Positions 1 through 64,000 of a stretch of 64,000 nucleotides of DNA are shown here, piece by piece. The position numbers and the translations under genes were made by a program. The notes under the pieces are model-generated. The model did not search any database. It worked only from the letters and a program-made list of their open reading frames with translations, and was not told where the DNA came from. The stretch lies in assembly GCA_963717525.1 (NCBI GenBank), contig OY970343.1, positions 1,472,001-1,536,000 of the forward strand, given 5' to 3'. The stretch is from an uncultured Methanoregulaceae archaeon. Lineage in GTDB: Archaea; Halobacteriota; Methanomicrobia; Methanomicrobiales; Methanospirillaceae. Numbering within the stretch: the first letter of the stretch is position 1; the number at the start of each line of letters is the position of its first letter.

Positions 1-1207
1 TTCCGGAAGTGCTGCAGCAGATGAGAACGTCGCGGTGGAGGTTCTTACGACCCCCGGCGGACTCGGACAGATCCCCGGGTTCAGGAGTAATGTGGAGGGT
101 CTCGCAGGAAGCACGGCTTCAGGAAGCTTCTGGTACGACCTGCCCTACTATGTTGCGTGGTTCCTCTTATACCTGGGAATGGCGGCAGTGATCCTCACTC
201 CGTTTGTCCTTCTCTTTATCTACCAGCGGTACGGGCGGGAGAAGACCTTTGTCGTCCCTGCATACCTCAGCACCATCCCGGACCCGTCGAAGAAACCCTG
301 GCAGGTGAACCTGCTCTTCAAGGGCGATGCAATGGAGTTTGACAAGGACGGCTTTTATGCCACCCTGCTGGACCTGCACCGGAGAAAAATTATCGCGATC
401 ACGGAGAAGGGGGATGGAAAAAGCATCGAAATCCGGAAACTTTCGGCCGCAACCACGGATCCGTACGAGCTGCGGGTGTTGGCCTTTATCGACCAGCTTT
501 CCGAGAATGGCGTCCTCGATACGGCAAAATTCGGGGAACTGACAGCACAAGCACAGTCAGGGTATGCGTCACAAGAAAAGGCGCTGAGATTCCAGGCAAA
601 TCTTGCGGATATTACCAGCCGGGCCGATGCCGCCCTTCCCTTCCGGTATGTCGTGGACGGAAGGGATCATATCCTGCCGCTGCTTTTTACCGGCGTCGTG
701 GCGTTCGGGATCACGGTTATCATCGCGCTCGTGGCATCCATGCAGTCTTCCATCCTCTACCCGGCGGTCGTGCTCTGGGGTATCGTGGCCGTACAGGCAT
801 TTCTTGCATTCTCAACGCCCCCCGCCCTTTTCGGGCACTGGACCGATGATCACTACAAGGAAAAACTCGAATGGGATTCTTTTGCCCATTTCCTCTCGGA
901 TATGGCGATGATACAGAAATATGCCCCCTCCGATCTCTCCATGTGGGGTGACTGGCTGGTGTATGGCACGGCCCTTGGTGTCGGTGAAAAAGTTGAAAAT
1001 GCAATGAAGTCGCTCAATATCCACATCGCAGAGACCGGAGTCCCGATTGGCGTAGTCGGCATGAGCTACGCATTTATCCCGATTATGATGTTCACCCCGA
1101 TGCCCCGTGGCGGCGGTTTTGGCGGCGGGCGCGGGGGAGGCGGCTTCGGTGGTGGTGGATTCGGCGGTGGCGGCGGTTTTGGCGGCGGTGGCGCTCACGG
1201 CAGGTAA
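1..1207 (+). CDS. DUF2207-like membrane protein, 5' end outside window
   Basis: Several TM segments, 'W..WLVYGTALGV' motif and Gly-rich GGGFGGG tail typical of DUF2207. Confidence 0.8.
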   Translation, partial: SGSAAADENVAVEVLTTPGGLGQIPGFRSNVEGLAGSTASGSFWYDLPYYVAWFLLYLGMAAVILTPFVLLFIYQRYGREKTFVVPAYLSTIPDPSKKPWQVNLLFKGDAMEFDKDGFYATLLDLHRRKIIAITEKGDGKSIEIRKLSAATTDPYELRVLAFIDQLSENGVLDTAKFGELTAQAQSGYASQEKALRFQANLADITSRADAALPFRYVVDGRDHILPLLFTGVVAFGITVIIALVASMQSSILYPAVVLWGIVAVQAFLAFSTPPALFGHWTDDHYKEKLEWDSFAHFLSDMAMIQKYAPSDLSMWGDWLVYGTALGVGEKVENAMKSLNIHIAETGVPIGVVGMSYAFIPIMMFTPMPRGGGFGGGRGGGGFGGGGFGGGGGFGGGGAHGR

Positions 1208-1448
1208 AACCCCGGGTCACTGCGGCGATCAACCGTGCCCGGAAAAATGATGAATCGAAAGACAAAAACCACCCTGTCCGGTTAATGGGATGGGGGATAT
1301 CCCGTTCTTTTTAATTGGGGTAAGGCACTCTATCAGCGCCGTTTTTCCCTGCTGTAATCCAGATGTCATTATCCGGGAGAAAATCTGCCGACCCCCGCCC
1401 CACTCCGTTTCCTCTATTAACCCGGACGCAGATCACTTTGGTATATCA

Positions 1449-2890
1449 ATGGACCTCCGAGCGCTGATCCCGAAGGACGCCCAGGCATTCAGGACCAAGA
1501 CCATCGACAAGCTCATGGAATGCACCGGTGGCGAGCATGCGCTCAGAAGAGTGCTCTCTCCGCTCGACCTCACGCTCATGGGTATCGGTGCCATCATCGG
1601 CACCGGCATCTTCGTCATCACCGGTGTTGTCGCAGCCAACTATTCCGGGCCGGCGCTTGTGGTCTCATTTGGGATCGCCGGCATCGTCTGCGCTTTTGCC
1701 GCCCTCGCGTACGCGGAGTTTGCTGCGATGGTACCTGTTGCCGGGAGTGCGTACACGTACAGCTACGCGTCGCTTGGCGAGATCTGGGCCTGGATCATCG
1801 GATGGGACCTGATCCTCGAATATGCCGTCTCCATTGCGGCGGTCGCGGTCGGATGGTCGGGATATGTCACAAGCCTCGCCGCGGGTGCCGGGATCACGCT
1901 TACCCGCTGCATTGGTCAACCCGCCCGGGACAAGCGGGGGACTGGTCAATATCCCGGCGATGGTGATCATCCTGCTGGTCACCGTCCTGCTCATTATCGG
2001 TGTGCGGGAAAGTGCCCGGGTCAATACGGTGATCGTCGCAATAAAACTTGGCGTGATCCTTCTCTTCCTGTACCTGGCCTTCGGCCATATCCAGCCTGCC
2101 AACTGGGTACCCTTCATGCCATTTGGCTGGAGCGGGGTCATCACCGGGGCCGCAATCGTCTTTTTTGCCTACATCGGTTTCGATGCAGTCTCGACTGCCG
2201 CTGAGGAGGTTAAAAACCCAAAAAGAGATGTGCCCATCGGGATTCTCTCATCACTTGCCATCGCGACCGTCCTTTACATCGCGGTCTCCGCAGTCCTCAC
2301 CGGGATCGTACCCTACTCGCTCTTTGCCGGGACAAGCGCCCCGGTCGCTTTCGCCCTTGAACAGATCGGGATCTCGTGGGGATCCGCGCTCATCTCGGTC
2401 GGGGCAATCTGCGGGATCACCTCGGTTATCATCGTCCTCCTGTATGGGCAGACCCGTATTTTCTATGCCATGTCACGCGACGGCCTGCTCCCCGGCCTCT
2501 TCCGGCAGATCCATCCCGTGTACCGGACCCCGGTCAAGGTCACCATCCTTGTTGGAACCGTCACTGCCATCCTCGCCGGATTTCTCCCGCTCACCACTAT
2601 CGCCGAGCTTGTCAACATAGGGACACTGGCCGCATTCATTATCGTTTCGCTGGGCGTGATCGTGCTCCGTTACACGCAACCATCGCTGCCCCGGCCCTTT
2701 CCGGTGCCCTCTTGTCCCCCTTGTCCCAATCCTCTGCATCCTCTCCTGCGGGCTCCTGATCCTCGCGCTCCCGCTGGTGACCCACCTGCGCTTTGTACTC
2801 TGGCTTGCTGTCGGCCTTGTAATCTATATCCTCTACAGCCGGCACCACAGCAGGATCAACGAGGATACGAGCGCAGTCGAATGCTGGAAA
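1449..2890 (+). CDS. APC-family amino acid permease (frameshifted near 1900 and 2700; 3' end approximate)
   Basis: GIGAIIGTGIF, AGSAYTY and FFAYIGFDAVSTAAEE motifs split over ORFs 1290..2204 and 1822..3393. Confidence 0.88.
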
Positions 2891-2937
2891 GGATAAGCAC
2901 TCAGGAAACATCCCCGGTGCCGCAGCGCAAAAAAGGG

Positions 2938-3510
2938 TTATTTCCTGAGTTTCTTCATGACCCATGCCATGTTCTCGCCCAGCACCTTCATGGTGTTGAG
3001 CCCTTCATCGTCGTTTTCCACATCACCCGGTGCAAGCCCGATCCCCACGTTCCAGTAGCACGAGCCCGGGACCACCATCTGGTTGATGAAGAAGAAATGG
3101 TTGATCGTATCAAACGTGTGGATCGCACCACCACGACGCACAGCCACCACTGCTGCCCCGACCTTGCGCCGGAACATACTGTCATTACCCATGGCAACAA
3201 AACCCGATCGGTCGATCAGGGCTTTCATTTCAGCACTCACATCAGAGAAATAGGTCGGCGAGGCAAGGATGATCCCGTCCGCCTCGTCCATCTTTGCGAT
3301 ACACTCGTTTGCAAAATCATCGATCACGCAGCGGCGGTCCTGATTCTCCCTGCATTTCATGCACGCAGTGCACCCGTGCACCTTCTTTCCTGAGAGTTGC
3401 ACAAGCTCGGTCCTGATTCCCGCTTTTTCGAGTTCCGTAAACAGTGCCCGTACAAGGATCGCAGTATTCCCGTCCTTGCGTGCACTTCCGTTGAATGCGA
3501 CGACTTTCAT
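2938..3510 (-). CDS. Iron-sulfur flavoprotein / NADPH-dependent FMN reductase family
   Basis: NGSARKDGNT FMN-binding loop, CxxCxxC-x7-C, ASPTYF. Confidence 0.9.
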   Translation of the reverse strand: MKVVAFNGSARKDGNTAILVRALFTELEKAGIRTELVQLSGKKVHGCTACMKCRENQDRRCVIDDFANECIAKMDEADGIILASPTYFSDVSAEMKALIDRSGFVAMGNDSMFRRKVGAAVVAVRRGGAIHTFDTINHFFFINQMVVPGSCYWNVGIGLAPGDVENDDEGLNTMKVLGENMAWVMKKLRK

Positions 3511-3703
3511 GGTCTTTTTCTCCGGTAATAAAACCCTATGGCATCGCTATGTACATAATCATATCAGTATCCCGGGGGATATCGGAACCAAGGACATATC
3601 CAGAGGGACCGGATTACGGTGCAGGGAGGCGAAGAAGGTTGCCGTTCTCCCGCAGCTGCTGGGGCACCATCTTAAGAGCCCGCGCGCCAAATAGTCGTGC
3701 GAT

Positions 3704-5302
3704 ATGAATTCAAGGTTGCAGTTTTCCGATCTCTCACTCTCAAAAGAGATCGCGAAAGCCATAGAAACTATGGGCTTTGAAGAGCCCACCCCCATCCAGG
3801 CACTCGCCATTCCCCTCATCCAGGCCGGCCGTGACGTGACCGCACAGGCACAGACCGGTACCGGAAAGACTTCTGCGTTTGGCATCCCCGTCATAGAAAA
3901 TATCGATGCGTCCCAACGGGTCGTACAGGCCATCGTCCTGTGCCCGACCCGGGAACTCGCCATCCAGATTGCCGAGGAGTTTTCCCACCTTCTCGCCCAC
4001 CTCCCGAAAATTTCCGTCCTTCCGGTCTATGGCGGCCAGCCCATAGAACGCCAGCTCAAGGCCCTTGCACACGGTGTCCACATCGTGATAGGCACTCCCG
4101 GGCGTGTGATGGACCACCTCAAGCGCCGGACCCTCTCGCTCGATAATGTTTCCATTGTAGTGCTTGATGAAGCGGACCAGATGCTTGACATGGGATTCCG
4201 GGACGACATTGAGCGTATCTTAAAACGCGTCCCCCAGAAGAGGCAGACACTCCTTTTCTCTGCGACGATGCCCCAGCCCATCATCGAGATTTCAAAGCGA
4301 TTCCAGAACAGGCCTGAGTTTGTCCGGGTCGAGTACCAGGAACTTACCGTTCCTGCCATCGAGCAATCGTATATCGAAGTCAGGGACCGGGACAAGCTCG
4401 AATCTCTCTGCCGGGTGATCGATGTCGTTGACCCGCAGCTTGCCATCATCTTCTGCAACACGAAGAGGGGCGCGGAAGACCTTGCCGGCCGTGTCCGGGC
4501 ACGGGGCTACCGTGCTGAGGAACTCCATGGAGACCTGAAACAGTCCCAGCGCGACCGGGTCATGAATAGTTTCCGGAAAGGCACCATCGACATCCTGATC
4601 GCAACTGATGTTGCAGCCCGTGGAATAGATGTGGAGGATGTGGACATTGTGATCAATTACGATGTTCCCCAGGATGTAGAATACTACGTGCACCGTATCG
4701 GCCGGACGGGAAGGGCAGGGAAAAGTGGCCGGGCGATCACCCTTGTCACCCCCCGGGATCTCACCAAGATCCGCGAGATCCAGAAATATATAAAAGTCCA
4801 GATCCCAAGAAAACCCCTGCCAACGGCTACCGATGTGGTCGAGTCAAAAACAAAGACAATACTCGAGGAGGTACGCGAGATCATACAAAAGGGCGGCATC
4901 GAGCCGTATGCCCGTATGGTCGAGCAGGAGAGCGAAGGGGATCTCACCATGCTTGAGATCGCCGCCGCACTCCTGAAAATGCGCATGGAGCAGGGCGCAG
5001 ACTCCCACAAAGAGCGTGCAGCCCCGACAGACTTTGGCGACACCGGGGCTGAGGCCGGGATGGTGAGGTTCTTTTTGGGCCTTGGCCGCGATCACAATGT
5101 CGCTCCCAAGGATATTGTAGGCGCTATCGCCGGTGAGACCGGTATCCCCGGTAAATCCATCGGGGCGATACGAATCCTCGACACCTACTCTTTTGTCGAG
5201 GTCCCCCGCGATTGCGCAGAAGAAGTCTACACGATCATGAAGGAGCGCACGATCCGGGGCCAGCCAACGGGAATCGAACCGGCGCAGGGCAGGCGCGAAT
5301 AA
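3704..5302 (+). CDS. deaD: DEAD-box RNA helicase with C-terminal DbpA RNA-binding domain
   Basis: AQTGTGKT, PTRELA, DEAD, SAT, ARGID and HRIGRTGRAG motifs. Confidence 0.93.
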   Translation: MNSRLQFSDLSLSKEIAKAIETMGFEEPTPIQALAIPLIQAGRDVTAQAQTGTGKTSAFGIPVIENIDASQRVVQAIVLCPTRELAIQIAEEFSHLLAHLPKISVLPVYGGQPIERQLKALAHGVHIVIGTPGRVMDHLKRRTLSLDNVSIVVLDEADQMLDMGFRDDIERILKRVPQKRQTLLFSATMPQPIIEISKRFQNRPEFVRVEYQELTVPAIEQSYIEVRDRDKLESLCRVIDVVDPQLAIIFCNTKRGAEDLAGRVRARGYRAEELHGDLKQSQRDRVMNSFRKGTIDILIATDVAARGIDVEDVDIVINYDVPQDVEYYVHRIGRTGRAGKSGRAITLVTPRDLTKIREIQKYIKVQIPRKPLPTATDVVESKTKTILEEVREIIQKGGIEPYARMVEQESEGDLTMLEIAAALLKMRMEQGADSHKERAAPTDFGDTGAEAGMVRFFLGLGRDHNVAPKDIVGAIAGETGIPGKSIGAIRILDTYSFVEVPRDCAEEVYTIMKERTIRGQPTGIEPAQGRRE

Positions 5303-5353
5303 GGACGCCTGCTACACGCAATCCTCAATATCTCGCAGGTCGAATTAAACTGC

Positions 5354-5848
5354 ATGAATTTGAAAATCATCTTTGGCGGAATTGCATTCCTGATGCTTCT
5401 GCTTCTCATCGCTGGCTGTACACAAAACGCAGCCCTTCAGGCAACCCCGGTTCCCACGACCGAACCCACCACAGTTCCCGTTACCATTGCCACTGCTGTA
5501 CCGACCACGTTTGTACCCGCTACACCGGGCCCCACCGACACAATACAAAGCAACTGGGCGGTCAGTGTTCAGGTACAGAGCAACGGACAGTCTGTCAACC
5601 CGCAGGTAATTTACACATTCAATGGAGGTATGGGCCAGATTTTAATCCCTGAAATCGATGTCATGCTCACCCGTTCCGATGGGACGGTAGAGACCGGCAA
5701 TATGACGCAGCCCCTCTCCGTAGGTCAGACGGTCAGTCTCCCGGGAACGACCGGCAATAACGACCGGGCAGAAGTCTGGGTAATAACTCCCCAGGGAGAC
5801 AGGGTCAAGATCGTTGACAAGTATGTTCCATTCCGCTCTTACAACTAA
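5354..5848 (+). CDS. Putative lipoprotein with Thr/Pro-rich linker
   Basis: Signal peptide ending LIAGC, T/P-rich segment, then a beta-rich domain. Confidence 0.75.
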   Translation: MNLKIIFGGIAFLMLLLLIAGCTQNAALQATPVPTTEPTTVPVTIATAVPTTFVPATPGPTDTIQSNWAVSVQVQSNGQSVNPQVIYTFNGGMGQILIPEIDVMLTRSDGTVETGNMTQPLSVGQTVSLPGTTGNNDRAEVWVITPQGDRVKIVDKYVPFRSYN

Positions 5849-6096
5849 TCTTTTTTTATCCCCGTATATCCAGTAACCAGACGCCAGAACCACCGGGCTT
5901 GGTAGGTCAATCTATCGGTATGTCTTCCCTGAAGGATTACTTTGGAGATCCACAATCCCCTTCATGCCCTTTATGCTCCGCGTGGTAACAGGTTATGCTG
6001 CCTGTCTGACCTGATCGAAAATGGAATATCTTTTTTCCGGTGGACATCGGCCTTTCTTAAACCCCTGATCTGCGCGGGTCCTTCACCAGACTCATC

Positions 6097-6555
6097 TTAT
6101 TGGTCATCCTCAAGGTGAAGGGTCTGCCATTCAACCGCCTTTTCCTCCACGGCTTTTTTTATCACCCGCTGTGTCCGGGAAAGAGTAGCACTGCCGTGCT
6201 TCACATCCATGAAAACGATCCTGATACTTGACCCCTTTTCATCGGCAACTGATGAAAGGCCATCGAAAATGATGTAATCGACCGGGGACCCGATGAAACG
6301 TGCATCGGCAGGAAGATACCCAAACGAGGGCAGCAGGGGTGCCATCTGTTCCGCGATCTTCCCTTTCAGGGTCGAGCGGGAGCGGTTGACCGAGTCTTTC
6401 CGGATCTCTGCTGCAGATTCCGCTTTCCATCGCTCAAGGTCCGCCTTGTAACGCTGCTCGATGGCGTTAATCTGCGCTTTTACAAAGAGCCAGCCAAGCA
6501 AAAACCCGGCGACCAGCGCTATGATAATATAACCGAGGATATCTTCAAACGCCAT
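6097..6555 (-). CDS. Membrane-anchored Holliday-junction-resolvase-like PD-(D/E)xK nuclease (Endonuc_Holl type)
   Basis: N-terminal TM helix; EQMAP, RFIGSPVDYIIFDG and DVKHG motifs. Confidence 0.8.
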   Translation of the reverse strand: MAFEDILGYIIIALVAGFLLGWLFVKAQINAIEQRYKADLERWKAESAAEIRKDSVNRSRSTLKGKIAEQMAPLLPSFGYLPADARFIGSPVDYIIFDGLSSVADEKGSSIRIVFMDVKHGSATLSRTQRVIKKAVEEKAVEWQTLHLEDDQ

Positions 6556-6902
6556 AATGAATGGTGCGGTGCCGGCCTTTTATGCAGATGGGTGGGCGGG
6601 GTGAAAATAACCGCTGCATTACCAGGTGATGCTCCCCGTTTCCTCATGCATTGAACCCTGCCTTGTAGCAGATTCCGATTCAGATACACTGACCAGGCAC
6701 CGTTTGCAAACCTACAGTCTGCGATACCCCCGGATGCTGTCCGAAGCCGGCCCTGTCATCTCCGGAATGACACCATAAAATACAGAAATCTATCACTCTC
6801 TTCCGCGTGCCGGTTTTGCATCTCTGTTTTTAAGGATATCTGCAGATATGCATGAACCACAATTCTTTTTTCCCGCATGGTAGACTTAGTGAATGTATAG
6901 CT

Positions 6903-7367
6903 ATGCAGAAAACCCAAGCCCGAAAATACCAGGTAGTTGAGGAAGCAGAGATTGATCTCGTCCTCAAGTGCAGGGACAGCCACGAATTTTACGATCAGTA
7001 CCTCAAAGTATTCCCGGATACAAAAAAAGGCCTCGACAGTATCAGCAAGATATGGAAACGCCGGAGCGAATTTGCCAAAAAACGGCCGCAGATTCTTCCG
7101 CAGGCAGAACACGGGACGGCTAATTCCCGGGAGATCCAGGTACTGATCGCCGAGCAGACGAAGATTATGAGTGATATGGCAGCGCTCACCAAGGAGAACC
7201 TTGAAGTGAGCAGGCAGATCCTTTCGGCGATCGCTCACCAGAACAGGATCCTGACCGGGCATCATGAGGAAAAACCAAAAGATCCCACGCATGCCGCCCC
7301 ACCCCCAAAACCACCGGTACAGAAAAAAGCTCCTGAGAAGCAGACACCCATTATGGTCGGTTCGTAA
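6903..7367 (+). CDS. Hypothetical protein with coiled-coil and Pro/Lys-rich tail
   Basis: Plausible ORF followed by a T-rich terminator-like tract. Confidence 0.6.
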   Translation: MQKTQARKYQVVEEAEIDLVLKCRDSHEFYDQYLKVFPDTKKGLDSISKIWKRRSEFAKKRPQILPQAEHGTANSREIQVLIAEQTKIMSDMAALTKENLEVSRQILSAIAHQNRILTGHHEEKPKDPTHAAPPPKPPVQKKAPEKQTPIMVGS

Positions 7368-7599
7368 AGTGCTACAATTTTTTGTGGGGGTTTTTTTGCT
7401 CCCGCGCATATCTTTTTTTATATGCAAAACTCAAACAAAATCCCACAATTTTGCCGTTTTTTGGGAAATTCGCTGTTTAAAGTCGGGTTAATTTATTCCC
7501 CTAGTCTCGGATTATCTTTTAAATTTTATAGTGGGAAAAGCCCTGGCTCCCTCAAAGAACCCTATTCATATATATAGATCCAGACAAAACTTTTTGTAT

Positions 7600-7956
7600 A
7601 TGCCACGAGGACGGCCAAAAGGTTCCAGAAACCTGAGTGCGTATGAACGCGGAAAAGTGAAACGAATACGCGAAATACTGTCCCAGAAAGGGATCAACGA
7701 TTTTGACCGGTTTCGGGATCAGCAGGTCCTCAATAATATCTATGTCAACACTGAGGGTGAAATTTTTGTGAAATACGGACTGGATAAAAATTTCACTACA
7801 GAAAAGGTCTCCCAGAACCGGAATGGCGAAAAGATCCTTGCAAAACTGGAAAAAAACATCGCTCTGTTGCGTACCGGTACTCTGAAGGATCAAACAAAAA
7901 TTTTTATCAGGAAAAATATTCAGGATTCAGGGAATATTTTATTTTTCCGGTACTGA
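7600..7956 (+). CDS. Small basic hypothetical protein with N-terminal AT-hook
   Basis: Begins MPRGRPKGSRN; TATA-like TATATA about 25 bp upstream. Confidence 0.6.
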   Translation: MPRGRPKGSRNLSAYERGKVKRIREILSQKGINDFDRFRDQQVLNNIYVNTEGEIFVKYGLDKNFTTEKVSQNRNGEKILAKLEKNIALLRTGTLKDQTKIFIRKNIQDSGNILFFRY

Positions 7957-8196
7957 ACATTTCCTGTCGCGCTGTTTTTGTACCAGTTCCAGATAACCAG
8001 CCAATTCTCTTTTGCTCCACGTCAGCGAACCGTAGCACGGAAAAGACGAAAGGTTCTTATGCGAAAACGAGAGGCCTCTCTCTTTAAGTTCCCGAGGGAA
8101 TAGGCTTCACTGGGATCGACATATCCGTCCTCCGTCAGCACAGAAGAATTGCATAAAAACAATATCCCGTGCCGCCCTACCCATGCGTACATACCG

Positions 8197-9012
8197 GTGG
8201 TTATCGTTTCCCTCATCCCTATACCCTACCGTATTGCTGCCCTCACGGCAGAAAAAAACGCCCTCTTTGAGTACCCTTTAGAACGTCTTGCCGGTGTGAT
8301 CCGGGACGTCGGGTTCCGGTGCACTGCCTGCGCGAAGTGCTGCACCCGGACATTCAACGGCCATGTCTTTCTGCTCGACCGGGACGTAACTGCGGTTCGG
8401 GCTATCGATTCCCATGCGCTCGAGCCGGCCCCGGATCCCGAGTTCTGCGACCAGAACGGCACATTCTATGTCTCCGGTTATGCACTCAGGGTGAGAGAAG
8501 ATCCCGAAGGGTCGTGCTGGTTCCTTGAAAATGGCAGGTGCAGGATCTATGACCGCAGGTTTGCCATCTGCCGGATCTACCCCTACATGCTCCACCGGGA
8601 GCCTGATGCACAGGGAAAGGTGGACTGGCGCCAGATCTCCGGTCTTGACAAGCATGGCGAATACGGGGCAGCGATCCCGGATGATGAATGCATCGCCCTT
8701 GCCCGAGAGACCCTGGAATATGAGCATGCATTCCTTGACCACCAGATCGGGTTTCTGGAATGCATGCAGGAATGGTTCACCCGTCACCGCCTCCGGCATG
8801 TTCAGAAGATCTACGATGAACATATGCGGCAATACAGGAAAGGGGCATCCATAACGGTCATGGTCTACACCGGCGGACATTTCGAAAAATGCCAGCTCTG
8901 CACCGGTTCAGTCACCACCGTAAACGTAAAGTCGGGCCGCAAGGACCGGGAAAATCCCACAAGAGGCGCCGGTCATGCATTTCACGCGGCCGGAAAGAAC
9001 ATTCCGTATTAA
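8197..9012 (+). CDS. YkgJ / CxxCxxCC cysteine-cluster protein
   Basis: FRCTACAKCC and CWFL-x4-CRIYDRRFAICRIYP motifs. Confidence 0.85.
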   Translation: MVIVSLIPIPYRIAALTAEKNALFEYPLERLAGVIRDVGFRCTACAKCCTRTFNGHVFLLDRDVTAVRAIDSHALEPAPDPEFCDQNGTFYVSGYALRVREDPEGSCWFLENGRCRIYDRRFAICRIYPYMLHREPDAQGKVDWRQISGLDKHGEYGAAIPDDECIALARETLEYEHAFLDHQIGFLECMQEWFTRHRLRHVQKIYDEHMRQYRKGASITVMVYTGGHFEKCQLCTGSVTTVNVKSGRKDRENPTRGAGHAFHAAGKNIPY

Positions 9013-9102
9013 ACGGCGCGCAGCACTCTCAACACCGGCAATGGTGCTGGCCTGACGACCGCAAGGGACACGAATCCGGTAAAATTCAAAAAAAAGAGGA
9101 GA

Positions 9103-9958
9103 TCAGATGTTACCCGGGCCAAACTGCTGCTGGCCTGAAGGGGCAAACGCACTCTCGATTACACCGGGAGGCATAATTCCCGGCGCCGAGCCGGTCTTTG
9201 CATACGTGTACAGCGCCACGGTGAAAATCCCCTGCATTGCCGATGCCAGGATCGCAAGGACGGCAATCAGCACGATAAAGAGCGCGAACGCGATGAAAAA
9301 GAGCGTTGTACTCCCGATAAATAGTGTGCCGAGCACCAGAAGCAGGCCGACAACCCCAATCGCGGCAAAAATGAGGGAGATCGAGATCGTACCGACAACG
9401 CTCTCGCCCCAGGTCTTTTTGAAGAGTTCCAGCGATTCCTTCATCGCTGAAAAGACACCTTTGTCCTCAAATGCCAGCACCGGCACGACAAACAGGGTAA
9501 CAAGACTCCAGACCCCACCGATAATCGAGGCGGCAATCTGGCCAAGGAACCCGGCCCGGTCCTCAATCATATGCAGGATCAGGCCGACAGTCGCTGCGAT
9601 GACCGCCCAGGCAAGGATGGAGCCAAGGTGGCTGGTTGCAGCGGCAAGTCCCTCTCTGACGGTCATGTCCTTCCCATTCATCTTTGCATAAACGCAGTCT
9701 GATCAGACCGACGTTAAAGAAGATCACGACAAAGTAGCTGATGAGGTAGAAGATGAAGAGGAAGACGATGCCGCCCACGGTATTTGTGGAGAAAGAAAAC
9801 CAGCCGTTCGAGAAGAATGCAATCGGTATGAAGGTTGCAATCACAAGCAGGGTGACAATACCGGAAATGATGGGGAATGCAAGGAGTTTTTTATCCTCCA
9901 TCAGGATCCGCCAGCTCGCTTTTACCAGCTGGAAACTACGAATAATCCTGTCTATCAT
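9103..9958 (-). CDS. Integral membrane protein (DUF6159-like), frameshift near 9700
   Basis: Two consecutive hydrophobic ORFs; 'FKKTWGES' motif. Confidence 0.7.
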
Positions 9959-10169
9959 GATTCCTGTATTTGCAGTCCTACGGCATGAATGTTTTTTTTT
10001 ACCTCATTGGCCGGCATTCAGGCTCACCGGCGTGAAAGGGATTTTTCATGAAACCGGCGCGACTTCCGGGGCATTCATCGCGCAGATCAGTAAGAAAGAA
10101 AAACTTCCCGATAAAACAGAAAACTTCGGATTTTTTGCCACTTTCCGGACTACCCCGGCCCGGAGCGTC

Positions 10170-11063
10170 TTACCTCCCGAACGTCTCCCTCACGAAGGTT
10201 CCGGCACGGGCAACCGCATCGCGGGCCTCAGGCACCTGTTTACCAAAGATCTGCCAGAGGTGAAACATACCCTCCCAGATCTCGAACCTCGCCTGCACCC
10301 CCGCCCATGTTGCCTTCTTTGCAAATGCAGAAATGTCGTCAAACATGAGTTCACCGGAGCCGGCCTGGATATAGAGCCGGGGGAGCCCGGACAGGTTTGC
10401 ATGGACCGGTGAAGCACGCGGATCGCCGGGATCGCTACCGGCGAGATACTGGGTGCGTATCGCGGCAAGCCGGGCCGCAGTAAGCCAGTCACTTGCCTGG
10501 TTTCTGGTCACCGAATCCCCGCCAAAAGAGAGGTCCACCATAGGGGACATGCAGATGGCTGCCGGGGGCATCAGGAGGTGCTGATCGCGCAGCGAAAGCA
10601 GCAGGTCAAGCACGAGAGTTCCCCCCGAAGACAGGCCGACAGGAATTATCCGGTGCGGCGGGCAGCCATGGCGGGCAAGGAAGCGATAGGCGGCAAGCGC
10701 ATCTTCTGCCTGTGCCGGGAAGGGATGCTCCGGCGCAAGCCGGTAATCGACCGAAAAGACCCGGGCCTGTGCAGCCCGTGCGAGCTCAGCGCAGAATCCC
10801 AGATGGTCAGCCGTTGATCCCACCGAGAAAAAACCGCCATGGAAAAAGAGGAGGGTCCGATCCGGCACTGCCCCGGGGACTGAACACCACACTCCCCGCA
10901 GGTCGTCCCGAATCGCTACCGGTTCTACGGCCGGTCGTTCATCCGACTGAAATTCTGTAAAAAATTCCGAGAACTCCTGCCGGGCTACACCAGCCGGCTT
11001 GTTGGCGTCAGGGACATAGGACTTGAGGATGTCCAGGAACTCCTGCGGTGTTTCACGGATCAT
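10170..11063 (-). CDS. HSL-family alpha/beta hydrolase (esterase)
   Basis: HGGFF, DYRLAPEHPFPA, GLSSGG nucleophile elbow, GMFH. Confidence 0.88.
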   Translation of the reverse strand: MIRETPQEFLDILKSYVPDANKPAGVARQEFSEFFTEFQSDERPAVEPVAIRDDLRGVWCSVPGAVPDRTLLFFHGGFFSVGSTADHLGFCAELARAAQARVFSVDYRLAPEHPFPAQAEDALAAYRFLARHGCPPHRIIPVGLSSGGTLVLDLLLSLRDQHLLMPPAAICMSPMVDLSFGGDSVTRNQASDWLTAARLAAIRTQYLAGSDPGDPRASPVHANLSGLPRLYIQAGSGELMFDDISAFAKKATWAGVQARFEIWEGMFHLWQIFGKQVPEARDAVARAGTFVRETFGR

Positions 11064-13740
11064 GATGTGTGGTTATGGTGCGTAGGGGTGATAAAGTCTG
11101 GGGCGGGGAGTGGCCCGCTCCGCTGGTCCGGCACAGGTACAAAGACCCTGTACATCCCTTTTGGCACATGCATCTCAAAGCGGGCGCCCTTTCCCGCCCT
11201 GCCGGTCTCACGGATCGTAATACCCGTAATGGAAAGGATCTCACGGACGAGAAACAGATTATGGCTGTGGCCGGAAAAATTCCCGGGTTCTTTGCCGAAT
11301 ATCCGTTCCTTGTCATCCTGCGCAATCCCGATTCCGTTATCCTCGATCACCACCACAAGGCCATCAGGAGTCTCGTATGCGCTGCGCCGGATCTCCGTAA
11401 GAGTCGTACCGTGGCGGAGCGCATTATCCACCAGCGTGTAAAAAACCCGATCAATGAGAGGAATCGGTAAAAATCTCCCACCCATCCGGCGCTGAAACGA
11501 CAACGAACCAGACAGGTACTTCCCGCTGCCTGGCAGACCTTGCAGAACAGGTCGTCAACATTGAACCATCCCGGGGACGACGTGCCGAGGTTCTGGTAGA
11601 CCCGGGTAAATTCCACCTGAGCGGAAATGGCAGAAACGGTCTCGTTGATCTTTTCCGTGTACATCGAGAAGTACGGTTCAGCCGGGCAGTTCCGGAAAAG
11701 GTCGAGATATCCCACAAGCACGGTCAGCTTGTTCCTGATATCGTGGCGGGTAAGATCCGCGAGCAGGTTAAGTTTGCGGTTGGCAAGCGCAAGAGCGTGC
11801 TCCACCTTTCTCTGCTCTGTCAGATCCCGTGCGACTGCATAGATCTGTTTCCTGCCTGACATGAATGCCCGCCATTCGAGCCATCGGCAGGATCCGTCCG
11901 GGTACGTAATCCGGTTGACAAAGGTAACCGCCTTTCCCCCCCATCCCATGTGCTGGAGTATAGTCCGGGTTGCTGCACGATCGTCGGGATGAACGATCTC
12001 AACAAGCGACCGGACATTCTCTTTTCGGGCCGGACAGCCAAGCAGGGCTTCACCGGCAGGGTTGAGCCGTAAGAACCTGCCACCGGCATCAAGGATACAG
12101 AGCAGGTCGGGACCGGTCGTGAAAAACCGGTCAGACTCGCCGGTTTTCTCCCTGAGTGTGTCCTGGATGGCCCGGAGATCCGAAATATCATGATATATCC
12201 CGATACGCAGCTGACGGTCGGCTACCTGAAGCAGCTTGGTGCTCGCGATCACCGGTATACGGTTCCCGTCCCGGTCAACGATCACCTCTTCAAAAACCCC
12301 TGAATCATTCTCGCACTGCTGCAGGATCTGGTCCAACTGATGCCCTTCTCCACCATCAGGGTGGAGCGCGGACTCCCGCATCGCGAGGATTTCAGGAAGA
12401 GTCCTTTTCACCAGGTGGAGAGCTTCTGGTTTGCATCAATGAGCATACCGTTCTGCGCATCGGCAACAAAGATTGCATCGCCGGTCTGCTCCAGGAGCGG
12501 ACTGCAACCGGGTACACGGCCAGAGTGGGCGGTCAACAGAGGGTCGTTGCGGGAGACATCGCGCGCGATACCGTAAAATCCGGAAAAAACCCCTTCCCGG
12601 GAAAGAACCGGCATCCCGGTCAGCTCAAGCGTTACTTCCCGGCCGTCCCGGTGCACTGCATGCAGCAGAAGAGACCGGAACGCCTCTTTTTTTTCTATAA
12701 CCATGGTAAGTTCTGGTGCGATCCGGGCCGTATCTCCCGGGGCCAGAAGATCGACAAATGTCTTTCCCCTCATTTCTGCAGGGCTGTAGCCAAGGATCTC
12801 CTGTACCTGCTCACTCGCGCTGGTGATGCGTCCGTCAGGATTACACTCCCAGATCCAGTCTTCGGTTTCCCCGGAAAGCATCTGGTACCGCTGCCCTATG
12901 TCCCGTATCGCATAATCGCTCTTTTTGAGCCTCTTCGAACTGCTGCTGCAGCCCGTCTTCATTCAGCATCAGCTGGTGGAACGCCTCCTTTAATTCCTGC
13001 TCAGAGCGCCGTCGTTCACTGATGTCCCGGACAAACGCAAATATCTGCGATTCGGATCCTTGTTCGTTGTAGTTGAGCACCAGTTCGACCGGGAGAAACG
13101 ATCCATCTTTTTTTATGAGGATCTCTTCTATGATGGCGTATTTCCGGGTAAGCAGTGTGCTCCAGCCTGAGGACAGGGAAAAATGGGACAACCCCGGCCT
13201 GATATCCGTGACAGAGAGACCGGAAAATTCCTGTGGCGTATAGCCAAGCATGGTGCAGATGGCATCGTTGTAATAGGTAATCTCGCCGTTTATCCGCATC
13301 CAGACGATGCCTTCAGACGCATGATCGACGGAAAACTTCATCAGCCGCAGTTCGGTTTCTGCTTTTCTCCGCCGCACAATTTGCCGGATCAGATGGGTAA
13401 GCTCCTTGAACTGGGATCGTGGATCGCCTCCTTTCTGGACATAGGAATCCGCACCGCTGTTGATAGCCTCGATAACGACCTCTTCACGACCTCTGCCGGT
13501 GAACAGGATAAACGGCATGTCAGGATGCTGCCTGCGTATCGTACGAAGGAACGTAATGCCATCAATATCAGGCATCTGGTAATCGGATATGATGGCATCA
13601 AACTTTCCGGTGGCAATAAGGGTGAGCGCTTCACTTACCGATGCTATTGTAGCGACGGAAATATCCCCCTCCTGCTCCAGAAAAAGCCGGCACACATCCA
13701 GCAGTGCCGGCTCGTCATCGACATAGAGCAGGGAGATCAT
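11060..13740 (-). CDS. Hybrid receiver / multi-PAS / histidine kinase (about 3 frameshifts)
   Basis: REC domain (YVDDE, SDYQMP), several PAS domains, H-box RHDIRNKL, HATPase DNGIGI and GARF across four ORFs. Confidence 0.88.
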
Positions 13741-13986
13741 TAACGATTGTTCTCACCTGATCCCATTTAAGTATATATCCTCCTGCACCCGGATTCTCGG
13801 GTTTTTTCGCAAATGTTCAAAGCATAAAACCCTGATTTATAAAAAGGGGGCGTATAGGCATCCCATGATGCCTGAACATGGTCAAATGACGAACATACCT
13901 GCATGGGTCAGGGATGAGGGAGCGGAAGTACGTGAACTCCAGGCCGGGCATCGCCCCTGCCGGGGAACCCGCATGGTTCGTGGGTC

Positions 13987-14800
13987 CTATTCTGTCGGCA
14001 CCCCGGCAGGAGTCGCATCCCAGAACCGGGCCAGGATCTGCCAGATCCTGCGGCGTAATTCAGTGACGTGCTCTTCCCTTACGGCGGAATGAGAGATCGG
14101 CGAATTTTCACGTTCATAAAGTGCCCGGTTCACTTCTATCTGGATCCAGGGGATGCCTTTACGCCAGTAGTGGGCGTTCGAGATAAATCCTCCGGAAAAC
14201 GGGGTGTTGATTGCCACTTCTCCAGTCCCGCAGAACTCTTCCCGGAATGATTCTGCAAGATGCACAATCCATTCCGGGGGACAGGTGGTCAGGCTCCCGG
14301 GCTTTGCCTGGCCATTCTCGTCACCGTAGTTTCCCAGGCAGATGAGCGGCCGGCATTTCCGGCATCACTCTGTTCTGCCGATCCATAAGGCAGCATCGAA
14401 TGGCAGTCGAACGCGATGCGTACGGGATAACGATCGATGAGCTCATCAATGCGCTGGTGATAAGGGAAATACCATCTCATCATCAGCCGGTGGATAAGGG
14501 GCAGGTCAGGCAGTTGCCCGGGCAGGTAGACCGGCCGGCCATCGACGGTCCTTGATCTTGATGATCCCGTCCGGGTCTTTGGGGGGGAGCGGGAGAGGCG
14601 GACGGTTAAGATCGATAACCATCCGGGAGATCCCGGTATCCAGCGTTGCTTCCACCGACCGGCCGAAATCAAAGAGCGTCCGGGTCGCGGGATCGCAGTA
14701 CCAGGATATCTCCTTTTCCGAAAGAGCGAACCGGCCAGGCAACCTCTGCCGGGATCTCAACGCCACCATGAGGGATCGATATGAGGAAGGGATATTTCAT
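13987..14800 (-). CDS. N-formylglutamate amidohydrolase family protein (several frameshifts)
   Basis: MKYPFLISIPHGG, SRMVIDLNR, YFPYH, DCHSM, PFSGGFI and IQIEVNR motifs in successive frames. Confidence 0.82.
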
Positions 14801-15233
14801 CGTTGATGCTTCTCAGGAGAACCTGAGCCGGGCTTTTTTGTTAATCTTTGGATAGGGATAACCCGGTGGGGGTCGGAAAATTGCCTTTGACCAAAAAAGT
14901 GCTTCAATGTACTTCCGGGATTTAAAAAGAGCTCTCTTTTGGTTCATATCTTTGATGCAGCTCCACTCTAAACACTATTTAAATAAGCGCTGATCCGGGC
15001 GTTGTACTTAAAACAGGGTAATATTTGCCCCAATCTCCAGTGGAAATAAAGGGGTATAAAAGGATGATCAATTTGCCGGATTGGCATAATATTCATTTTA
15101 CAAATATAAATTGAAAAAAGCAGCCCGCACGGGTGAAATAAAACCGGCATTGGTAAGTGCAGGGCACCGCAAGCGTTCCAACTCAGGCAATACACATATT
15201 GTGCCAAGAAGGCAGAATGTTTATAGCACAAAA

Positions 15234-15251
15234 TGTAAATTATATTTTACA
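15234..15251. promoter_or_regulatory. Palindrome TGTAAA-N6-TTTACA next to a TATA-like box upstream of the surface-protein gene
   Basis: tgtaaattatattttaca lies just downstream of tttatag (~15220). Confidence 0.4.
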
Positions 15252-15412
15252 AAAAGATGCGAGAAGCCACCATATCTCTTCCATGCGGTTGGTACCACTG
15301 CAACTCCGCGTTGGTAAGTTTACCTGGTAGGCGGCATCGCGAACAGGAATGATAGCATGTTGCACATGATAGGAGAGCACAGGATAGTTGATGAAAGTAT
15401 GAGTGATGCCCA

Positions 15413-17780
15413 ATGACCACCCGTCACATCCTCCTCATAGGATGCCTGATACTGGTTTTCATCGCCAGCACCGTGGTTGTCGCGGTTACACCTACGCCTA
15501 CTCCTACAACGGCTACACCTACACCTACTCCTACAACGGCTACACCTACACCTACTCCTACAACGGCTACACCTACGCCTACTCCTACAACGGCTACACC
15601 TACACCTACTCCTACAACGGCTACACCTACGCCTACTCCTACAACGGCTACACCTACACCTACTCCTACAACGGCTACACCTACGCCTACTCCTACGGCA
15701 ACACCGAATACGACTGTAACGGTAACACCGCTTGTTGCAACATTCACGGCATCGCCCATCTCGGGCACTGCACCCCTCACCGTGCAGTTTGAGGATACAT
15801 CCTCGGGATCCCCTACTACATGGGACTGGAATTTCGGAGACGGGGATTCGAGTACCAATGAAAACCCGTCATATGCGTACACGACCGCGGGAACCTACTC
15901 TGTATCCCTTACCATTGGAGATGGTGGTGTTCTTCCCAGCAGTACCAGCACTCAGACCACGACTATAACGGTGAATGCAGGAGCCACGGCAGTCCCTGTC
16001 GTGACGGGCGTCTCTCCGACATACGGCCCTGTTTCCACGAGCACTCCCGATAACTATCACCGGGACCGGCTTTGCCGGGGCAACGGCTGTAACTGTAGGC
16101 GGCACGGCAGCAACCAATGTCGTGGTTGTCAGCTCTACAGAAATCACCGCAACCACCCCGGCCAGTTCTACTGTTGGACAGGTGGATGTCCTCGTCACAA
16201 CACCGAGTGGCATATCCTCTTCAGTATCCGCTGACGAATACACCGTCCGCAGAGACAGCAACACCGCTTGTTGCAACATTCACGGCATCGCCCATCTCGG
16301 GCACTGCACCCCTCACCGTGCAGTTTGAGGATACATCCTCGGGATCCCCTACTACATGGGACTGGAATTTCGGAGACGGGGATTCGAGTACCAATGAAAA
16401 CCCGTCATATGCGTACACGACCGCGGGAACCTACTCTGTATCCCTTACCATTGGAGATGGTGGTGTTCTTCCCAGCAGTACCAGCACTCAGACCACGACT
16501 ATAACGGTAACACCGACCGCAACAGCAACACCGCTTGTTGCAACATTCACGGCATCGCCCATCTCGGGCACTGCACCCCTCACCGTGCAGTTTGAGGATA
16601 CATCCTCGGGATCCCCTACTACATGGGACTGGAATTTCGGAGACGGGGATTCGAGTACCAATGAAAATCCGTCATATGCGTACACGACCGCGGGAACCTA
16701 CTCTGTATCCCTTACCATTTGAGATGGTGGTGTTCTTCCCAGCGCTACCAGCACTCAGACCACGACTATAACGGTGAATGCAGGAGCCACGGCAGTCCCT
16801 GCCGTGACGGGCGTCTCTCCGACATACGGCCCTGTTTCCACGAGCACCCCATAACTATCACCGGGACAGGCTTTACCGGGGCGACTGCAGTAACTGTAGG
16901 CGGCACAGCAGCAACCAATGTCACGGTTGTCAGCTCTACAGAAATCACCGCAACCACCCCGGCCAGTTCTACTGTTGGACAGGTTGACGTCCTCGTCACG
17001 ACACCGAGTGGCATATCCTCTTCAGTATCCGCTGACGAATACACCTTCGCAGAGACAGCAACGACCGTCCCGTTGCCTCTCTTTATCGCCTCCCCGACAT
17101 CAGGAACTGCACCGTTGGATGTAACGTTCACGGATGAATCAACGGGCTCCCCGGCATCATGGAGCTGGGACTTCGGGGATGGCAATACCAGCACCCTGGA
17201 AAATCCGACGAATACCTACGCAAACGACGGGACGTACTCGGTGACCCTTACGGAAGAGAATTCGCTTGGCACAAACGCGACAACCATGACCGGATACATC
17301 GTAGTCGGATCTACGGCACCGGTTGCTTCATTCACGCGAATCGTCCCACTTCAGGCACCGCACCCCTCACCGTCCAGTTCACTGATCAATCCACCGGATC
17401 CCCCACCTCATGGGAATGGTCGTTTGGAGACGGGAGTACGAGCAGCCTGCAAAATCCGTCTGAAACGTACCAGAATGCAGGAACCTACACGGTCACCCTC
17501 ACCTCCTCAAACTCCGAAGGGAGCAGCACGAATACTGCTTCCCAGACCATATCGGTGGATCTCTGGAGCGGCCACAACCGTTCCCACTACGGTGTTCACG
17601 ACGGCCCCCACCTTTGCGGTCGGCGCTGAAGCCACAACCAGTTCCTCGGTTGATACCTGGCTTGCACAGCAGAACGCTGAAATCGCCACTCCCACAAAAA
17701 AGTCACCCGGATATGACGCCCTCGCTGCGCTCATCGGCTGTGGTGCTGTTGCCGGTATTGCCTTGCGCAGAAGGCATTAA
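15413..17780 (+). CDS. Cell-surface glycoprotein: signal peptide, PT repeats, PKD and IPT/TIG domains, PGF-CTERM-like anchor (frameshifted)
   Basis: W-x-W-x-FGDG PKD signatures (5 copies), 2 IPT/TIG repeats, C-terminus KSPGYDALAALIGCGAVAGIALRRRH. Confidence 0.88.
15488..15700 (+). repeat. 27-bp tandem repeat, about 8 copies, encoding TPTPTPTTA
   Basis: Unit acacctac(g/a)cctactcctacaacggct repeated. Confidence 0.95.
15724..17062 (+). repeat. Near-identical intragenic domain duplications (PKD x3 at ~15724, ~16260 and ~16527; IPT x2 at ~15972 and ~16775)
   Basis: Blocks of about 250-290 bp repeated almost base for base. Confidence 0.92.
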
Positions 17781-18065
17781 TCTCCCATCCTCTTTTCCCA
17801 AAGAACCGCAGGGAACATTTTCCACGCTCTATCCTTTGCGAAAATACGAGTGGTTTTACAGGGATCAGGGAGATTTCCCGATAGACCTGTCAAACGCTGC
17901 TCAAAGAATGAAGAGGAAAAAACCGTCCTGATACCCGGGGATCGCATCTTTTCACCGGTAAAGAAAATCTTCCGGGTCCTTTTTAAAAACCATCCGGGCC
18001 TGCAAGGCTCAACAAAGATATACGGTTGATTATTGAATATAATAAGTACGAGAAGGAGAGATCTG

Positions 18066-18740
18066 ATGAGTGACGACACCATGTATGATCAGCAGCCGCT
18101 GGGACCAGTTACTTTCGCAGAAAACCCCGAACCCCGGTGTCCCTGCCTCCTGCTGCTGGATACATCCGGTTCCATGGCGGGAAAGCCAATCGCAGAACTC
18201 AACGCCGGCCTGCGATCCTTTTACGAGGAACTCCAGAGTGATTCCCTCGCGGTAAAGAGAGTCGAGGTGGCACTGGTCTCCTTTGGGCCGGTCAGGGTCA
18301 TTTCAGAGTTCAACACCGCGGATTTCTTCCTTGATCCCACGCTCGAGGCAGAAGGTGACACTCCACTTGGGGAGGCAATCATCCAGGGAATCGATCTGGT
18401 GAGGAAACGCAAAGAGGAATACCGGGCAAACGGGATCTCCTTCTACCGGCCCTGGATCTTCCTGATCACCGACGGTTCCCCGACCGACGAGTGGCAGCGT
18501 GCCGCCGCGGCAGTCCGGGAGGGTGAAAGTTCGAAATCTTTTGCCTTCTTTGCGGTCGGCGTCCAGAACGCAGACATGTCGGTACTCCGGCAGATCACGG
18601 TCCGGCAGCCACTCAAGCTCCAGGGCCTCAAATTCCGGGAATTTTTCCAGTGGCTCTCCAATTCCATGAAATCAGCCTCCCGCAGCAATCCGGGAGACAG
18701 GATCCTGCTCACTCCACCTTCAGGGTGGAGCGAGATATGA
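18066..18740 (+). CDS. terY: TerY-type vWA domain protein (YegL-like)
   Basis: [24 protein letters not shown] motif, [19 protein letters not shown]. Confidence 0.92.
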
Positions 18741-19507
18741 CCTGGAAACACCTTTCCTTGTCGGTCACGGGAAAATCGCACAGCGACCGGAACGAGCCGG
18801 GACAGGATTACTGCCGCACCGGGGCAATCAGGTTCTCGGACCGGGATTTTTTTATCGGTCTTGCCGCCGATGGTGCGGGAAGCACGACCCACGGAGGGAC
18901 AGGCGCGGAGATCGCCTGCGAAACAGTGTACCTCCGGATCCTTTCTGCGATCCGGAAGAGAGAGGATATTTCCTCCGTTACAAATGACGAGGTCAAAGCA
19001 TGGGTCTCCGCGTCCCGGGAGGCTATAGTCGCCCGGGCACAGGGAGACGGCCGGCGGGTAAAAGACTATGCCTGTACGCTGATCGGTGTTGTTGTCGCAG
19101 ACAATGATGCACTTTTTTTCCAGATCGGAGACGGGTGTATTGTCGTTGGCGACAAAGCCGGTTACCGCACAGTGTTCTGGCCGGACCAGGGCGAATATGC
19201 GAACATGACCTTCTTTGTTTCTGACGATGATTTTCTGGAGCATACCAGGATCGCACGCGAGGAAACCCCGCCCGATGAGATCGCGCTCTTCACCGACGGC
19301 CTCCAGAACCTGGTCCTCTCGTTTTCCACCCGTACCGTGCACGAGGGATTCTTCCGGCCCCTGTTTACCGCACTCAGGAAAAAACCGGAGAATGGAAGTG
19401 CGGATCTCACGACGCACCTGAACGCATTACTCTCCCGGGACGATGTGAATGCGCGAAGCGATGACGACAAGACCCTTATCCTCGCCGTGAACGTCCCCAC
19501 GAGCTGA
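18737..19507 (+). CDS. PP2C-like Ser/Thr phosphatase of the TerY-P triad (YegK-like)
   Basis: GKSH, QD, ADGAGS, QIGDG, GEYANMT, TDGL and DDKT motifs; ATGA overlap with terY. Confidence 0.9.
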
Positions 19508-19513
19508 AAAACC

Positions 19514-21503
19514 ATGAGCCCGTCACCGTACTATAACCTCTTTGACAGCAGGGGCAACCCTGTCAGTCTCGGAAAAAAGGTGGGGAGCGGCGGCGAGGGG
19601 GATGTCTACGAGATCGCACCCCACCGCAGGGACGTGCTCGCCAAGATCTACCACAAGCCACTTACCGGGGAGCGGCAGGAAAAACTCCGGCTGATGGTCA
19701 GCGGCTGCAACGACGAGTTGAAGGAATTTGCCGCATGGCCCCTCGACCTGCTCCATGACAGTAAAAACGGCCCGGTCTGCGGGTTTGTCATGCCAAGGAT
19801 CACCGATTGCGAGCCGATCCACAAGGTGTATGGCCCCTCGCACCGGAAGGCGTCCTTCCCGAATGCAGACTGGAAGTTCCTGGTGAGAACTGCAAAAAAT
19901 CTCGCCGCTGCGTTCTACATCATCCACAAGTACGGGTACGTTGTCGGGGACGTCAACGAGGGAAATATCCTTGTCACGAAAAAAGCCTGCGTCCGGCTGA
20001 TCGACTGCGACTCGTTCCAGGTGCAGGCCCGTGAAAAGATCTATTTCTGCGAAGTGGGGGTCGCCCAGTTCACGCCGCCCGAGCTCCAGAAGTCAAAGGA
20101 TTTCAGGATGCTGCGCACGCAGAATCACGACAATTTCGGGCTTGCGATCCTGATCTTCCTGCTGCTCTTCATGGGCAGGCACCCGTTCTCGGGGGTCTAC
20201 AAGGGAAACGACGACATGCCTATCGAACGGGCGATTGCAGAGCACCGGTTTGCGTTTGGGAGAGGTGCAGCACTCAAGGCAATGGCGCCGCCGCCAAACT
20301 CGGTCGGGCTGTCGGTCGTCCCACGTGAGGTTTCCAGCCTTTTTGAACAGGCTTTCACCGAATCAGGGCATCAGTCATGGGGACGCCCAAGCGCAAACGA
20401 CTGGTGGAACGTACTCGATGCGCTGGAAAAACGGCTCAAGAAGTGCCCGACCGAATCCATGCACACCTTTTATACCGGCCTTGCCACCTGCCCGTGGTGC
20501 GGTCTGGAAAACAGTTCCGGGATCCTCTTATTCCTCAGTTCGGATACGATCTCGAGGATCGATGTGGCCTCGGAATGGCAGAAGGTCCTTGCGATAAAAC
20601 CGCCGGGGCCCATCCCTGAAATCAGCCCGCGGAAGTACCGGTGCCTGCCTGCACCATTCTCCCTGGATATCGCCCGGGCGGTCAGGCTTGGAAAGGTGCG
20701 GCAGGCTGTCCAGATCGTACTCCTTGTCGCCAGCGCCGCCATAATGCTTGTACTGTCAGCAGGATCGGGATTTCCTCATCCTATAGATGCGATTGGCCTG
20801 GTCCCGGCAGGCATCGCCGGGCTTCTTTTTGTGCTCCCGGGAAGGGACATGATGGAGAAGAAACGCCGGAAGAAGGAATTCGAGGATGCCCGGTATCAGC
20901 TGGCGGCTCTGGGAGAAAAAATGGAAAGCCGAGGCCGGGGACGCGGAATTCACCACCCAGCTGAATGCGCTCACGGGGTCCAAAAGGCGATACGAGGCGA
21001 TCGAGCAGGAATACAAGAACGCGCTCGCTGCCCTCCAGCACACTTCACGGGAGCGCCAGCAGAAGAAATTTCTGGAGACCCGCTTTATCGATACCTGCAC
21101 CTCACCCCGGCTCAGCGAGAACAGGAAGGCCGCGCTCCGGTCATTTGGCATAGAGACTGCGGCAGATATCGACCCGCACAAGATCTTGAGTATCCCGGGT
21201 TTCGATACCGCACTGACAAACGATCTGGTGAACTGGAGAAAACAGCAGGAGAGCAGGTTTGTCTTTGACGAGGAAAAACGCGTCTCTGCATCCGACATCC
21301 AGGGCCTGATCCACACGTTTCAGCCGAAGATCCGGCCGGTCGAGCGCGAGATTCTGTCCGGTGTCGAGAGACTATACTCAATCCAGCAGAAAATCCTCAA
21401 AAACCGGGCCAAGTTCCAGCCGATCGTTGAGAAAAGTGCACACGAACTTGCCCAGGCCCACGCGAATCTCTCGGTGGTTACGCTGGCCGGATACTTCTTC
21501 TAA
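19514..21503 (+). CDS. Ser/Thr kinase with TM segments and C-terminal helix-hairpin-helix region (YegI-like), frameshift near 20900
   Basis: GSGGEG, AKIYH, GDVNEGN, LIDCDS, PPELQ, GRHPF, CPWC; C-terminal FGIETAAD...IPGF. Confidence 0.9.
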
Positions 21504-21607
21504 AACTTTCCTGAGCGCCCGGTCGTGATAAAAATACCGCCGCAGCCGGCTCCCGGTCTTTTAGTCTGAGATACAGATAAGAAATCACTGGTACAATAAA
21601 ATCAATA

Positions 21608-21937
21608 ATGAAGTACACGCCACGACATGTGAAAAAATTCCTTGAAGAAGGAAAGATCGATCCGGAACTCTGGAAGATCCACTTCCCTCATCTTCTCCCG
21701 TCCCATGTCCCCGAATGCAACGAATGCGAGGATAAAAAGAATAATCTCTGCCAGGGCGGGAAAAACCCGGTAGACTGTTTCCTCGGCATCTATGCTGAAG
21801 AAGAGGCAACAAAATCTGCCGGTGCTGAACATAAGGGACGCAAAGAGAGATCCAGGGAATTTTTCCCCGGCGCCAAGGGGAAGAAGGCAAAGGTCCCGGC
21901 GGGGGCAAACATCACCTTCGACCAGTCAAAGATGTGA
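21608..21937 (+). CDS. Small Cys-containing hypothetical protein
   Basis: CxxC-x7-C-x8-C pattern; basic C-terminus. Confidence 0.6.
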   Translation: MKYTPRHVKKFLEEGKIDPELWKIHFPHLLPSHVPECNECEDKKNNLCQGGKNPVDCFLGIYAEEEATKSAGAEHKGRKERSREFFPGAKGKKAKVPAGANITFDQSKM

Positions 21938-22132
21938 AGGTCGATCCCTCCCGTAATTCCGGGATTGGTGCGGGCGCTCACGCATAAGGGAGCGGGTATC
22001 CTGGTACCTTGGATTATTACCTTTCCTTTTAGTGCTCCGATTCGGATTATGCGATAAAAAGTATCCGGTATTTGGGGATCGCCCACGGATCTCCCCCATA
22101 CTTCTTCGAACTTCCCGTCGATCCCGGCCTGT

Positions 22133-22912
22133 TTACTCATTAAATTTCTTATACAACCGGTTAGCCACGAACTGGAAGATCAGGATGAAGATGAGGAGCG
22201 CGACGATATCCCACACCGGTGAGTACAGCGACGTCCCGGTATAGGCATAGCTGATCATATCGTTTCCATACGTCAGCGGGGAAAAAAGTGCGATATCCTG
22301 ACCGATCTGCGGTATTTCCGATATCGGGATAAAGACACCGGAGATAAAGATGAGCGGCAGCCGGACGGTGTTGAGCATCGACATCACTTCCCCGACATTC
22401 TCGGTCGGGTACGCGGCAAAGAGGGTCCCGAGGGTGGCAAAGCAGAACGCCGTCAGCGCCATCGCAATCACGAGAACCGGTGCATTTTCGATCGGCGTGG
22501 CAAACAGGATGATCCCAGCTATGAGCGGGAAACATGCAATACCGAGACTATAGAGAAAACCGCTGAGACTCTCACCGAAAACCAGTGAATGAAGCGAAAT
22601 TGGTGCCGAGAGCAGCCGGTCGAACGTCTTTACCCGCCGCTCGATGGGGATCGAAACCGGCTCGATCGAAGAGGCCGAGAAGAGCAGGGTGATCGCAATA
22701 AGACCAGGGATCAGGGTGCCGGGCGGAGCGTTCTTTCCAATAGCAAACGCAAGAAACATGAAGAACGGGAAGAGGATCCCCATCACGATGATGTTGGGCT
22801 TGATGTAGTAGGTGATCATGTCCTTGCGCGAGATCGCCCATGCGGCGGAGAGCTCATGGCTGAGCCGCCCGGCCCATGCGCCGGCCCGTTCGTTTCTTTC
22901 AGTCGATGGCAT
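22133..22912 (-). CDS. ABC-2 exporter permease
   Basis: About six TM helices; FISGVFIP and SPLTY motifs. Confidence 0.9.
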   Translation of the reverse strand: MPSTERNERAGAWAGRLSHELSAAWAISRKDMITYYIKPNIIVMGILFPFFMFLAFAIGKNAPPGTLIPGLIAITLLFSASSIEPVSIPIERRVKTFDRLLSAPISLHSLVFGESLSGFLYSLGIACFPLIAGIILFATPIENAPVLVIAMALTAFCFATLGTLFAAYPTENVGEVMSMLNTVRLPLIFISGVFIPISEIPQIGQDIALFSPLTYGNDMISYAYTGTSLYSPVWDIVALLIFILIFQFVANRLYKKFNE

Positions 22913-23855
22913 GAATCGTCCCTCCCGTTCTCTGCAGGCCGGTCAGTTTGATGAAAACGTCCTCAAGGCTCGGGCCCAGGGTGGAGATACTGATCACCCT
23001 GATGTTCCGGGCCCGGGCATACTCCATCACCGACTCGATCACCGTTGCAGGATCCTCGGTATAGAGCCGGAACTTGTCCCCTTCCTTTACGGCATCGTTG
23101 ACCATAGAAAGGTGACGGACTTCATCGAACTGGTGCGCGGAGGCATGATCGAATGATACCGCGATCGACTGCACGCTCTGGATCGTTTTCTTGAGTCGTT
23201 CCGGTGCATCAATCGCCGCGATCGTGCCGCGGTTGACGATCGCCACCCGGTCGCACATCATGTTCGCCTCTTCGATGTTATGGGTGGTTAAAAATACGGT
23301 CACACCTTCATCAATAAGGCCCTTGATCACATCGCGGATGATGAGATTGCTCTGGACATCGAGGCCGGAGGTCGGTTCATCAAGGAAAATAAGCAGGGGG
23401 CTGTTGACAAGCCCCATGGCAAGGGTCAGCCGCCGTTTCATGCCCTTGGAAAAGCCATGCGCCTTATCATTGCGCCGCTCGAACAGGTCAAAAGTGGTGA
23501 GCAGTTCTGCCGCTTTCTTCTCCCGCAGATCCCTGTGCACATGGTAGAGCTCTGCGGAGAAAATCATGTTCTGCCATGCGGTCAGGTCGTCGTAGACGTT
23601 TGAGGTTTCGGAGACGATCCCCATCGACTGCCGCGCCGCAATCGTCTCGCGTCCGATATCATGGCCGAAGATAGAGGCTGTCCCGGAGGTCGGGTACAAG
23701 ATCCCGGTCAGGATCCGGATCGTAGTGGTCTTTCCCGCACCGTTGGGGCCTAAAAAGCCAAACGTCTCCCCAACGTCGACCGAGAAACTGATATCGTTGA
23801 GCGCGGTCAGGGCGCCGAATTTCTTGGTGAGGTGCGAAACCTCGATTGCGTGCAT
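22899..23855 (-). CDS. ABC exporter ATP-binding subunit (DrrA-like)
   Basis: GPNGAGKTT, FSKGM, LDEPT. Confidence 0.93.
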   Translation of the reverse strand: MHAIEVSHLTKKFGALTALNDISFSVDVGETFGFLGPNGAGKTTTIRILTGILYPTSGTASIFGHDIGRETIAARQSMGIVSETSNVYDDLTAWQNMIFSAELYHVHRDLREKKAAELLTTFDLFERRNDKAHGFSKGMKRRLTLAMGLVNSPLLIFLDEPTSGLDVQSNLIIRDVIKGLIDEGVTVFLTTHNIEEANMMCDRVAIVNRGTIAAIDAPERLKKTIQSVQSIAVSFDHASAHQFDEVRHLSMVNDAVKEGDKFRLYTEDPATVIESVMEYARARNIRVISISTLGPSLEDVFIKLTGLQRTGGTIHAID

Positions 23856-24700
23856 ATGATCCCGGATAGGATCAGGGAACGTTTAAAGATCATCATTGCT
23901 TCCGTAGGAAAACCAAAATCCAGACCTGTGCGCTCCACGCAGGTTTATCCACCACTGCACCGCCGGGAACGGGGATAATCATAATCGCACCCGGGCGGCG
24001 CTCTTCACAGCACGGCACCGGTGAGTCTTCTTTTTGCCCCCATCCGGCAGCGGTTTCCTTTGTACCCTTCAGTATAGGCAACCGGTTCGTACAACGGTCC
24101 GTTGTGGGCTTCCTGCACCTCACACAGAGGCGGAAAAAACGGTGGTGAGGTCGCACCGGCACAGGATTACCGGGGTGATTTTTTGGACCGGGTGGGATCT
24201 TCCTTTTTTGCAACCTTTCCGGGCCGGGGCCGGTCCTCGTGGATGCCATGATCCAGGTTCAGGTCTTTGTTCTCCGGGCCTGTGTGGGGATAATGTCTGG
24301 GTGAGAGTTCCGCCTTTTTCTGCGGGTGATGAGGTGGATGAACGGCGGGAGCTGCCATGGGATGATGGCCACGGTCTTCTGCATGGCGGTTCTTGTCCGG
24401 GCTTGCGGAGCTGCTTTTCCTCTTTATGGGGGACGGTGTGCGTGCTGGTGACATAATCAAGGGTTCATTGCTGAGGGGAGATAAAACCACGCTTGTTACG
24501 GTGTTTTCGATGAGGCGGGCCGGCAGTCCTCCCTATGACCAGACCCTCTCTTTCCCTGGATCAAGATCCTTCTTATTCTTCCCCGTCCTAATGGTCACCG
24601 GAGCAATCGATGAGCCCGGCCCGATCCGTTGTACCCGTGCACTATGTTCCCACAGGCTTTGGCAGCACCGGCTCATCCTGATCTCAATCGGCCCACCCCC

Positions 24701-25213
24701 ATGCCTCACGAGAACCCGGACCAGAATTGCGGCACCTCCAGCCCGGCCCTTCATCCAGCAGACCGGATCCAGAAATTCTTTGTCCGGCCGTTCTTTCTCA
24801 CGCTGACGATCGGCCTCCCGTTCTGCACCTTCAAGGGGCTCTTTGGCCTTGCCGCCATCCGGGCCGGGACACCGTCAGACCCCCTTCTAGCTGGCGTTGG
24901 GTGGCTGGTAGTCACATGGGCCACCATCGATTTTGTCATGAACGCCGTGCGGGCTGCAGGTGACCTCCTGCATATGCCCACCCCACTGGAATATTGCACG
25001 CTTGCCGAGGTAGGAAGGCTGGTGCACCGCCCGCTGGTCTTTCTTGCATGCGATACGCTGCTCTCTTTTTCGATCATCTGCCTGATGCTCTGGTCAGGCT
25101 GGATCACGCAGCAGACACCGGTAGAGACATTCCTGTGGTACTCGGCTACCACGCTCAACCTGATCAGTATCTCGCTTGTATCGCTCTATAATGAAGCAAC
25201 GAGAGCGGCCTGA
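24701..25213 (+). CDS. Hypothetical membrane protein
   Basis: About four hydrophobic helices. Confidence 0.65.
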   Translation: MPHENPDQNCGTSSPALHPADRIQKFFVRPFFLTLTIGLPFCTFKGLFGLAAIRAGTPSDPLLAGVGWLVVTWATIDFVMNAVRAAGDLLHMPTPLEYCTLAEVGRLVHRPLVFLACDTLLSFSIICLMLWSGWITQQTPVETFLWYSATTLNLISISLVSLYNEATRAA

Positions 25214-25271
25214 AACGACACCTCTCTCCAGAAAGCGTCCCTTTCATCTGACCCTGGCAATCGCCCCGTTA

Positions 25272-26082
25272 TCACGGGGTGACCAGGCCATGGCGCAGGT
25301 AATCCACGATCCGGTCCACGACCTCGGGAGCCCGGGGCAGGCTGAAGGTGGCAGTACTGCCCGGCGTCCTTTTCGAGCGCTGCAGGATCGGAAGGCAGGA
25401 TCTCCATGTCCGCACCGGGAAGAACAGAATCTGTACGGGGCACGATGCCATCGCCGGCATAGGTCATTCTCCACCGGCCGCCCGGCTGCAGTTCGCAGGT
25501 CTTCCCTTCAAAACAGGGGAAAAATGAGGGATTATGGGTGATGTTTTCCGCGCAGAGAATCCGGTACCGGATATCGGGGCGGATCCCTTTCATGCGTAGT
25601 GCTGCCATAGTTGCACTCCCCGGACGGCAGGCTTGGACAATGACATCGGCGGCTGGATCAAAATTCCGGGGGATAAAGGTGCCGCATAACCTGCCGGTTA
25701 TCGCCGGCCCTATCACCGGGTCGCAGAAGAGTTCAGCAAGGGATGAGCCGTTGTTGGGCGGGCCGATCGCGATAAGCTGGCGCACCCGTTCATTCCGGGT
25801 GCGGCCATCTGTCACTTCGAAGAGGTAGCGGGCAACGCAGGAGCCTATGGAGTGGCACACCACGTCGATGCTGCCGGTATAATCCTCCTCTTCCCGCCGT
25901 GTGGCGATAAACGCTCCCAGGGCTCCCGCGATCTCTTCCATGGAGGCGCCATCAAGAGAGGTGTAATCGAAGATCCATGCGGGGATGTCCGTTTTGTTGA
26001 GCTGCGGGGTGAGCCGTTTCCAGATACCGGGATGGCTTTTCCAGCCATGGACAAGGACAACAGGAACAGGGAGGGAGGGCAT
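25272..26082 (-). CDS. Lipase/esterase-type alpha/beta hydrolase (probable frameshift near 25350)
   Basis: VLVHGW, VCHSIG, PPNNGS, GDGIVP, catalytic His near the C-terminus. Confidence 0.8.
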
Positions 26083-26272
26083 ATGCAGGAAAATGTGGGG
26101 CTCAGGGAAGCATAGGTTTTGTGGGGCAGGGCCCTCTCTTTCCTGGTGCCTGGGGGGGGGGGGGGGTGGGGTCACCTCACCATTTTTTTAAATCAGCCCC
26201 CACCCGCTCGCGTCCCCTGGGGCACCCCCCACCCCCCTGCGAGTACAGTCACCGTCATAAAATATCGGATTT

Positions 26273-26330
26273 TAGTTAGATGCGCATCTAACTATCAAAT
26301 GTACATCTGATAATAAGATGTACATCTAAC
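26273..26330. repeat. Three tandem palindromes (core AGATGYRCATCT) with a 19-bp period
   Basis: tagttagatgcgcatctaacta / tatcaaatgtacatctgata / taagatgtacatctaa. Confidence 0.85.
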
Positions 26331-27158
26331 TCACTGTTTTCGCGGTTTTGTCTCAGCGAGCAGCAGCGCGAGCTCGCCCGCGGGTGTTATCCGGAAGTAC
26401 TTCTCCCTCCGGCTCTTCTCCGGGCCGGGTTCCTGCCGGATCAGGTTCCCTGCTTCCATTGTAGCAAGAAGGGTGGTAAATGTTCCCTGGCTGAGCCGGG
26501 GGATTGCCGGTCCCTTCCTCGAAGGTGTTGCCGAGCTCCTGACCCCTTTCTTTCTTACCGGCACATAAAATGACTCCAGCTGGGTGTACAGATAGGCACG
26601 GGACAGCAGGCGGGGCGAACGTTCCTGTTTTCCCGGCGCCCGGTAGAGCAGGGCAAGGATCCGCCCGTAGTTCTTGTTGGACTGCATGTTGCCAACCACC
26701 GGGCCTGGTACCGGAAGCAGGGTGGGGCTCCCATCTCTCTTCTGGTCGAAAAATGTATAATATGCCTCACCACCCAGCCAGAGCGAGATCGTAGAGAGTG
26801 CGAGGGAGAGATCCTTGGATCCGGCAGTAAGGTCAAACGAGTACGTTGCAGAAGGGTGCTCAGAAACGATCTTTATGATTGCCTGGACCACGGAATCCAG
26901 CGCAGGCGAACCGATATAGACCAGGTGCGCAGGAATTTTCAGGAACGCGGCGTGGGTTCTCAGGTGATTGACCGCTTCGCGCGCCGCGGTTTTGTACGCC
27001 TTTGCCCTTTCGTTGTCGCGGACTAAATTGGTATAGAGATCGGTATCAGCAAAAACATACGTATGCGTGATCTTCTGCAGATCCCGGACTGCTGCCGCGT
27101 AAACCTCGTGGATATGCTCTCCTGCACTGACGATATGGATATGCTCCTGCCGGTCCAT
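26331..27158 (-). CDS. CARF-like Rossmann domain plus winged-HTH regulator (DUF6293/Csa3-like)
   Basis: N-terminal HIVSAG strand, FDLTAGSK motif, C-terminal LSQGTF...YFRITPAGE wing. Confidence 0.7.
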   Translation of the reverse strand: MDRQEHIHIVSAGEHIHEVYAAAVRDLQKITHTYVFADTDLYTNLVRDNERAKAYKTAAREAVNHLRTHAAFLKIPAHLVYIGSPALDSVVQAIIKIVSEHPSATYSFDLTAGSKDLSLALSTISLWLGGEAYYTFFDQKRDGSPTLLPVPGPVVGNMQSNKNYGRILALLYRAPGKQERSPRLLSRAYLYTQLESFYVPVRKKGVRSSATPSRKGPAIPRLSQGTFTTLLATMEAGNLIRQEPGPEKSRREKYFRITPAGELALLLAETKPRKQ

Positions 27159-27281
27159 GAGGAAGATCGGGAACCGGATTATAAAGTGTTGTCCGTTGGC
27201 AGCCCGGGAAGTGCCCTCCGGTTTCCGGGCGGTTCTCCGGCAGGCCCGGGTTTATACGCTGTTACATGCCACGTGTTCACC

Positions 27282-27752
27282 ATGCGAATGCCGTTTCTCG
27301 TGCCGGTCCTTATCGCCATTGTTATGGTAACGGGCTGTACCGCAACGGCCCCATACATTCCCGGCGCACAACAGCCCCTGAGCCTGAACCAGCAGGCACA
27401 ATTTGAGAACAACGGGTATGCATTTGATGCAGGGATCGACAAAATCGACATCCAGGACGCTCAGACAATAGTCGTGACACTCACCATAGTAAATACGGGG
27501 ACGCAGGGACTGACACTCTCTGCAATGCCCTCGCTCAATGACCCGGTTGGCGAAGCATATCCCGGCCAGGCGATCTTTTTCAGCCAGATCGCACCCAATC
27601 ACCAGTCTACCCAGAAAGGGACCATCTCCATTCCCGTGGGTACCCTCGACCAGCTCGGTCAGGGATCGACCCTCACAATCCGGTTCCAGGGTACCTCACC
27701 GGTTCCCTACGAGACCACATGGAGCATCGATCTCACCAACCTGCCGAAATAA
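27282..27752 (+). CDS. Putative lipoprotein with Ig-like domain
   Basis: Signal peptide ending VTGC; beta-rich sequence. Confidence 0.7.
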   Translation: MRMPFLVPVLIAIVMVTGCTATAPYIPGAQQPLSLNQQAQFENNGYAFDAGIDKIDIQDAQTIVVTLTIVNTGTQGLTLSAMPSLNDPVGEAYPGQAIFFSQIAPNHQSTQKGTISIPVGTLDQLGQGSTLTIRFQGTSPVPYETTWSIDLTNLPK

Positions 27753-27787
27753 ACTGCACCTGGATGCAGGATCGGCAGAAAAAAGGT

Positions 27788-28276
27788 TTACAACGGCGAA
27801 TCGTCACCGAGCGATTCCCTGCTCCGCATCTGGTAGAGCACCATCGGGTCCATCTCCTTGTAATCGGCGGGGCTCGTCCTCATAATGACCCGGCTGATTC
27901 CGCTGTTGACGATCATCTTGGAACACAGGAAGCATGGCCAGATCTGCGTGAGGTCCCCGGTGGAGACATCGAACCCCGCGAGGTAAAGGGTGCATCCCCG
28001 GGCAAGTTTTCCTGCCTGGAGCATCGCGTTCATCTCCGCGTGAACACTCCTGCACCGTTCGTAGTTGGAGCCCGAGGGGATGTTGTGCTCTTTCCTCCAG
28101 CAGTGTTTGAGTTCAGTACAGTCCATCTGTTTGCGCGGGGCGCCGGTGTAACCGGTGGATACAATCGTATTGTATTCATCAACAATGATTGCGCCGAAGT
28201 TGCGCCGCAGGCAGGTACCCTGGTTGGCACACCGCTGCGCGAGGTCGAGGAAATACTGGTGCCTGTTGGTTCGCAT
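27788..28276 (-). CDS. dCMP/cytidine deaminase family (ComEB-like)
   Basis: HAEMNA and PCFLC zinc motifs. Confidence 0.9.
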   Translation of the reverse strand: MRTNRHQYFLDLAQRCANQGTCLRRNFGAIIVDEYNTIVSTGYTGAPRKQMDCTELKHCWRKEHNIPSGSNYERCRSVHAEMNAMLQAGKLARGCTLYLAGFDVSTGDLTQIWPCFLCSKMIVNSGISRVIMRTSPADYKEMDPMVLYQMRSRESLGDDSPL

Positions 28277-28334
28277 TCAAGGAAATATGACCAGCCCCGG
28301 TATTAAAGGATCAGGGTTCCGGTTTCCGGGATAC

Positions 28335-28628
28335 TCAAACTGAGGGGAGAACAAGAGCACCAGCCACGTACAGGATTCCTGCGATATGAAGGAGCATAAA
28401 GACCGGTACCAGGTAAAACTTCATTTTCTGGGTTTTGTGCCGGAAGAGAAGCATCGCCCCGTATGCGCCGAAGGGTCCACAGAGCGCCGCACCAAGGAGG
28501 GTGTATTCTGGAATCCTCCAGCCACCCGCACGGGCTGTATGTTTGTCGTACCCGTACAGGCAGAATAAAACGCCGTTTACGAGCGCATAAACTGCGATGG
28601 CGGCAGGTGCAGGAGGGACAGGGATCAT
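28335..28628 (-). CDS. DUF1294 membrane protein
   Basis: YGYDK, WRIPE and FRHKTQK motifs. Confidence 0.85.
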   Translation of the reverse strand: MIPVPPAPAAIAVYALVNGVLFCLYGYDKHTARAGGWRIPEYTLLGAALCGPFGAYGAMLLFRHKTQKMKFYLVPVFMLLHIAGILYVAGALVLPSV

Positions 28629-28839
28629 ACCAGTACCAGTTTTCGCGTGGCTGGATTTAGGGTTTGAGCCGGATCCTGCCGGCACGAAAGAGAGGTGAGG
28701 TATCTCTGCGCAGGGTAATGGCAGGAAAAGCGGCCCAGCATCCAACCATAGAAGGTACTATCAACAATGCAGGGCAGCCGTTCACTTTCTCCCTGCACAC
28801 CTCCTGTCTTTAATACCCGTGAACCGATCTTCCTCTCAT

Positions 28840-30052
28840 ATGATCATCGGTAAAGGGGCATATCTCCGGCAGCTGACTGCGGCGACGACCCAAATGAGAT
28901 CGGTGGAGGTGGGAAAGGAGATGACCGGCGAGCTCTCCGCCCTCGGTCTTTATCGGCAGCTGGAACTACCCGGATGTGCTTCCCGGCCCGATGATCGCAC
29001 CGGTCCACGGGGACACCAGAATCATGGACCGGCCCGAGGAGTGGATTTGCGGCAACCTGACCCAGGATGAGATCATCGGGTACCGGATGAACCTTGTCCG
29101 GGGCAAGCGCATGACCAATGCCGGTGACCTTGGCAACCGGTTCGTGGAGAAACTCCAGGAGATCGTCCTTGCCAACGGTTCGATCGAGAGCGAGGCTGCA
29201 TTCGAAAGCGCGCCGGCCGGTCTTTCATTTTCAGAAGAGCATACCCCATTTGGGCCGAGTGCCCCGCTGGAACGGTTCGAGATCGAGGCAAAGCGCTGGG
29301 ATCCATCCCTTGAAAAGGTCTTTTATGATACTGACCTGACAGCCCGCAATGCTGTGCTCGACCTGCACCGTTCGGGTCTTGCGTTCTCCAGTATCCAGAA
29401 GGCATTCTCGGCCGGGACGATGGGGCGGGGGCCCCGCCGGCGCCTCGTTCCTACCCGGTGGTCGATCACCGCATGCGATACGATGATCGGGGACCGGCTC
29501 CTCTCCGAGGTAAAAAAGTGCCCGGTGATCGATACCATCAGGATGCATGAATTCGCGAGCCTTCACAACCGGTACGCGGTGATCCTGCTGCCGACAGCGT
29601 GGGAGTACGAGTGGACCGAGGCATTCCTTCACGTGCTCGGGACCGAGGAATATGTCTTCTCGGATCATGAGGGGTTCAGGGGAAAGACAGGCTATTCACC
29701 TCTGGGCGGGTGCTACTATTCCTGCAAGATGAGTGTGCTCGAGGCGCTTGCACGGGAGCACAGGCAGGCTGGTGCCATCATCCTGCGCGAGGCGCTGCCC
29801 GGGTACGTACCCATGGGCGTGTTCAACGTTCGGGAGAATGTCAGGAGCGCGATGCGAGAACCGGCAACAGAGTTCGAAGACCTCAGGTCTGCCCTTGCAC
29901 GTATCTCTGCAACCTTTACCCTCCCGGTCCAGCGATTTATCACAGAAACCACACTCCTCCGGGAAAGCCTCAGGCAGCGGCAATGCACCCTGAGCGATTT
30001 TGCTGTTTCCCCGGTGAAAAGGGGTTTCGCACCGGAGGCCTCTGCACGGTAA
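28840..30052 (+). CDS. Nre-family archaeal DNA repair protein (5' frameshifts)
   Basis: [33 protein letters not shown]-terminal PIP-like QCTLSDF. Confidence 0.85.
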
Positions 30053-30093
30053 CGGGAGCCCGCTCCACGGATATCACAAGGGGTAACGGATTC

Positions 30094-31193
30094 ATGACAG
30101 GCATTATAGCGGTTAACCCAACCCCCCGGATCATCCTGCACGCCGACATGGACTGTTTCTATGCAGCCGTCGAGATGCACGACCACCCGCAGTATGCAGC
30201 CCTACCGGTCGTGGTCGGTGCCGATCCCCAGGGGGGCACCGGCAGGGGTGTCGTTTCTACCTGCTCGTACGAGGCCCGGGCATATGGTATCCGGTCAGCG
30301 ATGCCTATATCGCACGCATACCGGCTCTGTCCAGATGCCATCTTCCTCCGCCCCCGGATGATCCGGTATGGGGAAGTGTCTGAAGAGATCATGACTATCC
30401 TCAGACTCACCGGGGTTCCGGTTCGAGCAGGTGAGCATCGATGAGGCATTTCTGGACCTGAGCCCTGCCCGGCAGTTTTTCGGAGGCACGGGAACTGGCA
30501 GAAGAGCTGAAACGGGAGATCCGCGCCCGGTGCGGGATCACCTGTTCGCTCGGGCTTGCCCCGACAAAACTGGTCGCAAAGATCGCTTCGGATTTCAAAA
30601 AACCTGATGGCCTGACCGTTGTCGAACCAGCAGATGTACCGGGGTTTCTCGCACCGCTGCCGGTCCGCAGGATCCCCGGGATCGGGTTTAAGACCGAGAA
30701 GGAACTGCAGGTACTGGGAATACATACCATAGGCGACCTTGCCGCATACAACATCCAGGGCCTTCTCGGGCGCTTCGGGCGCTCCGCAGTGGGACTGCAC
30801 GAGGCAGCTCTTGGTGTTGACGGAAGCGAAGTCACGGAGCGCGACGGTATAAAATCCGTCTCAAAAGAGACGACCTTCGGGCAGGATACCGGAGATCCCG
30901 ACGAGATTATCGCCACCATGGACGCCCTCATCGGAGAAGTGTACCGCTCCCTCACTGAAGAAAAAATCTATTTTAAGACCATTACCGTCAGGGTACGTTT
31001 CGAGGGATTTGAGACAAAAACAAAGGCAAAAACCATTCTTCATTACCATAACGACGAGGAGACAATCCGGGGATGTGCCCATGAACTGCTCCGCGAACTC
31101 TTCTGCGGCAGGAAAATCCGGCGGTTGGGCCTGCGGCTCTCGGGACTGAAACGGCAGGACGCCCGGCAGCAGACTGCTTTTTGGCCAGGATGA
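30094..31193 (+). CDS. dinB: Y-family DNA polymerase IV (frameshifts at ~30420 and ~30470)
   Basis: [40 protein letters not shown]. Confidence 0.92.
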
Positions 31194-31296
31194 CTAAAAA
31201 AAGGGAGGGCAAACGAGGGGAGGAACGCAAAAACTGATTAAAAAGGATTCCGAAGGGGGATGCGGGAACCTGGCACTTCCACGGGACACGTTTTTT

Positions 31297-32067
31297 TCAG
31301 GAATCGCCAGGAGGTTCCGCCACTGCAGGTTCCGGGGAGGGTGTGCATGTTGCCGGTGGAAGGAGGCCGAGGACAACCAGTGAGAGGCCGGCAACGACTA
31401 ATGCCCCGAAGAGGGGCAGATACGGATTACCTGAAAAGAACGTTTCGAAGAGGGGGTAGATCATGAACGCAAGAGCAAAAAGGAGGGTGCCGGCAAGGGC
31501 CTTTAGGTTATCGCGAGGCACGTGGTTGAGTCCCGTAATGATGATCGAACCGCTGGCAAAGAAGTAGAGGAGGATCATCAGTGTCTGCCGGGAGATGTCC
31601 TCTGTGACGAGAATGGCAAGCGGAATGACGAGCGTCAGGAGCAGGATCGCAAACAGGATCAGTCCCCGGACCTGCCTTTCCGGGAAGAGACGGGAATAAG
31701 CCGAGGAGAGGAGCAGGATTGAAGCGACGAATCCCATATCGATAAGGCCGGGGAAGGTGAAGGTGCCAGCCCCGGTAAGGACTGTAGCATACCACGCAAT
31801 GTTTGCGACGCCACAAAGGGCAAATGCCCCGGCTGCATAGAGCAGGCCGGTCCCGCACCGGTCCCGGAACCAGAGATAGAAGAATACAGCGGCTCCGGCA
31901 AAGGCTGTACAAATTTCGAGATCCGTAGCAAGCGAAAGGTAGTTGGCAGAGGGGAGAACAAAAAGCGCGAGGGCGAGGGCGGCTGCCACGCCAAGAACTC
32001 CCTCAAAAAGCCCGGAAAGAAAAGTGAGTACGGGGTCCTGAGGCGGCGGAAGGGAGAATGAGGGCAT
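31297..32067 (-). CDS. Hypothetical polytopic membrane protein
   Basis: About eight hydrophobic helices. Confidence 0.7.
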   Translation of the reverse strand: MPSFSLPPPQDPVLTFLSGLFEGVLGVAAALALALFVLPSANYLSLATDLEICTAFAGAAVFFYLWFRDRCGTGLLYAAGAFALCGVANIAWYATVLTGAGTFTFPGLIDMGFVASILLLSSAYSRLFPERQVRGLILFAILLLTLVIPLAILVTEDISRQTLMILLYFFASGSIIITGLNHVPRDNLKALAGTLLFALAFMIYPLFETFFSGNPYLPLFGALVVAGLSLVVLGLLPPATCTPSPEPAVAEPPGDS

Positions 32068-32200
32068 ATATTCCGGGTAGGATGCATAACGGGAAAAACA
32101 TACGTAAATGCACTCGAAAAACCTGCGGCAGGAACGGGCTGGTGCACTGATGGATACGTTAATTATTCGCAACGTCGTTTATATATGTGGAGTTGTTGGC

Positions 32201-32548
32201 ATCACCGATAATACCAAGAAAAAAAGCGACAGTACCGAAATCGGGGCGGCAGACGGTGTGAATCCCGACGGTACTCCGTTCGTCCGGGTCAGGCTGCCAA
32301 AAAAATGGAATAATGAGATGTTTGGTTCCGCCGATCTGATGATGGGAGCAAACCACATACGGGTGCGATGTTTTGACGGGGTCACCCGGATGGGACGGAT
32401 CAAAGGGAAGATAAAAAAGCGCGTCTGGATCCGGGAAGGAGATACCCTGATTATAGTCCCGTGGAGTTTCCAGGACGACAAGTGCGATATTATCTACCGG
32501 TATCTCCCTCCCCAGGTTGACTGGCTGCGGAAGAACCGGTACCTGTAA
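32201..32548 (+). CDS. eif1a: Translation initiation factor aIF-1A (start codon uncertain)
   Basis: RCFDGVTRMGRIKGKIKKRVWIREGD and DIIYRY motifs. Confidence 0.92.
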   Translation: MTDNTKKKSDSTEIGAADGVNPDGTPFVRVRLPKKWNNEMFGSADLMMGANHIRVRCFDGVTRMGRIKGKIKKRVWIREGDTLIIVPWSFQDDKCDIIYRYLPPQVDWLRKNRYL

Positions 32549-32633
32549 TCTTTTTTCGCGATGTTTTTTTTGCCCACCGGAAATCCTGCCGATGCGGGCC
32601 CCGATAATCTTATGAAAACTATTCCTCCGGTTT

Positions 32634-33701
32634 TCAGCCCGCCCACACACGCTCCCAGAGCATCACGACAATCTCGAACGCGATCAGGAGGATCACCACC
32701 CATTCGAGGAAATTCGAGTGCTGGATCCTGACCTCATCGGAAAGCATCGAATAGTTCTCGCGTATCACATTGATCTTCCGGCTCACGCTCTCGCTCCATT
32801 GGCCGCTCCTGAGAATCTTTAATGCGGCCGCATAGACCCGGGCGTAGTAAACGTCCTCGGTCACCTTGATCAGGTTATCGACTTTTTCAATAGTCTCCGA
32901 GATCTCAGCGGACGTCTTCATCTGGTGGCTCATAATGGCATGGTACTTGCGGCTCCGGGCAAACCAGAACAGCCGGTCCGCGTACTCGATATCATCGTAC
33001 ATCCTCGCCATCTCGCGGGTGAGCTCCCGGTCATAATACCGGAGTTCGAGCACCTGCACGTTTGCAAACTCGATGAGATCGATGAGATCCGTCGGGCTCT
33101 CAGGACCGCACAACAGGGCGGAATCCCAGGAGATCACCGCAAGATCCTCATCCGAGTAACTGAGGGAATTTTTTATAATATCCTCCCGTACCTGGGACGA
33201 GACACGGGTCCGGTCAGCAAGGAGCAGGGGTACCGGGTCAATTGTATCGTCCCGCCGGTCGGTCACATAGATCGTATAGTCTTCGTAGAAGTCCGTGTCT
33301 ATGGCAAAATTCCTGATATGTGGCCTGATGATCTCCCCAAGCGTCGTAAGATACTGGATGAAGAATTCCGAAAGCCCTTCCTGACCGGCGAACCGGAACG
33401 CAACGTCCTCGAGCGCGTGGCGATCTGCCTGCTGGTCCTCGTAGATGAAACAGAGGCTGATAACCCCGATGTCATAGACCCGGGCCACCGCGGAAAATTC
33501 AAACGAACGGCCCTCCCGTTCCACCAGGATCGGCAGCATGCGAATCAGGAGAGGAGACGACTCGATCATGATGGACTTGGGCTTGACCCGGACAAAACTG
33601 GTACGGGCCGTAAAATAATTCTGGGCCAGAGACTTTTCCAGCCAGTCGATATCGAGCTCCCGGCCGATATCATAGATGCGATAAAACCGGAGTGAAATCA
33701 T
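32634..33701 (-). CDS. RMD1/DUF155-like protein with C-terminal TM helix
   Basis: Helical body ending LEWVVILLIAFEI. Confidence 0.7.
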   Translation of the reverse strand: MISLRFYRIYDIGRELDIDWLEKSLAQNYFTARTSFVRVKPKSIMIESSPLLIRMLPILVEREGRSFEFSAVARVYDIGVISLCFIYEDQQADRHALEDVAFRFAGQEGLSEFFIQYLTTLGEIIRPHIRNFAIDTDFYEDYTIYVTDRRDDTIDPVPLLLADRTRVSSQVREDIIKNSLSYSDEDLAVISWDSALLCGPESPTDLIDLIEFANVQVLELRYYDRELTREMARMYDDIEYADRLFWFARSRKYHAIMSHQMKTSAEISETIEKVDNLIKVTEDVYYARVYAAALKILRSGQWSESVSRKINVIRENYSMLSDEVRIQHSNFLEWVVILLIAFEIVVMLWERVWAG

Positions 33702-33895
33702 ACCTCGCGCTCCTGAGGGGGAAAAACCCGTGGTATGGGAGTACCATTGTGCCCGAAGCACGATAAAACCTTATACGGTCGCAGTGAACAGGTCCGGAAC
33801 CACTGCAGGGTGGATCGATGGTGACAGCCCCCCGTTTTCATCCGCCGCGGTGCTTTATTATCCCGGCAGCGCAAACCAACGATGGAGAGATTGGA

Positions 33896-34108
33896 ATGAT
33901 TGCTGATTTTCTGTCCATCGGCATGGTAACGGTCATCGGGCTCATGGCAGGTACTGCAATCGGCCTGTTTATCGGATACCTCGTAAAGACGCAGAGAACC
34001 TGCTGGGCAGACATGACCGGGCGTGAAAAAACGATCAATATCGCTCTTATCGTTATCTGTTCTGCGATCTGTATTGCCGGGCTCGCATGGCGTTTTCTCC
34101 TGAACTAA
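33896..34108 (+). CDS. Small two-TM membrane protein
   Basis: Two hydrophobic helices; GGAGA upstream. Confidence 0.6.
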   Translation: MIADFLSIGMVTVIGLMAGTAIGLFIGYLVKTQRTCWADMTGREKTINIALIVICSAICIAGLAWRFLLN

Positions 34109-34263
34109 ATGTCCCATCTACCACGACTGATCTATACTTCAGCCGCTTCCGGGGCAGTGCGCTTTATAGAAGCGGCACATCTTCGCGGTGACAGATTGAT
34201 GATGCCGGACATGCAACAGGAAACGGTACATGCGGTAACAGAAACAGCGGGAGAGGCAGGCAC

Positions 34264-34896
34264 GTGGATACCGGACCGTTTATCAATGGCATCATCATCG
34301 GCGTTGCATTAGCGGCACCGGTGGGACCGATAGCATTCGTGTGCATCCAGCGCTCGCTTGCTTATGGACGCCTTCACGGTATCACCTCCGGGCTCGGTAT
34401 TGCCACTGCCGATGCCTTTTATGCGGCGGTGACGGCATTCGGCCTTGCGCTCATCTCCGACTTCCTGCTCGCCCGCCAGTGGTTTTTCCGTTTGTTCGGC
34501 GGGCTTGCCCTGATCGCTGTGGGAATCCGGATTGTCCTCGCCGCCCCACCAGAGATAACCCCCACTCCCGAGAATGAGTCCTATATCTCCGATTATTCCA
34601 CGATGCTTGCCATCACACTTGCAAACCCGCTCACCATCGTCTTCTTTACCATCATTATCCCGGGCTTCGGGGTGGTGATCAGCGGAAATACCGGGATCAC
34701 CCCCGCGATCTTTGTCATTGGCGTCTTCCTTGGAGAGATGGGCTGGTGGATCTTCCTCTGCGGGACGCTGGGTTCCATGCGGGACTACCTGACCCGGGAG
34801 CGCCTCCACCTGATCAACCGGCTCGCCGGTCTTGTGATCACCGCATTCGGGGCGGTGCTGATCGCCTCCCTGTTCCTGACAAGCGATATTACCTGA
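34264..34896 (+). CDS. LysE-family translocator
   Basis: APVGP, GLGIATADAFY, ANPLTI motifs. Confidence 0.9.
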   Translation: MDTGPFINGIIIGVALAAPVGPIAFVCIQRSLAYGRLHGITSGLGIATADAFYAAVTAFGLALISDFLLARQWFFRLFGGLALIAVGIRIVLAAPPEITPTPENESYISDYSTMLAITLANPLTIVFFTIIIPGFGVVISGNTGITPAIFVIGVFLGEMGWWIFLCGTLGSMRDYLTRERLHLINRLAGLVITAFGAVLIASLFLTSDIT

Positions 34897-35023
34897 AGCC
34901 GGGCAGGTTGCATCCAGCCGCATCATGGCATCCTGCCAGCTCCTCTCATGATCCCTGTATGTTGCCTCACTATGGGGCCGACGGCCACGGATTGTTCTGT
35001 GTGCGGAGATGATTCACTGAGGG

Positions 35024-35046
35024 AATAGTTCACTTATTTAACTATT
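35024..35046. promoter_or_regulatory. Inverted repeat AATAGTT-N9-AACTATT, candidate MarR operator
   Basis: Perfect 7-bp arms about 35 bp upstream of the MarR gene. Confidence 0.6.
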
Positions 35047-35080
35047 AAGCCACAAAACTAGTTCCGGGAGTTGACCTCAT

Positions 35081-35524
35081 ATGGCTGAAGATATACGGGA
35101 TCGTGCTGCCGATGCACTTCTTGCGCTCATCCCGCTCTACTACAAGAACGTCATCCGGCACCGGCCATCAATCAACGGTATACAGGTCGCACAGCTCCAT
35201 ACTCTCGGTGTGCTCATGAAATCCAGATCAATGCCCATGTCCGAGATCGGGAACAGGCTCTATATCTCGCGTCCCTACATGACCAGGCTTGCCAACCTGA
35301 TGATTGCCGACGGTCTGGTGGAGCGTCGGCCGGATCCCGCTGATCGCCGGGTGATCAACCTTGCGATAACGGAGAAAGGAAAAAAATATCTCCGGCAGTC
35401 GATTACCTGGTACAGGAAGGACCTCAAGGAGAACCTGTCAGGTCTCAACGATAGCGACATCGGGAAGCTGTGTACGGCACTGGAAGATGCATACCAGATC
35501 CTTTCAAAACTCCAGGTAGGGTGA
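35081..35524 (+). CDS. MarR-family transcriptional regulator
   Basis: GLVERRPDPADRR...LAITEKG. Confidence 0.92.
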   Translation: MAEDIRDRAADALLALIPLYYKNVIRHRPSINGIQVAQLHTLGVLMKSRSMPMSEIGNRLYISRPYMTRLANLMIADGLVERRPDPADRRVINLAITEKGKKYLRQSITWYRKDLKENLSGLNDSDIGKLCTALEDAYQILSKLQVG

Positions 35525-35649
35525 AGAGCGTGCATCTGTTCGGACACGAAAAAATCCACGCACCCGATACCTATGACGCTCATGAGGCCAGTACCGGATC
35601 ATCAGGAATAATATCCGTTTCTCTCCCTGTGGGACAGGACGCAGTGAAT

Positions 35650-36837
35650 ATGACGGATGGATCCGCGATCATCCGGATCGAGCACATCTCCAAGGTCTTT
35701 GCCAGCAAGACAAAGACCGTGACCGCTGTCGACGATGTCTCGTTTGAAGTGAAACGGGGGGAGATCTTCGGGCTTCTTGGGGCAAATGGTGCCGGGAAGA
35801 GCACGCTTATCAGGATCCTCACAACGCTGCTCTCCCCAACATCAGGTCAGGCATTCGTCAATAATTACGACATCACCAAAGACCCGGAGAAGATCCGGGA
35901 GATTATCGGGGTATGTGCACAGAACTACACCAGCGATTCCGAACTGACCGCATACGACAACCTTGAATTCTACGGAAAACTCGAAAATGTCCCGGACAGT
36001 ATCCTCCCGGACCGGATCTGGGAACTCCTGAAAATGGCCGGCCTCGCCGACCGCGCCTACATGCCGGTGGGCACGTTCTCGGGAGGGATGAAACGCAAGC
36101 TCGAGATCGTCCGGGCATTCATCCACCGTCCGCTCATCCTGTTCCTTGACGAACCCACCATCGGTCTCGACCCTGAGGCCCGCAGGGAGGTCTGGCAGCA
36201 GATCGCGCTGCTCAACAAGGAGCACACGACGATCATTCTCACCACCCATTACATGGACGAGGCGGAAAAGCTCTGCGGCAGGATCGCGTTTGTGGAACGT
36301 GGCAGGCTGATCGCTCTTGATACCCTGGAAAACCTTCGGAAACTGATTCCGGCGGGTGATCTTATTGAAATTGGCGTCGACCACATGGACCCCCAGGCAG
36401 AGGAGGCTGTCAGTACACTTCCCCTTATCAACGCGGTATCGGTAGTCGAGCATAAGGTAATGATCTCGGCAACAAACGGCAGCCAGGCGATTCTTTCTAT
36501 CCTTGCCGTATTCGAAAAATACCAGGTTCCCATCATCTCCATCTCCATTCGATCCCCCTCACTTGAGGACATCTTCATCTACCTGACCGGCAAGGGACTG
36601 GACAACGGCAATGGGGACGGAACTGACGCCCCCGGCCCGGCAGGAGGCGGTAGGCATGATGAGGGGGCCCCTTGCCATCTTCAAACGGGACTTCAAAAAG
36701 TTCCTGAGCAACCCGTTCATCATCATGATGACGCTCTTTATGCCCATCATGTACCTGGTTGTCTTCGGGAGCGCGATGGGGGGGACCATCAGCCACATCC
36801 CGGTCGGCGTCGTCCAGGAAGTCCCGCCATACAATGA
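35650..36837 (+). CDS. ABC exporter ATP-binding subunit (may start at GTG 35521; true stop probably near 36660)
   Basis: GANGAGKS, FSGGM, LDEPT, PSLEDIF. Confidence 0.9.
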   Translation: MTDGSAIIRIEHISKVFASKTKTVTAVDDVSFEVKRGEIFGLLGANGAGKSTLIRILTTLLSPTSGQAFVNNYDITKDPEKIREIIGVCAQNYTSDSELTAYDNLEFYGKLENVPDSILPDRIWELLKMAGLADRAYMPVGTFSGGMKRKLEIVRAFIHRPLILFLDEPTIGLDPEARREVWQQIALLNKEHTTIILTTHYMDEAEKLCGRIAFVERGRLIALDTLENLRKLIPAGDLIEIGVDHMDPQAEEAVSTLPLINAVSVVEHKVMISATNGSQAILSILAVFEKYQVPIISISIRSPSLEDIFIYLTGKGLDNGNGDGTDAPGPAGGGRHDEGAPCHLQTGLQKVPEQPVHHHDDALYAHHVPGCLRERDGGDHQPHPGRRRPGSPAIQ

Positions 36838-37753
36838 CACCCCACTCTTCACGAGTGCCGCCTACCAGCTCAACCATATCAGCCAGGGCAGCGATAATGA
36901 TGCAGAAAAACAGGTGGATGTGACTGTTTATGCAGATGAAGCCCAGGCCAAACAGGATCTGGAGAACGGCAAAATCTCAGCTGTAGTCGTCTTTCCTTCA
37001 TCCGTCACAAACGATGATGCCGTCCGGCTCTATGTCGACAGTTCGGATTCCATAACCCCCCCGCTGGTTCAGGGAGCGGTAACCCAGGTCCTGCTGGGCC
37101 TTGGGGCAACCAACCCGATCATTGTCGATAAGATCTACGGCGATATCACCTATCTCCAGTTCTTTGGCGTGGGCGTTATTATGATGGCCATCTTCACCTC
37201 CACCATGTTCGGCGGCGGGATCGCGCTTATCAAGGACCGGGAGAACGGCATCCATGAAGGATATCTGGTCACCCCGGTAAAACGATCGAGCATTGTCATG
37301 GGGATCATCTCGAGCGGAACCGTCAGGGCTTTCATTGCCGGATTTACCATATTCTGGATCGATCTGTTGATCACCGGTATGACCCTTCAGAGCATTCAGG
37401 ATTTCTTTCTCGTCCTCCTGGTCATCCTCATCGCCTGTATGGGGGTGACAAGCCTCGTCGTCTCCTTTGCATCCCGTTTCTCGTCGCAGCAGGAGTACTC
37501 ATCGGTCATCGCGTTCTTCAATCTCATGCTTTTTATGACTTCGGGGGCATTTTACCCGGTCATCGGCATGCCGGGCTGGCTGCGCTGGATTACGGTCATT
37601 AATCCGGAGTATTATGGGATCCATGCGTTGAGGAGCATCATCCTGAGGAACCAGGGGCTCAATGTGATCGGGATCGATCTCATTGCCCTGTTGATCTTCT
37701 CGTCTGTCATGATCATCCTCGGCATTGTCACCTTCCGGAGGACCCTTGAATAA
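36656..37753 (+). CDS. ABC-2 permease with extracellular domain
   Basis: TM helices; DRENG, SGAFYP, INPEYY motifs. Confidence 0.9.
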   Translation: MMRGPLAIFKRDFKKFLSNPFIIMMTLFMPIMYLVVFGSAMGGTISHIPVGVVQEVPPYNDTPLFTSAAYQLNHISQGSDNDAEKQVDVTVYADEAQAKQDLENGKISAVVVFPSSVTNDDAVRLYVDSSDSITPPLVQGAVTQVLLGLGATNPIIVDKIYGDITYLQFFGVGVIMMAIFTSTMFGGGIALIKDRENGIHEGYLVTPVKRSSIVMGIISSGTVRAFIAGFTIFWIDLLITGMTLQSIQDFFLVLLVILIACMGVTSLVVSFASRFSSQQEYSSVIAFFNLMLFMTSGAFYPVIGMPGWLRWITVINPEYYGIHALRSIILRNQGLNVIGIDLIALLIFSSVMIILGIVTFRRTLE

Positions 37754-37953
37754 GGGGGCTGCTTATGGGAAACAGGCGCCATTGGAATGACGGGGATACC
37801 CAGTCCCGCACGCCGGGAAGACGGGGACTAAACTACGGTCTGAACGAAGGGGAGAATGAGAATACGAGGTTACAGAAGCGCAGCTCAGGAGCGGGATATA
37901 TGATAAGGATTTCAACCGGTACTAAAATTCACACAACTTTTTCGAGGATCTGC

Positions 37954-39327
37954 ATGAATGAAATGAGCCGGACTCTACCATCTTCAACAAGGGATACTGC
38001 CGGGACTGGAGAAAGTTGTTATGGGCACCGCACCAACCTGCCGCGGCTCCTGTGCCTCGTTTCGATAGTTCTTGTCCTTCTTGCGATATCGCCGGCGCTG
38101 GCCGGGACGCAGATCATGGCGGGGAGTCCTGCGCTGGGAGCGCACATCGCGGGCACGAACGAGTTCTCACCCGGGGACGACGTCAACCTGCAGGTCGTCA
38201 TCGAGAACACGGGACTCAACCAGTTCATGATCGTGCAGTCAGGGATCATCAGCCCGACCGATCTCTCGAACACGGCAAAACAGCTGACCGCGACATTAAG
38301 CCCGGGGGATGCGCCGCTGGTGGTCAAGGCGGACCCGCAGATAGTGGGTGATTTACCAGCGAGCGCCAGTGCCACGGCCACGTTCCACGTCACGGTCAAC
38401 CAGTATGCGGCGGCCGGGACCTACCAGTTACCGGTGGTACTGAACTACACCTACCTGTACCAGGCCAACCAGGAAGGCAGCGAGACCCTGAACTACCAGT
38501 ACAAATCTATCAACCAGACGATCAGCATCCCGATCACGATAACCCCCGAGGTGCAAATCGCGGTTCCCGATGTGGAACCCGAGAACCTGAACGCCGGGAT
38601 CGAGGGATATGTCAATATGACTGTCGAAAACGTCGGGTCAGACGACGGCCGGAACGCGGTGATCCGTGTCCAGCAGAACGGCCAGAGCCCGATCACGCCC
38701 ACCGAAGGGAGCGTCTATATCGGAGACTTCCCGGTCGGTGCGGTGGTCAACTGCACGTTCCGGGTCATGGTGGCAAGCACGGCCCAGCAGAAGACCTACC
38801 CGCTCGACGTGCTGGTCTATTACAAGAATTACGAAGGGGACTACGTGAACTCGCCCATCGAGACCGTCGGGGTCCCGGTCGGCCAGAAGGTGGACTTCAG
38901 CGTCACGCCCGCCAGCGCCTCAATTTCGCCGGGCGCCAACGCCGTGATCACGGTCCAGTACCAGAATACCGGCGGCACGACCGCCTATAACGCCGAGGCC
39001 CGGATCAGCGCCGTCGACCCGTTCACGAGCAACGATGATACGGCGTTCCTGGGCACGATGGCACCCGGGGATACCCGGACCGCCTCGTTTGCCGTCTCGG
39101 TCGACCCGGCTGCGACGGTAAAGGAATACGGCCTGGATTCCGAGGTGCTCTACCGCGATGCGCTGGATAACCAGTTCACCTCCGACCCCCTCAAGGTCAA
39201 CGTGGACGTGGTCCCGGCACAGAGCGTCGTAACCCAGATCGGTCTCCCGGGGCTGATCGCCATCATCCTCGCCGTGCTGGCCATTGCAGGCTATGTGATC
39301 TACATCAAACGGTTCAAACCACGGTAA
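37954..39327 (+). CDS. COG1361 S-layer-domain protein
   Basis: Signal peptide, Ig-like repeats, C-terminal TM helix with basic tail. Confidence 0.82.
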   Translation: MNEMSRTLPSSTRDTAGTGESCYGHRTNLPRLLCLVSIVLVLLAISPALAGTQIMAGSPALGAHIAGTNEFSPGDDVNLQVVIENTGLNQFMIVQSGIISPTDLSNTAKQLTATLSPGDAPLVVKADPQIVGDLPASASATATFHVTVNQYAAAGTYQLPVVLNYTYLYQANQEGSETLNYQYKSINQTISIPITITPEVQIAVPDVEPENLNAGIEGYVNMTVENVGSDDGRNAVIRVQQNGQSPITPTEGSVYIGDFPVGAVVNCTFRVMVASTAQQKTYPLDVLVYYKNYEGDYVNSPIETVGVPVGQKVDFSVTPASASISPGANAVITVQYQNTGGTTAYNAEARISAVDPFTSNDDTAFLGTMAPGDTRTASFAVSVDPAATVKEYGLDSEVLYRDALDNQFTSDPLKVNVDVVPAQSVVTQIGLPGLIAIILAVLAIAGYVIYIKRFKPR

Positions 39328-39413
39328 ATAACCTTTTTTTACCCCGCCTGCGGCTGGTTTGGATAGCATGATATTTATGGAGAAATAACCCTCTAAAGCA
39401 AGAGCACCCGCGC

Positions 39414-41336
39414 ATGAATCAGACTACACGAACGGTCGCACTCATTCAGATGGAGATCGGGCCGGATCCGGACAGCAACCTCAAAACTGCGCTTGAGCGT
39501 GTTGAACATGCCGCACGGAACGGGGCACAGTTCATCTGCCTGCCCGAATTGTTCCGTACCCGGTACTTCCCGCAGCAGATAGGTGTAAACGCAGAGCCGT
39601 TTGCCGAGACTATTCCCGGTGAATCGACGCAGGCATTTGCCCGGCTCGCCCGTGACTATGCGGCGGTTATCATTGTCCCTGTCTTTGAACGGTCTCCTTC
39701 TGGACAGTTCTTCAATGCAGCAGTCGTGATCGATGCAGATGGCAGTCTCCATGCTTCCTACCATAAGGTACACATCCCCCAAGATCCGAAATTTTTTGAA
39801 AAAGGGTATTTTTATCCCGGAGATCACTATGCCGTGCATACTACCCGGTATGGGAGGATTGCCGTTCTCATCTGCTACGACCAGTGGTTCCCCGAGGCGG
39901 CACGGTGCGTTGCCCTTGACGGGGCGGAGATCATATTCTACCCAACGGCAATCGGGAATCCCTGCACGGATCCACCATCAGAGGGGGACTGGCAGGAAGC
40001 ATGGGAGCTGATCCAGCGCAGCCACGCCATCGCAAACAGCGTGCATATCGCAGCCGTCAACCGGGCAGGCCGGGAAGGAGATATCCAGTTTTTCGGGGGA
40101 TCCTTTGTCTGCGACGCGTTCGGGAAACTGCTCGCCCATGCCGGCGATACCGGGGAGACGATCACTGCCACGATCGATCTTGGGATAAACGACACGATCC
40201 GGGATTCGTGGGGATTTTTCAGGAACCGCCGCCCGGACACCTACGGTACCGTTTGTGCCCGTGTGCCCGGATACGATGCGACGGCACCGATTCCCGGGAA
40301 AGGGGATACACCGAGGAAACTGGGTTTTTTCATGCCTGCCGAGTGGGAGCAGCACGATGCGGTCTGGTTATCGTGGCCACACAACAAAAACACCTTCCCG
40401 AACCTCCCTCCTGTCGAGGATACCTACGTCAGGTTCATTGCCGGGATAGTCCCCTCAGAACGGGTTGAACTGTTCGTTCCCACGCCAGTGATAAACCGGA
40501 TGGTAAAAGCGCGCCTGAAAAGCGCCGGTATCGAACTGTCCCGGATCACGATCCGGACCATCCCCTACTCCGACGTATGGATCCGCGATTATGGTCCGAC
40601 GTTCGTGGTAAACCCGGCCCTGAAAAGATCGGCAATGGTACGCTGGGAGTTCAATGCGTGGGGCGAAAAATACGAGGACCAGATCGCTGACGGACATGTC
40701 CCCGCTGACATGAACCGGTGGCTTGACCTGCCCGTCTTCAGGCCACAAATTATTCTCGAAGGCGGGTCAATCGACACCAACGGCAGGGGTACGGTGCTGA
40801 CCACACGCTCCTGCCTTCTCAACCAGAACCGGAACCCGAATCTCACGAAGGACGAGATCGAGGAGTACCTCAGGGAATACCTCGGGGCAATAAAAATTAT
40901 CTGGCTCAACCAGGGCATCGCGGGCGATGATACCGATGGTCATATCGATGATATCGCGAGGTTTGTTGCGCCATCCACCGTTGTCTGTGCCTGTGAGGAA
41001 AATCCTGCCGATGAAAATTACGCGGCTCTCAGAGAAAATTTTGAGATCCTGAATTGTGCAACCGACCAGGAGGAAAAACCATTCACGGTGATAAAACTCC
41101 CTATGCCGGCTCCCGTTGTCATCGGTGATGAACGGTGCCCGGCAAGTTACACGAACTTCTATATCGGGAACACCGTGGTAATCGTTCCGGTCTTTGATGA
41201 CCCCCATGACGGGGAGGCCATCCGCATCATCCAGGAACTCTTCCCGGAACGGACGGTTGTTGGAATAAACGCCCGTGCGATGGTAGAAGGATCCGGGACG
41301 TTCCATTGCGCAACCCAGCAGCAGCCCCGGCCGTGA
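39414..41336 (+). CDS. Fused N-carbamoylputrescine amidase (nitrilase fold) and agmatine deiminase
   Basis: LPEL / YHKVHIP / ICYDQWFPE triad; then MPAEWE, WIRDYGP, EGGS, DTDGHID and FHCATQQQP. Confidence 0.92.
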   Translation: MNQTTRTVALIQMEIGPDPDSNLKTALERVEHAARNGAQFICLPELFRTRYFPQQIGVNAEPFAETIPGESTQAFARLARDYAAVIIVPVFERSPSGQFFNAAVVIDADGSLHASYHKVHIPQDPKFFEKGYFYPGDHYAVHTTRYGRIAVLICYDQWFPEAARCVALDGAEIIFYPTAIGNPCTDPPSEGDWQEAWELIQRSHAIANSVHIAAVNRAGREGDIQFFGGSFVCDAFGKLLAHAGDTGETITATIDLGINDTIRDSWGFFRNRRPDTYGTVCARVPGYDATAPIPGKGDTPRKLGFFMPAEWEQHDAVWLSWPHNKNTFPNLPPVEDTYVRFIAGIVPSERVELFVPTPVINRMVKARLKSAGIELSRITIRTIPYSDVWIRDYGPTFVVNPALKRSAMVRWEFNAWGEKYEDQIADGHVPADMNRWLDLPVFRPQIILEGGSIDTNGRGTVLTTRSCLLNQNRNPNLTKDEIEEYLREYLGAIKIIWLNQGIAGDDTDGHIDDIARFVAPSTVVCACEENPADENYAALRENFEILNCATDQEEKPFTVIKLPMPAPVVIGDERCPASYTNFYIGNTVVIVPVFDDPHDGEAIRIIQELFPERTVVGINARAMVEGSGTFHCATQQQPRP

Positions 41337-41432
41337 GGTCAGGTGCCGGAACATTATTCACGGTTTTTTTGTTAAGTCCCTGCGTATGGCGGCGAAGTAC
41401 TGTCCTCCTCAGCCACTGGACAGGAAAAAAAG

Positions 41433-41849
41433 TTAGTGCCGTTTTGCCAGAACAACGATGACACCGGCGACTCCGATGCCTGAAACAACGGTCACAAGGG
41501 AGACCGGGGATTTTGCCGTGGTCTCTGCTGCAGAGGGGGAGAGTGCGGGTGTACCTTGTGCCGGGGCTTCTGCACCCGCAGGAGACGCGGGAGAGGAAAC
41601 CGTGGTCGGGAGTGTGGTGATGGTTGTTCTATTCATGGAAGGGGAAGCCGTGCCAGCTGTCTCAGTAGCAACCGCTGCAGGGGTTGCAGTTACCAAAGGT
41701 GTGGAGGGAAACGTCACCATCCCCGTGACCTCCGTTGTAGTTGTAACGGGTACGGTCCGGGCCATTGCGGAGACCGGCGCCATGAAGAAACATGCTGCCA
41801 GAAGCAGGATAAACGGCAGGGCAAGTTTTACCGATAATCTCTTGGTCAT
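41433..41849 (-). CDS. Small Thr/Ala/Pro-rich surface protein with C-terminal anchor
   Basis: Signal peptide, low-complexity body, KSP + TM helix + KRH tail. Confidence 0.75.
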   Translation of the reverse strand: MTKRLSVKLALPFILLLAACFFMAPVSAMARTVPVTTTTEVTGMVTFPSTPLVTATPAAVATETAGTASPSMNRTTITTLPTTVSSPASPAGAEAPAQGTPALSPSAAETTAKSPVSLVTVVSGIGVAGVIVVLAKRH

Positions 41850-42001
41850 AGGGGACAGTTGGATTCCGGGAGATATGAGAGTTATGGATCCCGGGAAACC
41901 TGTGATGTCCGTTTAAGATAACAGTGATCCCGGCCGGAAACGCGGAGCAGGAATTATCCGGGATTGCGCGGGCATCCCCGGCCCTGAACGCAGTATAGTC
42001 T

Positions 42002-42481
42002 TCAGGCCGGTTTCTGCTGGCGCAAGGAAGCAATAACTTCCTTGATATCGGGGATGCTGTGAACAGGATAGATCTTCACGAAGGTAACCCGCTGTTCCTC
42101 ATCAATGAGAATATTAGCCCTCTCTGAGAACCCGTTTGCATCCCTGAAGATCCCGTACATCATGGCAACATGACCGTGAGGCCAGAAATCACACAGCAGG
42201 GGGGTTTGCGTGATCCCCAGATTTCCAGCCCATGCCTTCTTGCAGGGAACAGAATCGACGCTGATCCCGACCGCTATGGTGTTAAGGGATGCCAGGACAT
42301 CCCGGTTATCCTCGAGCGATTTCATCTGGCCGGCACAGAAAGGGGTCCAAGCAAGCGGGTGAAACGAGAGAAGAACCCCTTTTCCTGCATGTTCAAACAG
42401 ATCAAAGGTCGCATCGTTCTGATCTTTGAGCGAGAAATTCCGTGCCGGATCGCCGGTCCGAATAAGGGGCTGCCCTTCCAT
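42002..42481 (-). CDS. Peroxiredoxin (AhpE/BCP-like)
   Basis: PxxxTxxC (PLAWTPFC), ISVDS, DFWPHG, SERA. Confidence 0.88.
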   Translation of the reverse strand: MEGQPLIRTGDPARNFSLKDQNDATFDLFEHAGKGVLLSFHPLAWTPFCAGQMKSLEDNRDVLASLNTIAVGISVDSVPCKKAWAGNLGITQTPLLCDFWPHGHVAMMYGIFRDANGFSERANILIDEEQRVTFVKIYPVHSIPDIKEVIASLRQQKPA

Positions 42482-42568
42482 GATATCACCAGTACACTTC
42501 CGGAATGCAACCATCAGATATGAGGGTTCGCATCCCGGAAGCCTGGCCTGTAGCGACCGCTGTGTCCT

Positions 42569-43118
42569 TTATCTGGGCCGTGCGCGTCTGGAGGGCGGGG
42601 AAAGAAGAGACTTGGCCTTCCTTTTTGGGGAGTCCTCCCGCCGTACCTGTGCAAGTTCAGGCTCAAACCACGCCCCGATACACTGCCTGACCACGCCTAG
42701 ACACGCATCACTGTCCAGGAATATCGCACCGATGATGGCTTCCATCGTATCGGCAAGGATCTTCTCTTCCCCGGACTTCCAGAGATCCTTTTCCCCGCGC
42801 CCAAGCCGGATGAACCGTTTGATCTTCATGCGCCTGCCGATCTTTGCAAGGCTGATATTATCCTCAAGTTGTTCCTTTGTCCGGGTTATCGCACCCTTTT
42901 CCTGGAGCCCTTTCTCCATTAAAAACAGGATCAGGCTGGTCTTGAGCACGGCATCCCCGAGAGTACGTATAGGCTTCCTGGGTCAGGCAGATCCGGTTCT
43001 GCTGGATAAGTTCGTTTGCATAGGCAGGATGCGTTAGCGCCCGGATCAGGTGCTGCCGCTCGAAAAAATGATAGCCTATGATACGCTCTATGGCCTGAAC
43101 ATCGTCCTTTTTTTCCAT
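42569..43118 (-). CDS. RNase III nuclease-domain protein without dsRBD (frameshift near 42965)
   Basis: IGYHF...RALTHPAY, TLGDAVLK and ILADTMEAIIGAIFLD motifs. Confidence 0.82.
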
Positions 43119-43152
43119 AATCTTCACTTAAGCCGTTAGCGGATGACGACAT

Positions 43153-43189
43153 AAAGACCTCGGCCCCTTTGAAGAGGCCGGGTTTTTTT
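43153..43189. terminator. GC-rich hairpin with adjacent T-run
   Basis: cggcccct-ttga-agaggccg followed by ggttttttt, between msrB and the RNase III gene. Confidence 0.45.
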
Positions 43190-43220
43190 GAGTGGGTGGG
43201 GCAGGATCAACCCACTGATC

Positions 43221-43727
43221 CTATTTCCCGGGCGTCTGCTGGAGGACAAGAGCCGCAGAGTTCATGCAGTAGCGTTTCCCCGTGGGTGGGGGCCCGTCAT
43301 CAAAGATATGCCCGAGGTGAGCCCTGCACCGTGAGCAGAGGACTTCGGTACGGACCATCCCCTGAGTTGTGTCTTTCCTCAAGGTGACATTGAGCGGAGA
43401 AACCGGTGCAGAGAAACTTGGCCAGCCGGTACCAGAGTCGAACTTTGCCTCTGAAAAGAAAAGGGCGGTCCCGCAGCAGGCGCAACGATAGATACCGTTG
43501 GCTTTGCAGTCATGGTACTGGCCGGTGAACGGATACTCGGTCTCCTGCTTTCGTGCCACGGCAAACTGCCGGGGGGTCAGCTGTGCCTGCCACTCTGCAT
43601 CGGACTTTTCGATCGATGCGACATATTCCACATCGTTCTTTTCCGGGTCAAAGATCGGAATGGTACTGCTTATGTTCCTTCCTTCTGAAATGCTCTTCTT
43701 CATTTTCAGGAATACTGCCTCCTTCAC
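43221..43727 (-). CDS. msrB: Peptide-methionine (R)-S-oxide reductase
   Basis: [27 protein letters not shown]. Confidence 0.95.
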
Positions 43728-43778
43728 ATTCTCATCGGTACCTGGGATAATATAGACTTTCTGCCGGTCGCCATTGCG

Positions 43779-43976
43779 TTACATACCAAAGAAACCCAAG
43801 ATACGGCGTTTTGGATCCTTGTAGAAGATCCTCACTCCGTCTTTGATGTTCCGGACGTCCTCAATGGTGTAGAGGAGGTCCGGATACTCCCGGGAGATGA
43901 GGGAGAGCAGCCGGTGTTCTCTGGTTGACCGTGTATAAACCGCATAGAGCTCTATGCAAATCCGGCCTGTTACCAC
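43779..43976 (-). pseudogene. Short ORF, possibly a C-terminal remnant of a larger gene
   Basis: Protein-like 'YTIEDVRNIKDGVRIFYKDP' with no convincing start. Confidence 0.3.
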
Positions 43977-44125
43977 AGCCGGGGTAAACCAAGATCCGTT
44001 GAAGTCGCTGTAAAAAACGGGTTAAATGATCCACAAATCAATTAGGAGCTCATTCGGACTGGAAGGAAACACTTTCACCATCCACGGCCGGGGCTTATCA
44101 GGGATCCCTTCAGAAAATTACGAGG

Positions 44126-44488
44126 ATGAGAAAAGGTGTGCACCTCGTAATAGGGATAATAGCGTTTTTTACATACGCATACCTGATCAACGATATCCAT
44201 GCAATTTCCACGGGTTTTTTTGTTCTCGGACTTTTCGCAGTTGTTGCCGGTTCAGCCATGCCGGATGTCCTGGAGGCACCCACCAGCTCAAGACACCGGG
44301 GGATCTTTCACAGCAGGCGGGCACTGAAATGTTCTGTGATCATATTCGGACTTACAGCGGCAATCGGTCTGTTATCATCACTGCCTTCATTGAGCACAGC
44401 CATCAGCTTTGGACTTTCCTGTTTTTTCCTCGGGTATTTCTTCCATCTCCTGGCAGACTCCACGACAAGAAGGGAACTCCCGGAATAA
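44126..44488 (+). CDS. YdjM-like membrane metal-dependent hydrolase
   Basis: H, GSAMPD, HRGIFHS and HLLAD motifs. Confidence 0.82.
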   Translation: MRKGVHLVIGIIAFFTYAYLINDIHAISTGFFVLGLFAVVAGSAMPDVLEAPTSSRHRGIFHSRRALKCSVIIFGLTAAIGLLSSLPSLSTAISFGLSCFFLGYFFHLLADSTTRRELPE

Positions 44489-44643
44489 AACGAAGGAATG
44501 GCAGTTCTACCAGATGAGTATGATAGTGCCGGACAGAACAAAACCTGCTAAAATTCTGTTGAGATCGCAGGGTATGAGATAAGGGCCGGTGGCAGCCTCC
44601 CGAAGATCAGGGTAGACCGGCTTTCGTAAAGAGACAGGTGGAT

Positions 44644-45613
44644 CTATCCTTTTTTACCCAGAACCCGGATGATCGCATCGCCGAACTCCCGGGTCCCGGC
44701 CGATCCCCCGATGTCCCGGGTCCGGATACCGGACGAAAGAACCGTGGTGATGGCAGCCTCTAACCGGGCAGAACCTTCATTGTCCCCAAGGTAGGCGAGG
44801 AGCATCGCTGCGCTCCGCAGGGCTGCAACGGGATTTGCACTGTTTTTCCCGGCAATATCCGGGGCGCTGCCGTGGACCGGCTCAAACAAGGCATACCGGT
44901 CCCCGATATTTGCGCTCGGCACAAGACCCAAGCCCCCGACAAGGTAGGAGGAGACATCAGAGAGGATATCGCCAAAGATGTTCGTGGTCACGATCACATC
45001 GTATGCCCCGGGATGCTGGAGGATATCGAGACTGAGGGCGTCGATGAACTTGTCATTGTACAGTTACTCCGGCCTTTTTTGCCTCCTCAATACAGATATC
45101 CCGGAAGAAAACGTCGGATTTGAGCACATTTGCCTTGTGCCCGATGGTGAGTTTTCCCTGCCGCTGACGGGCACACCGGATCGCCGCCCGCGCAATTCGT
45201 TCGGTTCCTTTCCGGGTCACCACCCGGAGCGTGGTCGCACGATCAGGACCAATCTCCTCGATTCCTGAGTACAGCCCTTCGGTATTCTCCCTGACGATCA
45301 TCAGGTCAAAGCCGTCACCCCGGACCGGTCGCAGGTTTGCGAACAGGTCAAGCGCTTTCCTGATCCTCAGGACAATACTCTGGTAATCTTTCATCGGCGG
45401 AGTCGTGACCGCCCCGAAGAGGACGGCATCCGCCGTTTTGAGTTCGGAGATGTCGCCATCTGCACAGGGGCATCCGGTCTGCTCCCAGCGCCCGTACCCG
45501 ACCTCGACCGGGAAATATTCGTACTCGGGATGGAGCAGTTCGAGAGCCTGCTGCGCAACCGGGATCACCTCGTGGCCGATCCCGTCGCCTTCGACAATGG
45601 CGATCCGCGTCAT
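44644..45613 (-). CDS. aksF: Homoisocitrate / isopropylmalate dehydrogenase family (frameshift near 45060)
   Basis: GDGIGHEV, RENTEGLY, HKANV, NIFGDILSD, EPVHGSAPDIAG; operon context favours aksF over leuB. Confidence 0.8.
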
Positions 45614-46410
45614 TGTGCCCTCCACCGGCTGACCAGTTCCTGCACCGAACGTGCGATCTTTGCGGGACTTGCGCCCCAGTGGACGATCGCCCCGAATTTC
45701 CCCTTCCAGGTACCTAGTCCTTCCCGTTCAGACCGGCAACACCGGGCGATAAACGGTTCTTCTGCGACCTGCTCGAGGGGACAGATGTTTTCGAGCACAA
45801 AATCCGTCCCGTAGCACTCCGTGCAGAACTGTTTTGCCGTAAGACAGCCGGCTACCCGTTCGCCACCCTGCAGGGGATCGGCATCCAGTGTCCGTGTATA
45901 CCCGGCGGCCCGGCAGGGATAGACATCGGCAGGCACCGTTGTTATATCCCGGATATGGTGATCGAATACCACCGAGAGCTCCCCGAAGAGGCCGATCGCC
46001 TCCATCTCTTTCAAAGCCGCCGACAGGGTCGGCCGGGGCGGGAGAACATCGTAGACATGTACGGTGAGGAATCCCGAAAGATCGGGATCGAGCACAAACG
46101 TCATGTTCTCCTCAAGACCCGTGAAAACAGTACACCGGCACCCACTTTCTATCGCGAGACGCACCAGCCGGGCCCGGTCGTTGAGCTGCACTTTCTCCGG
46201 GTAATGACAGGCTTCCTCTGGTGTCGCCAGTATCCTCGACGAAATGATCTCCCGCATGACGTGATTTTTTGCCGGATCAAGGGAAACTTCGAGAAGTTCG
46301 CACCCCCGGTCTGTCTCCTTCAGGAGATACCGGCTCAGGGTATAGACCCGGTCGCCGCAGGGTCTGGCGGAGGCGACCCCGACAACCTTGCAGTGTTCAG
46401 GAAAGATCAC
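45610..46410 (-). CDS. Conserved hypothetical Cys-rich protein inside the aks operon
   Basis: GTGA/ATGA overlaps with both neighbours; YPC, GC, ICP, RCC and VHWG motifs. Confidence 0.8.
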   Translation of the reverse strand: MIFPEHCKVVGVASARPCGDRVYTLSRYLLKETDRGCELLEVSLDPAKNHVMREIISSRILATPEEACHYPEKVQLNDRARLVRLAIESGCRCTVFTGLEENMTFVLDPDLSGFLTVHVYDVLPPRPTLSAALKEMEAIGLFGELSVVFDHHIRDITTVPADVYPCRAAGYTRTLDADPLQGGERVAGCLTAKQFCTECYGTDFVLENICPLEQVAEEPFIARCCRSEREGLGTWKGKFGAIVHWGASPAKIARSVQELVSRWRAQ

Positions 46411-46877
46411 CGGTGAGCCCTCCAGTACTCGACAAGGCCGCCGGCGTAAAGGATCTCCTGCATACGGGGAGACAATGGGTGGATTGTATGCCGTTTCCCA
46501 CCAGTGTCTACCCAGCCACCCGACAGGTCGAATATAACCGGGCTTCCTTCTTCGCAGGCCAAGTCCGACTCGATGAGGGGGAGCCCGATATTGATCGCAT
46601 TCCGGAAGAAAATCCGTGCAAAAGACGGGGCGATGACAGCGACAACCCCGGCTTCCCGGAGGGCTAGGGCAGCCTGCTCCCTCGAAGAGCCGCACCCGAA
46701 ATTTTTACCGGCGACAATCACGGCCCCTTTGAGCCGGGGGGCAAGCGCGGGGTCGAGATCCTCCAATACGTGGGTTGTCCAGATGCTCCGGTCCTTGGTC
46801 CGCAGGTACCGGCCGGCGATGATGAGATCGGTATCAATATCCGCCGGGAGACACACGGCGGTTCCTCTGCCCTGCAT
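46407..46877 (-). CDS. aksE: Homoaconitase small subunit (LeuD/HacB family)
   Basis: DIDTD, GRYLRT loop, NFGCGSSREQA, FARIFFRNAIN. Confidence 0.85.
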   Translation of the reverse strand: MQGRGTAVCLPADIDTDLIIAGRYLRTKDRSIWTTHVLEDLDPALAPRLKGAVIVAGKNFGCGSSREQAALALREAGVVAVIAPSFARIFFRNAINIGLPLIESDLACEEGSPVIFDLSGGWVDTGGKRHTIHPLSPRMQEILYAGGLVEYWRAHR

Positions 46878-48088
46878 TATCCTGCCTCCGGCGAAGCGAT
46901 CTCCCCTTCAAGGGCGCTTGCTGCAGCTGTAGCGACAGAGCCAAGATAGATCTCCCCGCCGACACCCATACGGTTCCTGAAATTCCGGTTGGCAGTCGAG
47001 AGGCAGACCTCGCCTTCCCCGAGCACACCCATATGGTACCCGAGGCAGGGGCCGCACCCGGGCGTCCCGATGCTGCACCCGCCTCCAACGATATCGGCGA
47101 GCACCCCCGTGCGGATCGCCTTTTCGAGAACCAAGGCAGACGCCGGGACGACGATGGTCCGTACGGCCACCTTCCTGCCCCTGACCATCCGGGCGAACCG
47201 GGCGAGATCAGAATACCTGCCGTTCGTGCAGGTACCAACAAAGACCTGGTCAAGCGGCAGGCCTGCAAGGGTATCCACGGGCTTGACCGTGTCCACCCGG
47301 TGGGGGATAGCAACCAGCGGCACGATGTCGGCAAGATCCAGATCGAGTTCCTGACGGTACGAACACGGTGAGGCCTCCTGAGAGGAGACCTCATGCCCGT
47401 GCTCCTTCAGGTATCTGACGGTCACATCATCTGCATAAAAGAGCCCGGCCTTTGCCCCGGCTTCGACGGAAAGATTCGAGAGGACGAGGCGTTCGTCCAT
47501 GGAGAGGTGGCGCACTCCGTCCCCCACAAACTCGAGTGCCTGGTAGGTCGCCCCGTCCATGCCGAGTTTAGCCACGTAGGCAAGCGCGAGGTCCTTTGCT
47601 TCCGCCGCCCCCGTAAACCTCCCGGCCAGGTGGATACCCAACGATTCGGGGACACGGAACCAGGTCTCCCCGGTCAGCCAGATCGCTGCCATATCGGTTG
47701 CACCCACACCGGTAGCAAACGCCCCGAACGCCCCCAGCGTGACGCTGTGCGAGTCTGCCCCGACTACTATCTCACCGGGCAGGACTACCCCCTCCCCCAT
47801 CAGCTGGTGGCAGATCCCGCAACCGACATCGGAGAACTGCATGAAGGAGCTTCTCGCAAAATCCCTCAGCTCGTGCTGGAGGGTTGCCGTTGTGCCGTTG
47901 TTGGCCGGGGCGATATGATCAAACTGGATATAATACCCGGTCTCTTCTCCCAGCCGGTCTCCTCCCATCTCTTTCCAGGCTTCCAGAGCAAGGACGCCGG
48001 TCCCATCGTGGGCATATGCCCTGTCAACCTTCCGGTCGACGTATTCCCCTGCGGTTGCGCCAAGGATACGTTCGGAGAGCGTGCTCAT
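46877..48088 (-). CDS. aksD: Homoaconitase large subunit (LeuC/HacA family)
   Basis: GICHQ, GADSH, GTCTNG, GCGPCLG, STANRNF. Confidence 0.85.
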   Translation of the reverse strand: MSTLSERILGATAGEYVDRKVDRAYAHDGTGVLALEAWKEMGGDRLGEETGYYIQFDHIAPANNGTTATLQHELRDFARSSFMQFSDVGCGICHQLMGEGVVLPGEIVVGADSHSVTLGAFGAFATGVGATDMAAIWLTGETWFRVPESLGIHLAGRFTGAAEAKDLALAYVAKLGMDGATYQALEFVGDGVRHLSMDERLVLSNLSVEAGAKAGLFYADDVTVRYLKEHGHEVSSQEASPCSYRQELDLDLADIVPLVAIPHRVDTVKPVDTLAGLPLDQVFVGTCTNGRYSDLARFARMVRGRKVAVRTIVVPASALVLEKAIRTGVLADIVGGGCSIGTPGCGPCLGYHMGVLGEGEVCLSTANRNFRNRMGVGGEIYLGSVATAAASALEGEIASPEAG

Positions 48089-49216
48089 GCCGGGGTCTCC
48101 CGTTGCGCCCGCCGGATCAGTTTCCGGAGTATCTCGGGGGTGATGCTGCATTTCTGTTCGGAATGTTCCTTGACAAGGTCGAGGACGCGGCAGATCTGGG
48201 CCCCGGAGAGATCCTCGCCCAGTGACGCGATTACGTGCTCAAGCGCCTTTCTCCCGGTGTGCTTCCCAAGGATGAAGTGACGCTCACTGCCCACCAGGTC
48301 CGGGGGGAAGTACCTGGTACGTGGCAGGGTCTTCGAGGATTGCGGCGATGTGGATGCCACTCTCGTGCGAAAAGGCGAGTTCCCCTGTGACCGGCTTGTT
48401 CTTCGGGAGCGCTATACCTGAATACTTTTCCACCTTCCGGGAGAGGGCGAAGAGGTGCGAGAGGTCATACCGGTCGATGCCGCCCTTGGTTCGCAGGATG
48501 ACCAGTACCTCTTCAAGCGAGGCATTACCCGAACGTTCGCCAATACCGTTAACGGTCGTGTGCAGCTGGAAGGCCCCGGCCTGTGCCGCTGTGATCGTGT
48601 TTGCGACAGCGCAGCCCATATCGTTGTGGCAGTGGGCGCAGAACGGCCGGTCGACAGAAGAGACAAGATCGGTCATGATCGTGCGCATCTCGTCCGGGAT
48701 CAGGCATCCCACCGTATCGGCAAAACTGAGCAGAACAGCCCCGTGGTCGGCTGCCCTCCGGTATACTTCCTTGAGAAACACAAGGTCTGTCCGTGACGCG
48801 TCCTCTGCTGCAAACCGCACGGCAACCCCGTGGTCCCGGGCAAAATCAATCATCACAAGGGCATCCTCGAGCACCTTCTCCCGGGGTTTCTTGAACTTGA
48901 CCCGGACGTGGAGATCTGAGGTCGGGATAAAGATGGAGACCATGTCGACATCGCAGTCGATTGCTGTGGTGATATCCTCTTTTTTTGCCCGGGCAAAACC
49001 GCATATCCGGGCATCAAGCCCAAGGTTTGCGATGGTTTTTACACACTGTTTCTCGTTTTCAGAGACTGCCGGGAACCCGGCCTCGATTACTTCGACGCCG
49101 ACACAATCCAGTGTCCGGGCGATATCCACCTTCTCTTCGCAGGAGAATGACACGCCGGGTGTCTGTTCCCCGTCTCTCAGCGTTACATCACAGATCTCAA
49201 TATTCCACGGTTTCAT
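48085..49216 (-). CDS. aksA: Homocitrate synthase family (frameshift near 48315)
   Basis: DVTLRDGEQ, HCHND, GIGERSGN, HESGIH, ILGKHTG; no LeuA regulatory domain. Confidence 0.85.
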
Positions 49217-50468
49217 GGTGTGCTCCCTTGGGGCATTCCGCCTCCACGACAATGGTCTTCGGTGCATCCGGGATATGGATCACCTCGTGGAGGCGGCGTT
49301 CATCATTCGCATGACAGAGGACCGGGTCGGCCCAGCGGATGTAAGGGACCGGATCGCTCACCTTCTGACCACCGGTCATCGCGGCGCAGTGATTCTTCAT
49401 CACGATGCACAGGAGCGGGAGTCCCTTCTCATACACATCGATAAGGGCATTCAGGCCCGAGTGGAGCAGTGCGTAGTCGCCGATCAACGCCACGTGTGTG
49501 CTTCGTGCAGCGACCGCGATACTTGACCCCATACCATAGCTGGCAACACCCAGTCCATAGGGGGGTTTCAGCCCGAATACCGAGCAACCCGCGTCGCAGA
49601 TCAGGTGCATGTCCCGTCCTTTGAGGATATCCAGCAGGGGCCGGTACGGGCAGTCTAAACAGAACGTCCGGCCAAATCCCCGGTCTTTTTGTGATTCCGG
49701 CCGCCCCTGCGGTCCCGGTGGCAGGATAGCCCGGTGATCCCGGACAAAGGACCGGCCGTACTCCTTCACCTCATGGAACGGTGCAGCACGGGCCGGTACC
49801 GGGTTCACGGTCACGACCCGGGAGTCCCCCGGCGCCGGACCGGCGCCCAGGGTATCCCCCTTCCACCGGTTCAGGGGCGATGCGTCCGACCATGCAAACA
49901 TCGTCCTAGAGATCTCTGCAGCAGCAGTGACCCTGCCATGCATGGTCCAGCTCCGGTCGGCGAGTCTTCCCATACCCTCATTCCGGAGAGCCGGGATTAC
50001 CGTGACCTCAGCGTCCAGCAGCTGCGGCGTGAGCCGGAGCATAGCAACCCGGGAGAAGGTCTCCGATGCAGTCAGCGCTGCTTCAACCCCGGCAAAACAT
50101 GTGGTCTCGTCAGGTTCGATCACGGGAATCTCCGCCAGTTCCCCGTAATACCGGGAGTCCTGTGCCGTCTGGGAGCCTTTAGATTCGGGATCGTCACCGA
50201 CGACAAGAAGTACTCCACCCCGGATACCCTGCACCGTGGCCTGGACAAGCGGGTCGGCGCAGGCGTTCACGCCAACGTTTTTTATAATGACGGCAGCTCG
50301 TCTGCCGGCGAGAGAATCGCCCAGTGCATATTCGAGGGCGGTCTTTTCGTTTATGACAAACTCTGCCCGGGTTAATGTGCCAAGTTCCGTCACCGGGAAA
50401 CCCGGGACGGTATACTGCCGGTCCGTTCCGGCAGAGATCGCTGCAGCCAGCGCCCCGACTCCCTTCAT
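49197..50468 (-). CDS. Compact ThDP-dependent enzyme, IorA-like, with no beta subunit nearby
   Basis: PGFPVTE, NEKTALE, KNVGVN, SQTAQD, FCxxCPY, DAGC, and GDYALLHSG...N ThDP motif. Confidence 0.82.
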   Translation of the reverse strand: MKGVGALAAAISAGTDRQYTVPGFPVTELGTLTRAEFVINEKTALEYALGDSLAGRRAAVIIKNVGVNACADPLVQATVQGIRGGVLLVVGDDPESKGSQTAQDSRYYGELAEIPVIEPDETTCFAGVEAALTASETFSRVAMLRLTPQLLDAEVTVIPALRNEGMGRLADRSWTMHGRVTAAAEISRTMFAWSDASPLNRWKGDTLGAGPAPGDSRVVTVNPVPARAAPFHEVKEYGRSFVRDHRAILPPGPQGRPESQKDRGFGRTFCLDCPYRPLLDILKGRDMHLICDAGCSVFGLKPPYGLGVASYGMGSSIAVAARSTHVALIGDYALLHSGLNALIDVYEKGLPLLCIVMKNHCAAMTGGQKVSDPVPYIRWADPVLCHANDERRLHEVIHIPDAPKTIVVEAECPKGAHHETVEY

Positions 50469-51433
50469 TCATCCCTCCCGGGCACAAGATCGCAGCCTGC
50501 ACAGGTCGTGCACATGGTAAGAGCACCGGCGGTATCCAGTCCGGCACGGGCAAGGGCCTGGCGGTGTATGGCAAAGAGTTTCCTGAGCCTCCCGGCAGAT
50601 GGCCGGGGTCTCCCGGCACATCCCGCCACCGGGTTGAGCGGCCGGAGCACCGGGATCACCCCACGCGACGTGAGCCGGTTGATGCAGGCCTCCATCTCTG
50701 CATCAGTCTCTCCAAGCCCTACGATAACATTGGAAAATACCCGGCCCTTACCGAAGAGTTCCACGGACCGGTCGAGAACCCGCCACAGGCAGTCGTAGTC
50801 AAGACCCGGGCACATCTCTGCAAAGAGCTCCGGGGTGGCCGCCTCGATATTGAATTTAACCTCTGTCACACCGAGGGCATGGAGCTTATCCGGGGTCTGG
50901 TCGGTCGGGTAGATTGACACACCAATGGGCAGGCCAAAGAACTTCAGGTGACCGATGACCTCACAGACATAGGACTCCTCCTCCCCGATGCTCTCCAGGA
51001 CACCGCTCGTGAGCGATATAGCGCCGACCCGGTGCCGGACCGATTCGACGAGATCCATGATCTCCTTTACGGTTTTACGTTTACCGGCAAGCCGGGGGAC
51101 AGAGCAGTAGCGGCAGGAGAAGATGCAGCCCTCCGTAACGGTAATAAAAGCCTGGTCCGGGCAGTGAAGCCCCGGCTGGAGGAGCCGGCCCGAAATCTGC
51201 CGGTCCTCAAAAAAGAGATCGGCAACCCCGCCCCCCCGGTGGGCGATCTCAACAGGGGACGCCGGGTTGATCGCAAGCTTGACCCGGTGGCTGCCCATGG
51301 CAAAAAAGACCGAGCCTTTTCCACCAGCGCCCGGGCCTGCCGTGGATTTTGCAAGGTAATCCTCTGCTGGTTCGCCGCTGAGCCGGGCAGAGCCGGCCTC
51401 GAGCAGCCGGGCCTTCAGTTCTTCCCACTGCAT
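50465..51433 (-). CDS. Radical SAM protein, biotin-synthase-related
   Basis: CIFSCRYC; NIE, VIVGLGET; C-terminal CTTCAGCD. Confidence 0.88.
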   Translation of the reverse strand: MQWEELKARLLEAGSARLSGEPAEDYLAKSTAGPGAGGKGSVFFAMGSHRVKLAINPASPVEIAHRGGGVADLFFEDRQISGRLLQPGLHCPDQAFITVTEGCIFSCRYCSVPRLAGKRKTVKEIMDLVESVRHRVGAISLTSGVLESIGEEESYVCEVIGHLKFFGLPIGVSIYPTDQTPDKLHALGVTEVKFNIEAATPELFAEMCPGLDYDCLWRVLDRSVELFGKGRVFSNVIVGLGETDAEMEACINRLTSRGVIPVLRPLNPVAGCAGRPRPSAGRLRKLFAIHRQALARAGLDTAGALTMCTTCAGCDLVPGRDE

Positions 51434-52311
51434 AGTTCCAGCGCCTCCTCGTACCGGATGAAGAACGGCAGGGCAGCCACCGCCCCGGTGATCCCCCGCC
51501 CGTTCATCACAATGCGGAGATGGGGATCTTTGAGAGTCTGCACACGATCCGGAGTCACTTCCCCGCGTTTTACGTCCTTTGCGTAATCCATGAGCTCGTC
51601 TGACAAGGAAAAACCGGTATAGACAGCCATGCCGGTCTTCTCTGAAAGGGTATATTTTTTGAGCAACTCGCAAAACCGCCTAACAAGTTGTTCCGGTACT
51701 GTCGTGGCAAATTCAGCGACAAGACTCACGCAGTTCTTGGTCCGGTACGCCACCGGGAAGAGCTGGACAATCGTATGCGAGAGATAGACAGATTGTTCAT
51801 CCTCAACCGCCCTTGCGATATTGTGGACAAGTGTCCACGTCGCTCCCTCTTCTGCCGTGTCGGTATCATCCACCCCAATCAGAATCCGCTGCCGCCGGGG
51901 CAGCCAGAGCGTGGCACCTGCCACTTTCCCCCCGCCGGAAGGATCACACTGTTCCCGCAGCACACCCCGTGCGGCAGCACGGCAGGAGGTTGCACCCACG
52001 CCACCGCCACCCATACCGATGTAGGTCACCGCAATCTCATTCCTGCTTACCGAGACCCCGGAGATTCCTGCGGGGAACCGGGATCCTTCGAGCGCAAGAT
52101 CGACGGCACCGGGACGGAGCAGGTACCGGGATGTCGATCCCACGCACCTGACACTCTTCACCAGAGGGCTCTGTGCATAATGATGCTGGGTCCACATTGC
52201 GCCCCCGATACAATCGAAGAATTCGATCAGCTCGACCTGGCTCGCGGTCTCATCCGCCACCGCAACGATCCGGGGATACCGGATCACGTACGGATCAGAG
52301 ATGCTCGCCAT
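51415..52311 (-). CDS. Methanogenesis marker protein 11-like (TiaS-related DDTD domain), copy A
   Basis: GMGGGGVGA, IGVDDTDT..GATW, RTKNC, GRGITGAVAA. Confidence 0.75.
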   Translation of the reverse strand: MASISDPYVIRYPRIVAVADETASQVELIEFFDCIGGAMWTQHHYAQSPLVKSVRCVGSTSRYLLRPGAVDLALEGSRFPAGISGVSVSRNEIAVTYIGMGGGGVGATSCRAAARGVLREQCDPSGGGKVAGATLWLPRRQRILIGVDDTDTAEEGATWTLVHNIARAVEDEQSVYLSHTIVQLFPVAYRTKNCVSLVAEFATTVPEQLVRRFCELLKKYTLSEKTGMAVYTGFSLSDELMDYAKDVKRGEVTPDRVQTLKDPHLRIVMNGRGITGAVAALPFFIRYEEALELCSGKN

Positions 52312-53251
52312 ACAGCCCCGCCGCCTCGATTCCCCGGTCTGCCCACAGCACTGCACCGAGCGCTCCGATCCGCCCTTTCCTCCCATTATGGTCGAGATAC
52401 TCGATGCCGAGCCGCTCTGCCTCTTCCTGTGCATTTTCAACGGTAAGGATCTCCGTCTTGATGGCTTTCATGAACGGGGACTCCTGCCCGGTCCCGATAC
52501 CCCGCGAGAATGCGATGCCGGTATCCTTCGAGAAGGTATGATCTTCCACGAACGTGCAGACGAACTCACGAAGTGCACTGATGCTTTCTGGCCGGGCGGC
52601 AAAGGTGAGGGCGGAACCGACACAGTTTGTCGTTTTGCTGGGGACCGCCGGGTTGAGCTGGACAAGCCGCATGGTGAGGAACTCAACGCCTTCGATATGG
52701 CAGGCCTCCGCACATTTTAAGGCCATCACCCATGTGGCACCCTCCTGCCTTGTATCCGTATCATCGATCCCAAACGAGATCTTCTCGTACCTGGGGGATA
52801 CGATCCGGACGTGGTTGGTCCGTGCACCCCCTACCTTAAGGTCTTCTTCTGCCGGGTATTCCGCCCGGATAACCCCCGGCGCCTGAGGGAGGCATGCAGC
52901 AATACCAACACCAGCGCCAGCGATACCTGCCCATGTGGTGATCACCTCATCACCCTTCACTTCCACCGCTTCCAGTGCCTGGCCGCCGATAGTCCCCGCG
53001 GCTGCCCCGAAATTGACCGGGTGGTGGCCGAGGCGTGCCTGCATGGTCATCGAGATCCCTTCCACGGCACACGCTGCCACTGCACCACCGGCGCGGGACC
53101 GGTTCATGGCATCCCACTCAATCGTTCCCCGGGCGTGACACTGCTCAAGGATCTCGGCACGCCCTGCCCTCTCGTCAACCATCACCAGAAATTTCTTTGA
53201 GAAGAGCGGGCCGAACCGCTGCTTCACGCCATCGGGTGTAAGTATGATCAT
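52295..53251 (-). CDS. Methanogenesis marker protein 11-like paralogue, copy B
   Basis: GIAGAGVG, FGIDDTDT..GATW, QLNP...KTTNC, GRIGALGA. Confidence 0.75.
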   Translation of the reverse strand: MIILTPDGVKQRFGPLFSKKFLVMVDERAGRAEILEQCHARGTIEWDAMNRSRAGGAVAACAVEGISMTMQARLGHHPVNFGAAAGTIGGQALEAVEVKGDEVITTWAGIAGAGVGIAACLPQAPGVIRAEYPAEEDLKVGGARTNHVRIVSPRYEKISFGIDDTDTRQEGATWVMALKCAEACHIEGVEFLTMRLVQLNPAVPSKTTNCVGSALTFAARPESISALREFVCTFVEDHTFSKDTGIAFSRGIGTGQESPFMKAIKTEILTVENAQEEAERLGIEYLDHNGRKGRIGALGAVLWADRGIEAAGLYGEHL

Positions 53252-53341
53252 GTTATCGCCGAAATTTTCGTTAACAAAGTATTCGGCAATAACAATATAT
53301 ATAGAATTCCATGACTGAGAAAATTTTTGCAGAAAAAGAGA

Positions 53342-54226
53342 TTAAAGGACCTTTGCCAGTTCAATCTTGAACGGGCCAAGACTGCCGCCAAAATTACCTG
53401 CCGAGATAAACTTCACGCCCGGCACCTTGACAGCGGCCCTGATACCTGCCCCCATCGCAGCGGCAACGCTCTTCTCATCAACGCCATCGATAACGATCTC
53501 GTAGACTGCCTTGACGCCTGCCGGAACCTTGCTGTCGGGAACTTTTTCGCGGAGCGTGGGGCAGTACTTCTCGTTGGTGGAGGCGGTCATGAATTTGTAC
53601 TTCAGGCTGCCGACCTTGGAACCGCTTGCGACAATCCCGCCGGGGAAACTTGTGATAACTCCTTTCACATCGGCAATCGCGTCTGATGCTGCCTGGGCCG
53701 CCACGAGAGCTGCCATCTGGTTCTCGCCCATGATAAAGAAGTTGCCGCCGGCAACACCCTTCACGATGCCGAATTCCTCTTCCCCGACATACTCACCGTT
53801 CATGATCGGGATCGCCCAGCACTTCCTGCCGCCTACCTCTTTCTGGTACTCGTACCCGTCACCGAAGAAATGCAGTTTTACCGGGATCTTCTCCTCGGCA
53901 TCGGTGATGCCGTTGAAAACCGCTGTCGTAGGTGCCGTCAGCACGCACTCGGCGAGGCGTTCCACGACCTGCTCCTTGAGTTTCTTCTTGCTGGCGCAGA
54001 TGAGGATTGCAACGCCCGGCCTGCCGTCAGGTGTCTCGCTGCCGGGAAGAACACACTCGATGCCCGCTTCACAGGGGCAGCCGATCGCAGAGGTTGCAAA
54101 CCCGGTTGCCTCGGTTGCTGACTTGAGTGCCCAGTCTTTTGTCACTGCGGTGATGATCACCCGGCAGACCCAGGTTGGGAATGCCTCCGCATAGGTGTTG
54201 TCAATTGTTACGCCGTTGACTTCCAT
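53342..54226 (-). CDS. ftr: Formylmethanofuran:H4MPT formyltransferase
   Basis: [38 protein letters not shown]. Confidence 0.96.
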
Positions 54227-54494
54227 ACTAACATAACCTCAGGTATACCAACAGTACCATTATTATTACTGAATAAATTTTCTCATTTGATCGCATATTC
54301 TGAGAGCGCACCAGAATATCGTCAAAAAGTATAACACATATGATTGACATGCCCCGGGAGCATATAAACAAAAATTAAAAAAAATTAATAAAATGGCCGG
54401 GTTACATCGATATATTTCAGAACATTTATCTACATACTTTTACCACTCTTTTGATAATCGATTCTGAAATCGATCATAGCTGGTGCGTGAACCC

Positions 54495-54761
54495 ATGGCA
54501 TTTGCAGTGCAGATCAATCCCGTCCATTGCACCGGCTGTAGCAATTGTGTTGTTGCATGTCTTGTGGACGCGCTGGAACTTCACACGGTAGTTCCGGAGT
54601 CAACCGAAAATATCTGCACAGCCCGGGATACTGAACCGAAGGTCACGGGCTTCAAAGATGAGCTCCCTGCCGGGGGCAGTGTATGCGTCCAGATGTGTCC
54701 GCATGATAGTATCAGGCTGACAGGGCCCTGGGAAACCAGAGCAGAGGCAAAGGTGCAATAG
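54495..54761 (+). CDS. FwdG-like ferredoxin with a degenerate second cluster motif
   Basis: CTGCSNCVVAC intact; second site reads PAGGSVCVQMCP. Confidence 0.7.
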   Translation: MAFAVQINPVHCTGCSNCVVACLVDALELHTVVPESTENICTARDTEPKVTGFKDELPAGGSVCVQMCPHDSIRLTGPWETRAEAKVQ

Positions 54762-54784
54762 AGGAACAGCGTGAGGGTTATTTC

Positions 54785-55957
54785 ATGGCATTATTTCCAA
54801 AGTTTTCCAAAAAGAGGGATGGTGTCAACGTTGTGATGGAGCAGCGCCTCCTTCAGAACGTGAACAACCTGATTCTGAATTCAGAGACCTGCACGGGATG
54901 CGGTATCTGTGTCGAGTCCTGTCCGGAGGATGCAATAGTCCTCGGACTTGTCGGTGCAGCCCGCCGCGGTGCCATCAACTACGCGACGCCTATCGATGTT
55001 GACGAGACCAAGTGCTCGTACTGCGGTGTCTGCGTGATCATGTGCCCGTTCAATGCATTGACTCTGAAAGTCGACAATCAGGAGCGGCTTCCCATTATTG
55101 AAAAAGAGGGATTCCCGCAGTATGACATGAAGGCAGAGATCAATGACGAAAAGTGCGTAAAGTGCACGATCTGCGAAGAGGTCTGCCCGCGTGACGCAAT
55201 CGACCGGAATGTCCCCGCATATGCAGGGACGTACAAGGGACCGGTTGCCGGGGCAAAGGATCGCCAGGCCGCGATCACGACAAAGACCACCTTCACCGTC
55301 GACAAGGAGAAATGCTCCCTGTGCGGCATCTGCGGTGCGCTCTGTCCTGCCATCAGGGTCAAGCACAAAGAATTTACTGCCGAAGCAGGGAAAGTTGAGG
55401 GTGATGTGATCTGGGACGAGACCAAGTGCGACGCCTGCAAGGTGTGCGTAGAAGCCTGCCCCGAGGAATGCATTACCATCGAACGCGAAGTCATATCCGA
55501 CAAGGTAGATGGCAAGGTCAGCATTGTCCAGGACAACTGCTGCACATGTACCTGGTGCTCGCGCAACTGCCCGACCGAGGCAATTACCGTTGAGAAGATC
55601 TTCGAAGGCGACATCGAATTCCACGCCGAAAAGTGTCCCGGCGGCTGTTCGACCTGCGCCGATATCTGCCCGGCAAATGCAATCTATCTTCCGAGCGAGA
55701 AGCCGGCAGCAGACATGAAAGGCGAGATCGAGCCCAGCATTGCCGTCAACAAGGACTACTGCATTCTCTGTGGTGCCTGCGTGAATGCCTGCCCCGGTGA
55801 AGATATCATCATCCTCCAGCGGACCGGCATCCGGATGAAAGGAACGGAGACGGACCTCTTCAAGAAGATCAAGGAGAAACTCTTTGCGAAGAGAACCTCG
55901 AAGGTGAAGGAAGGCATTGCCGGACAGGTCGGACTAAAAATGATGGAGAAGGCGTGA
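54785..55957 (+). CDS. fwdF: Polyferredoxin, FwdF/FmdF type
   Basis: Eight CxxCxxCxxxCP-type motifs; lies directly before hdrC. Confidence 0.85.
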   Translation: MALFPKFSKKRDGVNVVMEQRLLQNVNNLILNSETCTGCGICVESCPEDAIVLGLVGAARRGAINYATPIDVDETKCSYCGVCVIMCPFNALTLKVDNQERLPIIEKEGFPQYDMKAEINDEKCVKCTICEEVCPRDAIDRNVPAYAGTYKGPVAGAKDRQAAITTKTTFTVDKEKCSLCGICGALCPAIRVKHKEFTAEAGKVEGDVIWDETKCDACKVCVEACPEECITIEREVISDKVDGKVSIVQDNCCTCTWCSRNCPTEAITVEKIFEGDIEFHAEKCPGGCSTCADICPANAIYLPSEKPAADMKGEIEPSIAVNKDYCILCGACVNACPGEDIIILQRTGIRMKGTETDLFKKIKEKLFAKRTSKVKEGIAGQVGLKMMEKA

Positions 55958-55969
55958 GGGAGGACGAAC

Positions 55970-56551
55970 ATGGCAAGATCAAAAGGTTACCCGGAAGCGC
56001 TGGAGAAAAAACTCCACGATCAGCGGTTTTACCGTGAGGATTCTACACCCGACTTCACAAAAAAGGTCGAGGCATCTTCACGCACCATTGCCCACATGTG
56101 CTACCAGTGCGGTACCTGCACCGGATCGTGCCCGTCAGCACCCCGGAGCACCTACCGCATCCGCAAGTTCATGCGGAGAGCAGTCCTTGGGCTCGAGAAT
56201 GAGGCTCTCACCGATCCCGATCTCTGGCTCTGCACCACCTGTTACAGCTGCACCGACCGGTGCCCGCGTGACATCGCACCCACCGACGTTATTATGTCCA
56301 TGAGGAACATGGCATTCACCCGCGATATCATACCGGTGAACTTCCTCAAGACCGTGCAGGCGATCTACAGCTCCGGCCACGGTGTGCCCAATAACGATGT
56401 CAACCGTGCAGCCCGGGAGAGGCTCGGACTCACCCGCGACCCGCCGACCACCCACATGTATCCTGAATACATGCCGGCGATCAGGAAGATCATCGACCAC
56501 TACAACCTCAAGGCAAATGCCGACAGGATTGTCAAGGAACGGGAGGGATAA
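55970..56551 (+). CDS. hdrC: Heterodisulfide reductase subunit C
   Basis: CYQCGTCTGSCP, LWLCTTCYSCTDRCPR. Confidence 0.96.
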   Translation: MARSKGYPEALEKKLHDQRFYREDSTPDFTKKVEASSRTIAHMCYQCGTCTGSCPSAPRSTYRIRKFMRRAVLGLENEALTDPDLWLCTTCYSCTDRCPRDIAPTDVIMSMRNMAFTRDIIPVNFLKTVQAIYSSGHGVPNNDVNRAARERLGLTRDPPTTHMYPEYMPAIRKIIDHYNLKANADRIVKEREG

Positions 56552-56557
56552 GGGAAC

Positions 56558-57481
56558 ATGTCAGAATCCAAAGCAAACCACACGTTCGCGTTATACCTTG
56601 GCTGCATTGCACCGAACCGGTACCCGGGCGTGGAATCTGCAACCATCAAGGGATGCAAGAAACTGGGCGTTGATCTTGTTCCCCTCAAGGGAGCAAGCTG
56701 CTGCCCGGCCCCCGGTGCATTCGGTTCCATCGACCTGAACGTCTTCTATGCAATGGCAGCACGCAACCTTGTGCTCGCCGAGCAGATGAAGACCGATATC
56801 GCCCTTGTCTGCAACGGCTGCTACAAGTCGATCTGGGAAGTCAACCACAAGCTCAAGCACAACCAGGATCTCCGCGATGGCGTCAACGAAGTACTCAAGG
56901 AAGTTGACATGGAGTTCAAGGGCACCATCAATGTCTATCACGTGGCGGAACTCCTCTATAATGAGAAATTCATAGGGGTCGATAAAGTCAAGGACTCCGT
57001 CGTCAACCCCCTGACCGGTGCACGCATTGCCGTCCACTACGGCTGCCACCTGACTAAGCCCCATAAGGACCGTGAGTTCGAAAAGGAGGTCATGTTAAAC
57101 ACCGAGCACCCGACCTGGATGGAAGAACTGGTCGCAGCCCTCGGTGCCACGCCGGTCGAGTACCGCAACAAGATGCAGTGCTGCGGTGCCGGCGGCGGTG
57201 TCCGCGGGTACGACATCGTCCACTCGCTGGATATAACGAACGAGAAGCTGATCAACCTCAAAGAGGAAAAGGTGGATGCGCTGACCGACATCTGCCCGTT
57301 CTGCCAGCTCCAGTTCGACCGCGGCCAGATCGAGATCAAGGAAAAGTTCGGTGTCGAGTACAACTTACCGGTGCTGCACTTTGCCGAGCTGCTCGGGCTG
57401 GCACAGGGAATGAGCCCGCAGGAACTCGGGCTTGACCTGCACGGGATCAGCTGCGAACCGTTCCTGCAGAAGGTGCTGTGA
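56558..57481 (+). CDS. hdrB: Heterodisulfide reductase subunit B
   Basis: SCCPAPG, CNGC, HYGCH, CCGAGGGVR, CPFCQLQFD. Confidence 0.96.
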   Translation: MSESKANHTFALYLGCIAPNRYPGVESATIKGCKKLGVDLVPLKGASCCPAPGAFGSIDLNVFYAMAARNLVLAEQMKTDIALVCNGCYKSIWEVNHKLKHNQDLRDGVNEVLKEVDMEFKGTINVYHVAELLYNEKFIGVDKVKDSVVNPLTGARIAVHYGCHLTKPHKDREFEKEVMLNTEHPTWMEELVAALGATPVEYRNKMQCCGAGGGVRGYDIVHSLDITNEKLINLKEEKVDALTDICPFCQLQFDRGQIEIKEKFGVEYNLPVLHFAELLGLAQGMSPQELGLDLHGISCEPFLQKVL

Positions 57482-57491
57482 GGTGGGGAAG

Positions 57492-59642
57492 ATGGTTGAA
57501 AAGAAGAAAACAACTACCAAAAAGACCGAGACCAAGAAGCAGGACACAAAAAAGGAGGCTCCCGTGAAACAGGAAGTCAAAAAACAAGCTCCCGCACCGG
57601 CAGCAAAGGCAGTCGCAGCACCCGGCGCCACCACCAAGCAGGAAGCCCGGATCGGTGTCTTCATCTGCCATTGCGGTACCAACATCGCCGGTTCAATGAA
57701 TATCCCGGCCGTGCAGGAATATGCAAAAACCATCCCGAATGTGGCCTATGTTGACAACTACAAGTATATGTGCTCGATGCCCGGGCAGACGGTGATTAAC
57801 AAGGCAATCAAGGACAACAAGCTGACCGGTGTCGTTGTTGCCGCTTGTTCCCCGCGCCTCCACGAGCCGACATTCAGGACCGCCACCAAAGAGGGTGGCC
57901 TCAACCCGTTCCGGTTCGAGATGGCAAACATCCGTGAGCAGAACTCATGGGTGCATATGCATGACAATGCAGGGTCAACCGACAAAGCAAAGGACGCAAT
58001 CAGGATCGCCGTTGCAAAGGCGTCACTCCTCCAGGACCTCTTCCCGAAAACCGTGCCGGTCGAGAAGGCCGCGATGGTAGTCGGAGCCGGTGTTGCCGGC
58101 ATGCAGGCAGCCCTTGACCTTGCAGCATCAGGAATCAAGACCTATCTCATCGAATCAACGCCAAGTATCGGCGGCAGGATGTCCCAGCTCGACAAGACCT
58201 TCCCGACGCTTGACTGTTCCCAGTGTATCCTCACACCGAAGATGGTGGATGTAGGGCGGAGCAAGGATATCGAGCTCCTGACCTATTCCGAAGTCGATAA
58301 CGTGGAAGGCTATATCGGCAACTTCGATGTCACCATCCGCAAGAAAGCGCGTGGTGTCCTCACTCCCGCAGAAGCGGAAGCCCGTGGGATTGTCGGCGGC
58401 GGCTGTAACGGCTGCGGTGACTGCGAGACAATCTGCCCGGTCATCAAGCCCAATGTGTTCGAAGTCGGGATGAAGCCCCGGAAGGCTATTTATATCAACC
58501 ACCCGCAGGTTGTTCCCCTTATCTACACGATTGACTTTGATTCCTGTATCAAGTGTGGACTGTGCGTGACCGCATGTGGTCCCGAAAAGAAGGCAATCGA
58601 CCTCGAATCAAAGGACGAGTTCATGAAAGTCAAAGTCGGGACGGCAATCCTCGCCACCGGCTACGATATCTTCCCCATCGAGAAAAAAGAAGAATGGGGA
58701 TACAAGCGGTTCGAGAACGTTATCACCAGTCTCGAATTCGAGCGGCTCATCTGCGCATCCGGCCCGACCGGCGGTTACCCTGTCCGCCCGAGTGATGGTG
58801 AGAAACCAAAAAGAGTCGCATTCGTGCTCTGTGCCGGCTCTCGTGACAATACGGGTGTCGGCAAACCCTACTGTTCACGGTTCTGCTGCATGTATTCACT
58901 GAAACATGCCCACCAGCTTGTTGAAAAGATGCCCGGCTGCGTTCCCTATATCTTCTACATGGATATCCGGTCATTCGGCAAGGCGTACGAGGAGTTCTAC
59001 TACCGTATCCAGGATGAAGGCGCGAAGTTCATCCGCGGCCGGGTCGCAAACATCCTCGAGGACCCCAAGACCAAGAACCTCCATGTCTATGCCGACGACA
59101 CCCTGCTCGACCGCCCGGTCGATATGGAAGTCGATCTTGTCGTGCTCGCAGCAGCAATCCAGCCCGCGAGCGACACGGAAAGGACACGGAGACTTTTCGG
59201 TGTTTCCTGTACTGGCGACGGCTGGCTCCAGGAAGCCCACCCGAAACTGAACCCATGCGGAACCACCACGGCCGGTGTCTTCCTTGCCGGTGTCTGCCAG
59301 GGCCCGAAGGATATCCCGGACACGGTAGCATCTGCCGAAGGCGCAGCATCTGCGGCAAGCATCCCGATCCACAAGGGAGAAGTCGAACTCGAGCCGTACT
59401 TCGCTACCTGTATAGAAGAGAAATGTGCAGGCTGCGGCATGTGCGTGAACCTCTGCCCCTACAGTGCCCTTTCTCTCGTAGAGAAGGACGGACGACAGGT
59501 CATGCAGGTCACCGAGGCCAAATGTAAGGGCTGTGGTACCTGCGGCGGTTTCTGTCCCGGTGGCGCAATCTGGATGAACCACTTTGCAACCCCGCAGATC
59601 GTTGCCCAGATCGATGCGTTCCTGCTCGGGGGTGAGCAGTAA
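57492..59642 (+). CDS. hdrA: Heterodisulfide reductase subunit A
   Basis: CHCGTNI, GAGVAG, KTFPTLDC, YCSRFCCMY, GPKDIP, ferredoxin inserts. Confidence 0.97.
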   Translation: MVEKKKTTTKKTETKKQDTKKEAPVKQEVKKQAPAPAAKAVAAPGATTKQEARIGVFICHCGTNIAGSMNIPAVQEYAKTIPNVAYVDNYKYMCSMPGQTVINKAIKDNKLTGVVVAACSPRLHEPTFRTATKEGGLNPFRFEMANIREQNSWVHMHDNAGSTDKAKDAIRIAVAKASLLQDLFPKTVPVEKAAMVVGAGVAGMQAALDLAASGIKTYLIESTPSIGGRMSQLDKTFPTLDCSQCILTPKMVDVGRSKDIELLTYSEVDNVEGYIGNFDVTIRKKARGVLTPAEAEARGIVGGGCNGCGDCETICPVIKPNVFEVGMKPRKAIYINHPQVVPLIYTIDFDSCIKCGLCVTACGPEKKAIDLESKDEFMKVKVGTAILATGYDIFPIEKKEEWGYKRFENVITSLEFERLICASGPTGGYPVRPSDGEKPKRVAFVLCAGSRDNTGVGKPYCSRFCCMYSLKHAHQLVEKMPGCVPYIFYMDIRSFGKAYEEFYYRIQDEGAKFIRGRVANILEDPKTKNLHVYADDTLLDRPVDMEVDLVVLAAAIQPASDTERTRRLFGVSCTGDGWLQEAHPKLNPCGTTTAGVFLAGVCQGPKDIPDTVASAEGAASAASIPIHKGEVELEPYFATCIEEKCAGCGMCVNLCPYSALSLVEKDGRQVMQVTEAKCKGCGTCGGFCPGGAIWMNHFATPQIVAQIDAFLLGGEQ

Positions 59643-60062
59643 ATGTCTGACGAGTGGAAACCCAAGATCCTCGGCATGGTCTGCAACTGGTGTTCCTATG
59701 CAGGGGCCGACCTCGCCGGCGGCGGTCGTATCCAGTACCCCCCGGACATCAGGATTGTCCGTGTGATGTGCACCGGCCGTCTTGACTCCCTTTTCGTCCT
59801 CAAGGCGTTTGCCGATGGGGCGGATGGAGTCCTCATCTCCGGGTGTCACTTCGGGGACTGCCACTACCTTGAAGGTAACTACAAGGCAGCAAAGAGAATG
59901 TTCATGGTCAAGAGACTCATGAAGAGCATCGGCCTCGACGACCGGCGGTTCCGGATGACGTTTGTCTCTGCATCAGAAGGTGCAAAATGGGCAAAAGTCG
60001 TAACAAACGTCGTTGACACCGTAAAAGAACTCGGGCCGAGCCCGCTTACGGAAAACAAGTGA
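59643..60062 (+). CDS. mvhD: [2Fe-2S] subunit MvhD
   Basis: CNWCSYAGAD, RVMCTGR, GCHFGDCHY. Confidence 0.95.
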   Translation: MSDEWKPKILGMVCNWCSYAGADLAGGGRIQYPPDIRIVRVMCTGRLDSLFVLKAFADGADGVLISGCHFGDCHYLEGNYKAAKRMFMVKRLMKSIGLDDRRFRMTFVSASEGAKWAKVVTNVVDTVKELGPSPLTENK

Positions 60063-60301
60063 CGAACGTTCAACAACCTTTGCAAAAACCCTGTCAAATA
60101 CCAATATTTTTTATAAGAAGCGCACCGGAAAACAGGTGCTTTTCTCATTTTTTGTAAGAAATGATGACACTATTTTAGAGAATCGTCACACTGCGTAAAA
60201 CAAAGAAAGGGCGAATATATGTAATATTTGAACATTCCTTCAATCTTCTGTAATATTTTTAAAGTTCTATAAAACAATCCTCCGAGATGAAATCGGAACG
60301 C

Positions 60302-60308
60302 TTATAAA
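60302..60308 (+). promoter_or_regulatory. Probable TATA box of the mcr operon
   Basis: TTATAAA about 140 bp upstream of mcrB; GGAGG RBS before the ATG. Confidence 0.55.
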
Positions 60309-60367
60309 GGGAAATTGGGAATTATTCAATGTCCCAATCTAGGGGACGTGCAATAGCGACTTTCAAT

Positions 60368-60409
60368 CACTACCAGTGTTCTGTTATCCACCACCAGTGT
60401 TCAGTTACC
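60368..60409 (+). repeat. Two tandem 21-bp direct repeats in the mcr leader
   Basis: cactaccagtgttctgttatc / caccaccagtgttcagttacc (18 of 21 identical). Confidence 0.8.
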
Positions 60410-60448
60410 GTACCGCATAGCATAAAAATCAGATTTGGAGGAATTCAC

Positions 60449-61760
60449 ATGAAACAGAAAGACTCAATCGACCTCTACGACGATGAGGGTAAGCTCTTAA
60501 AGAGCAATGTCACCATTGACAGGATCAGCCCGCTGGTCAACAAGGGTGCACTCAATGTCATCGATCTGACCAAGAGGACAGTAGCAGTCAACCTCGCCGG
60601 TATCGAGGAAGCACTCAAGACCGGTAAGATGGGCGGCAAGTCCAACCAGATCCTCGGCCGCGGCATGAGCTGCAGCTGTGTCAAGGACTGCGACGCACTT
60701 TCAGCCAAGATCAAGGAAATGGTCCAGGTCACCGACGGTGACAACACCAAGATCACCAAGGTCGGCGGCGGAAAGATGATCCTCGTCGAGGTCCCGACTG
60801 CCCGTATGGATGCAGCAGCAACCTATGATGCAGCATCAACAGCGGTTGCAGCAGCCACAACCTACGCACTGGTTGACCAGTACAAGGTCAGCATGTTCGA
60901 CGGTTCCTACGTCAAGAGTGCAGTCTGGGGTACCTACCCGCAGACGATGAGCATGGATGGCGGCAACATCGTCACTATCATGTCCATCCCGCAGAACAAC
61001 GAAGGCCTCGGCTACGCACTCAGGAACATTCCCGCAAACCATGCAGCAATGATGACCCACCGGAATGCCATGCAGGGTGCAGCACTCTGTGCCACCTTTG
61101 AGCAGGCCGGCGAATTCGAGATGGGCGCAGCAATCGGCCCGTTCGAGCGCGCCCAGCTCCTGCTCTACGCATACCAGGGACTCAATGCAAACAACATTGT
61201 CTACGACCTCGTCAAGGCAAACGGCAAGTCCGGTACCATCGGGTCCTGTCGTGCAGAGCCTCGTAGAGCGTGCCATTGAGGACAAAGTCATCAAGGCAGG
61301 CAAGAAAGGCAAGAGCGGCTACATCTTCTACGACACCAAGGACCCGATGCTCTGGAATGCCTACGCATCCGCAGGCACCCTCGCGGCAACCATGGTCAAC
61401 TGTGGTGCAGGACGGTTCGCACAGGCAGTTTCCGCAACCCTGCTCTACTTCAACGATCTGCTCGAGCACGAGACCGGCCTCCCAGGCTCCGACTTCGGTC
61501 GCACGATGGGTGTTGCAGTCGGGTTCTCGTTCTTCAGCCACTCGATTTACGGTGGCGGCGGCCCCGGCGGATTCAACGGTAACCACGTCGTTACCCGGCA
61601 TGCAGCCGGTGTCGGTATGCCCTGTATCGTAGCAGCATGCTGCCTCGATGCAGGTACCCAGATGTTCGGCCCCGAACAGACCTCGAAGATCTACGAAGAC
61701 ACGTTCGGCCAGCTCGACGCATTCAAGAAGCCGATCCAGGCAGTTGCAAAGGGTATTTAA
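60449..61760 (+). CDS. mcrB: Methyl-coenzyme M reductase beta subunit (apparent frameshift near 61245)
   Basis: [33 protein letters not shown]. Confidence 0.96.
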
Positions 61761-61778
61761 ACCCCCTAAAGGATTCAA

Positions 61779-62249
61779 ATGACCGAAGCCACGTTCCCCC
61801 AGTGCAGGATTGTCACTGCACGGCTGCTTAACCCCGAGACGACAGAGCGCCTGCTGAACAAAGTTGTCAGCGTCGCAGGAGTACGGCGGATGGTTCTTAA
61901 CGGACCCCGCCTTCCCGCAACAATTACCTACGGACCCGCCAAAGGACTCGCCAATCCCCATGTGATGAGGAAGGCGATCCACGTCGGCGACCAGGAAGTG
62001 GACCTGCAGGTTCATGTAGGCACTGTCGTGCTCGAACTCGAGAGCCGTGATGTGATCCCCGTACTGAAGGCCGCGATCGAACCGGTTTTTACCGACTTTT
62101 CTTTCTATATCCAGGAAGGCAGGTATATGAAGACCGAGCCATCGCTTGTTGATTATTGCAAGTATGGCCCGAACGCGGACAAATCGATGCTCGGACTGGC
62201 TGATCCAAGCAGCAAGTCCAGACCCGTAATCATCCAGGGAAATAAATAA
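61779..62249 (+). CDS. mcrD: MCR operon protein D
   Basis: RLLNPETTE, YGPAKG, DYCKYG; operon position. Confidence 0.93.
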   Translation: MTEATFPQCRIVTARLLNPETTERLLNKVVSVAGVRRMVLNGPRLPATITYGPAKGLANPHVMRKAIHVGDQEVDLQVHVGTVVLELESRDVIPVLKAAIEPVFTDFSFYIQEGRYMKTEPSLVDYCKYGPNADKSMLGLADPSSKSRPVIIQGNK

Positions 62250-62872
62250 TGCCGATAGGACGAGTAACCCAGGTTGTTGACTGCCGCGAGGCGATGGGCA
62301 TGGGTAAAGGAGGCGGGATTGCCCAGAGGGGCACCATCTCCGAATGCCGGTACCCGGACGTGATCGTGGTCGGAATGTCACCAGGACGCCGCCACGTCAC
62401 AAAGCCGGTGTGCGACATCACCTCGGGGCTGCGACAACAGGGCGTCGAATACAGCATCAGTACTCTTGTATTGAACGCCGGCAGCGGCGTCCCCCCGGAC
62501 GCCCCCAATATTGCCGGCGGCGTCATCGGCGCCTATTTCGGGCTTACTGACAAGGAGGTTGCGCAGATTGAGAGACACAAGGTCGCCATACTTCACCATG
62601 GGAATGTCCGATCCCATGTGGTGCACAAGGTCCGGTTTATTCTCCAGGCCTGTGACGTGAAGGCAGTTGTCGTCTCCCAGTCCCCGATTGATTATGAGGA
62701 TCTCGCAAAGGAGGGAGTGAAGACTGCGTTCGTGATGCCCCCGGCCGACAAGATCCGTACGAAAGGTACGGTGATGGCGATCGTGAACGGCGTGACCCGT
62801 GGTCAGACCCCCACGCGCGAGAAGATGGCGGAAGTCATTTCATCAGTGATGAGAATCGTGAAAAAAAAGTAA
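62249..62872 (+). CDS. mcrC: MCR operon protein C
   Basis: QVVDCR, GGGIAQRGT, RRHVTKPVC. Confidence 0.95.
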   Translation: MPIGRVTQVVDCREAMGMGKGGGIAQRGTISECRYPDVIVVGMSPGRRHVTKPVCDITSGLRQQGVEYSISTLVLNAGSGVPPDAPNIAGGVIGAYFGLTDKEVAQIERHKVAILHHGNVRSHVVHKVRFILQACDVKAVVVSQSPIDYEDLAKEGVKTAFVMPPADKIRTKGTVMAIVNGVTRGQTPTREKMAEVISSVMRIVKKK

Positions 62873-62890
62873 CATTGGAGTGATAAAACA

Positions 62891-63658
62891 ATGGCATACA
62901 AACCCCAGTTCGGTCCCGGCCAGACGCATATCGCCGAGAACAGGCGCAAGCAGATGGACCCGGACCACAAGCTGGAAAAGCTTCGCGATGTAACGGACAA
63001 GGACATCGTCCTCGTCATGGGACACCGTGCACCCGGCTCCGCATACAAGAGTGCACACCCGCCGCTCGCCGAGCAGCAGGAACCAGCCTGCCCGATCCGC
63101 AAGCTCGTGACCCCGACCGACGGCGCAAAGGCCGGCGACCGCGTCCGCTACATCCAGTTTACCGACTCGATGTACAATGCCCCCTGCCAGCCCTACCAGA
63201 GAAGCTACCTCGAGGCATACCGCTTCCGCGGCATTGACCCGGGTACGCTGTCAGGCCGTCAGATCATCGAATGCCGTGAGAGAGATCTCGAAAAGTATGC
63301 AAAGGAACTCGTCAACACCGAGCTCTTCGATGCAGCACTCACCGGCATCCGCGGCTGTACCGTGCATGGACACTCCCTCCGTCTCGACGAGAACGGGATG
63401 ATGTTCGATATGCTCCAGCGCTTTGTCATCGACAAGAAGTCGGGCATGATCAAGTACGTCAAGGACCAGGTCGGCGTTCCCCTCGACTCCGAAGTCAAGG
63501 TAGGAAAAGCAGCTGACGAGAAGTGGCTCAAGGCGCACACCACCATGTTCCACTCCGTAGCAGGGACCGGATTCCGCGATGACGCAGAATACGTAGAATA
63601 TATCCAGCGCATTCACACGCTGAGGACCAAATACGGCTTCATGCCCAAGGAGGCGTAA
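62891..63658 (+). CDS. mcrG: Methyl-coenzyme M reductase gamma subunit
   Basis: [22 protein letters not shown]. Confidence 0.97.
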
Positions 63659-63660
63659 TC

Positions 63661-64000
63661 ATGGCAAAGGCAAAAATCGAAAGGACCCAGAAGCTCTTCC
63701 TGAAGGCAATGAAGGAGAAGTTCGGTGCAGACCCGGAGGCAATGTCCACCGTATTCGAGCGCAAGGGTCTCGAGCAGTCCGCACGTAAAGTCGAGTTCAT
63801 GAAGGCCGGCAAGAAGGCCGAGATGGAACGCGGCATCTCCATGTACGACCCCAAGCGCTGCCACTGCGGCGGTATCCCGCTCGGCCAGCGCCAGCTGACA
63901 CCCTATGAAGTCAGCACCACGGGCGTATTCGTCGAAGGCGACGACCTGCACTTCGTGAACAACGCTGCGATGCAGCAGATGTGGGACGACATCCGCAGGA
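63661..64000 (+). CDS. mcrA: Methyl-coenzyme M reductase alpha subunit, truncated by the window end
   Basis: Translates [21 protein letters not shown]...PLGQRQL...[21 protein letters not shown]. Confidence 0.97.

Follow-up and report, generated by a model that had tools for sequence, protein, structure and literature searches.

A conserved aks-containing gene cluster as a candidate coenzyme B operon in a Methanoregula methanogen

Organisation of the locus

Nine co-directional genes of a Methanoregula methanogen lie on the minus strand at 44644..53251 of the window, i.e. the whole stretch of 64,000 nucleotides analysed here. They run in the order marker-11 paralogue B, marker 11, radical SAM, ThDP, aksA-like, hacA (aksD), hacB (aksE), DUF7714, and aksF-like. 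With the most plausible start codons, neighbouring genes overlap at each of the eight junctions (17, 19, 4, 20, 4, 1, 4, and 4 nt, in gene order), confirming the order and the overlapping starts and stops that the first-pass annotation had described. The features are the following:

44644..45613, minus strand: aksF-like homoisocitrate dehydrogenase; Iso_dh domain split over two ORFs, with an extra base near 45062
45610..46410, minus strand: DUF7714 protein, about 266 aa, GTG start; PF24830, 283 bits
46407..46877, minus strand: hacB / aksE, homoaconitase small subunit; LEUD_arch above cut-off, HacB2_Meth 158 bits against 230
46877..48088, minus strand: hacA / aksD, homoaconitase large subunit; NF001614 (473.8 bits) and TIGR02086, both above cut-offs
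48085..49216, minus strand: aksA-like gene of homocitrate-synthase type; HMGL-like and HCS_D2 domains split over two frames, with an extra base near 48314
49197..50468, minus strand: ThDP protein, 423 aa; TIGR03336 IOR_alpha 144 bits (cut-off 650.9), PF02775 38 bits
50465..51433, minus strand: radical SAM protein, 322 aa; PF04055 57.3 bits, CxxxCxxC and C-terminal CxxCxxC
51415..52311, minus strand: methanogenesis marker protein 11, 298 aa from the ATG at 52311; TIGR03280 333.8 bits, above cut-off
52295..53251, minus strand: marker-11 paralogue B, TiaS-TCKD kinase-like, 318 aa; TIGR03280 184.9 bits (cut-off 255.8), PF22641 TiaS_TCKD 56.9 bits
53252..53341, minus strand: AT-rich spacer of 90 nt between ftr and the first gene, a putative promoter with the TATA-like TCTATATATATT read from the sequence
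53342..54226, minus strand: ftr, with FTR and FTR_C domains, 90 nt upstream of the cluster on the same strand

Domain and ORF reading of the flanks bore out the reported neighbours ftr, hdrCBA, and mcr: beyond ftr lie polyferredoxin, hdrC, hdrB, hdrA, and an mvhD-like gene on the other strand, with mcr from 60329. Upstream ftr is also found in most of 80 Methanomicrobiales loci and in 8/10 order-wide loci.

In the deposited assembly, the aksA-like gene is divided into ORFs of 327 and 91 aa in different frames and the aksF-like gene into ORFs of 190 and 117 aa, interruptions that had gone unnoticed in the first reading of the sequence. The nearby mcrB is interrupted in the same manner, and mcrA gives two partial matches in the deposited genome. 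Logan contigs from four public runs, belonging to four studies, were aligned to 44600-61600. The extra base at 45062 (aksF-like) was absent from the contigs of 3/3 covering runs, and those at 48314 (aksA-like) and 61241 (mcrB) from the contigs of 4/4 runs, three of the four runs possibly representing the source sample; the fourth, a bog metagenome from a separate study and not flagged as source, agrees at both places covered. Removing these bases yields frames of 351 codons at 45062 (vs. 215), 397 at 48314 (vs. 331), and 464 at 61241 (vs. 323). Because the run contigs omit the single bases and their omission opens long frames, the breaks in the aksA-like, aksF-like, and mcrB genes are assembly errors, consistent with a genome completeness estimate of 87% despite assembly into one contig.

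That AksA, HacAB, and AksF elongate 2-oxoglutarate to 2-oxosuberate has been established biochemically for their M. jannaschii homologues. The four window genes belong to the same families as M. jannaschii AksA, AksD-AksE (HacAB), and AksF, but here they make up a single overlapping operon together with five further genes. Their predicted products fall below the cut-off on all NCBIfam Aks/Hac equivalogs: hacA scores 397 bits on HacA_Meth (cut-off 550), while the intact orthologues in L001 do best, below cut-offs, on AksF2_Meth and AksF_Meth (aksF; 314 and 292 bits) and on homocitrate synthase equivalogs (aksA, 376 aa; 383 and 358 bits). The best PDB match of hacB is 2pkp, the M. jannaschii homoaconitase small subunit (114.6 bits), with which it has a YLRT stretch in common; isopropylmalate isomerase small subunits score lower (98.8 and 98.6 bits). 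The genome also holds two further aksA-like paralogues (43% and 34% identity) and a leuC-like paralogue of hacA in a separate leuCDB-like operon (C1:69-72 kb). The aks identity initially given to the four genes is thereby upheld, the best equivalogs being Hac, AksF, and homocitrate synthase and the set being distinct from the leuCDB-like operon; from homology and paralogue bookkeeping, we infer that it elongates 2-oxoglutarate to 2-oxosuberate.

Conservation of the cluster and its distribution against mcrA

The order marker 11-radical SAM-ThDP-aksA-hacA-hacB-DUF7714-aksF was found in 10/10 Methanomicrobiales genomes spanning six families, and the full colinear order recurred in 63 of the 64 further Methanomicrobiales loci for which 7.5 kb or more of downstream sequence was available, the exception (L113) being without a radical SAM match. 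Paralogue B immediately precedes marker 11 in 49/77 Methanomicrobiales loci with enough upstream DNA and in 6/10 order-wide loci; at E ≤ 1e-40, it was not found in many genomes keeping the rest, including 32/32 sampled genomes of family f7 and several Methanomicrobiales genera. Outside Methanomicrobiales, hacB-DUF7714-aksF is retained in 12/12 loci from four further families. Marker 11 and the ThDP gene are adjacent in 12 loci (8/8 of f7, 2/2 of f23, L031, and L022), the ThDP gene adjoins aksA in L139, L140, and L146, and marker 11 adjoins the radical SAM gene in L021 and in Archaeoglobi-type loci. Within Methanomicrobiales, the five extra genes thus keep their proposed linkage to aks; elsewhere in the phylum, several families have it in rearranged form.

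In Archaeoglobi-like genomes, the marker 11-radical SAM pair adjoins cysteate-synthase-like and ComDE-like genes, and the pair is translationally coupled even where mcrA is absent. The ComDE-like neighbour is once again a ThDP 2-oxoacid decarboxylase beside this pair. One mcrA-bearing Archaeoglobi-like genome has the pair next to ycaO-tfuA, which we take to be the McrA thioglycine genes.

The distribution was surveyed in 251 genomes of the phylum Halobacteriota, plus methanogen controls. DUF7714 was detected in 108 of them, all within families f1-f7, f10, f14, f23, f27, and f29, where 97/102 sampled genomes carried mcrA, and in none from mcrA-free families; it was not found in the M. jannaschii control, and so cannot be a universal coenzyme B (CoB) enzyme. 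Marker 11 exceeded its cut-off in 123/251 genomes, among them mcrA-free Archaeoglobi-like ones that also carry its radical SAM partner, and in both methanogen controls. Family f8 had marker 11 in 12/41 genomes and mcrA in 4/41; f15 had mcrA in 27/35, marker 11 in 1/35, and DUF7714 in 0/35; in the mcrA-bearing families f12, f20, and f28, marker 11 and DUF7714 were found in 0/3, 0/2, and 0/2 genomes. The mcrA-bearing families without both proteins are ANME-1-like and alkane-oxidiser-like. Five such genomes gave no ThDP orthologue (IorA-sized ThDP matches or none), and their marker-11 matches were of TiaS level only, plus one 135-bit paralogue. In the profiling against mcr that the first-pass annotation suggested as a check, DUF7714 is confined to mcrA-bearing families; marker 11 occurs without mcrA in Archaeoglobi-like genomes and is missing in the ANME-1-like and alkane-oxidiser-like families that have mcrA.

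Protein families of the five additional genes

By profile comparison, the DUF7714 protein is a distant homologue of XcbA: it scores 46-48 bits on NF052538 (XcbA family, cut-off 150), and 16/16 DUF7714 members tested match the family (best E 8.7e-26). In Xanthobacter autotrophicus Py2, bacterial coenzyme M synthesis is described as ending with XcbA, a [2Fe-2S] protein that reduces sulfoethanethioaldehyde to CoM (PMC9457059), and DUF7714 aligns to positions 40-290 of its 293-position model. Both proteins are cysteine-rich, with five invariant cysteines in DUF7714 (C165, C188, C209, C223, C224). In contrast to XcbA, DUF7714 comes from archaea, sits among aks genes rather than CoM genes, and would act on a C7 carboxylate in place of a sulfonate.

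The radical SAM protein is closest to BioB and LipA, in line with its first description as BioB-like. Its best PDB profile matches are biotin synthases (8vdw, 8vcw), lipoyl synthase (5exi), and HydE, and its predicted model (pLDDT 92.7) has a fold like HydE, ThiH, BioB, and LipA. The canonical CxxxCxxC is shared with BioB, LipA, LipS2, and HydE; by contrast, the window protein passes no family cut-off (LipS2, variant_rSAM, and MSMEG_0568 included) and carries an additional beta-rich domain of ~98 residues at its N-terminus. Six cysteines are invariant (C103, C107, C110, C308, C311, C314), and the second triad could hold an auxiliary cluster; the C-terminal position of these auxiliary cysteines (CxxCxxC) differs from BioB or LipA. 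Paralogues adjoin SepCysS-like, Cys/Met-PLP, and ThiI genes.

The ThDP protein combines an IOR-alpha-like N-terminal domain with a ThDP-binding C-terminal domain, and its best PDB profile match is 1yd7, a 2-keto acid:ferredoxin oxidoreductase alpha subunit; a single-sequence PDB search gave no match. The ThDP-binding PP domain and the N-terminal domain are held in common with indolepyruvate/2-oxoacid:ferredoxin oxidoreductase alpha subunits, but the score on IOR_alpha is far below cut-off (144 vs. 651 bits), and the Methanomicrobiales proteins have lost the middle domain. The searches detected no ferredoxin domain and listed no ComDE family match at E ≤ 1e-5. Across 17 sequences, E46, C270, C273, C295, C412, and G330-D331 are invariant. 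The protein resembles a shortened core of a 2-oxoacid:ferredoxin oxidoreductase, probably with a [4Fe-4S] site. The four invariant cysteines, unlike the ComDE type, suggest redox chemistry over plain decarboxylation, and the ThDP decarboxylase described earlier was not supported as a plain enzyme of that type. As with ComDE sulfopyruvate decarboxylase, the ThDP protein would supply an aldehyde for thiolation.

TiaS uses ATP to activate a carbonyl oxygen for amine attack. Marker 11 comprises a TCKD and a weak FLD domain; all 20 sequences compared keep D148, T150, D151, and T158. Like TiaS, it has a TCKD kinase domain of the ATP-using type, including the DDTD motif and a conserved threonine, and both paralogues keep this motif, the threonine aligning to residue 18 of 3u02, a homologue of TiaS; paralogue B carries GIDDTDT..GATW. 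Unlike TiaS, marker 11 matches the kinase and ferredoxin-like part only (TiaS structures 3u02, 3au7, 3amt, and 4rvz over positions 137-283), scores 47 bits on the TiaS model (cut-off 600), adds an N-terminal domain of its own (135 residues), and is without the remaining TiaS parts. A separate full-length TiaS-type match lies at C1:1840417-1840845.

A candidate route to coenzyme B and its rivals

CoB is a cofactor of methane formation. No gene assignment for its late steps was found in the literature searched, and one paper calls the pathway still unknown (PMC12068725). We put at slightly better than even the chance that the cluster is a CoB operon extending past the known Aks enzymes, to at least 7-mercaptoheptanoate; its five uncharacterised enzymes are the best available candidates for the later steps. 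AksA, HacA/HacB, and AksF would take 2-oxoglutarate to 2-oxosuberate, which the ThDP protein would decarboxylate to a seven-carbon aldehyde-level intermediate. The carbonyl would then become the thiol of 7-mercaptoheptanoate through the radical SAM protein, DUF7714, and marker 11, with DUF7714 as the counterpart of the XcbA thioaldehyde-to-thiol reduction and marker 11 contributing an ATP-using TiaS-kinase-type domain as constant companion of this radical SAM family. The sulfur or thiol role claimed earlier for part of the set finds support in the DUF7714-XcbA kinship, the BioB/LipA-like radical SAM protein, and its sulfur-transfer neighbours. Also in favour of the CoB reading are the aks identity of the four genes, the linkage that persists across families, the ComDE-like gene beside the Archaeoglobi-like pair, and the restriction of DUF7714 to families with mcrA.

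Counting against this reading are marker 11 and its radical SAM partner in mcrA-free genomes, the mcrA-bearing families lacking marker 11 and DUF7714, the five genomes of this kind that gave no ThDP orthologue, the missing DUF7714 in M. jannaschii, and the invariant cysteines of the ThDP protein. In addition, COG1900 enzymes (MMP16, L-ASST) have been proposed for CoB sulfur in PMC12068725. As described there, the COG1900 aldehyde sulfurtransferases (MMP16/ComF, L-ASST) carry out the same overall aldehyde-to-thiol chemistry in methanogen cofactor and amino acid synthesis; the window proteins come from unrelated families. The genome has one COG1900 and CBS-type match, with no MMP16 above cut-off.

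That the cluster encodes the complete pathway, with the ThDP protein as non-oxidative decarboxylase, the radical SAM protein (with DUF7714) inserting sulfur, and marker 11 and paralogue B acting as ATP-dependent 7-mercaptoheptanoate:threonine ligase and threonine kinase, appears unlikely. Two marker-11 paralogues would suit the two ATP-requiring late steps, the TiaS-type motif is kept in both, TiaS chemistry is what an acyl-phosphate amide ligase would need, and marker 11 is widespread in the genomes surveyed and present in both methanogen controls. Against it stand the patchiness of paralogue B, missing from many genomes and upstream of marker 11 in those 49/77 loci only, and the mcrA-free Archaeoglobi-like genomes, where the marker 11-radical SAM pair adjoins CoM-type precursor genes rather than aks. 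Neither paralogue could be tied to threonine, its ligation, or phosphorylation, and the completeness suggested in the first-pass annotation is not supported as stated.

It is improbable that the extra genes make another product from a 2-oxoacid of the Aks pathway, such as pimelate or a pimeloyl thioester (biotin), the methanofuran side-chain acid, or another thiol. The ThDP protein does resemble oxidative 2-oxoacid:ferredoxin oxidoreductases, with four invariant cysteines; from 2-oxosuberate, an oxidative decarboxylation would yield a pimeloyl unit; and biotin synthase and lipoyl synthase are equally close to the radical SAM protein. Marker 11 and its radical SAM partner also persist in Archaeoglobi-like genomes without mcrA, organisms that have methanofuran and reportedly no CoB. 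Yet DUF7714, kin of a thiol-forming reductase, sits between hacB and aksF at all loci examined and is limited to mcrA-bearing families, a distribution that biotin and methanofuran do not follow, and a thiol-free carbon-chain product does not agree with the sulfur-transfer genes that neighbour the radical SAM family.

Least probable, and very doubtful, is mere co-regulation with methanogenesis, marker 11 and the radical SAM protein acting on a macromolecule (MCR modification or activation, tRNA), as the adjoining ftr, hdr, and mcr, the ycaO-tfuA neighbour, and the derivation of the marker-11 core from a tRNA-modifying enzyme might suggest; marker 11 (298 aa) is without the TiaS parts outside the kinase and ferredoxin-like domains, the pair exists without mcrA, and the overlaps and the recombined yet persistent aks/ThDP/DUF7714 linkage across families are typical of one pathway.

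A third radical SAM type, from the same superfamily as the window's protein, overlaps a COG1900 (HcyBio) and CBS gene in ANME-1-like genomes.

Organisation and integrity of the cluster

The nine overlapping minus-strand genes that the first-pass annotation had described at 44644-53251 were borne out in coordinates, order and overlaps. Consecutive genes overlap at all eight junctions (by 17, 19, 4, 20, 4, 1, 4 and 4 nt from the first gene to the last).

Genes of the cluster, from the first to the last (scores in bits)
52295-53251, minus strand: m11B, 318-aa marker 11 paralogue; TIGR03280 184.9, under the cut-off; TiaS_TCKD domain
51415-52311, minus strand: m11A, methanogenesis marker protein 11 proper; TIGR03280 333.8, above the cut-off of 255.8
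50465-51433, minus strand: radical SAM protein; PF04055 57.3
49197-50468, minus strand: ThDP protein, 423 aa; IOR-alpha-like N-terminus and TPP_enzyme_C
48085-49216, minus strand: aksA-like synthase; HMGL-like domain
46877-48088, minus strand: hacA; Aconitase domain, best on Hac models
46407-46877, minus strand: hacB; Aconitase_C domain, best on Hac models
45610-46410, minus strand: DUF7714 protein; XcbA-like
44644-45613, minus strand: aksF-like dehydrogenase; Iso_dh domain

The first gene is separated from the upstream ftr by a 90-nt AT-rich spacer (53252-53341) with the TATA-like TCTATATATATT inside; beyond ftr, on the opposite strand, lie genes for a polyferredoxin, hdrC, hdrB, hdrA, an mvhD-like gene and mcr. 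The source genome is a single contig (C1) of 2.29 Mb with 54.5% G+C, and the marker 11 protein of the window shares 86% identity with that of Methanoregula boonei 6A8.

In the deposit, aksA and aksF are each divided between two reading frames. The mcrB gene (window 60329-61700) is also frame-split, with one extra base near 61241, and mcrA, just past the window end (C1:1536274-1537338), gives two partial matches. Logan contigs from four public sequencing runs of four studies (X1, X2, X6 and X12) were compared with the deposit over 44600-61600, X12 having no depth across 44600-45166. The base at 45062 is absent from the contigs of all three covering runs, and those at 48314 and 61241 are absent in all four; their removal gives open frames of 351, 397 and 464 codons, respectively. 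Seven substitutions in the 17 kb, relative to the deposit, are common to the contigs of X1, X2 and X6. Three of the four runs may represent the source sample, and the fourth, a related strain from another study, concurs wherever it is covered. Since the run contigs lack the extra bases and the frames are then open, the cluster genes are intact in nature and the breaks are assembly errors, which rules out aksA and aksF as genuine pseudogenes. The deposited assembly contains indel and base errors, and these probably explain a completeness estimate of 87% despite the single contig.

Aks-type genes and conserved linkage

The Pfam families HMGL-like, Aconitase, Aconitase_C and Iso_dh all scored above their cut-offs, placing the four aks-type products among homologues of LeuA, LeuCD and LeuB, and the hac genes also exceeded the cut-offs of the NCBIfam subfamily models TIGR02086 and TIGR02087. 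A separate leuC-leuD-leuB-like operon lies at C1:69-72 kb of the source genome (41%, 49% and 29-44% identity to the cluster copies), and two additional synthase paralogues occur elsewhere (43% and 34% identity); as these make up the usual methanogen complement, the set in the cluster is a third one. The closest solved relative of HacB is the homoaconitase small subunit of M. jannaschii (2pkp, 114.6 bits), ahead of isopropylmalate isomerases (98.8 and 98.6 bits), and its GRYLRTKD aligns with GPYLRTTD of 2pkp, whereas the isopropylmalate isomerase 1v7l has GRYNLTKD. The YLRT loop is presumably the specificity loop of homoaconitase-type small subunits. For aksA and aksF, the intact orthologues in locus L001 had homocitrate synthase and AksF as top equivalogs. 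None of these NCBIfam equivalog scores reached its cut-off, including those to HacA_Meth (397 vs 550 bits), HacB2_Meth (158 vs 230) and, with the L001 orthologue, AksF_Meth/AksF2_Meth (314 vs 540). By context and best match to known families, the four genes are assigned as AksA, HacA/HacB and AksF, with predicted activity on 2-oxoglutarate, 2-oxoadipate and 2-oxopimelate. Their earlier identification as aks genes therefore stands, being distinct from the leu paralogues, nearest to 2pkp in HacB and best matched by Aks and Hac equivalogs.

Linkage was followed in 20-kb neighbourhoods of marker 11 taken from 40 genomes of the phylum Halobacteriota. The order m11A-rSAM-ThDP-aksA-hacA-hacB-DUF7714-aksF, where rSAM is the radical SAM gene, was kept in 10/10 Methanomicrobiales genomes from six families, one of which (locus L009) has DUF7714 and m11B relocated. 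A further set comprised the best 80 loci from a profile search of genome contigs with a 20-sequence marker-11 alignment; these best 80 were all Methanomicrobiales, with none from Methanococcales, Methanobacteriales or other phyla among the matches listed. At least 7.5 kb of downstream sequence was available for 64 of them, and 63 were fully colinear, the sole exception being L113, in which no radical SAM match was found.

Outside Methanomicrobiales the cluster is dispersed, with its parts still linked in other combinations. The m11A-ThDP pair occurs in all eight loci of the Methanosarcina-like family f7, both loci of family f23, L031 and L022, the m11A-rSAM pair in L021, and a ThDP gene adjoining aksA in L139, L140 and L146; m11A stands on its own in all three loci of the Methanothrix-like family f10. 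The order hacB-DUF7714-aksF was found in 12/12 loci from f7, f10, f14, f23 and f29. The coupling of the extra genes to the aks genes is thus conserved within Methanomicrobiales and persists as rearranged pairs elsewhere, and these interlocking pairs are the principal support for placing the families in one pathway with the Aks enzymes.

The five accompanying proteins

DUF7714 aligned with the XcbA family model NF052538 over almost the whole model. All 16 members examined matched it (best E 8.7e-26), every match being sub-threshold, and the window protein scored 46-48 bits, short of the cut-off of 150. As judged from its sequence, DUF7714 is an XcbA homologue and not a member of that family. 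Excerpts of PMC9457059 describe the XcbA of Xanthobacter as a [2Fe-2S] protein responsible for the reduction of sulfoethanethioaldehyde to coenzyme M. Five cysteines, a CC pair among them, are invariant in DUF7714. With its predicted model (pLDDT 89.5), a Foldseek search gave no match at E<=0.001, and VIA-align returned matches too weak for use, the best (Z 7.7) covering the generic alpha/beta C-terminal half and that to HypD (Z 5.7) aligning 139 residues. A similarity to DnaB-like clusters in a protein atlas (best score 0.86) was discarded as being at chance level.

The third gene encodes a member of the radical SAM superfamily (PF04055 cut-off 29.5 bits) with an invariant canonical CxxxCxxC (C103, C107 and C110) and an invariant C-terminal CxxCxxC; its Archaeoglobi-type relatives carry Cx8CxxC in place of CxxxCxxC. 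The nearest PDB matches of its profile were biotin synthases, lipoyl synthase and HydE (BioB/LipA E 1e-9 to 6e-9), and its model adds a beta domain, at the N-terminus, to the fold of the BioB/LipA/HydE group. It fell under the cut-offs of LipS2 (64.5 vs 270 bits) and PRK05481 (27 vs 203).

The ThDP protein keeps the glutamate of the pyrimidine-binding domain and the GD...N ThDP motif, and its closest solved relative is the alpha subunit of a 2-keto acid:ferredoxin oxidoreductase. C270, C273, C295 and C412 are invariant. In 2-oxoacid:ferredoxin oxidoreductases, this cysteine pattern binds the proximal [4Fe-4S] cluster, so the protein may do more than plain decarboxylation. Its match to TIGR03336 (indolepyruvate:ferredoxin oxidoreductase alpha) was limited to two stretches and 144 bits (cut-off 650.9), and the Methanomicrobiales proteins have lost some of the middle region. 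The ComDE models TIGR03845 and TIGR03846 did not match the 423-aa protein at E<=1e-5; they do match neighbour genes in Archaeoglobi-like genomes.

Of the two marker 11 proteins, m11A is a member of TIGR03280 and m11B is not; the PF22641 TCKD kinase domain was found in both. In marker 11 proper, D148, T150, D151 and T158 are invariant, so that DDTD is kept, and T158 corresponds in the alignment to residue 18 of 3u02. The match to TiaS structures is confined to the kinase and ferredoxin-like part, the first 150-170 TiaS residues, and the full-length TiaS model NF040849 (cut-off 600) gave only 47 bits, with m11B alone, over model positions 3-150 of 422. A complex prediction for marker 11 and the radical SAM protein (score 0.00, run without controls) was not taken to speak either way. 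The source genome also encodes a third, longer marker 11 paralogue at C1:723825-724658 (frame of approximately 392 aa, 127 bits to TIGR03280), and a search of 31 relatives gave similar matches in most.

Distribution, sulfur-gene contexts and candidate products

The survey covered 251 genomes of the phylum that were at least 85% complete, together with two methanogen control genomes, and orthology of the radical SAM protein was judged from score and identity. The mcrA gene was found in 144 of the 251 genomes (E<=1e-60), marker 11 in 126 (E<=1e-40; 123 above the cut-off), DUF7714 in 108 and the radical SAM family in 165 (E<=1e-30). DUF7714 is limited to class II methanogen-type families (f1-f7, f10, f14, f23, f27, f29 and one more); of the control genomes, M. 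acetivorans has it and M. jannaschii gave no match. Marker 11 was present in 1/35 genomes of f15, as against 27/35 with mcrA, and was not found in the mcrA-bearing f12, f20 and f28. Conversely, it occurs in 12/41 genomes of f8, where mcrA occurs in 4/41, and also in f17 and f30. Five mcrA-bearing genomes without marker 11 yielded ThDP matches that were IorA-sized or none, and marker-11 matches only at the TiaS level apart from one 135-bit paralogue. Two ANME-1-like genomes have only one stand-alone LeuD/HacB-type small subunit each, so the known half of the pathway may be missing there too; the absence of marker 11 from ANME-1 was thus set aside as a refutation: it counts against universality and leaves the assignment unaffected.

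The radical SAM family tracks mcrA more closely, being present in 33/35 genomes of f15 and in all of f12, f20 and f28. Its members fall into three types: that of the operon, type ii, which shares 38-46% identity, and a third that is more distant. At E<=1e-30 the source genome yielded the operon copy alone. A second HacB proved useless as a discriminator in Archaeoglobi, since two copies occur in 5/5 genomes with or without marker 11. An mcr-free Methanocellales MAG, 'Met12', is reported in PMC11176372, and no marker 11 row was found in its supplement; among 12 Methanocellales genomes, none was clearly mcr-free.

Type ii copies, which occur as second copies in Methanoregula- and Methanocella-like genomes, adjoin SepCysS-like genes (SepSecS/Aminotran_5) in L122, L126 and L134, Cys/Met-PLP enzymes in L122, L126 and L133, and ThiI in L125 and L126. 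In mcrA-free Archaeoglobi-like genomes, m11A and the Cx8CxxC rSAM gene overlap by a few bases, with a divergent thioredoxin reductase gene upstream in six loci. In three loci of one genus (L026:3779-9883, L035:10096-16097 and L036), rSAM is followed by a cysteate-synthase-like gene, at 252-273 bits under a cut-off of 324.9, and by a fused ComDE-like gene; the arrangement resembles a thiol-cofactor cluster in organisms without MCR. In one mcrA-bearing Archaeoglobi-like relative ycaO-tfuA adjoins m11A-rSAM, and in an f30 genome a class V aminotransferase (cysteine-desulfurase-type) gene lies beside the pair. The m11A-rSAM pair thus recurs beside ThDP 2-oxoacid decarboxylase and sulfur-handling genes, a context in which a thiol-forming step suits marker 11 no less readily than threonine ligation does.

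Methyl-coenzyme M reductase takes its electrons from coenzyme B, which to our knowledge is needed for every biological formation of methane and for anaerobic methane and alkane oxidation. We know of assigned genes for the chain-elongation half of its synthesis only, and the pathway has reportedly been open since labelling studies of the late 1980s. A 2011 gene inventory, in the part available, lists an "estimated 2 unknown proteins" (PMC3087415), and excerpts of a 2025 paper still term the pathway unknown (PMC12068725). No paper assigning the present genes was found in a literature search largely outside subscription journals.

We lean towards an operon for the synthesis of 2-oxosuberate and for its conversion as far as 7-mercaptoheptanoate or beyond, a reading drawn, past the aks genes, from linkage and homology. 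The ThDP protein would act first on 2-oxosuberate, after which the radical SAM protein, marker 11 and DUF7714 would lead to 7-mercaptoheptanoate. The first-pass annotation had gone further, proposing a complete coenzyme B pathway. The aks identity, the linkage and the thiol-type homology speak for that proposal and survive; neither threonine ligation nor phosphorylation has specific support among the genes, and m11B, which lies directly upstream of m11A in 49/77 Methanomicrobiales loci, is patchy, so that full coverage of the pathway appears unlikely. To that annotation the present analysis adds that the frameshifts are artefacts, that hacB-DUF7714-aksF is a regular order outside Methanomicrobiales and that the XcbA link holds when counted across the DUF7714 family. 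It also contributes the four cysteines invariant in the ThDP protein, the exceptions in phyletic distribution and the coenzyme-M-type gene context in Archaeoglobi.

For the sulfur step, a live alternative is supply by COG1900 enzymes, which have been suggested as the source of coenzyme B sulfur (PMC12068725, in part). In the ANME-1-like loci L128:8493-11059 and L130:494-3066, a COG1900 (HcyBio) and CBS gene overlaps a third-type rSAM of about 26% identity to the operon protein, and no description of an aldehyde sulfurtransferase type paired with this radical SAM superfamily was found in the literature consulted; the source genome has a single COG1900-type match, at 165 bits. Other products of the extra genes fit the data less well and are improbable, and a macromolecular target, which also fits less well, is more doubtful still.

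With 7-mercaptoheptanoate as the favoured product, the operon and its rearranged relatives point to five candidate protein families for the late steps of coenzyme B synthesis. Confirmation would complete the cofactor pathway, introduce new chemistry by bringing a TiaS-type kinase domain and an XcbA-type reductase into small-molecule thiol synthesis, and provide methanogen-specific targets for methane mitigation. More speculatively, and with a low expectation on our part, marker 11 and the radical SAM protein could be a general module for turning aldehydes into thiols, dependent on ATP and SAM and acting after ThDP 2-oxoacid decarboxylases, with the XcbA-like DUF7714 assisting in class II methanogens; its product would be 7-mercaptoheptanoate for coenzyme B in methanogens and a coenzyme-M-like sulfonate thiol in Archaeoglobi without MCR. 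If so, these Archaeoglobi sulfate reducers would retain a methanogen-type thiol cofactor.

MMP16 (ComF) was not found above the cut-off in the source genome, nor in any of eight genomes of the Methanoregulaceae family, compared with 26/41 for the order; cysteate-synthase-like and ComDE-like genes of the source genome lie at C1:106864-108745 and C1:804183-805067. Directly downstream of the cluster, the window encodes a peroxiredoxin (AhpC/TSA; 42002-42514, minus strand) and a methionine sulfoxide reductase B (SelR; 43221-43727, minus strand), oxidative-stress genes thus adjoining thiol-cofactor genes on that side. At 39414-41336 on the plus strand, a 640-aa fusion of carbon-nitrogen hydrolase and Porphyromonas-type peptidylarginine/agmatine deiminase domains probably represents a fused agmatine-to-putrescine route.

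Follow-up and report, generated by a model that had tools for sequence, protein, structure and literature searches.

A stand-alone IorA-like ThDP protein of Methanomicrobiales as a candidate for the missing 2-oxosuberate decarboxylase of coenzyme B synthesis

INTRODUCTION

Coenzyme B (CoB) is, to our knowledge, needed by every methyl-coenzyme M reductase (MCR), and the only genes that we know to have been assigned to its synthesis are those of the chain-elongation (Aks) steps; the 2-oxosuberate decarboxylase of the pathway is known to us as an activity, with no gene assigned to it. An analogous step occurs in the synthesis of coenzyme M, another methanogen thiol cofactor, in which ComDE, a ThDP-dependent non-oxidative 2-oxoacid decarboxylase, converts a 2-oxoacid to an aldehyde ahead of thiol formation. 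A passage of a 2025 article still calls the CoB pathway unknown (PMC12068725), and section 14.5 of an earlier text names the Aks steps alone for CoB (PMC3087415). Our full-text literature searches returned no gene for the 2-oxosuberate decarboxylation step, and literature searches returned no paper naming methanogenesis marker protein 11 (mmp11), some of them being dominated by papers on vitamin B12 or on matrix metalloproteinase 11.

Here we describe a ThDP protein encoded directly beside aks genes, which an earlier note on the same DNA had put forward as a candidate 2-oxosuberate decarboxylase. That reading is supported by synteny across orders, by a homologue in a biotin-aks operon and by a pattern of co-loss. 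We regard the protein as the strongest candidate to date for the missing decarboxylase; its substrate and product, and with them its role in CoB synthesis, are inferred.

RESULTS

The window analysed, a stretch of 64,000 nucleotides, carries the ThDP gene in an operon with the order mmp11b, mmp11a, radical SAM, ThDP protein, aksA, aksD, aksE, DUF7714, aksF (Table 1). Judged by comparison with its relatives, the ThDP frame is no chance ORF; its length of 423 aa is constant in nearly all of the best 120 database matches, and 119 of the 121 Methanomicrobia genomes have a match at E <= 1e-20, a count that includes at least three genomes matched by canonical IorA alone. The radical SAM protein, which carries the motifs CIFSCRYC and, at its C-terminus, CTTCAGC and is weakly LipS2- or variant_rSAM-like (under the cut-offs), has a stop codon that overlaps the ATG of the ThDP gene (ATGA). 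At the other end, the overlap with aksA claimed by the earlier note proved to be real, though probably shorter than was stated there: the longest aksA ORF starts at 49267 and would give 71 nt, while an ATG at 49216-49214 yields MKPWNIEICDVTLRDGEQ, the typical N-terminus, and shortens the overlap with the ThDP TGA at 49199-49197 to 20 nt. The frameshifts in aksA and aksF are probably assembly errors, and the upstream Ftr gene is probably not part of the pathway. A census of the genome counted three HCS-family, two aconitase-type and two Iso_dh genes, so the cluster copies are Aks by elimination, which bears out the note's view that the adjacent pathway makes long-chain 2-oxodiacids; on this census they are the only candidates in the genome. 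The best match of the cluster's small subunit, 2pkp, is a solved homoaconitase small subunit, and we take the YLRT loop of the cluster's subunit to be a homoaconitase-type sign.

Table 1. Features of the operon and its upstream neighbour, in window coordinates
Feature	Position	Strand	Remarks
Formylmethanofuran-H4MPT formyltransferase (Ftr), upstream neighbour	53342..54226	(-)	
mmp11 paralogue (mmp11b)	52295..53251	(-)	TIGR03280 185 bits, under cut-off
Methanogenesis marker protein 11 (mmp11a; TiaS TCKD/FLD-like)	51415..52278	(-)	TIGR03280 334 bits, cut-off 256
Radical SAM protein	50465..51436	(-)	likely start M80 of long ORF
ThDP/[4Fe-4S] IorA-like protein, 423 aa	49197..50468	(-)	ATG start; host is a Methanoregula genome
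aksA-like homocitrate-synthase-family gene	48085..49216	(-)	frameshifted near 48300-48330; relatives 381-424 aa
Homoaconitase large subunit (aksD/hacA-like)	46877..48088	(-)	
Homoaconitase small subunit (aksE/hacB-like), YLRT loop	46407..46877	(-)	best PDB match 2pkp, 114.6 bits
DUF7714 protein, distantly ComA/XcbA-like	45610..46404	(-)	PF24830 283 bits; NF052538 46 bits (cut-off 150)
aksF-like isopropylmalate/homoisocitrate dehydrogenase	44644..45625	(-)	frameshifted near 45055-45063; relatives 318-385 aa

The earlier note had described a shortened IorA-like protein that keeps a pyrimidine-binding Glu region, a GD...N diphosphate motif and a CxxC/DAGC set and has no C-terminal ferredoxin motifs, and each of these features was recovered. 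The Glu region corresponds, within the PYR domain (residues ~1-150), to N40-E41-K42 and E46, the diphosphate motif to G330-D331...N359 (GD-X27-N) in the PP domain (~265-417), which also holds T365-G366-x-Q368, and the Cys set to C270-x-x-C273 and C291-D-A-G-C295, with C412 besides. Between the two domains a reduced domain II reaches to ~249, a remnant being all that is left of it in a chain of 423 aa against the 590 aa of the genome's own IorA. In Pfam, residues 288-369 are assigned to TPP_enzyme_C (E 1.7e-9, 38 bits, cut-off 21.9), with no match to TPP_enzyme_M or TPP_enzyme_N. E41, E46, GD331-X27-N359 and TGGQ are conserved in all 18 Methanomicrobiales homologues and in 14 to 16 of the 16 others; C270, C273, C295 and C412, which align with the proximal [4Fe-4S] ligand Cys of the genome's own IorA, are Cys in 18/18 Methanomicrobiales homologues and in 15/16 from other classes. 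No Fer4 Pfam match was obtained, and the C..C..C...C ferredoxin motif, of which the genome's own IorA has one, was found neither in the query nor in any of 34 context-linked homologues; the alignment of the two proteins stops ahead of the IorA ferredoxin domain.

The AlphaFold model of the ThDP protein (pLDDT 95.7, pTM 0.94) contains both the domain I (PYR) and the domain VI (PP) folds of the OFOR superfamily. In VIA-align, where OFORs gave Z 20.9-22.9 over residues 1-249, this part of the model superposes on the alpha chains 6n2n_A (Z 22.9, 244 residues aligned, rmsd 2.9) and 5b47_A (Z 22.4), and residues 265-417 align to the OFOR beta chain 5b48_B (Z 13.4, 152 aligned, rmsd 3.0). The top whole-chain matches in Foldseek were single-chain ThDP decarboxylases and lyases (E 1e-15 to 1e-12), against which VIA gave Z 24-27 over 314-329 residues. 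We rejected this ranking as a basis for assigning the protein to the single-chain decarboxylase family, because whole-chain scores are biased by the distribution of the OFOR halves over different chains. A PDB sequence search with the family profile gave marginal matches to oxalyl-CoA decarboxylase (E 3e-6) and HACL and, at E 0.001, none to any OFOR chain, although OFOR chains did emerge from the fold search. From its conserved motifs and predicted fold, ThDP 2-oxoacid chemistry is taken to be intact in this protein. Complex prediction with mmp11a scored 0.00 in both runs and counts neither for nor against an association.

Homologues of the ThDP protein are publicly annotated as IorA alpha subunits, and an ESM Atlas look-up gave archaeal clusters named TPP/IorA and nothing else. 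On NCBIfam IOR_alpha (TIGR03336) the protein scores 144.3 bits, in two stretches, against a cut-off of 650.9; the genome's own canonical IorA scores 834.9. In a tree that includes canonical IorA, as the earlier note had proposed, the ThDP protein forms a separate clade on a long stem (support 100), and canonical IorA belongs to a clade of 94 rows (support 94) from which the short forms and the homologues of ~500 aa are excluded. The grouping with canonical IorA that the note had named as refuting its reading is therefore not seen. Other ferredoxin-less IorA-like clades were considered as class I methanogen members and rejected, being bacterial (Thermoactinomycetaceae) by cluster look-up. The note's statement that the gene has no iorB neighbour held, PF01558 being unmatched in all nine cluster proteins scanned, and the remote IorB partner that it had considered was excluded, as the genome's five PF01558 genes, the nearest of them ~75 kb off, each adjoin their own PP-domain gene. 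A canonical IorAB pair is present elsewhere in the genome.

Gene order around the ThDP gene is conserved. The succession radical SAM, ThDP, aksA, aksD, aksE was kept in 18/18 Methanomicrobiales loci from six families, and these loci also contain DUF7714 and aksF, with mmp11b in 13 and an adjoining Ftr in 15 of the 18 sampled; mmp11a, radical SAM and ThDP stood in order in 69 of the 74 named loci with enough flank, and all seven downstream genes were present in 61 of the 66 with longer flank. Among homologues of ~500 aa from other methanogen orders, the gene lies beside mmp11a in 10/16 loci and beside aks genes in 6/16. The distribution searches, which exclude class I methanogens (Methanococcales, Methanobacteriales, Methanopyrales), included a profile search of genome contigs with the mmp11 alignment, in which the loci listed were all from Methanomicrobiales (80/80). 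A 250-genome phylum sample was used for DUF7714, McrA and the ThDP family; in it DUF7714 was absent from the MCR-bearing families f12, f15, f16, f20 and f29, and McrA was found in 5/5 genomes of f12, 3/4 of f16 and 17/29 of f15. The ThDP query at E <= 1e-10 had no match in f16 or f20 of this sample and low-scoring matches, their lengths mostly not listed, in f12, f15 and f29, the only tabulated one in f15 being a frame of 635 aa, an IorA-like length. Two IPMI/HACN-type large subunits were present in each of the four genomes checked from f12 and f16. By these sequence searches, the ThDP family is not universal among MCR-bearing archaea. A gene for mmp11 with a radical SAM neighbour is also present in some genomes without McrA; therefore, the mmp11/radical SAM module is not strictly tied to coenzyme B.

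Two further patterns, independent of each other, bear on the substrate. In one archaeal genome (G147), in which McrA, mmp11 and DUF7714 were not found, an operon comprises bioB, a BioU-like gene, bioF, bioD, aksA, aksD, aksE, aksF and, in last place, a ThDP homologue of 476 aa that is without all four cluster Cys; the bio genes score 383 (bioB, cut-off 225), 438 (bioF, 426) and 139 bits (bioD, 83). This operon is complete in that one genome only; in a second genome of the family the aks-ThDP order is kept and the contig ends at aksA. Biotin requires a C7 pimeloyl unit, that is, 2-oxosuberate minus CO2, and the biotin-aks operon thus points to 2-oxosuberate as the likely substrate. Within one genus, three genomes that are 95-99% complete (G025, G046 and G090) lack the ThDP gene and have one aconitase-type large subunit each, as against two in each of the two genomes that have the gene; their HCS-family counts are 2, 1 and 2, respectively, versus 3 and 3, and mmp11, radical SAM and DUF7714 are retained. 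This co-loss with homoaconitase probably reflects a single evolutionary event, and it likewise points to 2-oxosuberate. Biotin was rejected as the fate of the C7 product in the host genome, since bioF, bioB, bioD and bioU were not found there (87% complete).

DISCUSSION

Taking gene context and motifs together, we consider it somewhat probable that the ThDP protein is the enzyme that removes CO2 from 2-oxosuberate to give the C7 unit of coenzyme B. It belongs to a methanogen-centred offshoot of the IorA/2-oxoacid:ferredoxin oxidoreductase family in which the ferredoxin domain and the CoA-binding partner IorB have been lost, as has most of domain II in the Methanomicrobiales members, and in which the ThDP site and one [4Fe-4S] site are kept. 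The protein would bind 2-oxosuberate, with which chain elongation by AksA/D/E/F, encoded directly downstream, comes to its end. Decarboxylation on ThDP would give 7-oxoheptanoate, or an equivalent still bound to ThDP, and the seven-carbon unit would then become the 7-mercaptoheptanoyl part of coenzyme B. The aldehyde may be released, in a non-oxidative reaction, or electrons may be taken up by the Fe-S cluster, the reaction then being oxidative or linked to the radical SAM protein and mmp11. Proximal [4Fe-4S] Cys are typical of oxidoreductases, not of simple decarboxylases, and their retention in 33 of 34 homologues suggests that the protein may be no simple non-oxidative decarboxylase.

An oxidative reaction is one form of this doubt, although we hold it to be unlikely. 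The protein would then be a 2-oxosuberate:acceptor oxidoreductase in which ThDP decarboxylates and the single [4Fe-4S] cluster hands electrons to an external ferredoxin or to the adjacent radical SAM protein; a donor of thiol, phosphate or sulfur would intercept the pimeloyl-ThDP before any aldehyde leaves. Conservation of the four proximal-cluster Cys (18/18 and 15/16 homologues), sequence kinship with OFOR/IorA and not with the decarboxylase family, and translational coupling to the gene of a radical SAM protein that has an additional Cys motif at its C-terminus all agree with it, as does the general knowledge that the substrate of BioF is an activated pimeloyl thioester. However, no CoA-binding domain III, IorB or ferredoxin domain was found in or beside the gene, and the biotin-operon homologue dispenses with all four Cys, so that the core reaction of the family would need no cluster; labelling work of White in 1989 is also said to have indicated a non-oxidative decarboxylation to 7-oxoheptanoate. 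A separate point against our main reading is that the fused ComDE sulfopyruvate decarboxylase of this genome could in principle perform the 2-oxosuberate step.

The substrate itself may be questioned. That the protein acts on some other 2-oxoacid, in another methanogen cofactor pathway set by mmp11 and radical SAM and with aks closeness due to shared regulation, seems quite improbable to us: coupling to mmp11a and not to aks in 10/16 loci of other orders and the mmp11-radical SAM pair of McrA-less genomes would suit it, but aks genes are direct neighbours of the ThDP gene in three additional lineages, mmp11 is missing from the biotin-aks operon, and the ThDP gene was lost together with homoaconitase where mmp11, radical SAM and DUF7714 stayed. 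We give hardly any credence to the protein being the catalytic subunit of a standard indolepyruvate/aryl-pyruvate oxidoreductase, with IorB and ferredoxin supplied from other loci, despite IOR_alpha being the best named family match and the public annotation as IorA alpha subunit, in view of a score of 144 bits against a cut-off of 651, the canonical IorAB pair elsewhere in the genome, the five POR-gamma genes that all adjoin their own PP-domain genes and the separate clade with support 100. Equally far-fetched is a role without catalysis, as a scaffold or Fe-S carrier serving the neighbouring enzymes, which the loss of domains relative to IorA might suggest and which the strict conservation of cofactor-binding and catalytic residues across orders contradicts.

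Returning to 2-oxosuberate decarboxylation, we offer tentatively, and with more doubt than conviction, a wider proposal in which one ThDP family serves two cofactors, namely CoB in class II methanogens, where it would begin the late half of the synthesis and the whole operon, from mmp11b to aksF, would encode the pathway, and, in an archaeon without MCR, the pimeloyl unit of biotin, through a Cys-less version acting with AksADEF. The Fe-S ThDP enzyme would then pass its C7 product to the enzymes that insert sulfur and to those that ligate threonine or phosphorylate. An AksADEF plus ThDP route to pimelate is, as far as we know, not among the known BioC/BioH, BioI/BioW and BioZ routes, and the biotin-operon homologue suggests such a pimeloyl source for biotin in some archaea. 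For CoB, the analysis puts forward a specific gene, amenable to testing, that may account for the decarboxylation, and delimits a conserved operon that probably houses other missing steps, which may open the pathway to Methanosarcina genetics, in vitro reconstitution and the search for methanogen-specific inhibitor targets.

Among described systems, the closest sequence family is IorA (TIGR03336), with which PYR, PP, GD-X27-N and the four proximal-cluster Cys align; unlike IorA, however, the ThDP protein has no 2x[4Fe-4S] ferredoxin domain and no IorB, a reduced domain II and a different operon. It shares the folds of domains I (+II) and VI with the OFORs (Sulfolobus 5b47/5b48, Magnetococcus OGOR 6n2n, M. 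acetivorans PFOR 9bt4) but joins both halves in one chain; it lacks the CoA-binding domain III, and its operon encodes no delta/ferredoxin subunit. Single-chain enzymes such as PDC, IPDC (1ovm), AHAS, 2-hydroxyacyl-CoA lyase (8vza) and HKA synthase (8x3x) are the best whole-chain structural matches because they too carry PYR and PP in one chain and in the same order; the ThDP protein differs from this family in having no full middle (TH3) domain and in its Fe-S Cys, which the family lacks. ComDE, in turn, would resemble it in chemistry but belongs to another ThDP family, TIGR03846 and TIGR03845 not being among the NCBIfam matches of the ThDP protein, and the fused ComDE of this genome is encoded separately, at contig position 108206.

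Results

The source genome of the window consists of one contig of 2.29 Mb, and the nearest database proteins carry the name Methanoregula. The sole Pfam match of the ThDP protein was the PP domain PF02775 (residues 288–369, E 1.7e-9), and its top NCBIfam model, IOR_alpha, reached 144 bits where the cut-off is 651. Alignment with its relatives and with the canonical IorA of the same genome placed N40-E41-K42 and E46 in the N-terminal PYR domain and GD331-X27-N359 and TGGQ in the PP domain, with domain II reduced to a degenerate remnant that is gone entirely from relatives of 370–390 aa. C270, C273, C295 and C412 align with the IorA cysteines upstream of the IorA ferredoxin domain and are kept in 18/18 Methanomicrobiales homologues and 15/16 from other classes, while the motif search found no ferredoxin motif in the protein or in any of the 34 context-linked homologues. 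IorB adjoins the separate canonical IorA (590 aa, 835 bits) and the five POR-gamma (PF01558) genes of this genome each adjoin their own PP-domain gene, leaving no IorB partner for the ThDP protein. The earlier note, which described a stand-alone, shortened IorA-like ThDP protein with its motifs and cysteines kept and its ferredoxin motif absent, was therefore correct.

Features of the ThDP gene cluster and of related loci (window positions unless a contig, C1, or locus is named)
Feature	Position	Strand	Description
Operon in the window		(-)	ftr, mmp11b, mmp11a, radical SAM, ThDP protein, aksA-like, aksD-like, aksE-like, DUF7714, aksF-like
ThDP protein ORF	49197–50468	(-)	ATG start, 423 aa
DUF7714	45610–46404	(-)	distantly ComA/XcbA-like, 46 bits against a cut-off of 150
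aksA frameshift	48300–48330		intact relatives 381–424 aa
aksF frameshift	45055–45063		intact relatives 318–385 aa
FwdF-like polyferredoxin region	54785–59642	(+)	390 aa; 237 bits (cut-off 375)
McrA	C1:1536637		415-aa open frame, against 555–596 aa in most relatives
Third HCS-family gene	about C1:310210–311103		
Third mmp11-like gene	C1:723795–724961 (locus L070, 1290–2459)	(-)	389 aa, TIGR03280 126 bits
Biotin-aks operon of genome G147	L061 (G147:C1:1759000–1778999), 8803–18728	(-)	bioB, BioU-like, bioF, bioD, aksA, aksD, aksE, aksF, ThDP

The ThDP gene overlaps both neighbours: its start shares an ATGA with the radical SAM stop, and its stop falls 20 nt inside aksA read from the ATG giving MKPWNIEICDVTLRDGEQ, or overlaps it by 71 nt if the longest ORF is taken. 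A census of the genome returned three HCS/IPMS-family genes, two aconitase-type pairs and two Iso_dh genes, the copies outside the cluster being LeuA-like, LeuCD-like and LeuB. The cluster small subunit carries YLRT where its paralogue has FLTI, a loop reported to set specificity, and was best matched by 2pkp, "Homoaconitase small subunit" (114.6 bits versus 98.8 for isopropylmalate isomerases). Both aksA and aksF are frameshift-split in the assembly, McrA, just beyond the window, is short, and the third HCS-family gene likewise looks broken; assembly indel errors rather than pseudogenes are likely to be behind these frames, because the genome is only 87% complete although it is one contig. 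The FwdF-like gene is followed by more plus-strand ORFs, which may together form an operon for formylmethanofuran dehydrogenase that diverges from ftr. The third mmp11-like gene has an N-terminal helix-turn-helix (TrmB/IclR-type) domain.

The order mmp11a, radical SAM, ThDP, aksA, aksD, aksE was found in all 18 sampled Methanomicrobiales loci, from six families; these loci also contain DUF7714 and aksF, whereas mmp11b is present in 13/18 and ftr in 15/18. Among 80 named loci (Methanoregula, Methanolinea, Methanoculleus, Methanospirillum, Methanocorpusculum and others), mmp11a-radical SAM-ThDP occurred in 69 of the 74 with sufficient flank and the full gene set in 61 of the 66 with longer flank. 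The ThDP protein was matched (E <= 1e-20) in 119 of 121 Methanomicrobia genomes, in at least three of them (G025, G046, G090) by canonical IorA alone. Homologues from 16 sampled loci outside the class are 476–544 aa long with domain II intact; they adjoin mmp11a in 10 loci, where the stop of one gene often overlaps the start of the next, and aks genes in six, one locus having both, while the homologue in the one locus with neither belongs to a different clade. Members with a name are from Methermicoccaceae, Methanosarcinaceae and Methanotrichaceae.

Across the phylum sample of 250 genomes, identical for every family search, DUF7714 was limited to families f1–f7, f10, f14, f24, f28 and f30, which are those holding the ferredoxin-less ThDP form; one further case, a Cys-less form, lies in f19. 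McrA occurs additionally in f12 (5/5), f16 (3/4), f15 (17/29), f20 and f29. None of the four genomes examined from f12 and f16 has DUF7714, though each has two IPMI/HACN-type large subunits; the ThDP query had no match in the f16 pair and only matches of low score and unlisted length in the f12 pair. The ThDP gene is therefore not universal in MCR-bearing archaea. The mmp11 gene is more widespread, e.g., in 11/36 f8 genomes, mostly without McrA, where its partner is a radical SAM relative rather than the ThDP protein. Eight loci (L158–L165, from G162, G178, G301, G130, G150, G173, G317 and G206), some of them in f8 genomes in which no McrA was found, have mmp11 above the TIGR03280 cut-off and a radical SAM relative of 344–359 aa, with a clear tblastn match to the latter in five, so the mmp11 plus radical SAM module is wider than the ThDP protein.

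Discussion

Two independent pointers would single out 2-oxosuberate as the substrate: co-loss within one genus and the biotin-aks operon of G147. Among five genomes of a Methanocorpusculum-like genus, which has Methanocorpusculum petauri as a named member, the three without the ThDP gene (G025, G046, G090) have one aconitase-type large subunit each and the two with it have two each; HCS-family counts are also lower in the former. In these three genomes and at loci L144, L146 and L150 (Methanocorpusculum petauri), the ThDP gene and homoaconitase are missing, probably through one loss event, and mmp11b, mmp11a, radical SAM and DUF7714 are retained, which sets an "Aks plus ThDP" module, for the carbon skeleton, apart from a later one. 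DUF7714 is a candidate for a later coenzyme B step, and the genomes that lost the ThDP gene may need a C7 or coenzyme B precursor from outside.

Biotin is built on a C7 pimeloyl unit, exactly what remains once 2-oxosuberate, the product of Aks elongation, has lost CO2. In G147, where family searches found no McrA, mmp11 or DUF7714, BioB, BioF and BioD exceed their curated cut-offs and the final gene of the operon is a 476-aa ThDP homologue without any of the four cysteines; a second genome of the same family keeps the aks-ThDP order up to aksA, where its contig stops. Through 2-oxoacid elongation, such an operon may give some archaea a way to make the pimeloyl unit of biotin. The source genome of the window yielded no bioF, bioB, bioD or bioU, therefore its own C7 product would not be for biotin.

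The most economical reading would be ThDP-dependent decarboxylation of 2-oxosuberate to 7-oxoheptanoate, a step reportedly long established by labelling work and to which the literature consulted assigns no gene. The mechanism could also be oxidative or radical-coupled, given the single-cluster site conserved in the homologues and the close coupling to a radical SAM protein carrying an extra C-terminal Cys motif; the Cys-less form of the biotin operon shows that the core reaction of the family can do without the cluster. ComDE, encoded elsewhere in the same genome, could in principle catalyze the decarboxylation. For the ThDP protein as 2-oxosuberate decarboxylase, which the earlier note had proposed, the comparative evidence gives support, short of proof.

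In a FastTree phylogeny of 154 sequences, including short and long forms and canonical IorA, the short forms made up a single clade (support 100, stem length 1.32), and both they and 15 of the 16 context-linked long forms fell outside the 94-row clade containing canonical IorA (support 94), hence the ThDP protein does not group within canonical IorA. In whole-chain searches (Foldseek E 1e-15 to 1e-12; VIA Z 24–27) its AlphaFold2 model (59-sequence alignment; pLDDT 95.7, pTM 0.94) matched single-chain ThDP decarboxylases and lyases best, and a profile search of the PDB gave decarboxylase-family matches only, all marginal. OFOR alpha chains match residues 1–249 of the model (Z 20.9–22.9) and OFOR beta residues 265–417 (Z 13.4), and, judged by sequence, its kinship is with IorA/OFOR. 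The ThDP protein represents a known enzyme family in domain-reduced form, and its role is probably new and long sought.

Follow-up and report, generated by a model that had tools for sequence, protein, structure and literature searches.

A radical SAM protein family with a conserved C-terminal CxxCxxC motif in the aks gene cluster of Methanomicrobiales

Described enzymes of sulfur insertion and thiol formation

Coenzyme B (CoB) is required by all MCR-based methane formation and oxidation, and its published route passes via a semialdehyde (PMC3087415, section 14.5). Because this route leaves C7 already oxidised, no C-H activation is needed for CoB. Older labelling work by White is said to point in the same direction. 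The late steps of CoB synthesis were still called unknown in 2025 (PMC12068725). In bacteria, XcbA is a [2Fe-2S] thioaldehyde reductase which converts a thioaldehyde to CoM (PMC9457059). Both the bacterial XcbE/XcbA route and the archaeal route of the COG1900 proteins (L-ASST and MMP16) take an aldehyde-level carbon to a thiol, and no radical SAM enzyme takes part in either (PMC9457059, PMC12068725). In M. acetivorans, a strain lacking both MMP16 and L-ASST was not recovered even when CoM and methionine were supplied, and from this failed double mutant the authors suggested a role for COG1900 proteins in CoB synthesis (PMC12068725). The supplement of the same paper gives L-ASST as present and MMP16 as missing in Methanoregula, therefore another CoM route must serve there. 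PMC11619418 and PMC12713407 provided general background only.

Among radical SAM enzymes, LipS2 of Thermococcus kodakarensis (NF053743) puts sulfur on the terminal carbon of octanoyl and carries an auxiliary [4Fe-4S] cluster on C85, C276 and C279 (PMC9585515). The auxiliary ligands of E. coli BioB (C97, C128 and C188) are listed in PMC10813225, and Ser352 of LIAS is an auxiliary-cluster ligand (PMC12246082). The NitD/MSMEG_0568 type (TIGR04043) is uncharacterised and belongs to Nit1C, which in bacteria is a nitrilase cluster (PMC1199592). We describe here a 322-residue radical SAM protein encoded in the window, which is the whole 64,000-nucleotide stretch analysed, from contig OY970343.1 of an uncultured Methanoregulaceae archaeon, which its relatives assign to Methanoregula. 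Terminal-carbon sulfur insertion by LipS2 offers the closest functional model for this protein.

Motifs, family placement and predicted fold of the 322-residue protein

The gene is an open frame at 50465..51433 on the minus strand, single copy in the host genome (87% complete), and its product belongs to an unnamed family which carries the JGI label "biotin synthase-related". The gene shares 19 nt with the marker-11 gene upstream of it and 4 nt with the ThDP gene downstream. Its PF04055 domain scores 57.7 bits against a cut-off of 29.5, which places the protein in the radical SAM superfamily. Conservation was read from alignment A3, whose 140 curated rows exclude fragmentary and frameshift-like entries. 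The radical SAM CxxxCxxC motif (C103-IFS-C107-RY-C110; 51104..51127, minus strand) is invariant in 140/140 rows.

The first-pass annotation had pointed to CTTCAGCD at the C-terminus as a second cysteine motif, and the translation bears it out. The stretch T306-M-C308-TT-C311-AG-C314-D315 (50489..50518, minus strand) is a predicted auxiliary cluster motif on the basis of sequence and family conservation. C308 and C311 are found in 140/140 rows each and C314 in 132, with Ser in its place in 7 rows. In uncurated full-length representatives at 50% identity, the corresponding counts are 78, 80 and 72 of 81. When the protein was shuffled 100,000 times, a CxxCxxC fell within the last 40 residues in 123 cases, and the motif is not a chance occurrence. 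It lies inside the last 45 residues in all 64 genome copies of this type and is kept in relatives as distant as about 25% identity. It is also present in 31/31 copies of the sister NitD/MSMEG_0568 type and is thus not peculiar to the 322-residue type. His90 (51164..51166, minus strand), a candidate fourth ligand or sulfide-binding residue, is conserved in 140/140 rows of its own family and in 31/31 NitD-type copies. Because the three extra cysteines and His90 are conserved family-wide, an auxiliary Fe-S cluster is likely in the 322-residue type. This agrees with the cluster that had been proposed earlier from the motif, and the place where the alignment with LIAS ends (see below) points the same way.

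Three cysteines and a conserved histidine recall the site-differentiated clusters of LipS1 and LipS2 (PMC9585515), as well as the 4Fe-5S proposal for type II BioB, whose auxiliary site of three cysteines and an open iron offers an analogy. The arrangement differs from that of LipS2, since the 322-residue type has three C-terminal cysteines whereas LipS2 has one barrel cysteine and a CxxC, although both are radical SAM proteins with C-terminal cysteines for an auxiliary [4Fe-4S] cluster, predicted in the present case. It differs also from BioB and LipA, at 13-18% identity: the BioB ligand positions are non-Cys, and the LipA motifs Cx4Cx5C and RSSY are missing.

No curated family model was over its cut-off for this protein. 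The closest was variant_rSAM (70 bits against 125), followed by LipS2 (66 against 270), MSMEG_0568 (56 against 304) and bioB (21 against 225). The description of the protein as a BioB-like radical SAM enzyme is a loose one, as bioB ranks below the other three models. At the unrounded score of 21.1 bits (TIGR00433), BioB identity was rejected; in a pairwise alignment of low significance (E 0.0014), C97, C128 and C188 of the E. coli enzyme fall on T142, G171 and F233, the last of these positions being Cys in 48/140 relatives. BioB, at the same E-value, is also the best match among solved structures, none of which is near in sequence. LipA identity was rejected because the N-terminal Cx4Cx5C and C-terminal RSSY are absent and the lipA score is 21 against 310 bits. 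The alignment with LipS2 (65.5 bits) covers model positions 22-224 of 292 only, and this identity was rejected as well.

Membership in NitD/MSMEG_0568 was likewise rejected (TIGR04043, 56.3 against 303.7 bits), and the 322-residue type forms a separate clade with a support of 100 in a FastTree tree, from which, given its midpoint root and long-branch warnings, no direction of transfer was drawn. The two families are homologous over their full length (hhalign probability 99.7, E 3.8e-27). They share an N-terminal GP, His90 and both Cys motifs, and all 31 archaeal NitD-type copies align at H90, C103/107/110 and C308/311/314, but they differ at barrel and active-site residues (E191, N195 and R264 of the 322-residue type are T, H and V in NitD). 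By sequence, then, the 322-residue type represents a family without a name, which has NitD/MSMEG_0568 as its sister and shows a relationship to LipS2. An ESM Atlas search returned matches only from its own family. A literature search that was thin on subscription journals gave no functional assignment for this family or for marker 11.

An AF2 model of the protein (pLDDT 96) has a predicted fold of the BATS/LipA type. Its fold neighbours LipA, MqnE, BioB, HydE and PylB all lie at Z 17.6-19.4, and none stands clearly ahead. LipA is at the top of the list (Z 19.4, rmsd 3.3, 243 residues aligned), MqnE follows at Z 18.8, and HydE and PylB are close behind; Foldseek puts HydE first, and VIA ties MqnE with LipA. 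The alignment with human LIAS ends at model residue 312 and chain residue 358. If that end is ungapped, LIAS Ser352 would map near residue 306, beside C308.

Gene neighbourhood and distribution

In the window, the gene is part of an overlapping run of ftr, two marker-11 genes, the 322-residue gene, an IorA-like ThDP gene, aksA, aksD, aksE, a DUF7714 gene and aksF, all the placed members being on the minus strand. The first-pass placement between the marker-11 pair and the ThDP gene proved correct. Upstream lie a marker-11-like second paralogue (52295..53251; PF22641; TIGR03280 185 bits, below the cut-off of 255.8) and the methanogenesis marker 11 protein, which has a domain of the TiaS kinase type (51415..52317, start codon chosen by us; PF22641; TIGR03280 334 bits). 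Downstream is a short IorA-like ThDP enzyme (49197..50468; TIGR03336 144 bits, PF02775), a candidate 2-oxosuberate decarboxylase or oxidoreductase. Profile matches assign an AksA-type homocitrate synthase (48097..49216) and the AksF homoisocitrate dehydrogenase (44644..45625), each gene being split in this assembly by a frameshift, near 48310 and near 45100, respectively. The AksD homoaconitase large subunit (46877..48151) is over cut-off for TIGR02086 and TIGR01343, and the AksE small subunit (46407..46877) has NF040625 HacB2 as best match with 158 bits. A separate leu set is present elsewhere in the host genome, so the set in the window is taken as Aks by elimination. Between aksE and aksF lies the DUF7714 gene (45610..46410; PF24830 287 bits), which is XcbA-like (NF052538 48 bits, below the cut-off of 150) and encodes a candidate thioaldehyde reductase. 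Of the relatives of DUF7714, XcbA alone has been characterised, and by this score it is distant.

The 322-residue type was flanked by marker 11, ThDP and aksA genes in 29/29 Methanomicrobiales best-hit loci of a phylum search. In 80 loci of near relatives, nearly all Methanoregulaceae, marker 11 was seen in 79, ThDP in 79 and aksA in 73, with ftr upstream in 74; each cluster gene was seen in 67-79 of them, many of the loci being short and the misses having been counted without inspection one by one. The aks set and DUF7714 were present in 5/5 wider Methanomicrobiales loci. Outside Methanomicrobiales or among second copies, the gene was in an aks cluster in 2/33 loci and beside marker 11 in 3/33, all from family f14. 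Two f14 loci (L143 and L144), of a lineage outside Methanomicrobiales, have the complete cluster including the 322-residue gene, and one f14 genome (L268) has the cluster without it. DUF7714 adjoined aksE or aksF in 10/10 loci outside Methanomicrobiales, and marker 11 stood beside the ThDP gene in 3/4 marker-centred loci. In 11/25 loci outside the cluster, sulfur genes were found within about 3.3 kb, a count made on 98/174 scanned ORFs and without a background control; they encode OAH sulfhydrylase, SepCysS, cysteine desulfurase, FdhD, ThiI, JAMM, LarE, rhodanese and sulfite-reductase-like proteins.

The phyletic sample comprised 201 Halobacteriota genomes, in which the 322-residue type (E < 1e-25) was found in 99, the NitD type (E < 1e-35) in 44, mcrA in 122 and DUF7714 in 89; the genomes are related and such counts overstate independence. 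One additional mcrA match (E 2e-4) was discarded as spurious. Every mcrA-positive genome (122/122) carried one type or the other, 98 the 322-residue type and 34 the NitD type. The 79 mcrA-negative genomes included one with the 322-residue type (G073, a 310-contig assembly) and 10 with the NitD type. The 89 genomes with DUF7714 are exactly those with the 322-residue type and without the NitD type. Unlike the 322-residue type, the NitD type never occurred together with DUF7714 in this sample. It occupies the place of the 322-residue type adjoining marker 11 in 13 genomes, out of 14 which have both NitD type and a marker 11 over cut-off. In 8 genomes with such an adjacent pair, no mcrA was found. 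The ANME-1-like family f15 had mcrA in 23/23 genomes, DUF7714 in 0/23 and marker 11 in 1/23. M. jannaschii, a CoB maker, was positive for marker 11 in a control search, in which a DUF7714 match was not found; it gave no match to TIGR04043 or NF045502 at 1e-9, an indirect test as these are sister-family models.

Distant members of the 322-residue family belong, by their taxon names, to Thermoplasmata, Methanomassiliicoccales and Jordarchaeia (Asgard). Presence of the family in organisms lacking CoB and another known substrate had been put forward as what would speak against a CoB role. The first may apply to Thermoplasmata and Jordarchaeia, in which the family is present, and no other known substrate was found in the searches made. 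A Thermoplasmata-type clade was represented by 80 metagenome loci; 8 of its 22 seed proteins are so named (7 Thermoplasmata-type and 1 "Euryarchaeota"). There the gene follows cysS in 75/80 loci, cysE in 45/80 and cysK in 39/80 (a cysK-cysE-cysS operon), an AksA-like synthase is nearby in 27/80 and DUF7714 in 8/80; marker 11, ThDP and aksDEF were seen in 0/80. In 16/21 loci of f15, the NitD type comes after the L-ASST (HcyBio) gene; it precedes cysteate synthase and comDE in the mcrA-negative genome G059, and abuts tfuA-ycaO in G083.

By synteny only, MA0436 is probably the M. acetivorans orthologue of the 322-residue type. The supplement of PMC12068725 places this radical SAM gene just ahead of the aldolase MA0439 and the dUTPase-like MA0440, which is the arrangement of loci L111 and L114. 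Synteny alone likewise makes MA1224, which follows aksE (MA1223), a probable M. acetivorans orthologue. In two MMP16-mutant comparisons of PMC12068725, MA0436 shifted by about 0.6 log2, below the paper's cut-off of 1.

Possible roles of the 322-residue family

Our preferred reading, which we put forward tentatively, is that the 322-residue type may install sulfur at C7, at the aldehyde level, late in CoB synthesis and paired with DUF7714. With the same reserve, its host range would be Methanomicrobiales and Methanosarcinales-type archaea. In this scheme C103, C107 and C110 would bind the SAM-cleaving [4Fe-4S] cluster, and C308, C311 and C314 a second, site-differentiated [4Fe-4S] cluster above the active site. 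His90 might help to keep a sulfide available for transfer on the free iron, by analogy with the proposals for type II BioB and LipS1/LipS2. AksADEF would lead to 2-oxosuberate, from which the ThDP enzyme would take off C1, leaving C7 at the aldehyde level. The radical SAM enzyme would then make the C7-S bond on this aldehyde-level intermediate, or on an alcohol or cysteine adduct of it, to give a thioaldehyde equivalent. DUF7714 could reduce the latter to the thiol, in the way that bacterial XcbA acts in making CoM, and marker 11 might provide ATP-dependent oxygen activation, or threonine ligation and phosphorylation. The C7-S bond is the weakest step, and the need for a radical is left unexplained by it.

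The link to CoB is favoured because the gene sits in the mmp11-ThDP-aksADEF-DUF7714 cluster, because all mcrA-positive genomes have one of the two types, and because of the exact match with DUF7714. The persistence of marker 11 next to the NitD type and the AksA-like and DUF7714 genes near the Thermoplasmata-type genes argue in the same direction. The link is disfavoured by the rarity of the aks cluster in the 33 outside loci, by the L268 cluster which has no such gene and by the negative M. jannaschii search, and also by the lack of DUF7714 in f15, the marker 11/NitD pair in mcrA-less genomes and the cysteine-gene neighbours. Also against it are the published route, which passes via an aldehyde without C-H activation, and the genetic results in M. 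acetivorans, which favour COG1900 proteins (PMC12068725). Sulfur insertion is disfavoured because the fold is tied with that of MqnE, which does not insert sulfur, with HydE and PylB close. Overall, the preferred reading would explain the gene cluster, the match with DUF7714 and the set of ligands; it leaves the radical and the seeming absence from class I methanogens unaccounted for, and we regard it as doubtful. The C7-thiol role proposed in the first-pass annotation thus survives in part: a sulfur-related function and the connection with the CoB cluster are supported, while a BioB/LipA mechanism on heptanoyl C7 is only weakly so, because the CoB route passes via a semialdehyde and the COG1900 sulfurtransferases are the published candidates.

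Nearly as likely, although still doubtful, is a general sulfur-supply or maturation enzyme for archaeal thiols (CoM, homocysteine and CoB), which would make or reload a sulfur donor or cofactor for aldehyde-to-thiol enzymes such as COG1900, aks being one client of several. This would fit the scattered sulfur neighbours better: the sulfur genes at 11/25 non-cluster loci, the cysK-cysE-cysS operon of the Thermoplasmata-type clade, and the NitD type after L-ASST in f15, with CoM genes in G059 and with tfuA-ycaO in G083. Methanoregula, which is without MMP16 and needs another CoM route, would be a further case for it. However, many of these neighbours are found beside the NitD type or beside second copies, the primary copy is linked with aks, marker 11 and DUF7714, and the putative orthologue MA0436 moved little in the MMP16 mutants. 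Those sulfur-gene neighbours, which recur in three separate clades, also count against an unlikely alternative in which no sulfur is inserted and the C-terminal cysteines hold a structural or electron-transfer cluster, or Zn, for HydE/PylB/MqnE-type chemistry on some other Aks- or cysteine-derived metabolite; so does the likeness of the three cysteines and invariant histidine to sulfur-inserting LipS and type II BioB, as far as the analogy goes. Such chemistry would agree with the Foldseek and VIA rankings of HydE and MqnE, with Ser at C314 in 7/140 rows, with the nitrilase nature of Nit1C (PMC1199592) and with active-site differences from the NitD type, as the two types may have different substrates. 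The ftr gene upstream in 74/80 loci makes a methanofuran link possible as well.

Hydrogen abstraction from the terminal methyl of heptanoyl, with sulfur from the auxiliary cluster as in LipS2 or BioB, seems improbable to us. It has a precedent in the octanoyl reaction of LipS2 (PMC9585515), and LipS2 is among the three best family matches (66 bits) and LipA tops the fold list. But the Aks pathway yields a diacid and the published route runs via the semialdehyde, DUF7714 would be left without a job, and neither a source of heptanoyl nor a carrier of the lipoyl type is apparent. GcvH was not found in the host genome (87% complete) or in either methanogen control, and the 322-residue type appears to lack the GcvH or lipoate-ligase setting of LipS2. 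The database label suggests a biotin or lipoate synthase of an alternative kind, for which the ThDP enzyme would convert 2-oxosuberate, a pimelate precursor, to pimeloyl-CoA. This role is largely rejected and appears very improbable, for bioD and GcvH were not found in the host genome (87% complete) or the M. acetivorans control, and the three BioB ligands align to T142, G171 and F233.

A broader, rather speculative extension of the preferred reading is that the 322-residue family, DUF7714 and marker 11 might form a radical route to the CoB thiol in class II methanogens, in which the C-terminal CxxCxxC and His would be a new auxiliary-cluster architecture making a thioaldehyde for XcbA-like reduction, and the NitD type a non-orthologous stand-in in ANME-1, alkane oxidisers and Archaeoglobi. 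If true, this would also give a first hint about the radical SAM enzyme of bacterial Nit1C. The 322-residue type is a conserved single-copy candidate for a late CoB step, with DUF7714 as a likely partner, and M. acetivorans is genetically tractable. Even without a CoB link, it stands for an archaeal radical SAM family which is widespread and has no model of its own, and its predicted auxiliary motif is unlike those of BioB, LipA and LipS2.

Variants within the radical SAM family

The radical SAM family under study contains a second clade (loci L117, L118, L119, L120 and L113), whose members are additional copies carried by Methanosarcina and some Methanomicrobiales. Two of these loci adjoin sulfur genes, coding either for OAH sulfhydrylase and SepCysS or for cysteine desulfurase, FdhD and ThiI. 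The third cysteine of the C-terminal CxxCxxC motif is replaced by serine, usually followed by histidine, in a subclade comprising the homologous proteins P0208, P0221, P0232, P0234, P0238, P0243 and P0256. Judged from sequence, this subclade is a natural variant of the predicted ligand set.

Marker 11 and the NitD-type family

Methanogenesis marker 11 adjoins a radical SAM gene of the NitD-type sister family in eight genomes without detected mcrA (G044, G052, G059, G065, G173, G194 (family f8), G190 and G053). In G059, cysteate synthase and comDE come next after the pair. Geoglobus is listed in a published table (PMC12068725) with the cysteate synthase and comDE genes of coenzyme M synthesis present and mcrA absent. 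At a locus of an mcrA-positive f8 genome (L273:7889-9756), tfuA-ycaO, the McrA thioglycine genes, directly adjoin the marker 11/NitD-type pair.

Among the ANME-1-like genomes (family f15), mcrA was found in 23 of 23, marker 11 in one and DUF7714 in none. The NitD-type gene of f15 genomes overlaps the gene for L-ASST (HcyBio), as at L136:2495-5067. The late coenzyme B route of these genomes may be a different one.

Other genes of the host genome

Comparison with the intact copies in locus L009 showed that one frameshift splits aksA (window 48097-49216) and one splits aksF (window 44644-45625). The host mcrA, just outside the window, is likewise in two pieces. The breaks in these three genes are probably assembly indel errors and not signs of pseudogenes. 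A third, more distant marker-11-like gene (127 bits) lies outside the window at G000:C1:723795-724658 of the host genome. Judged by its motifs, the 640-aa ORF at window 39414-41336 (+) resembles a carbon-nitrogen hydrolase/agmatine deiminase fusion.
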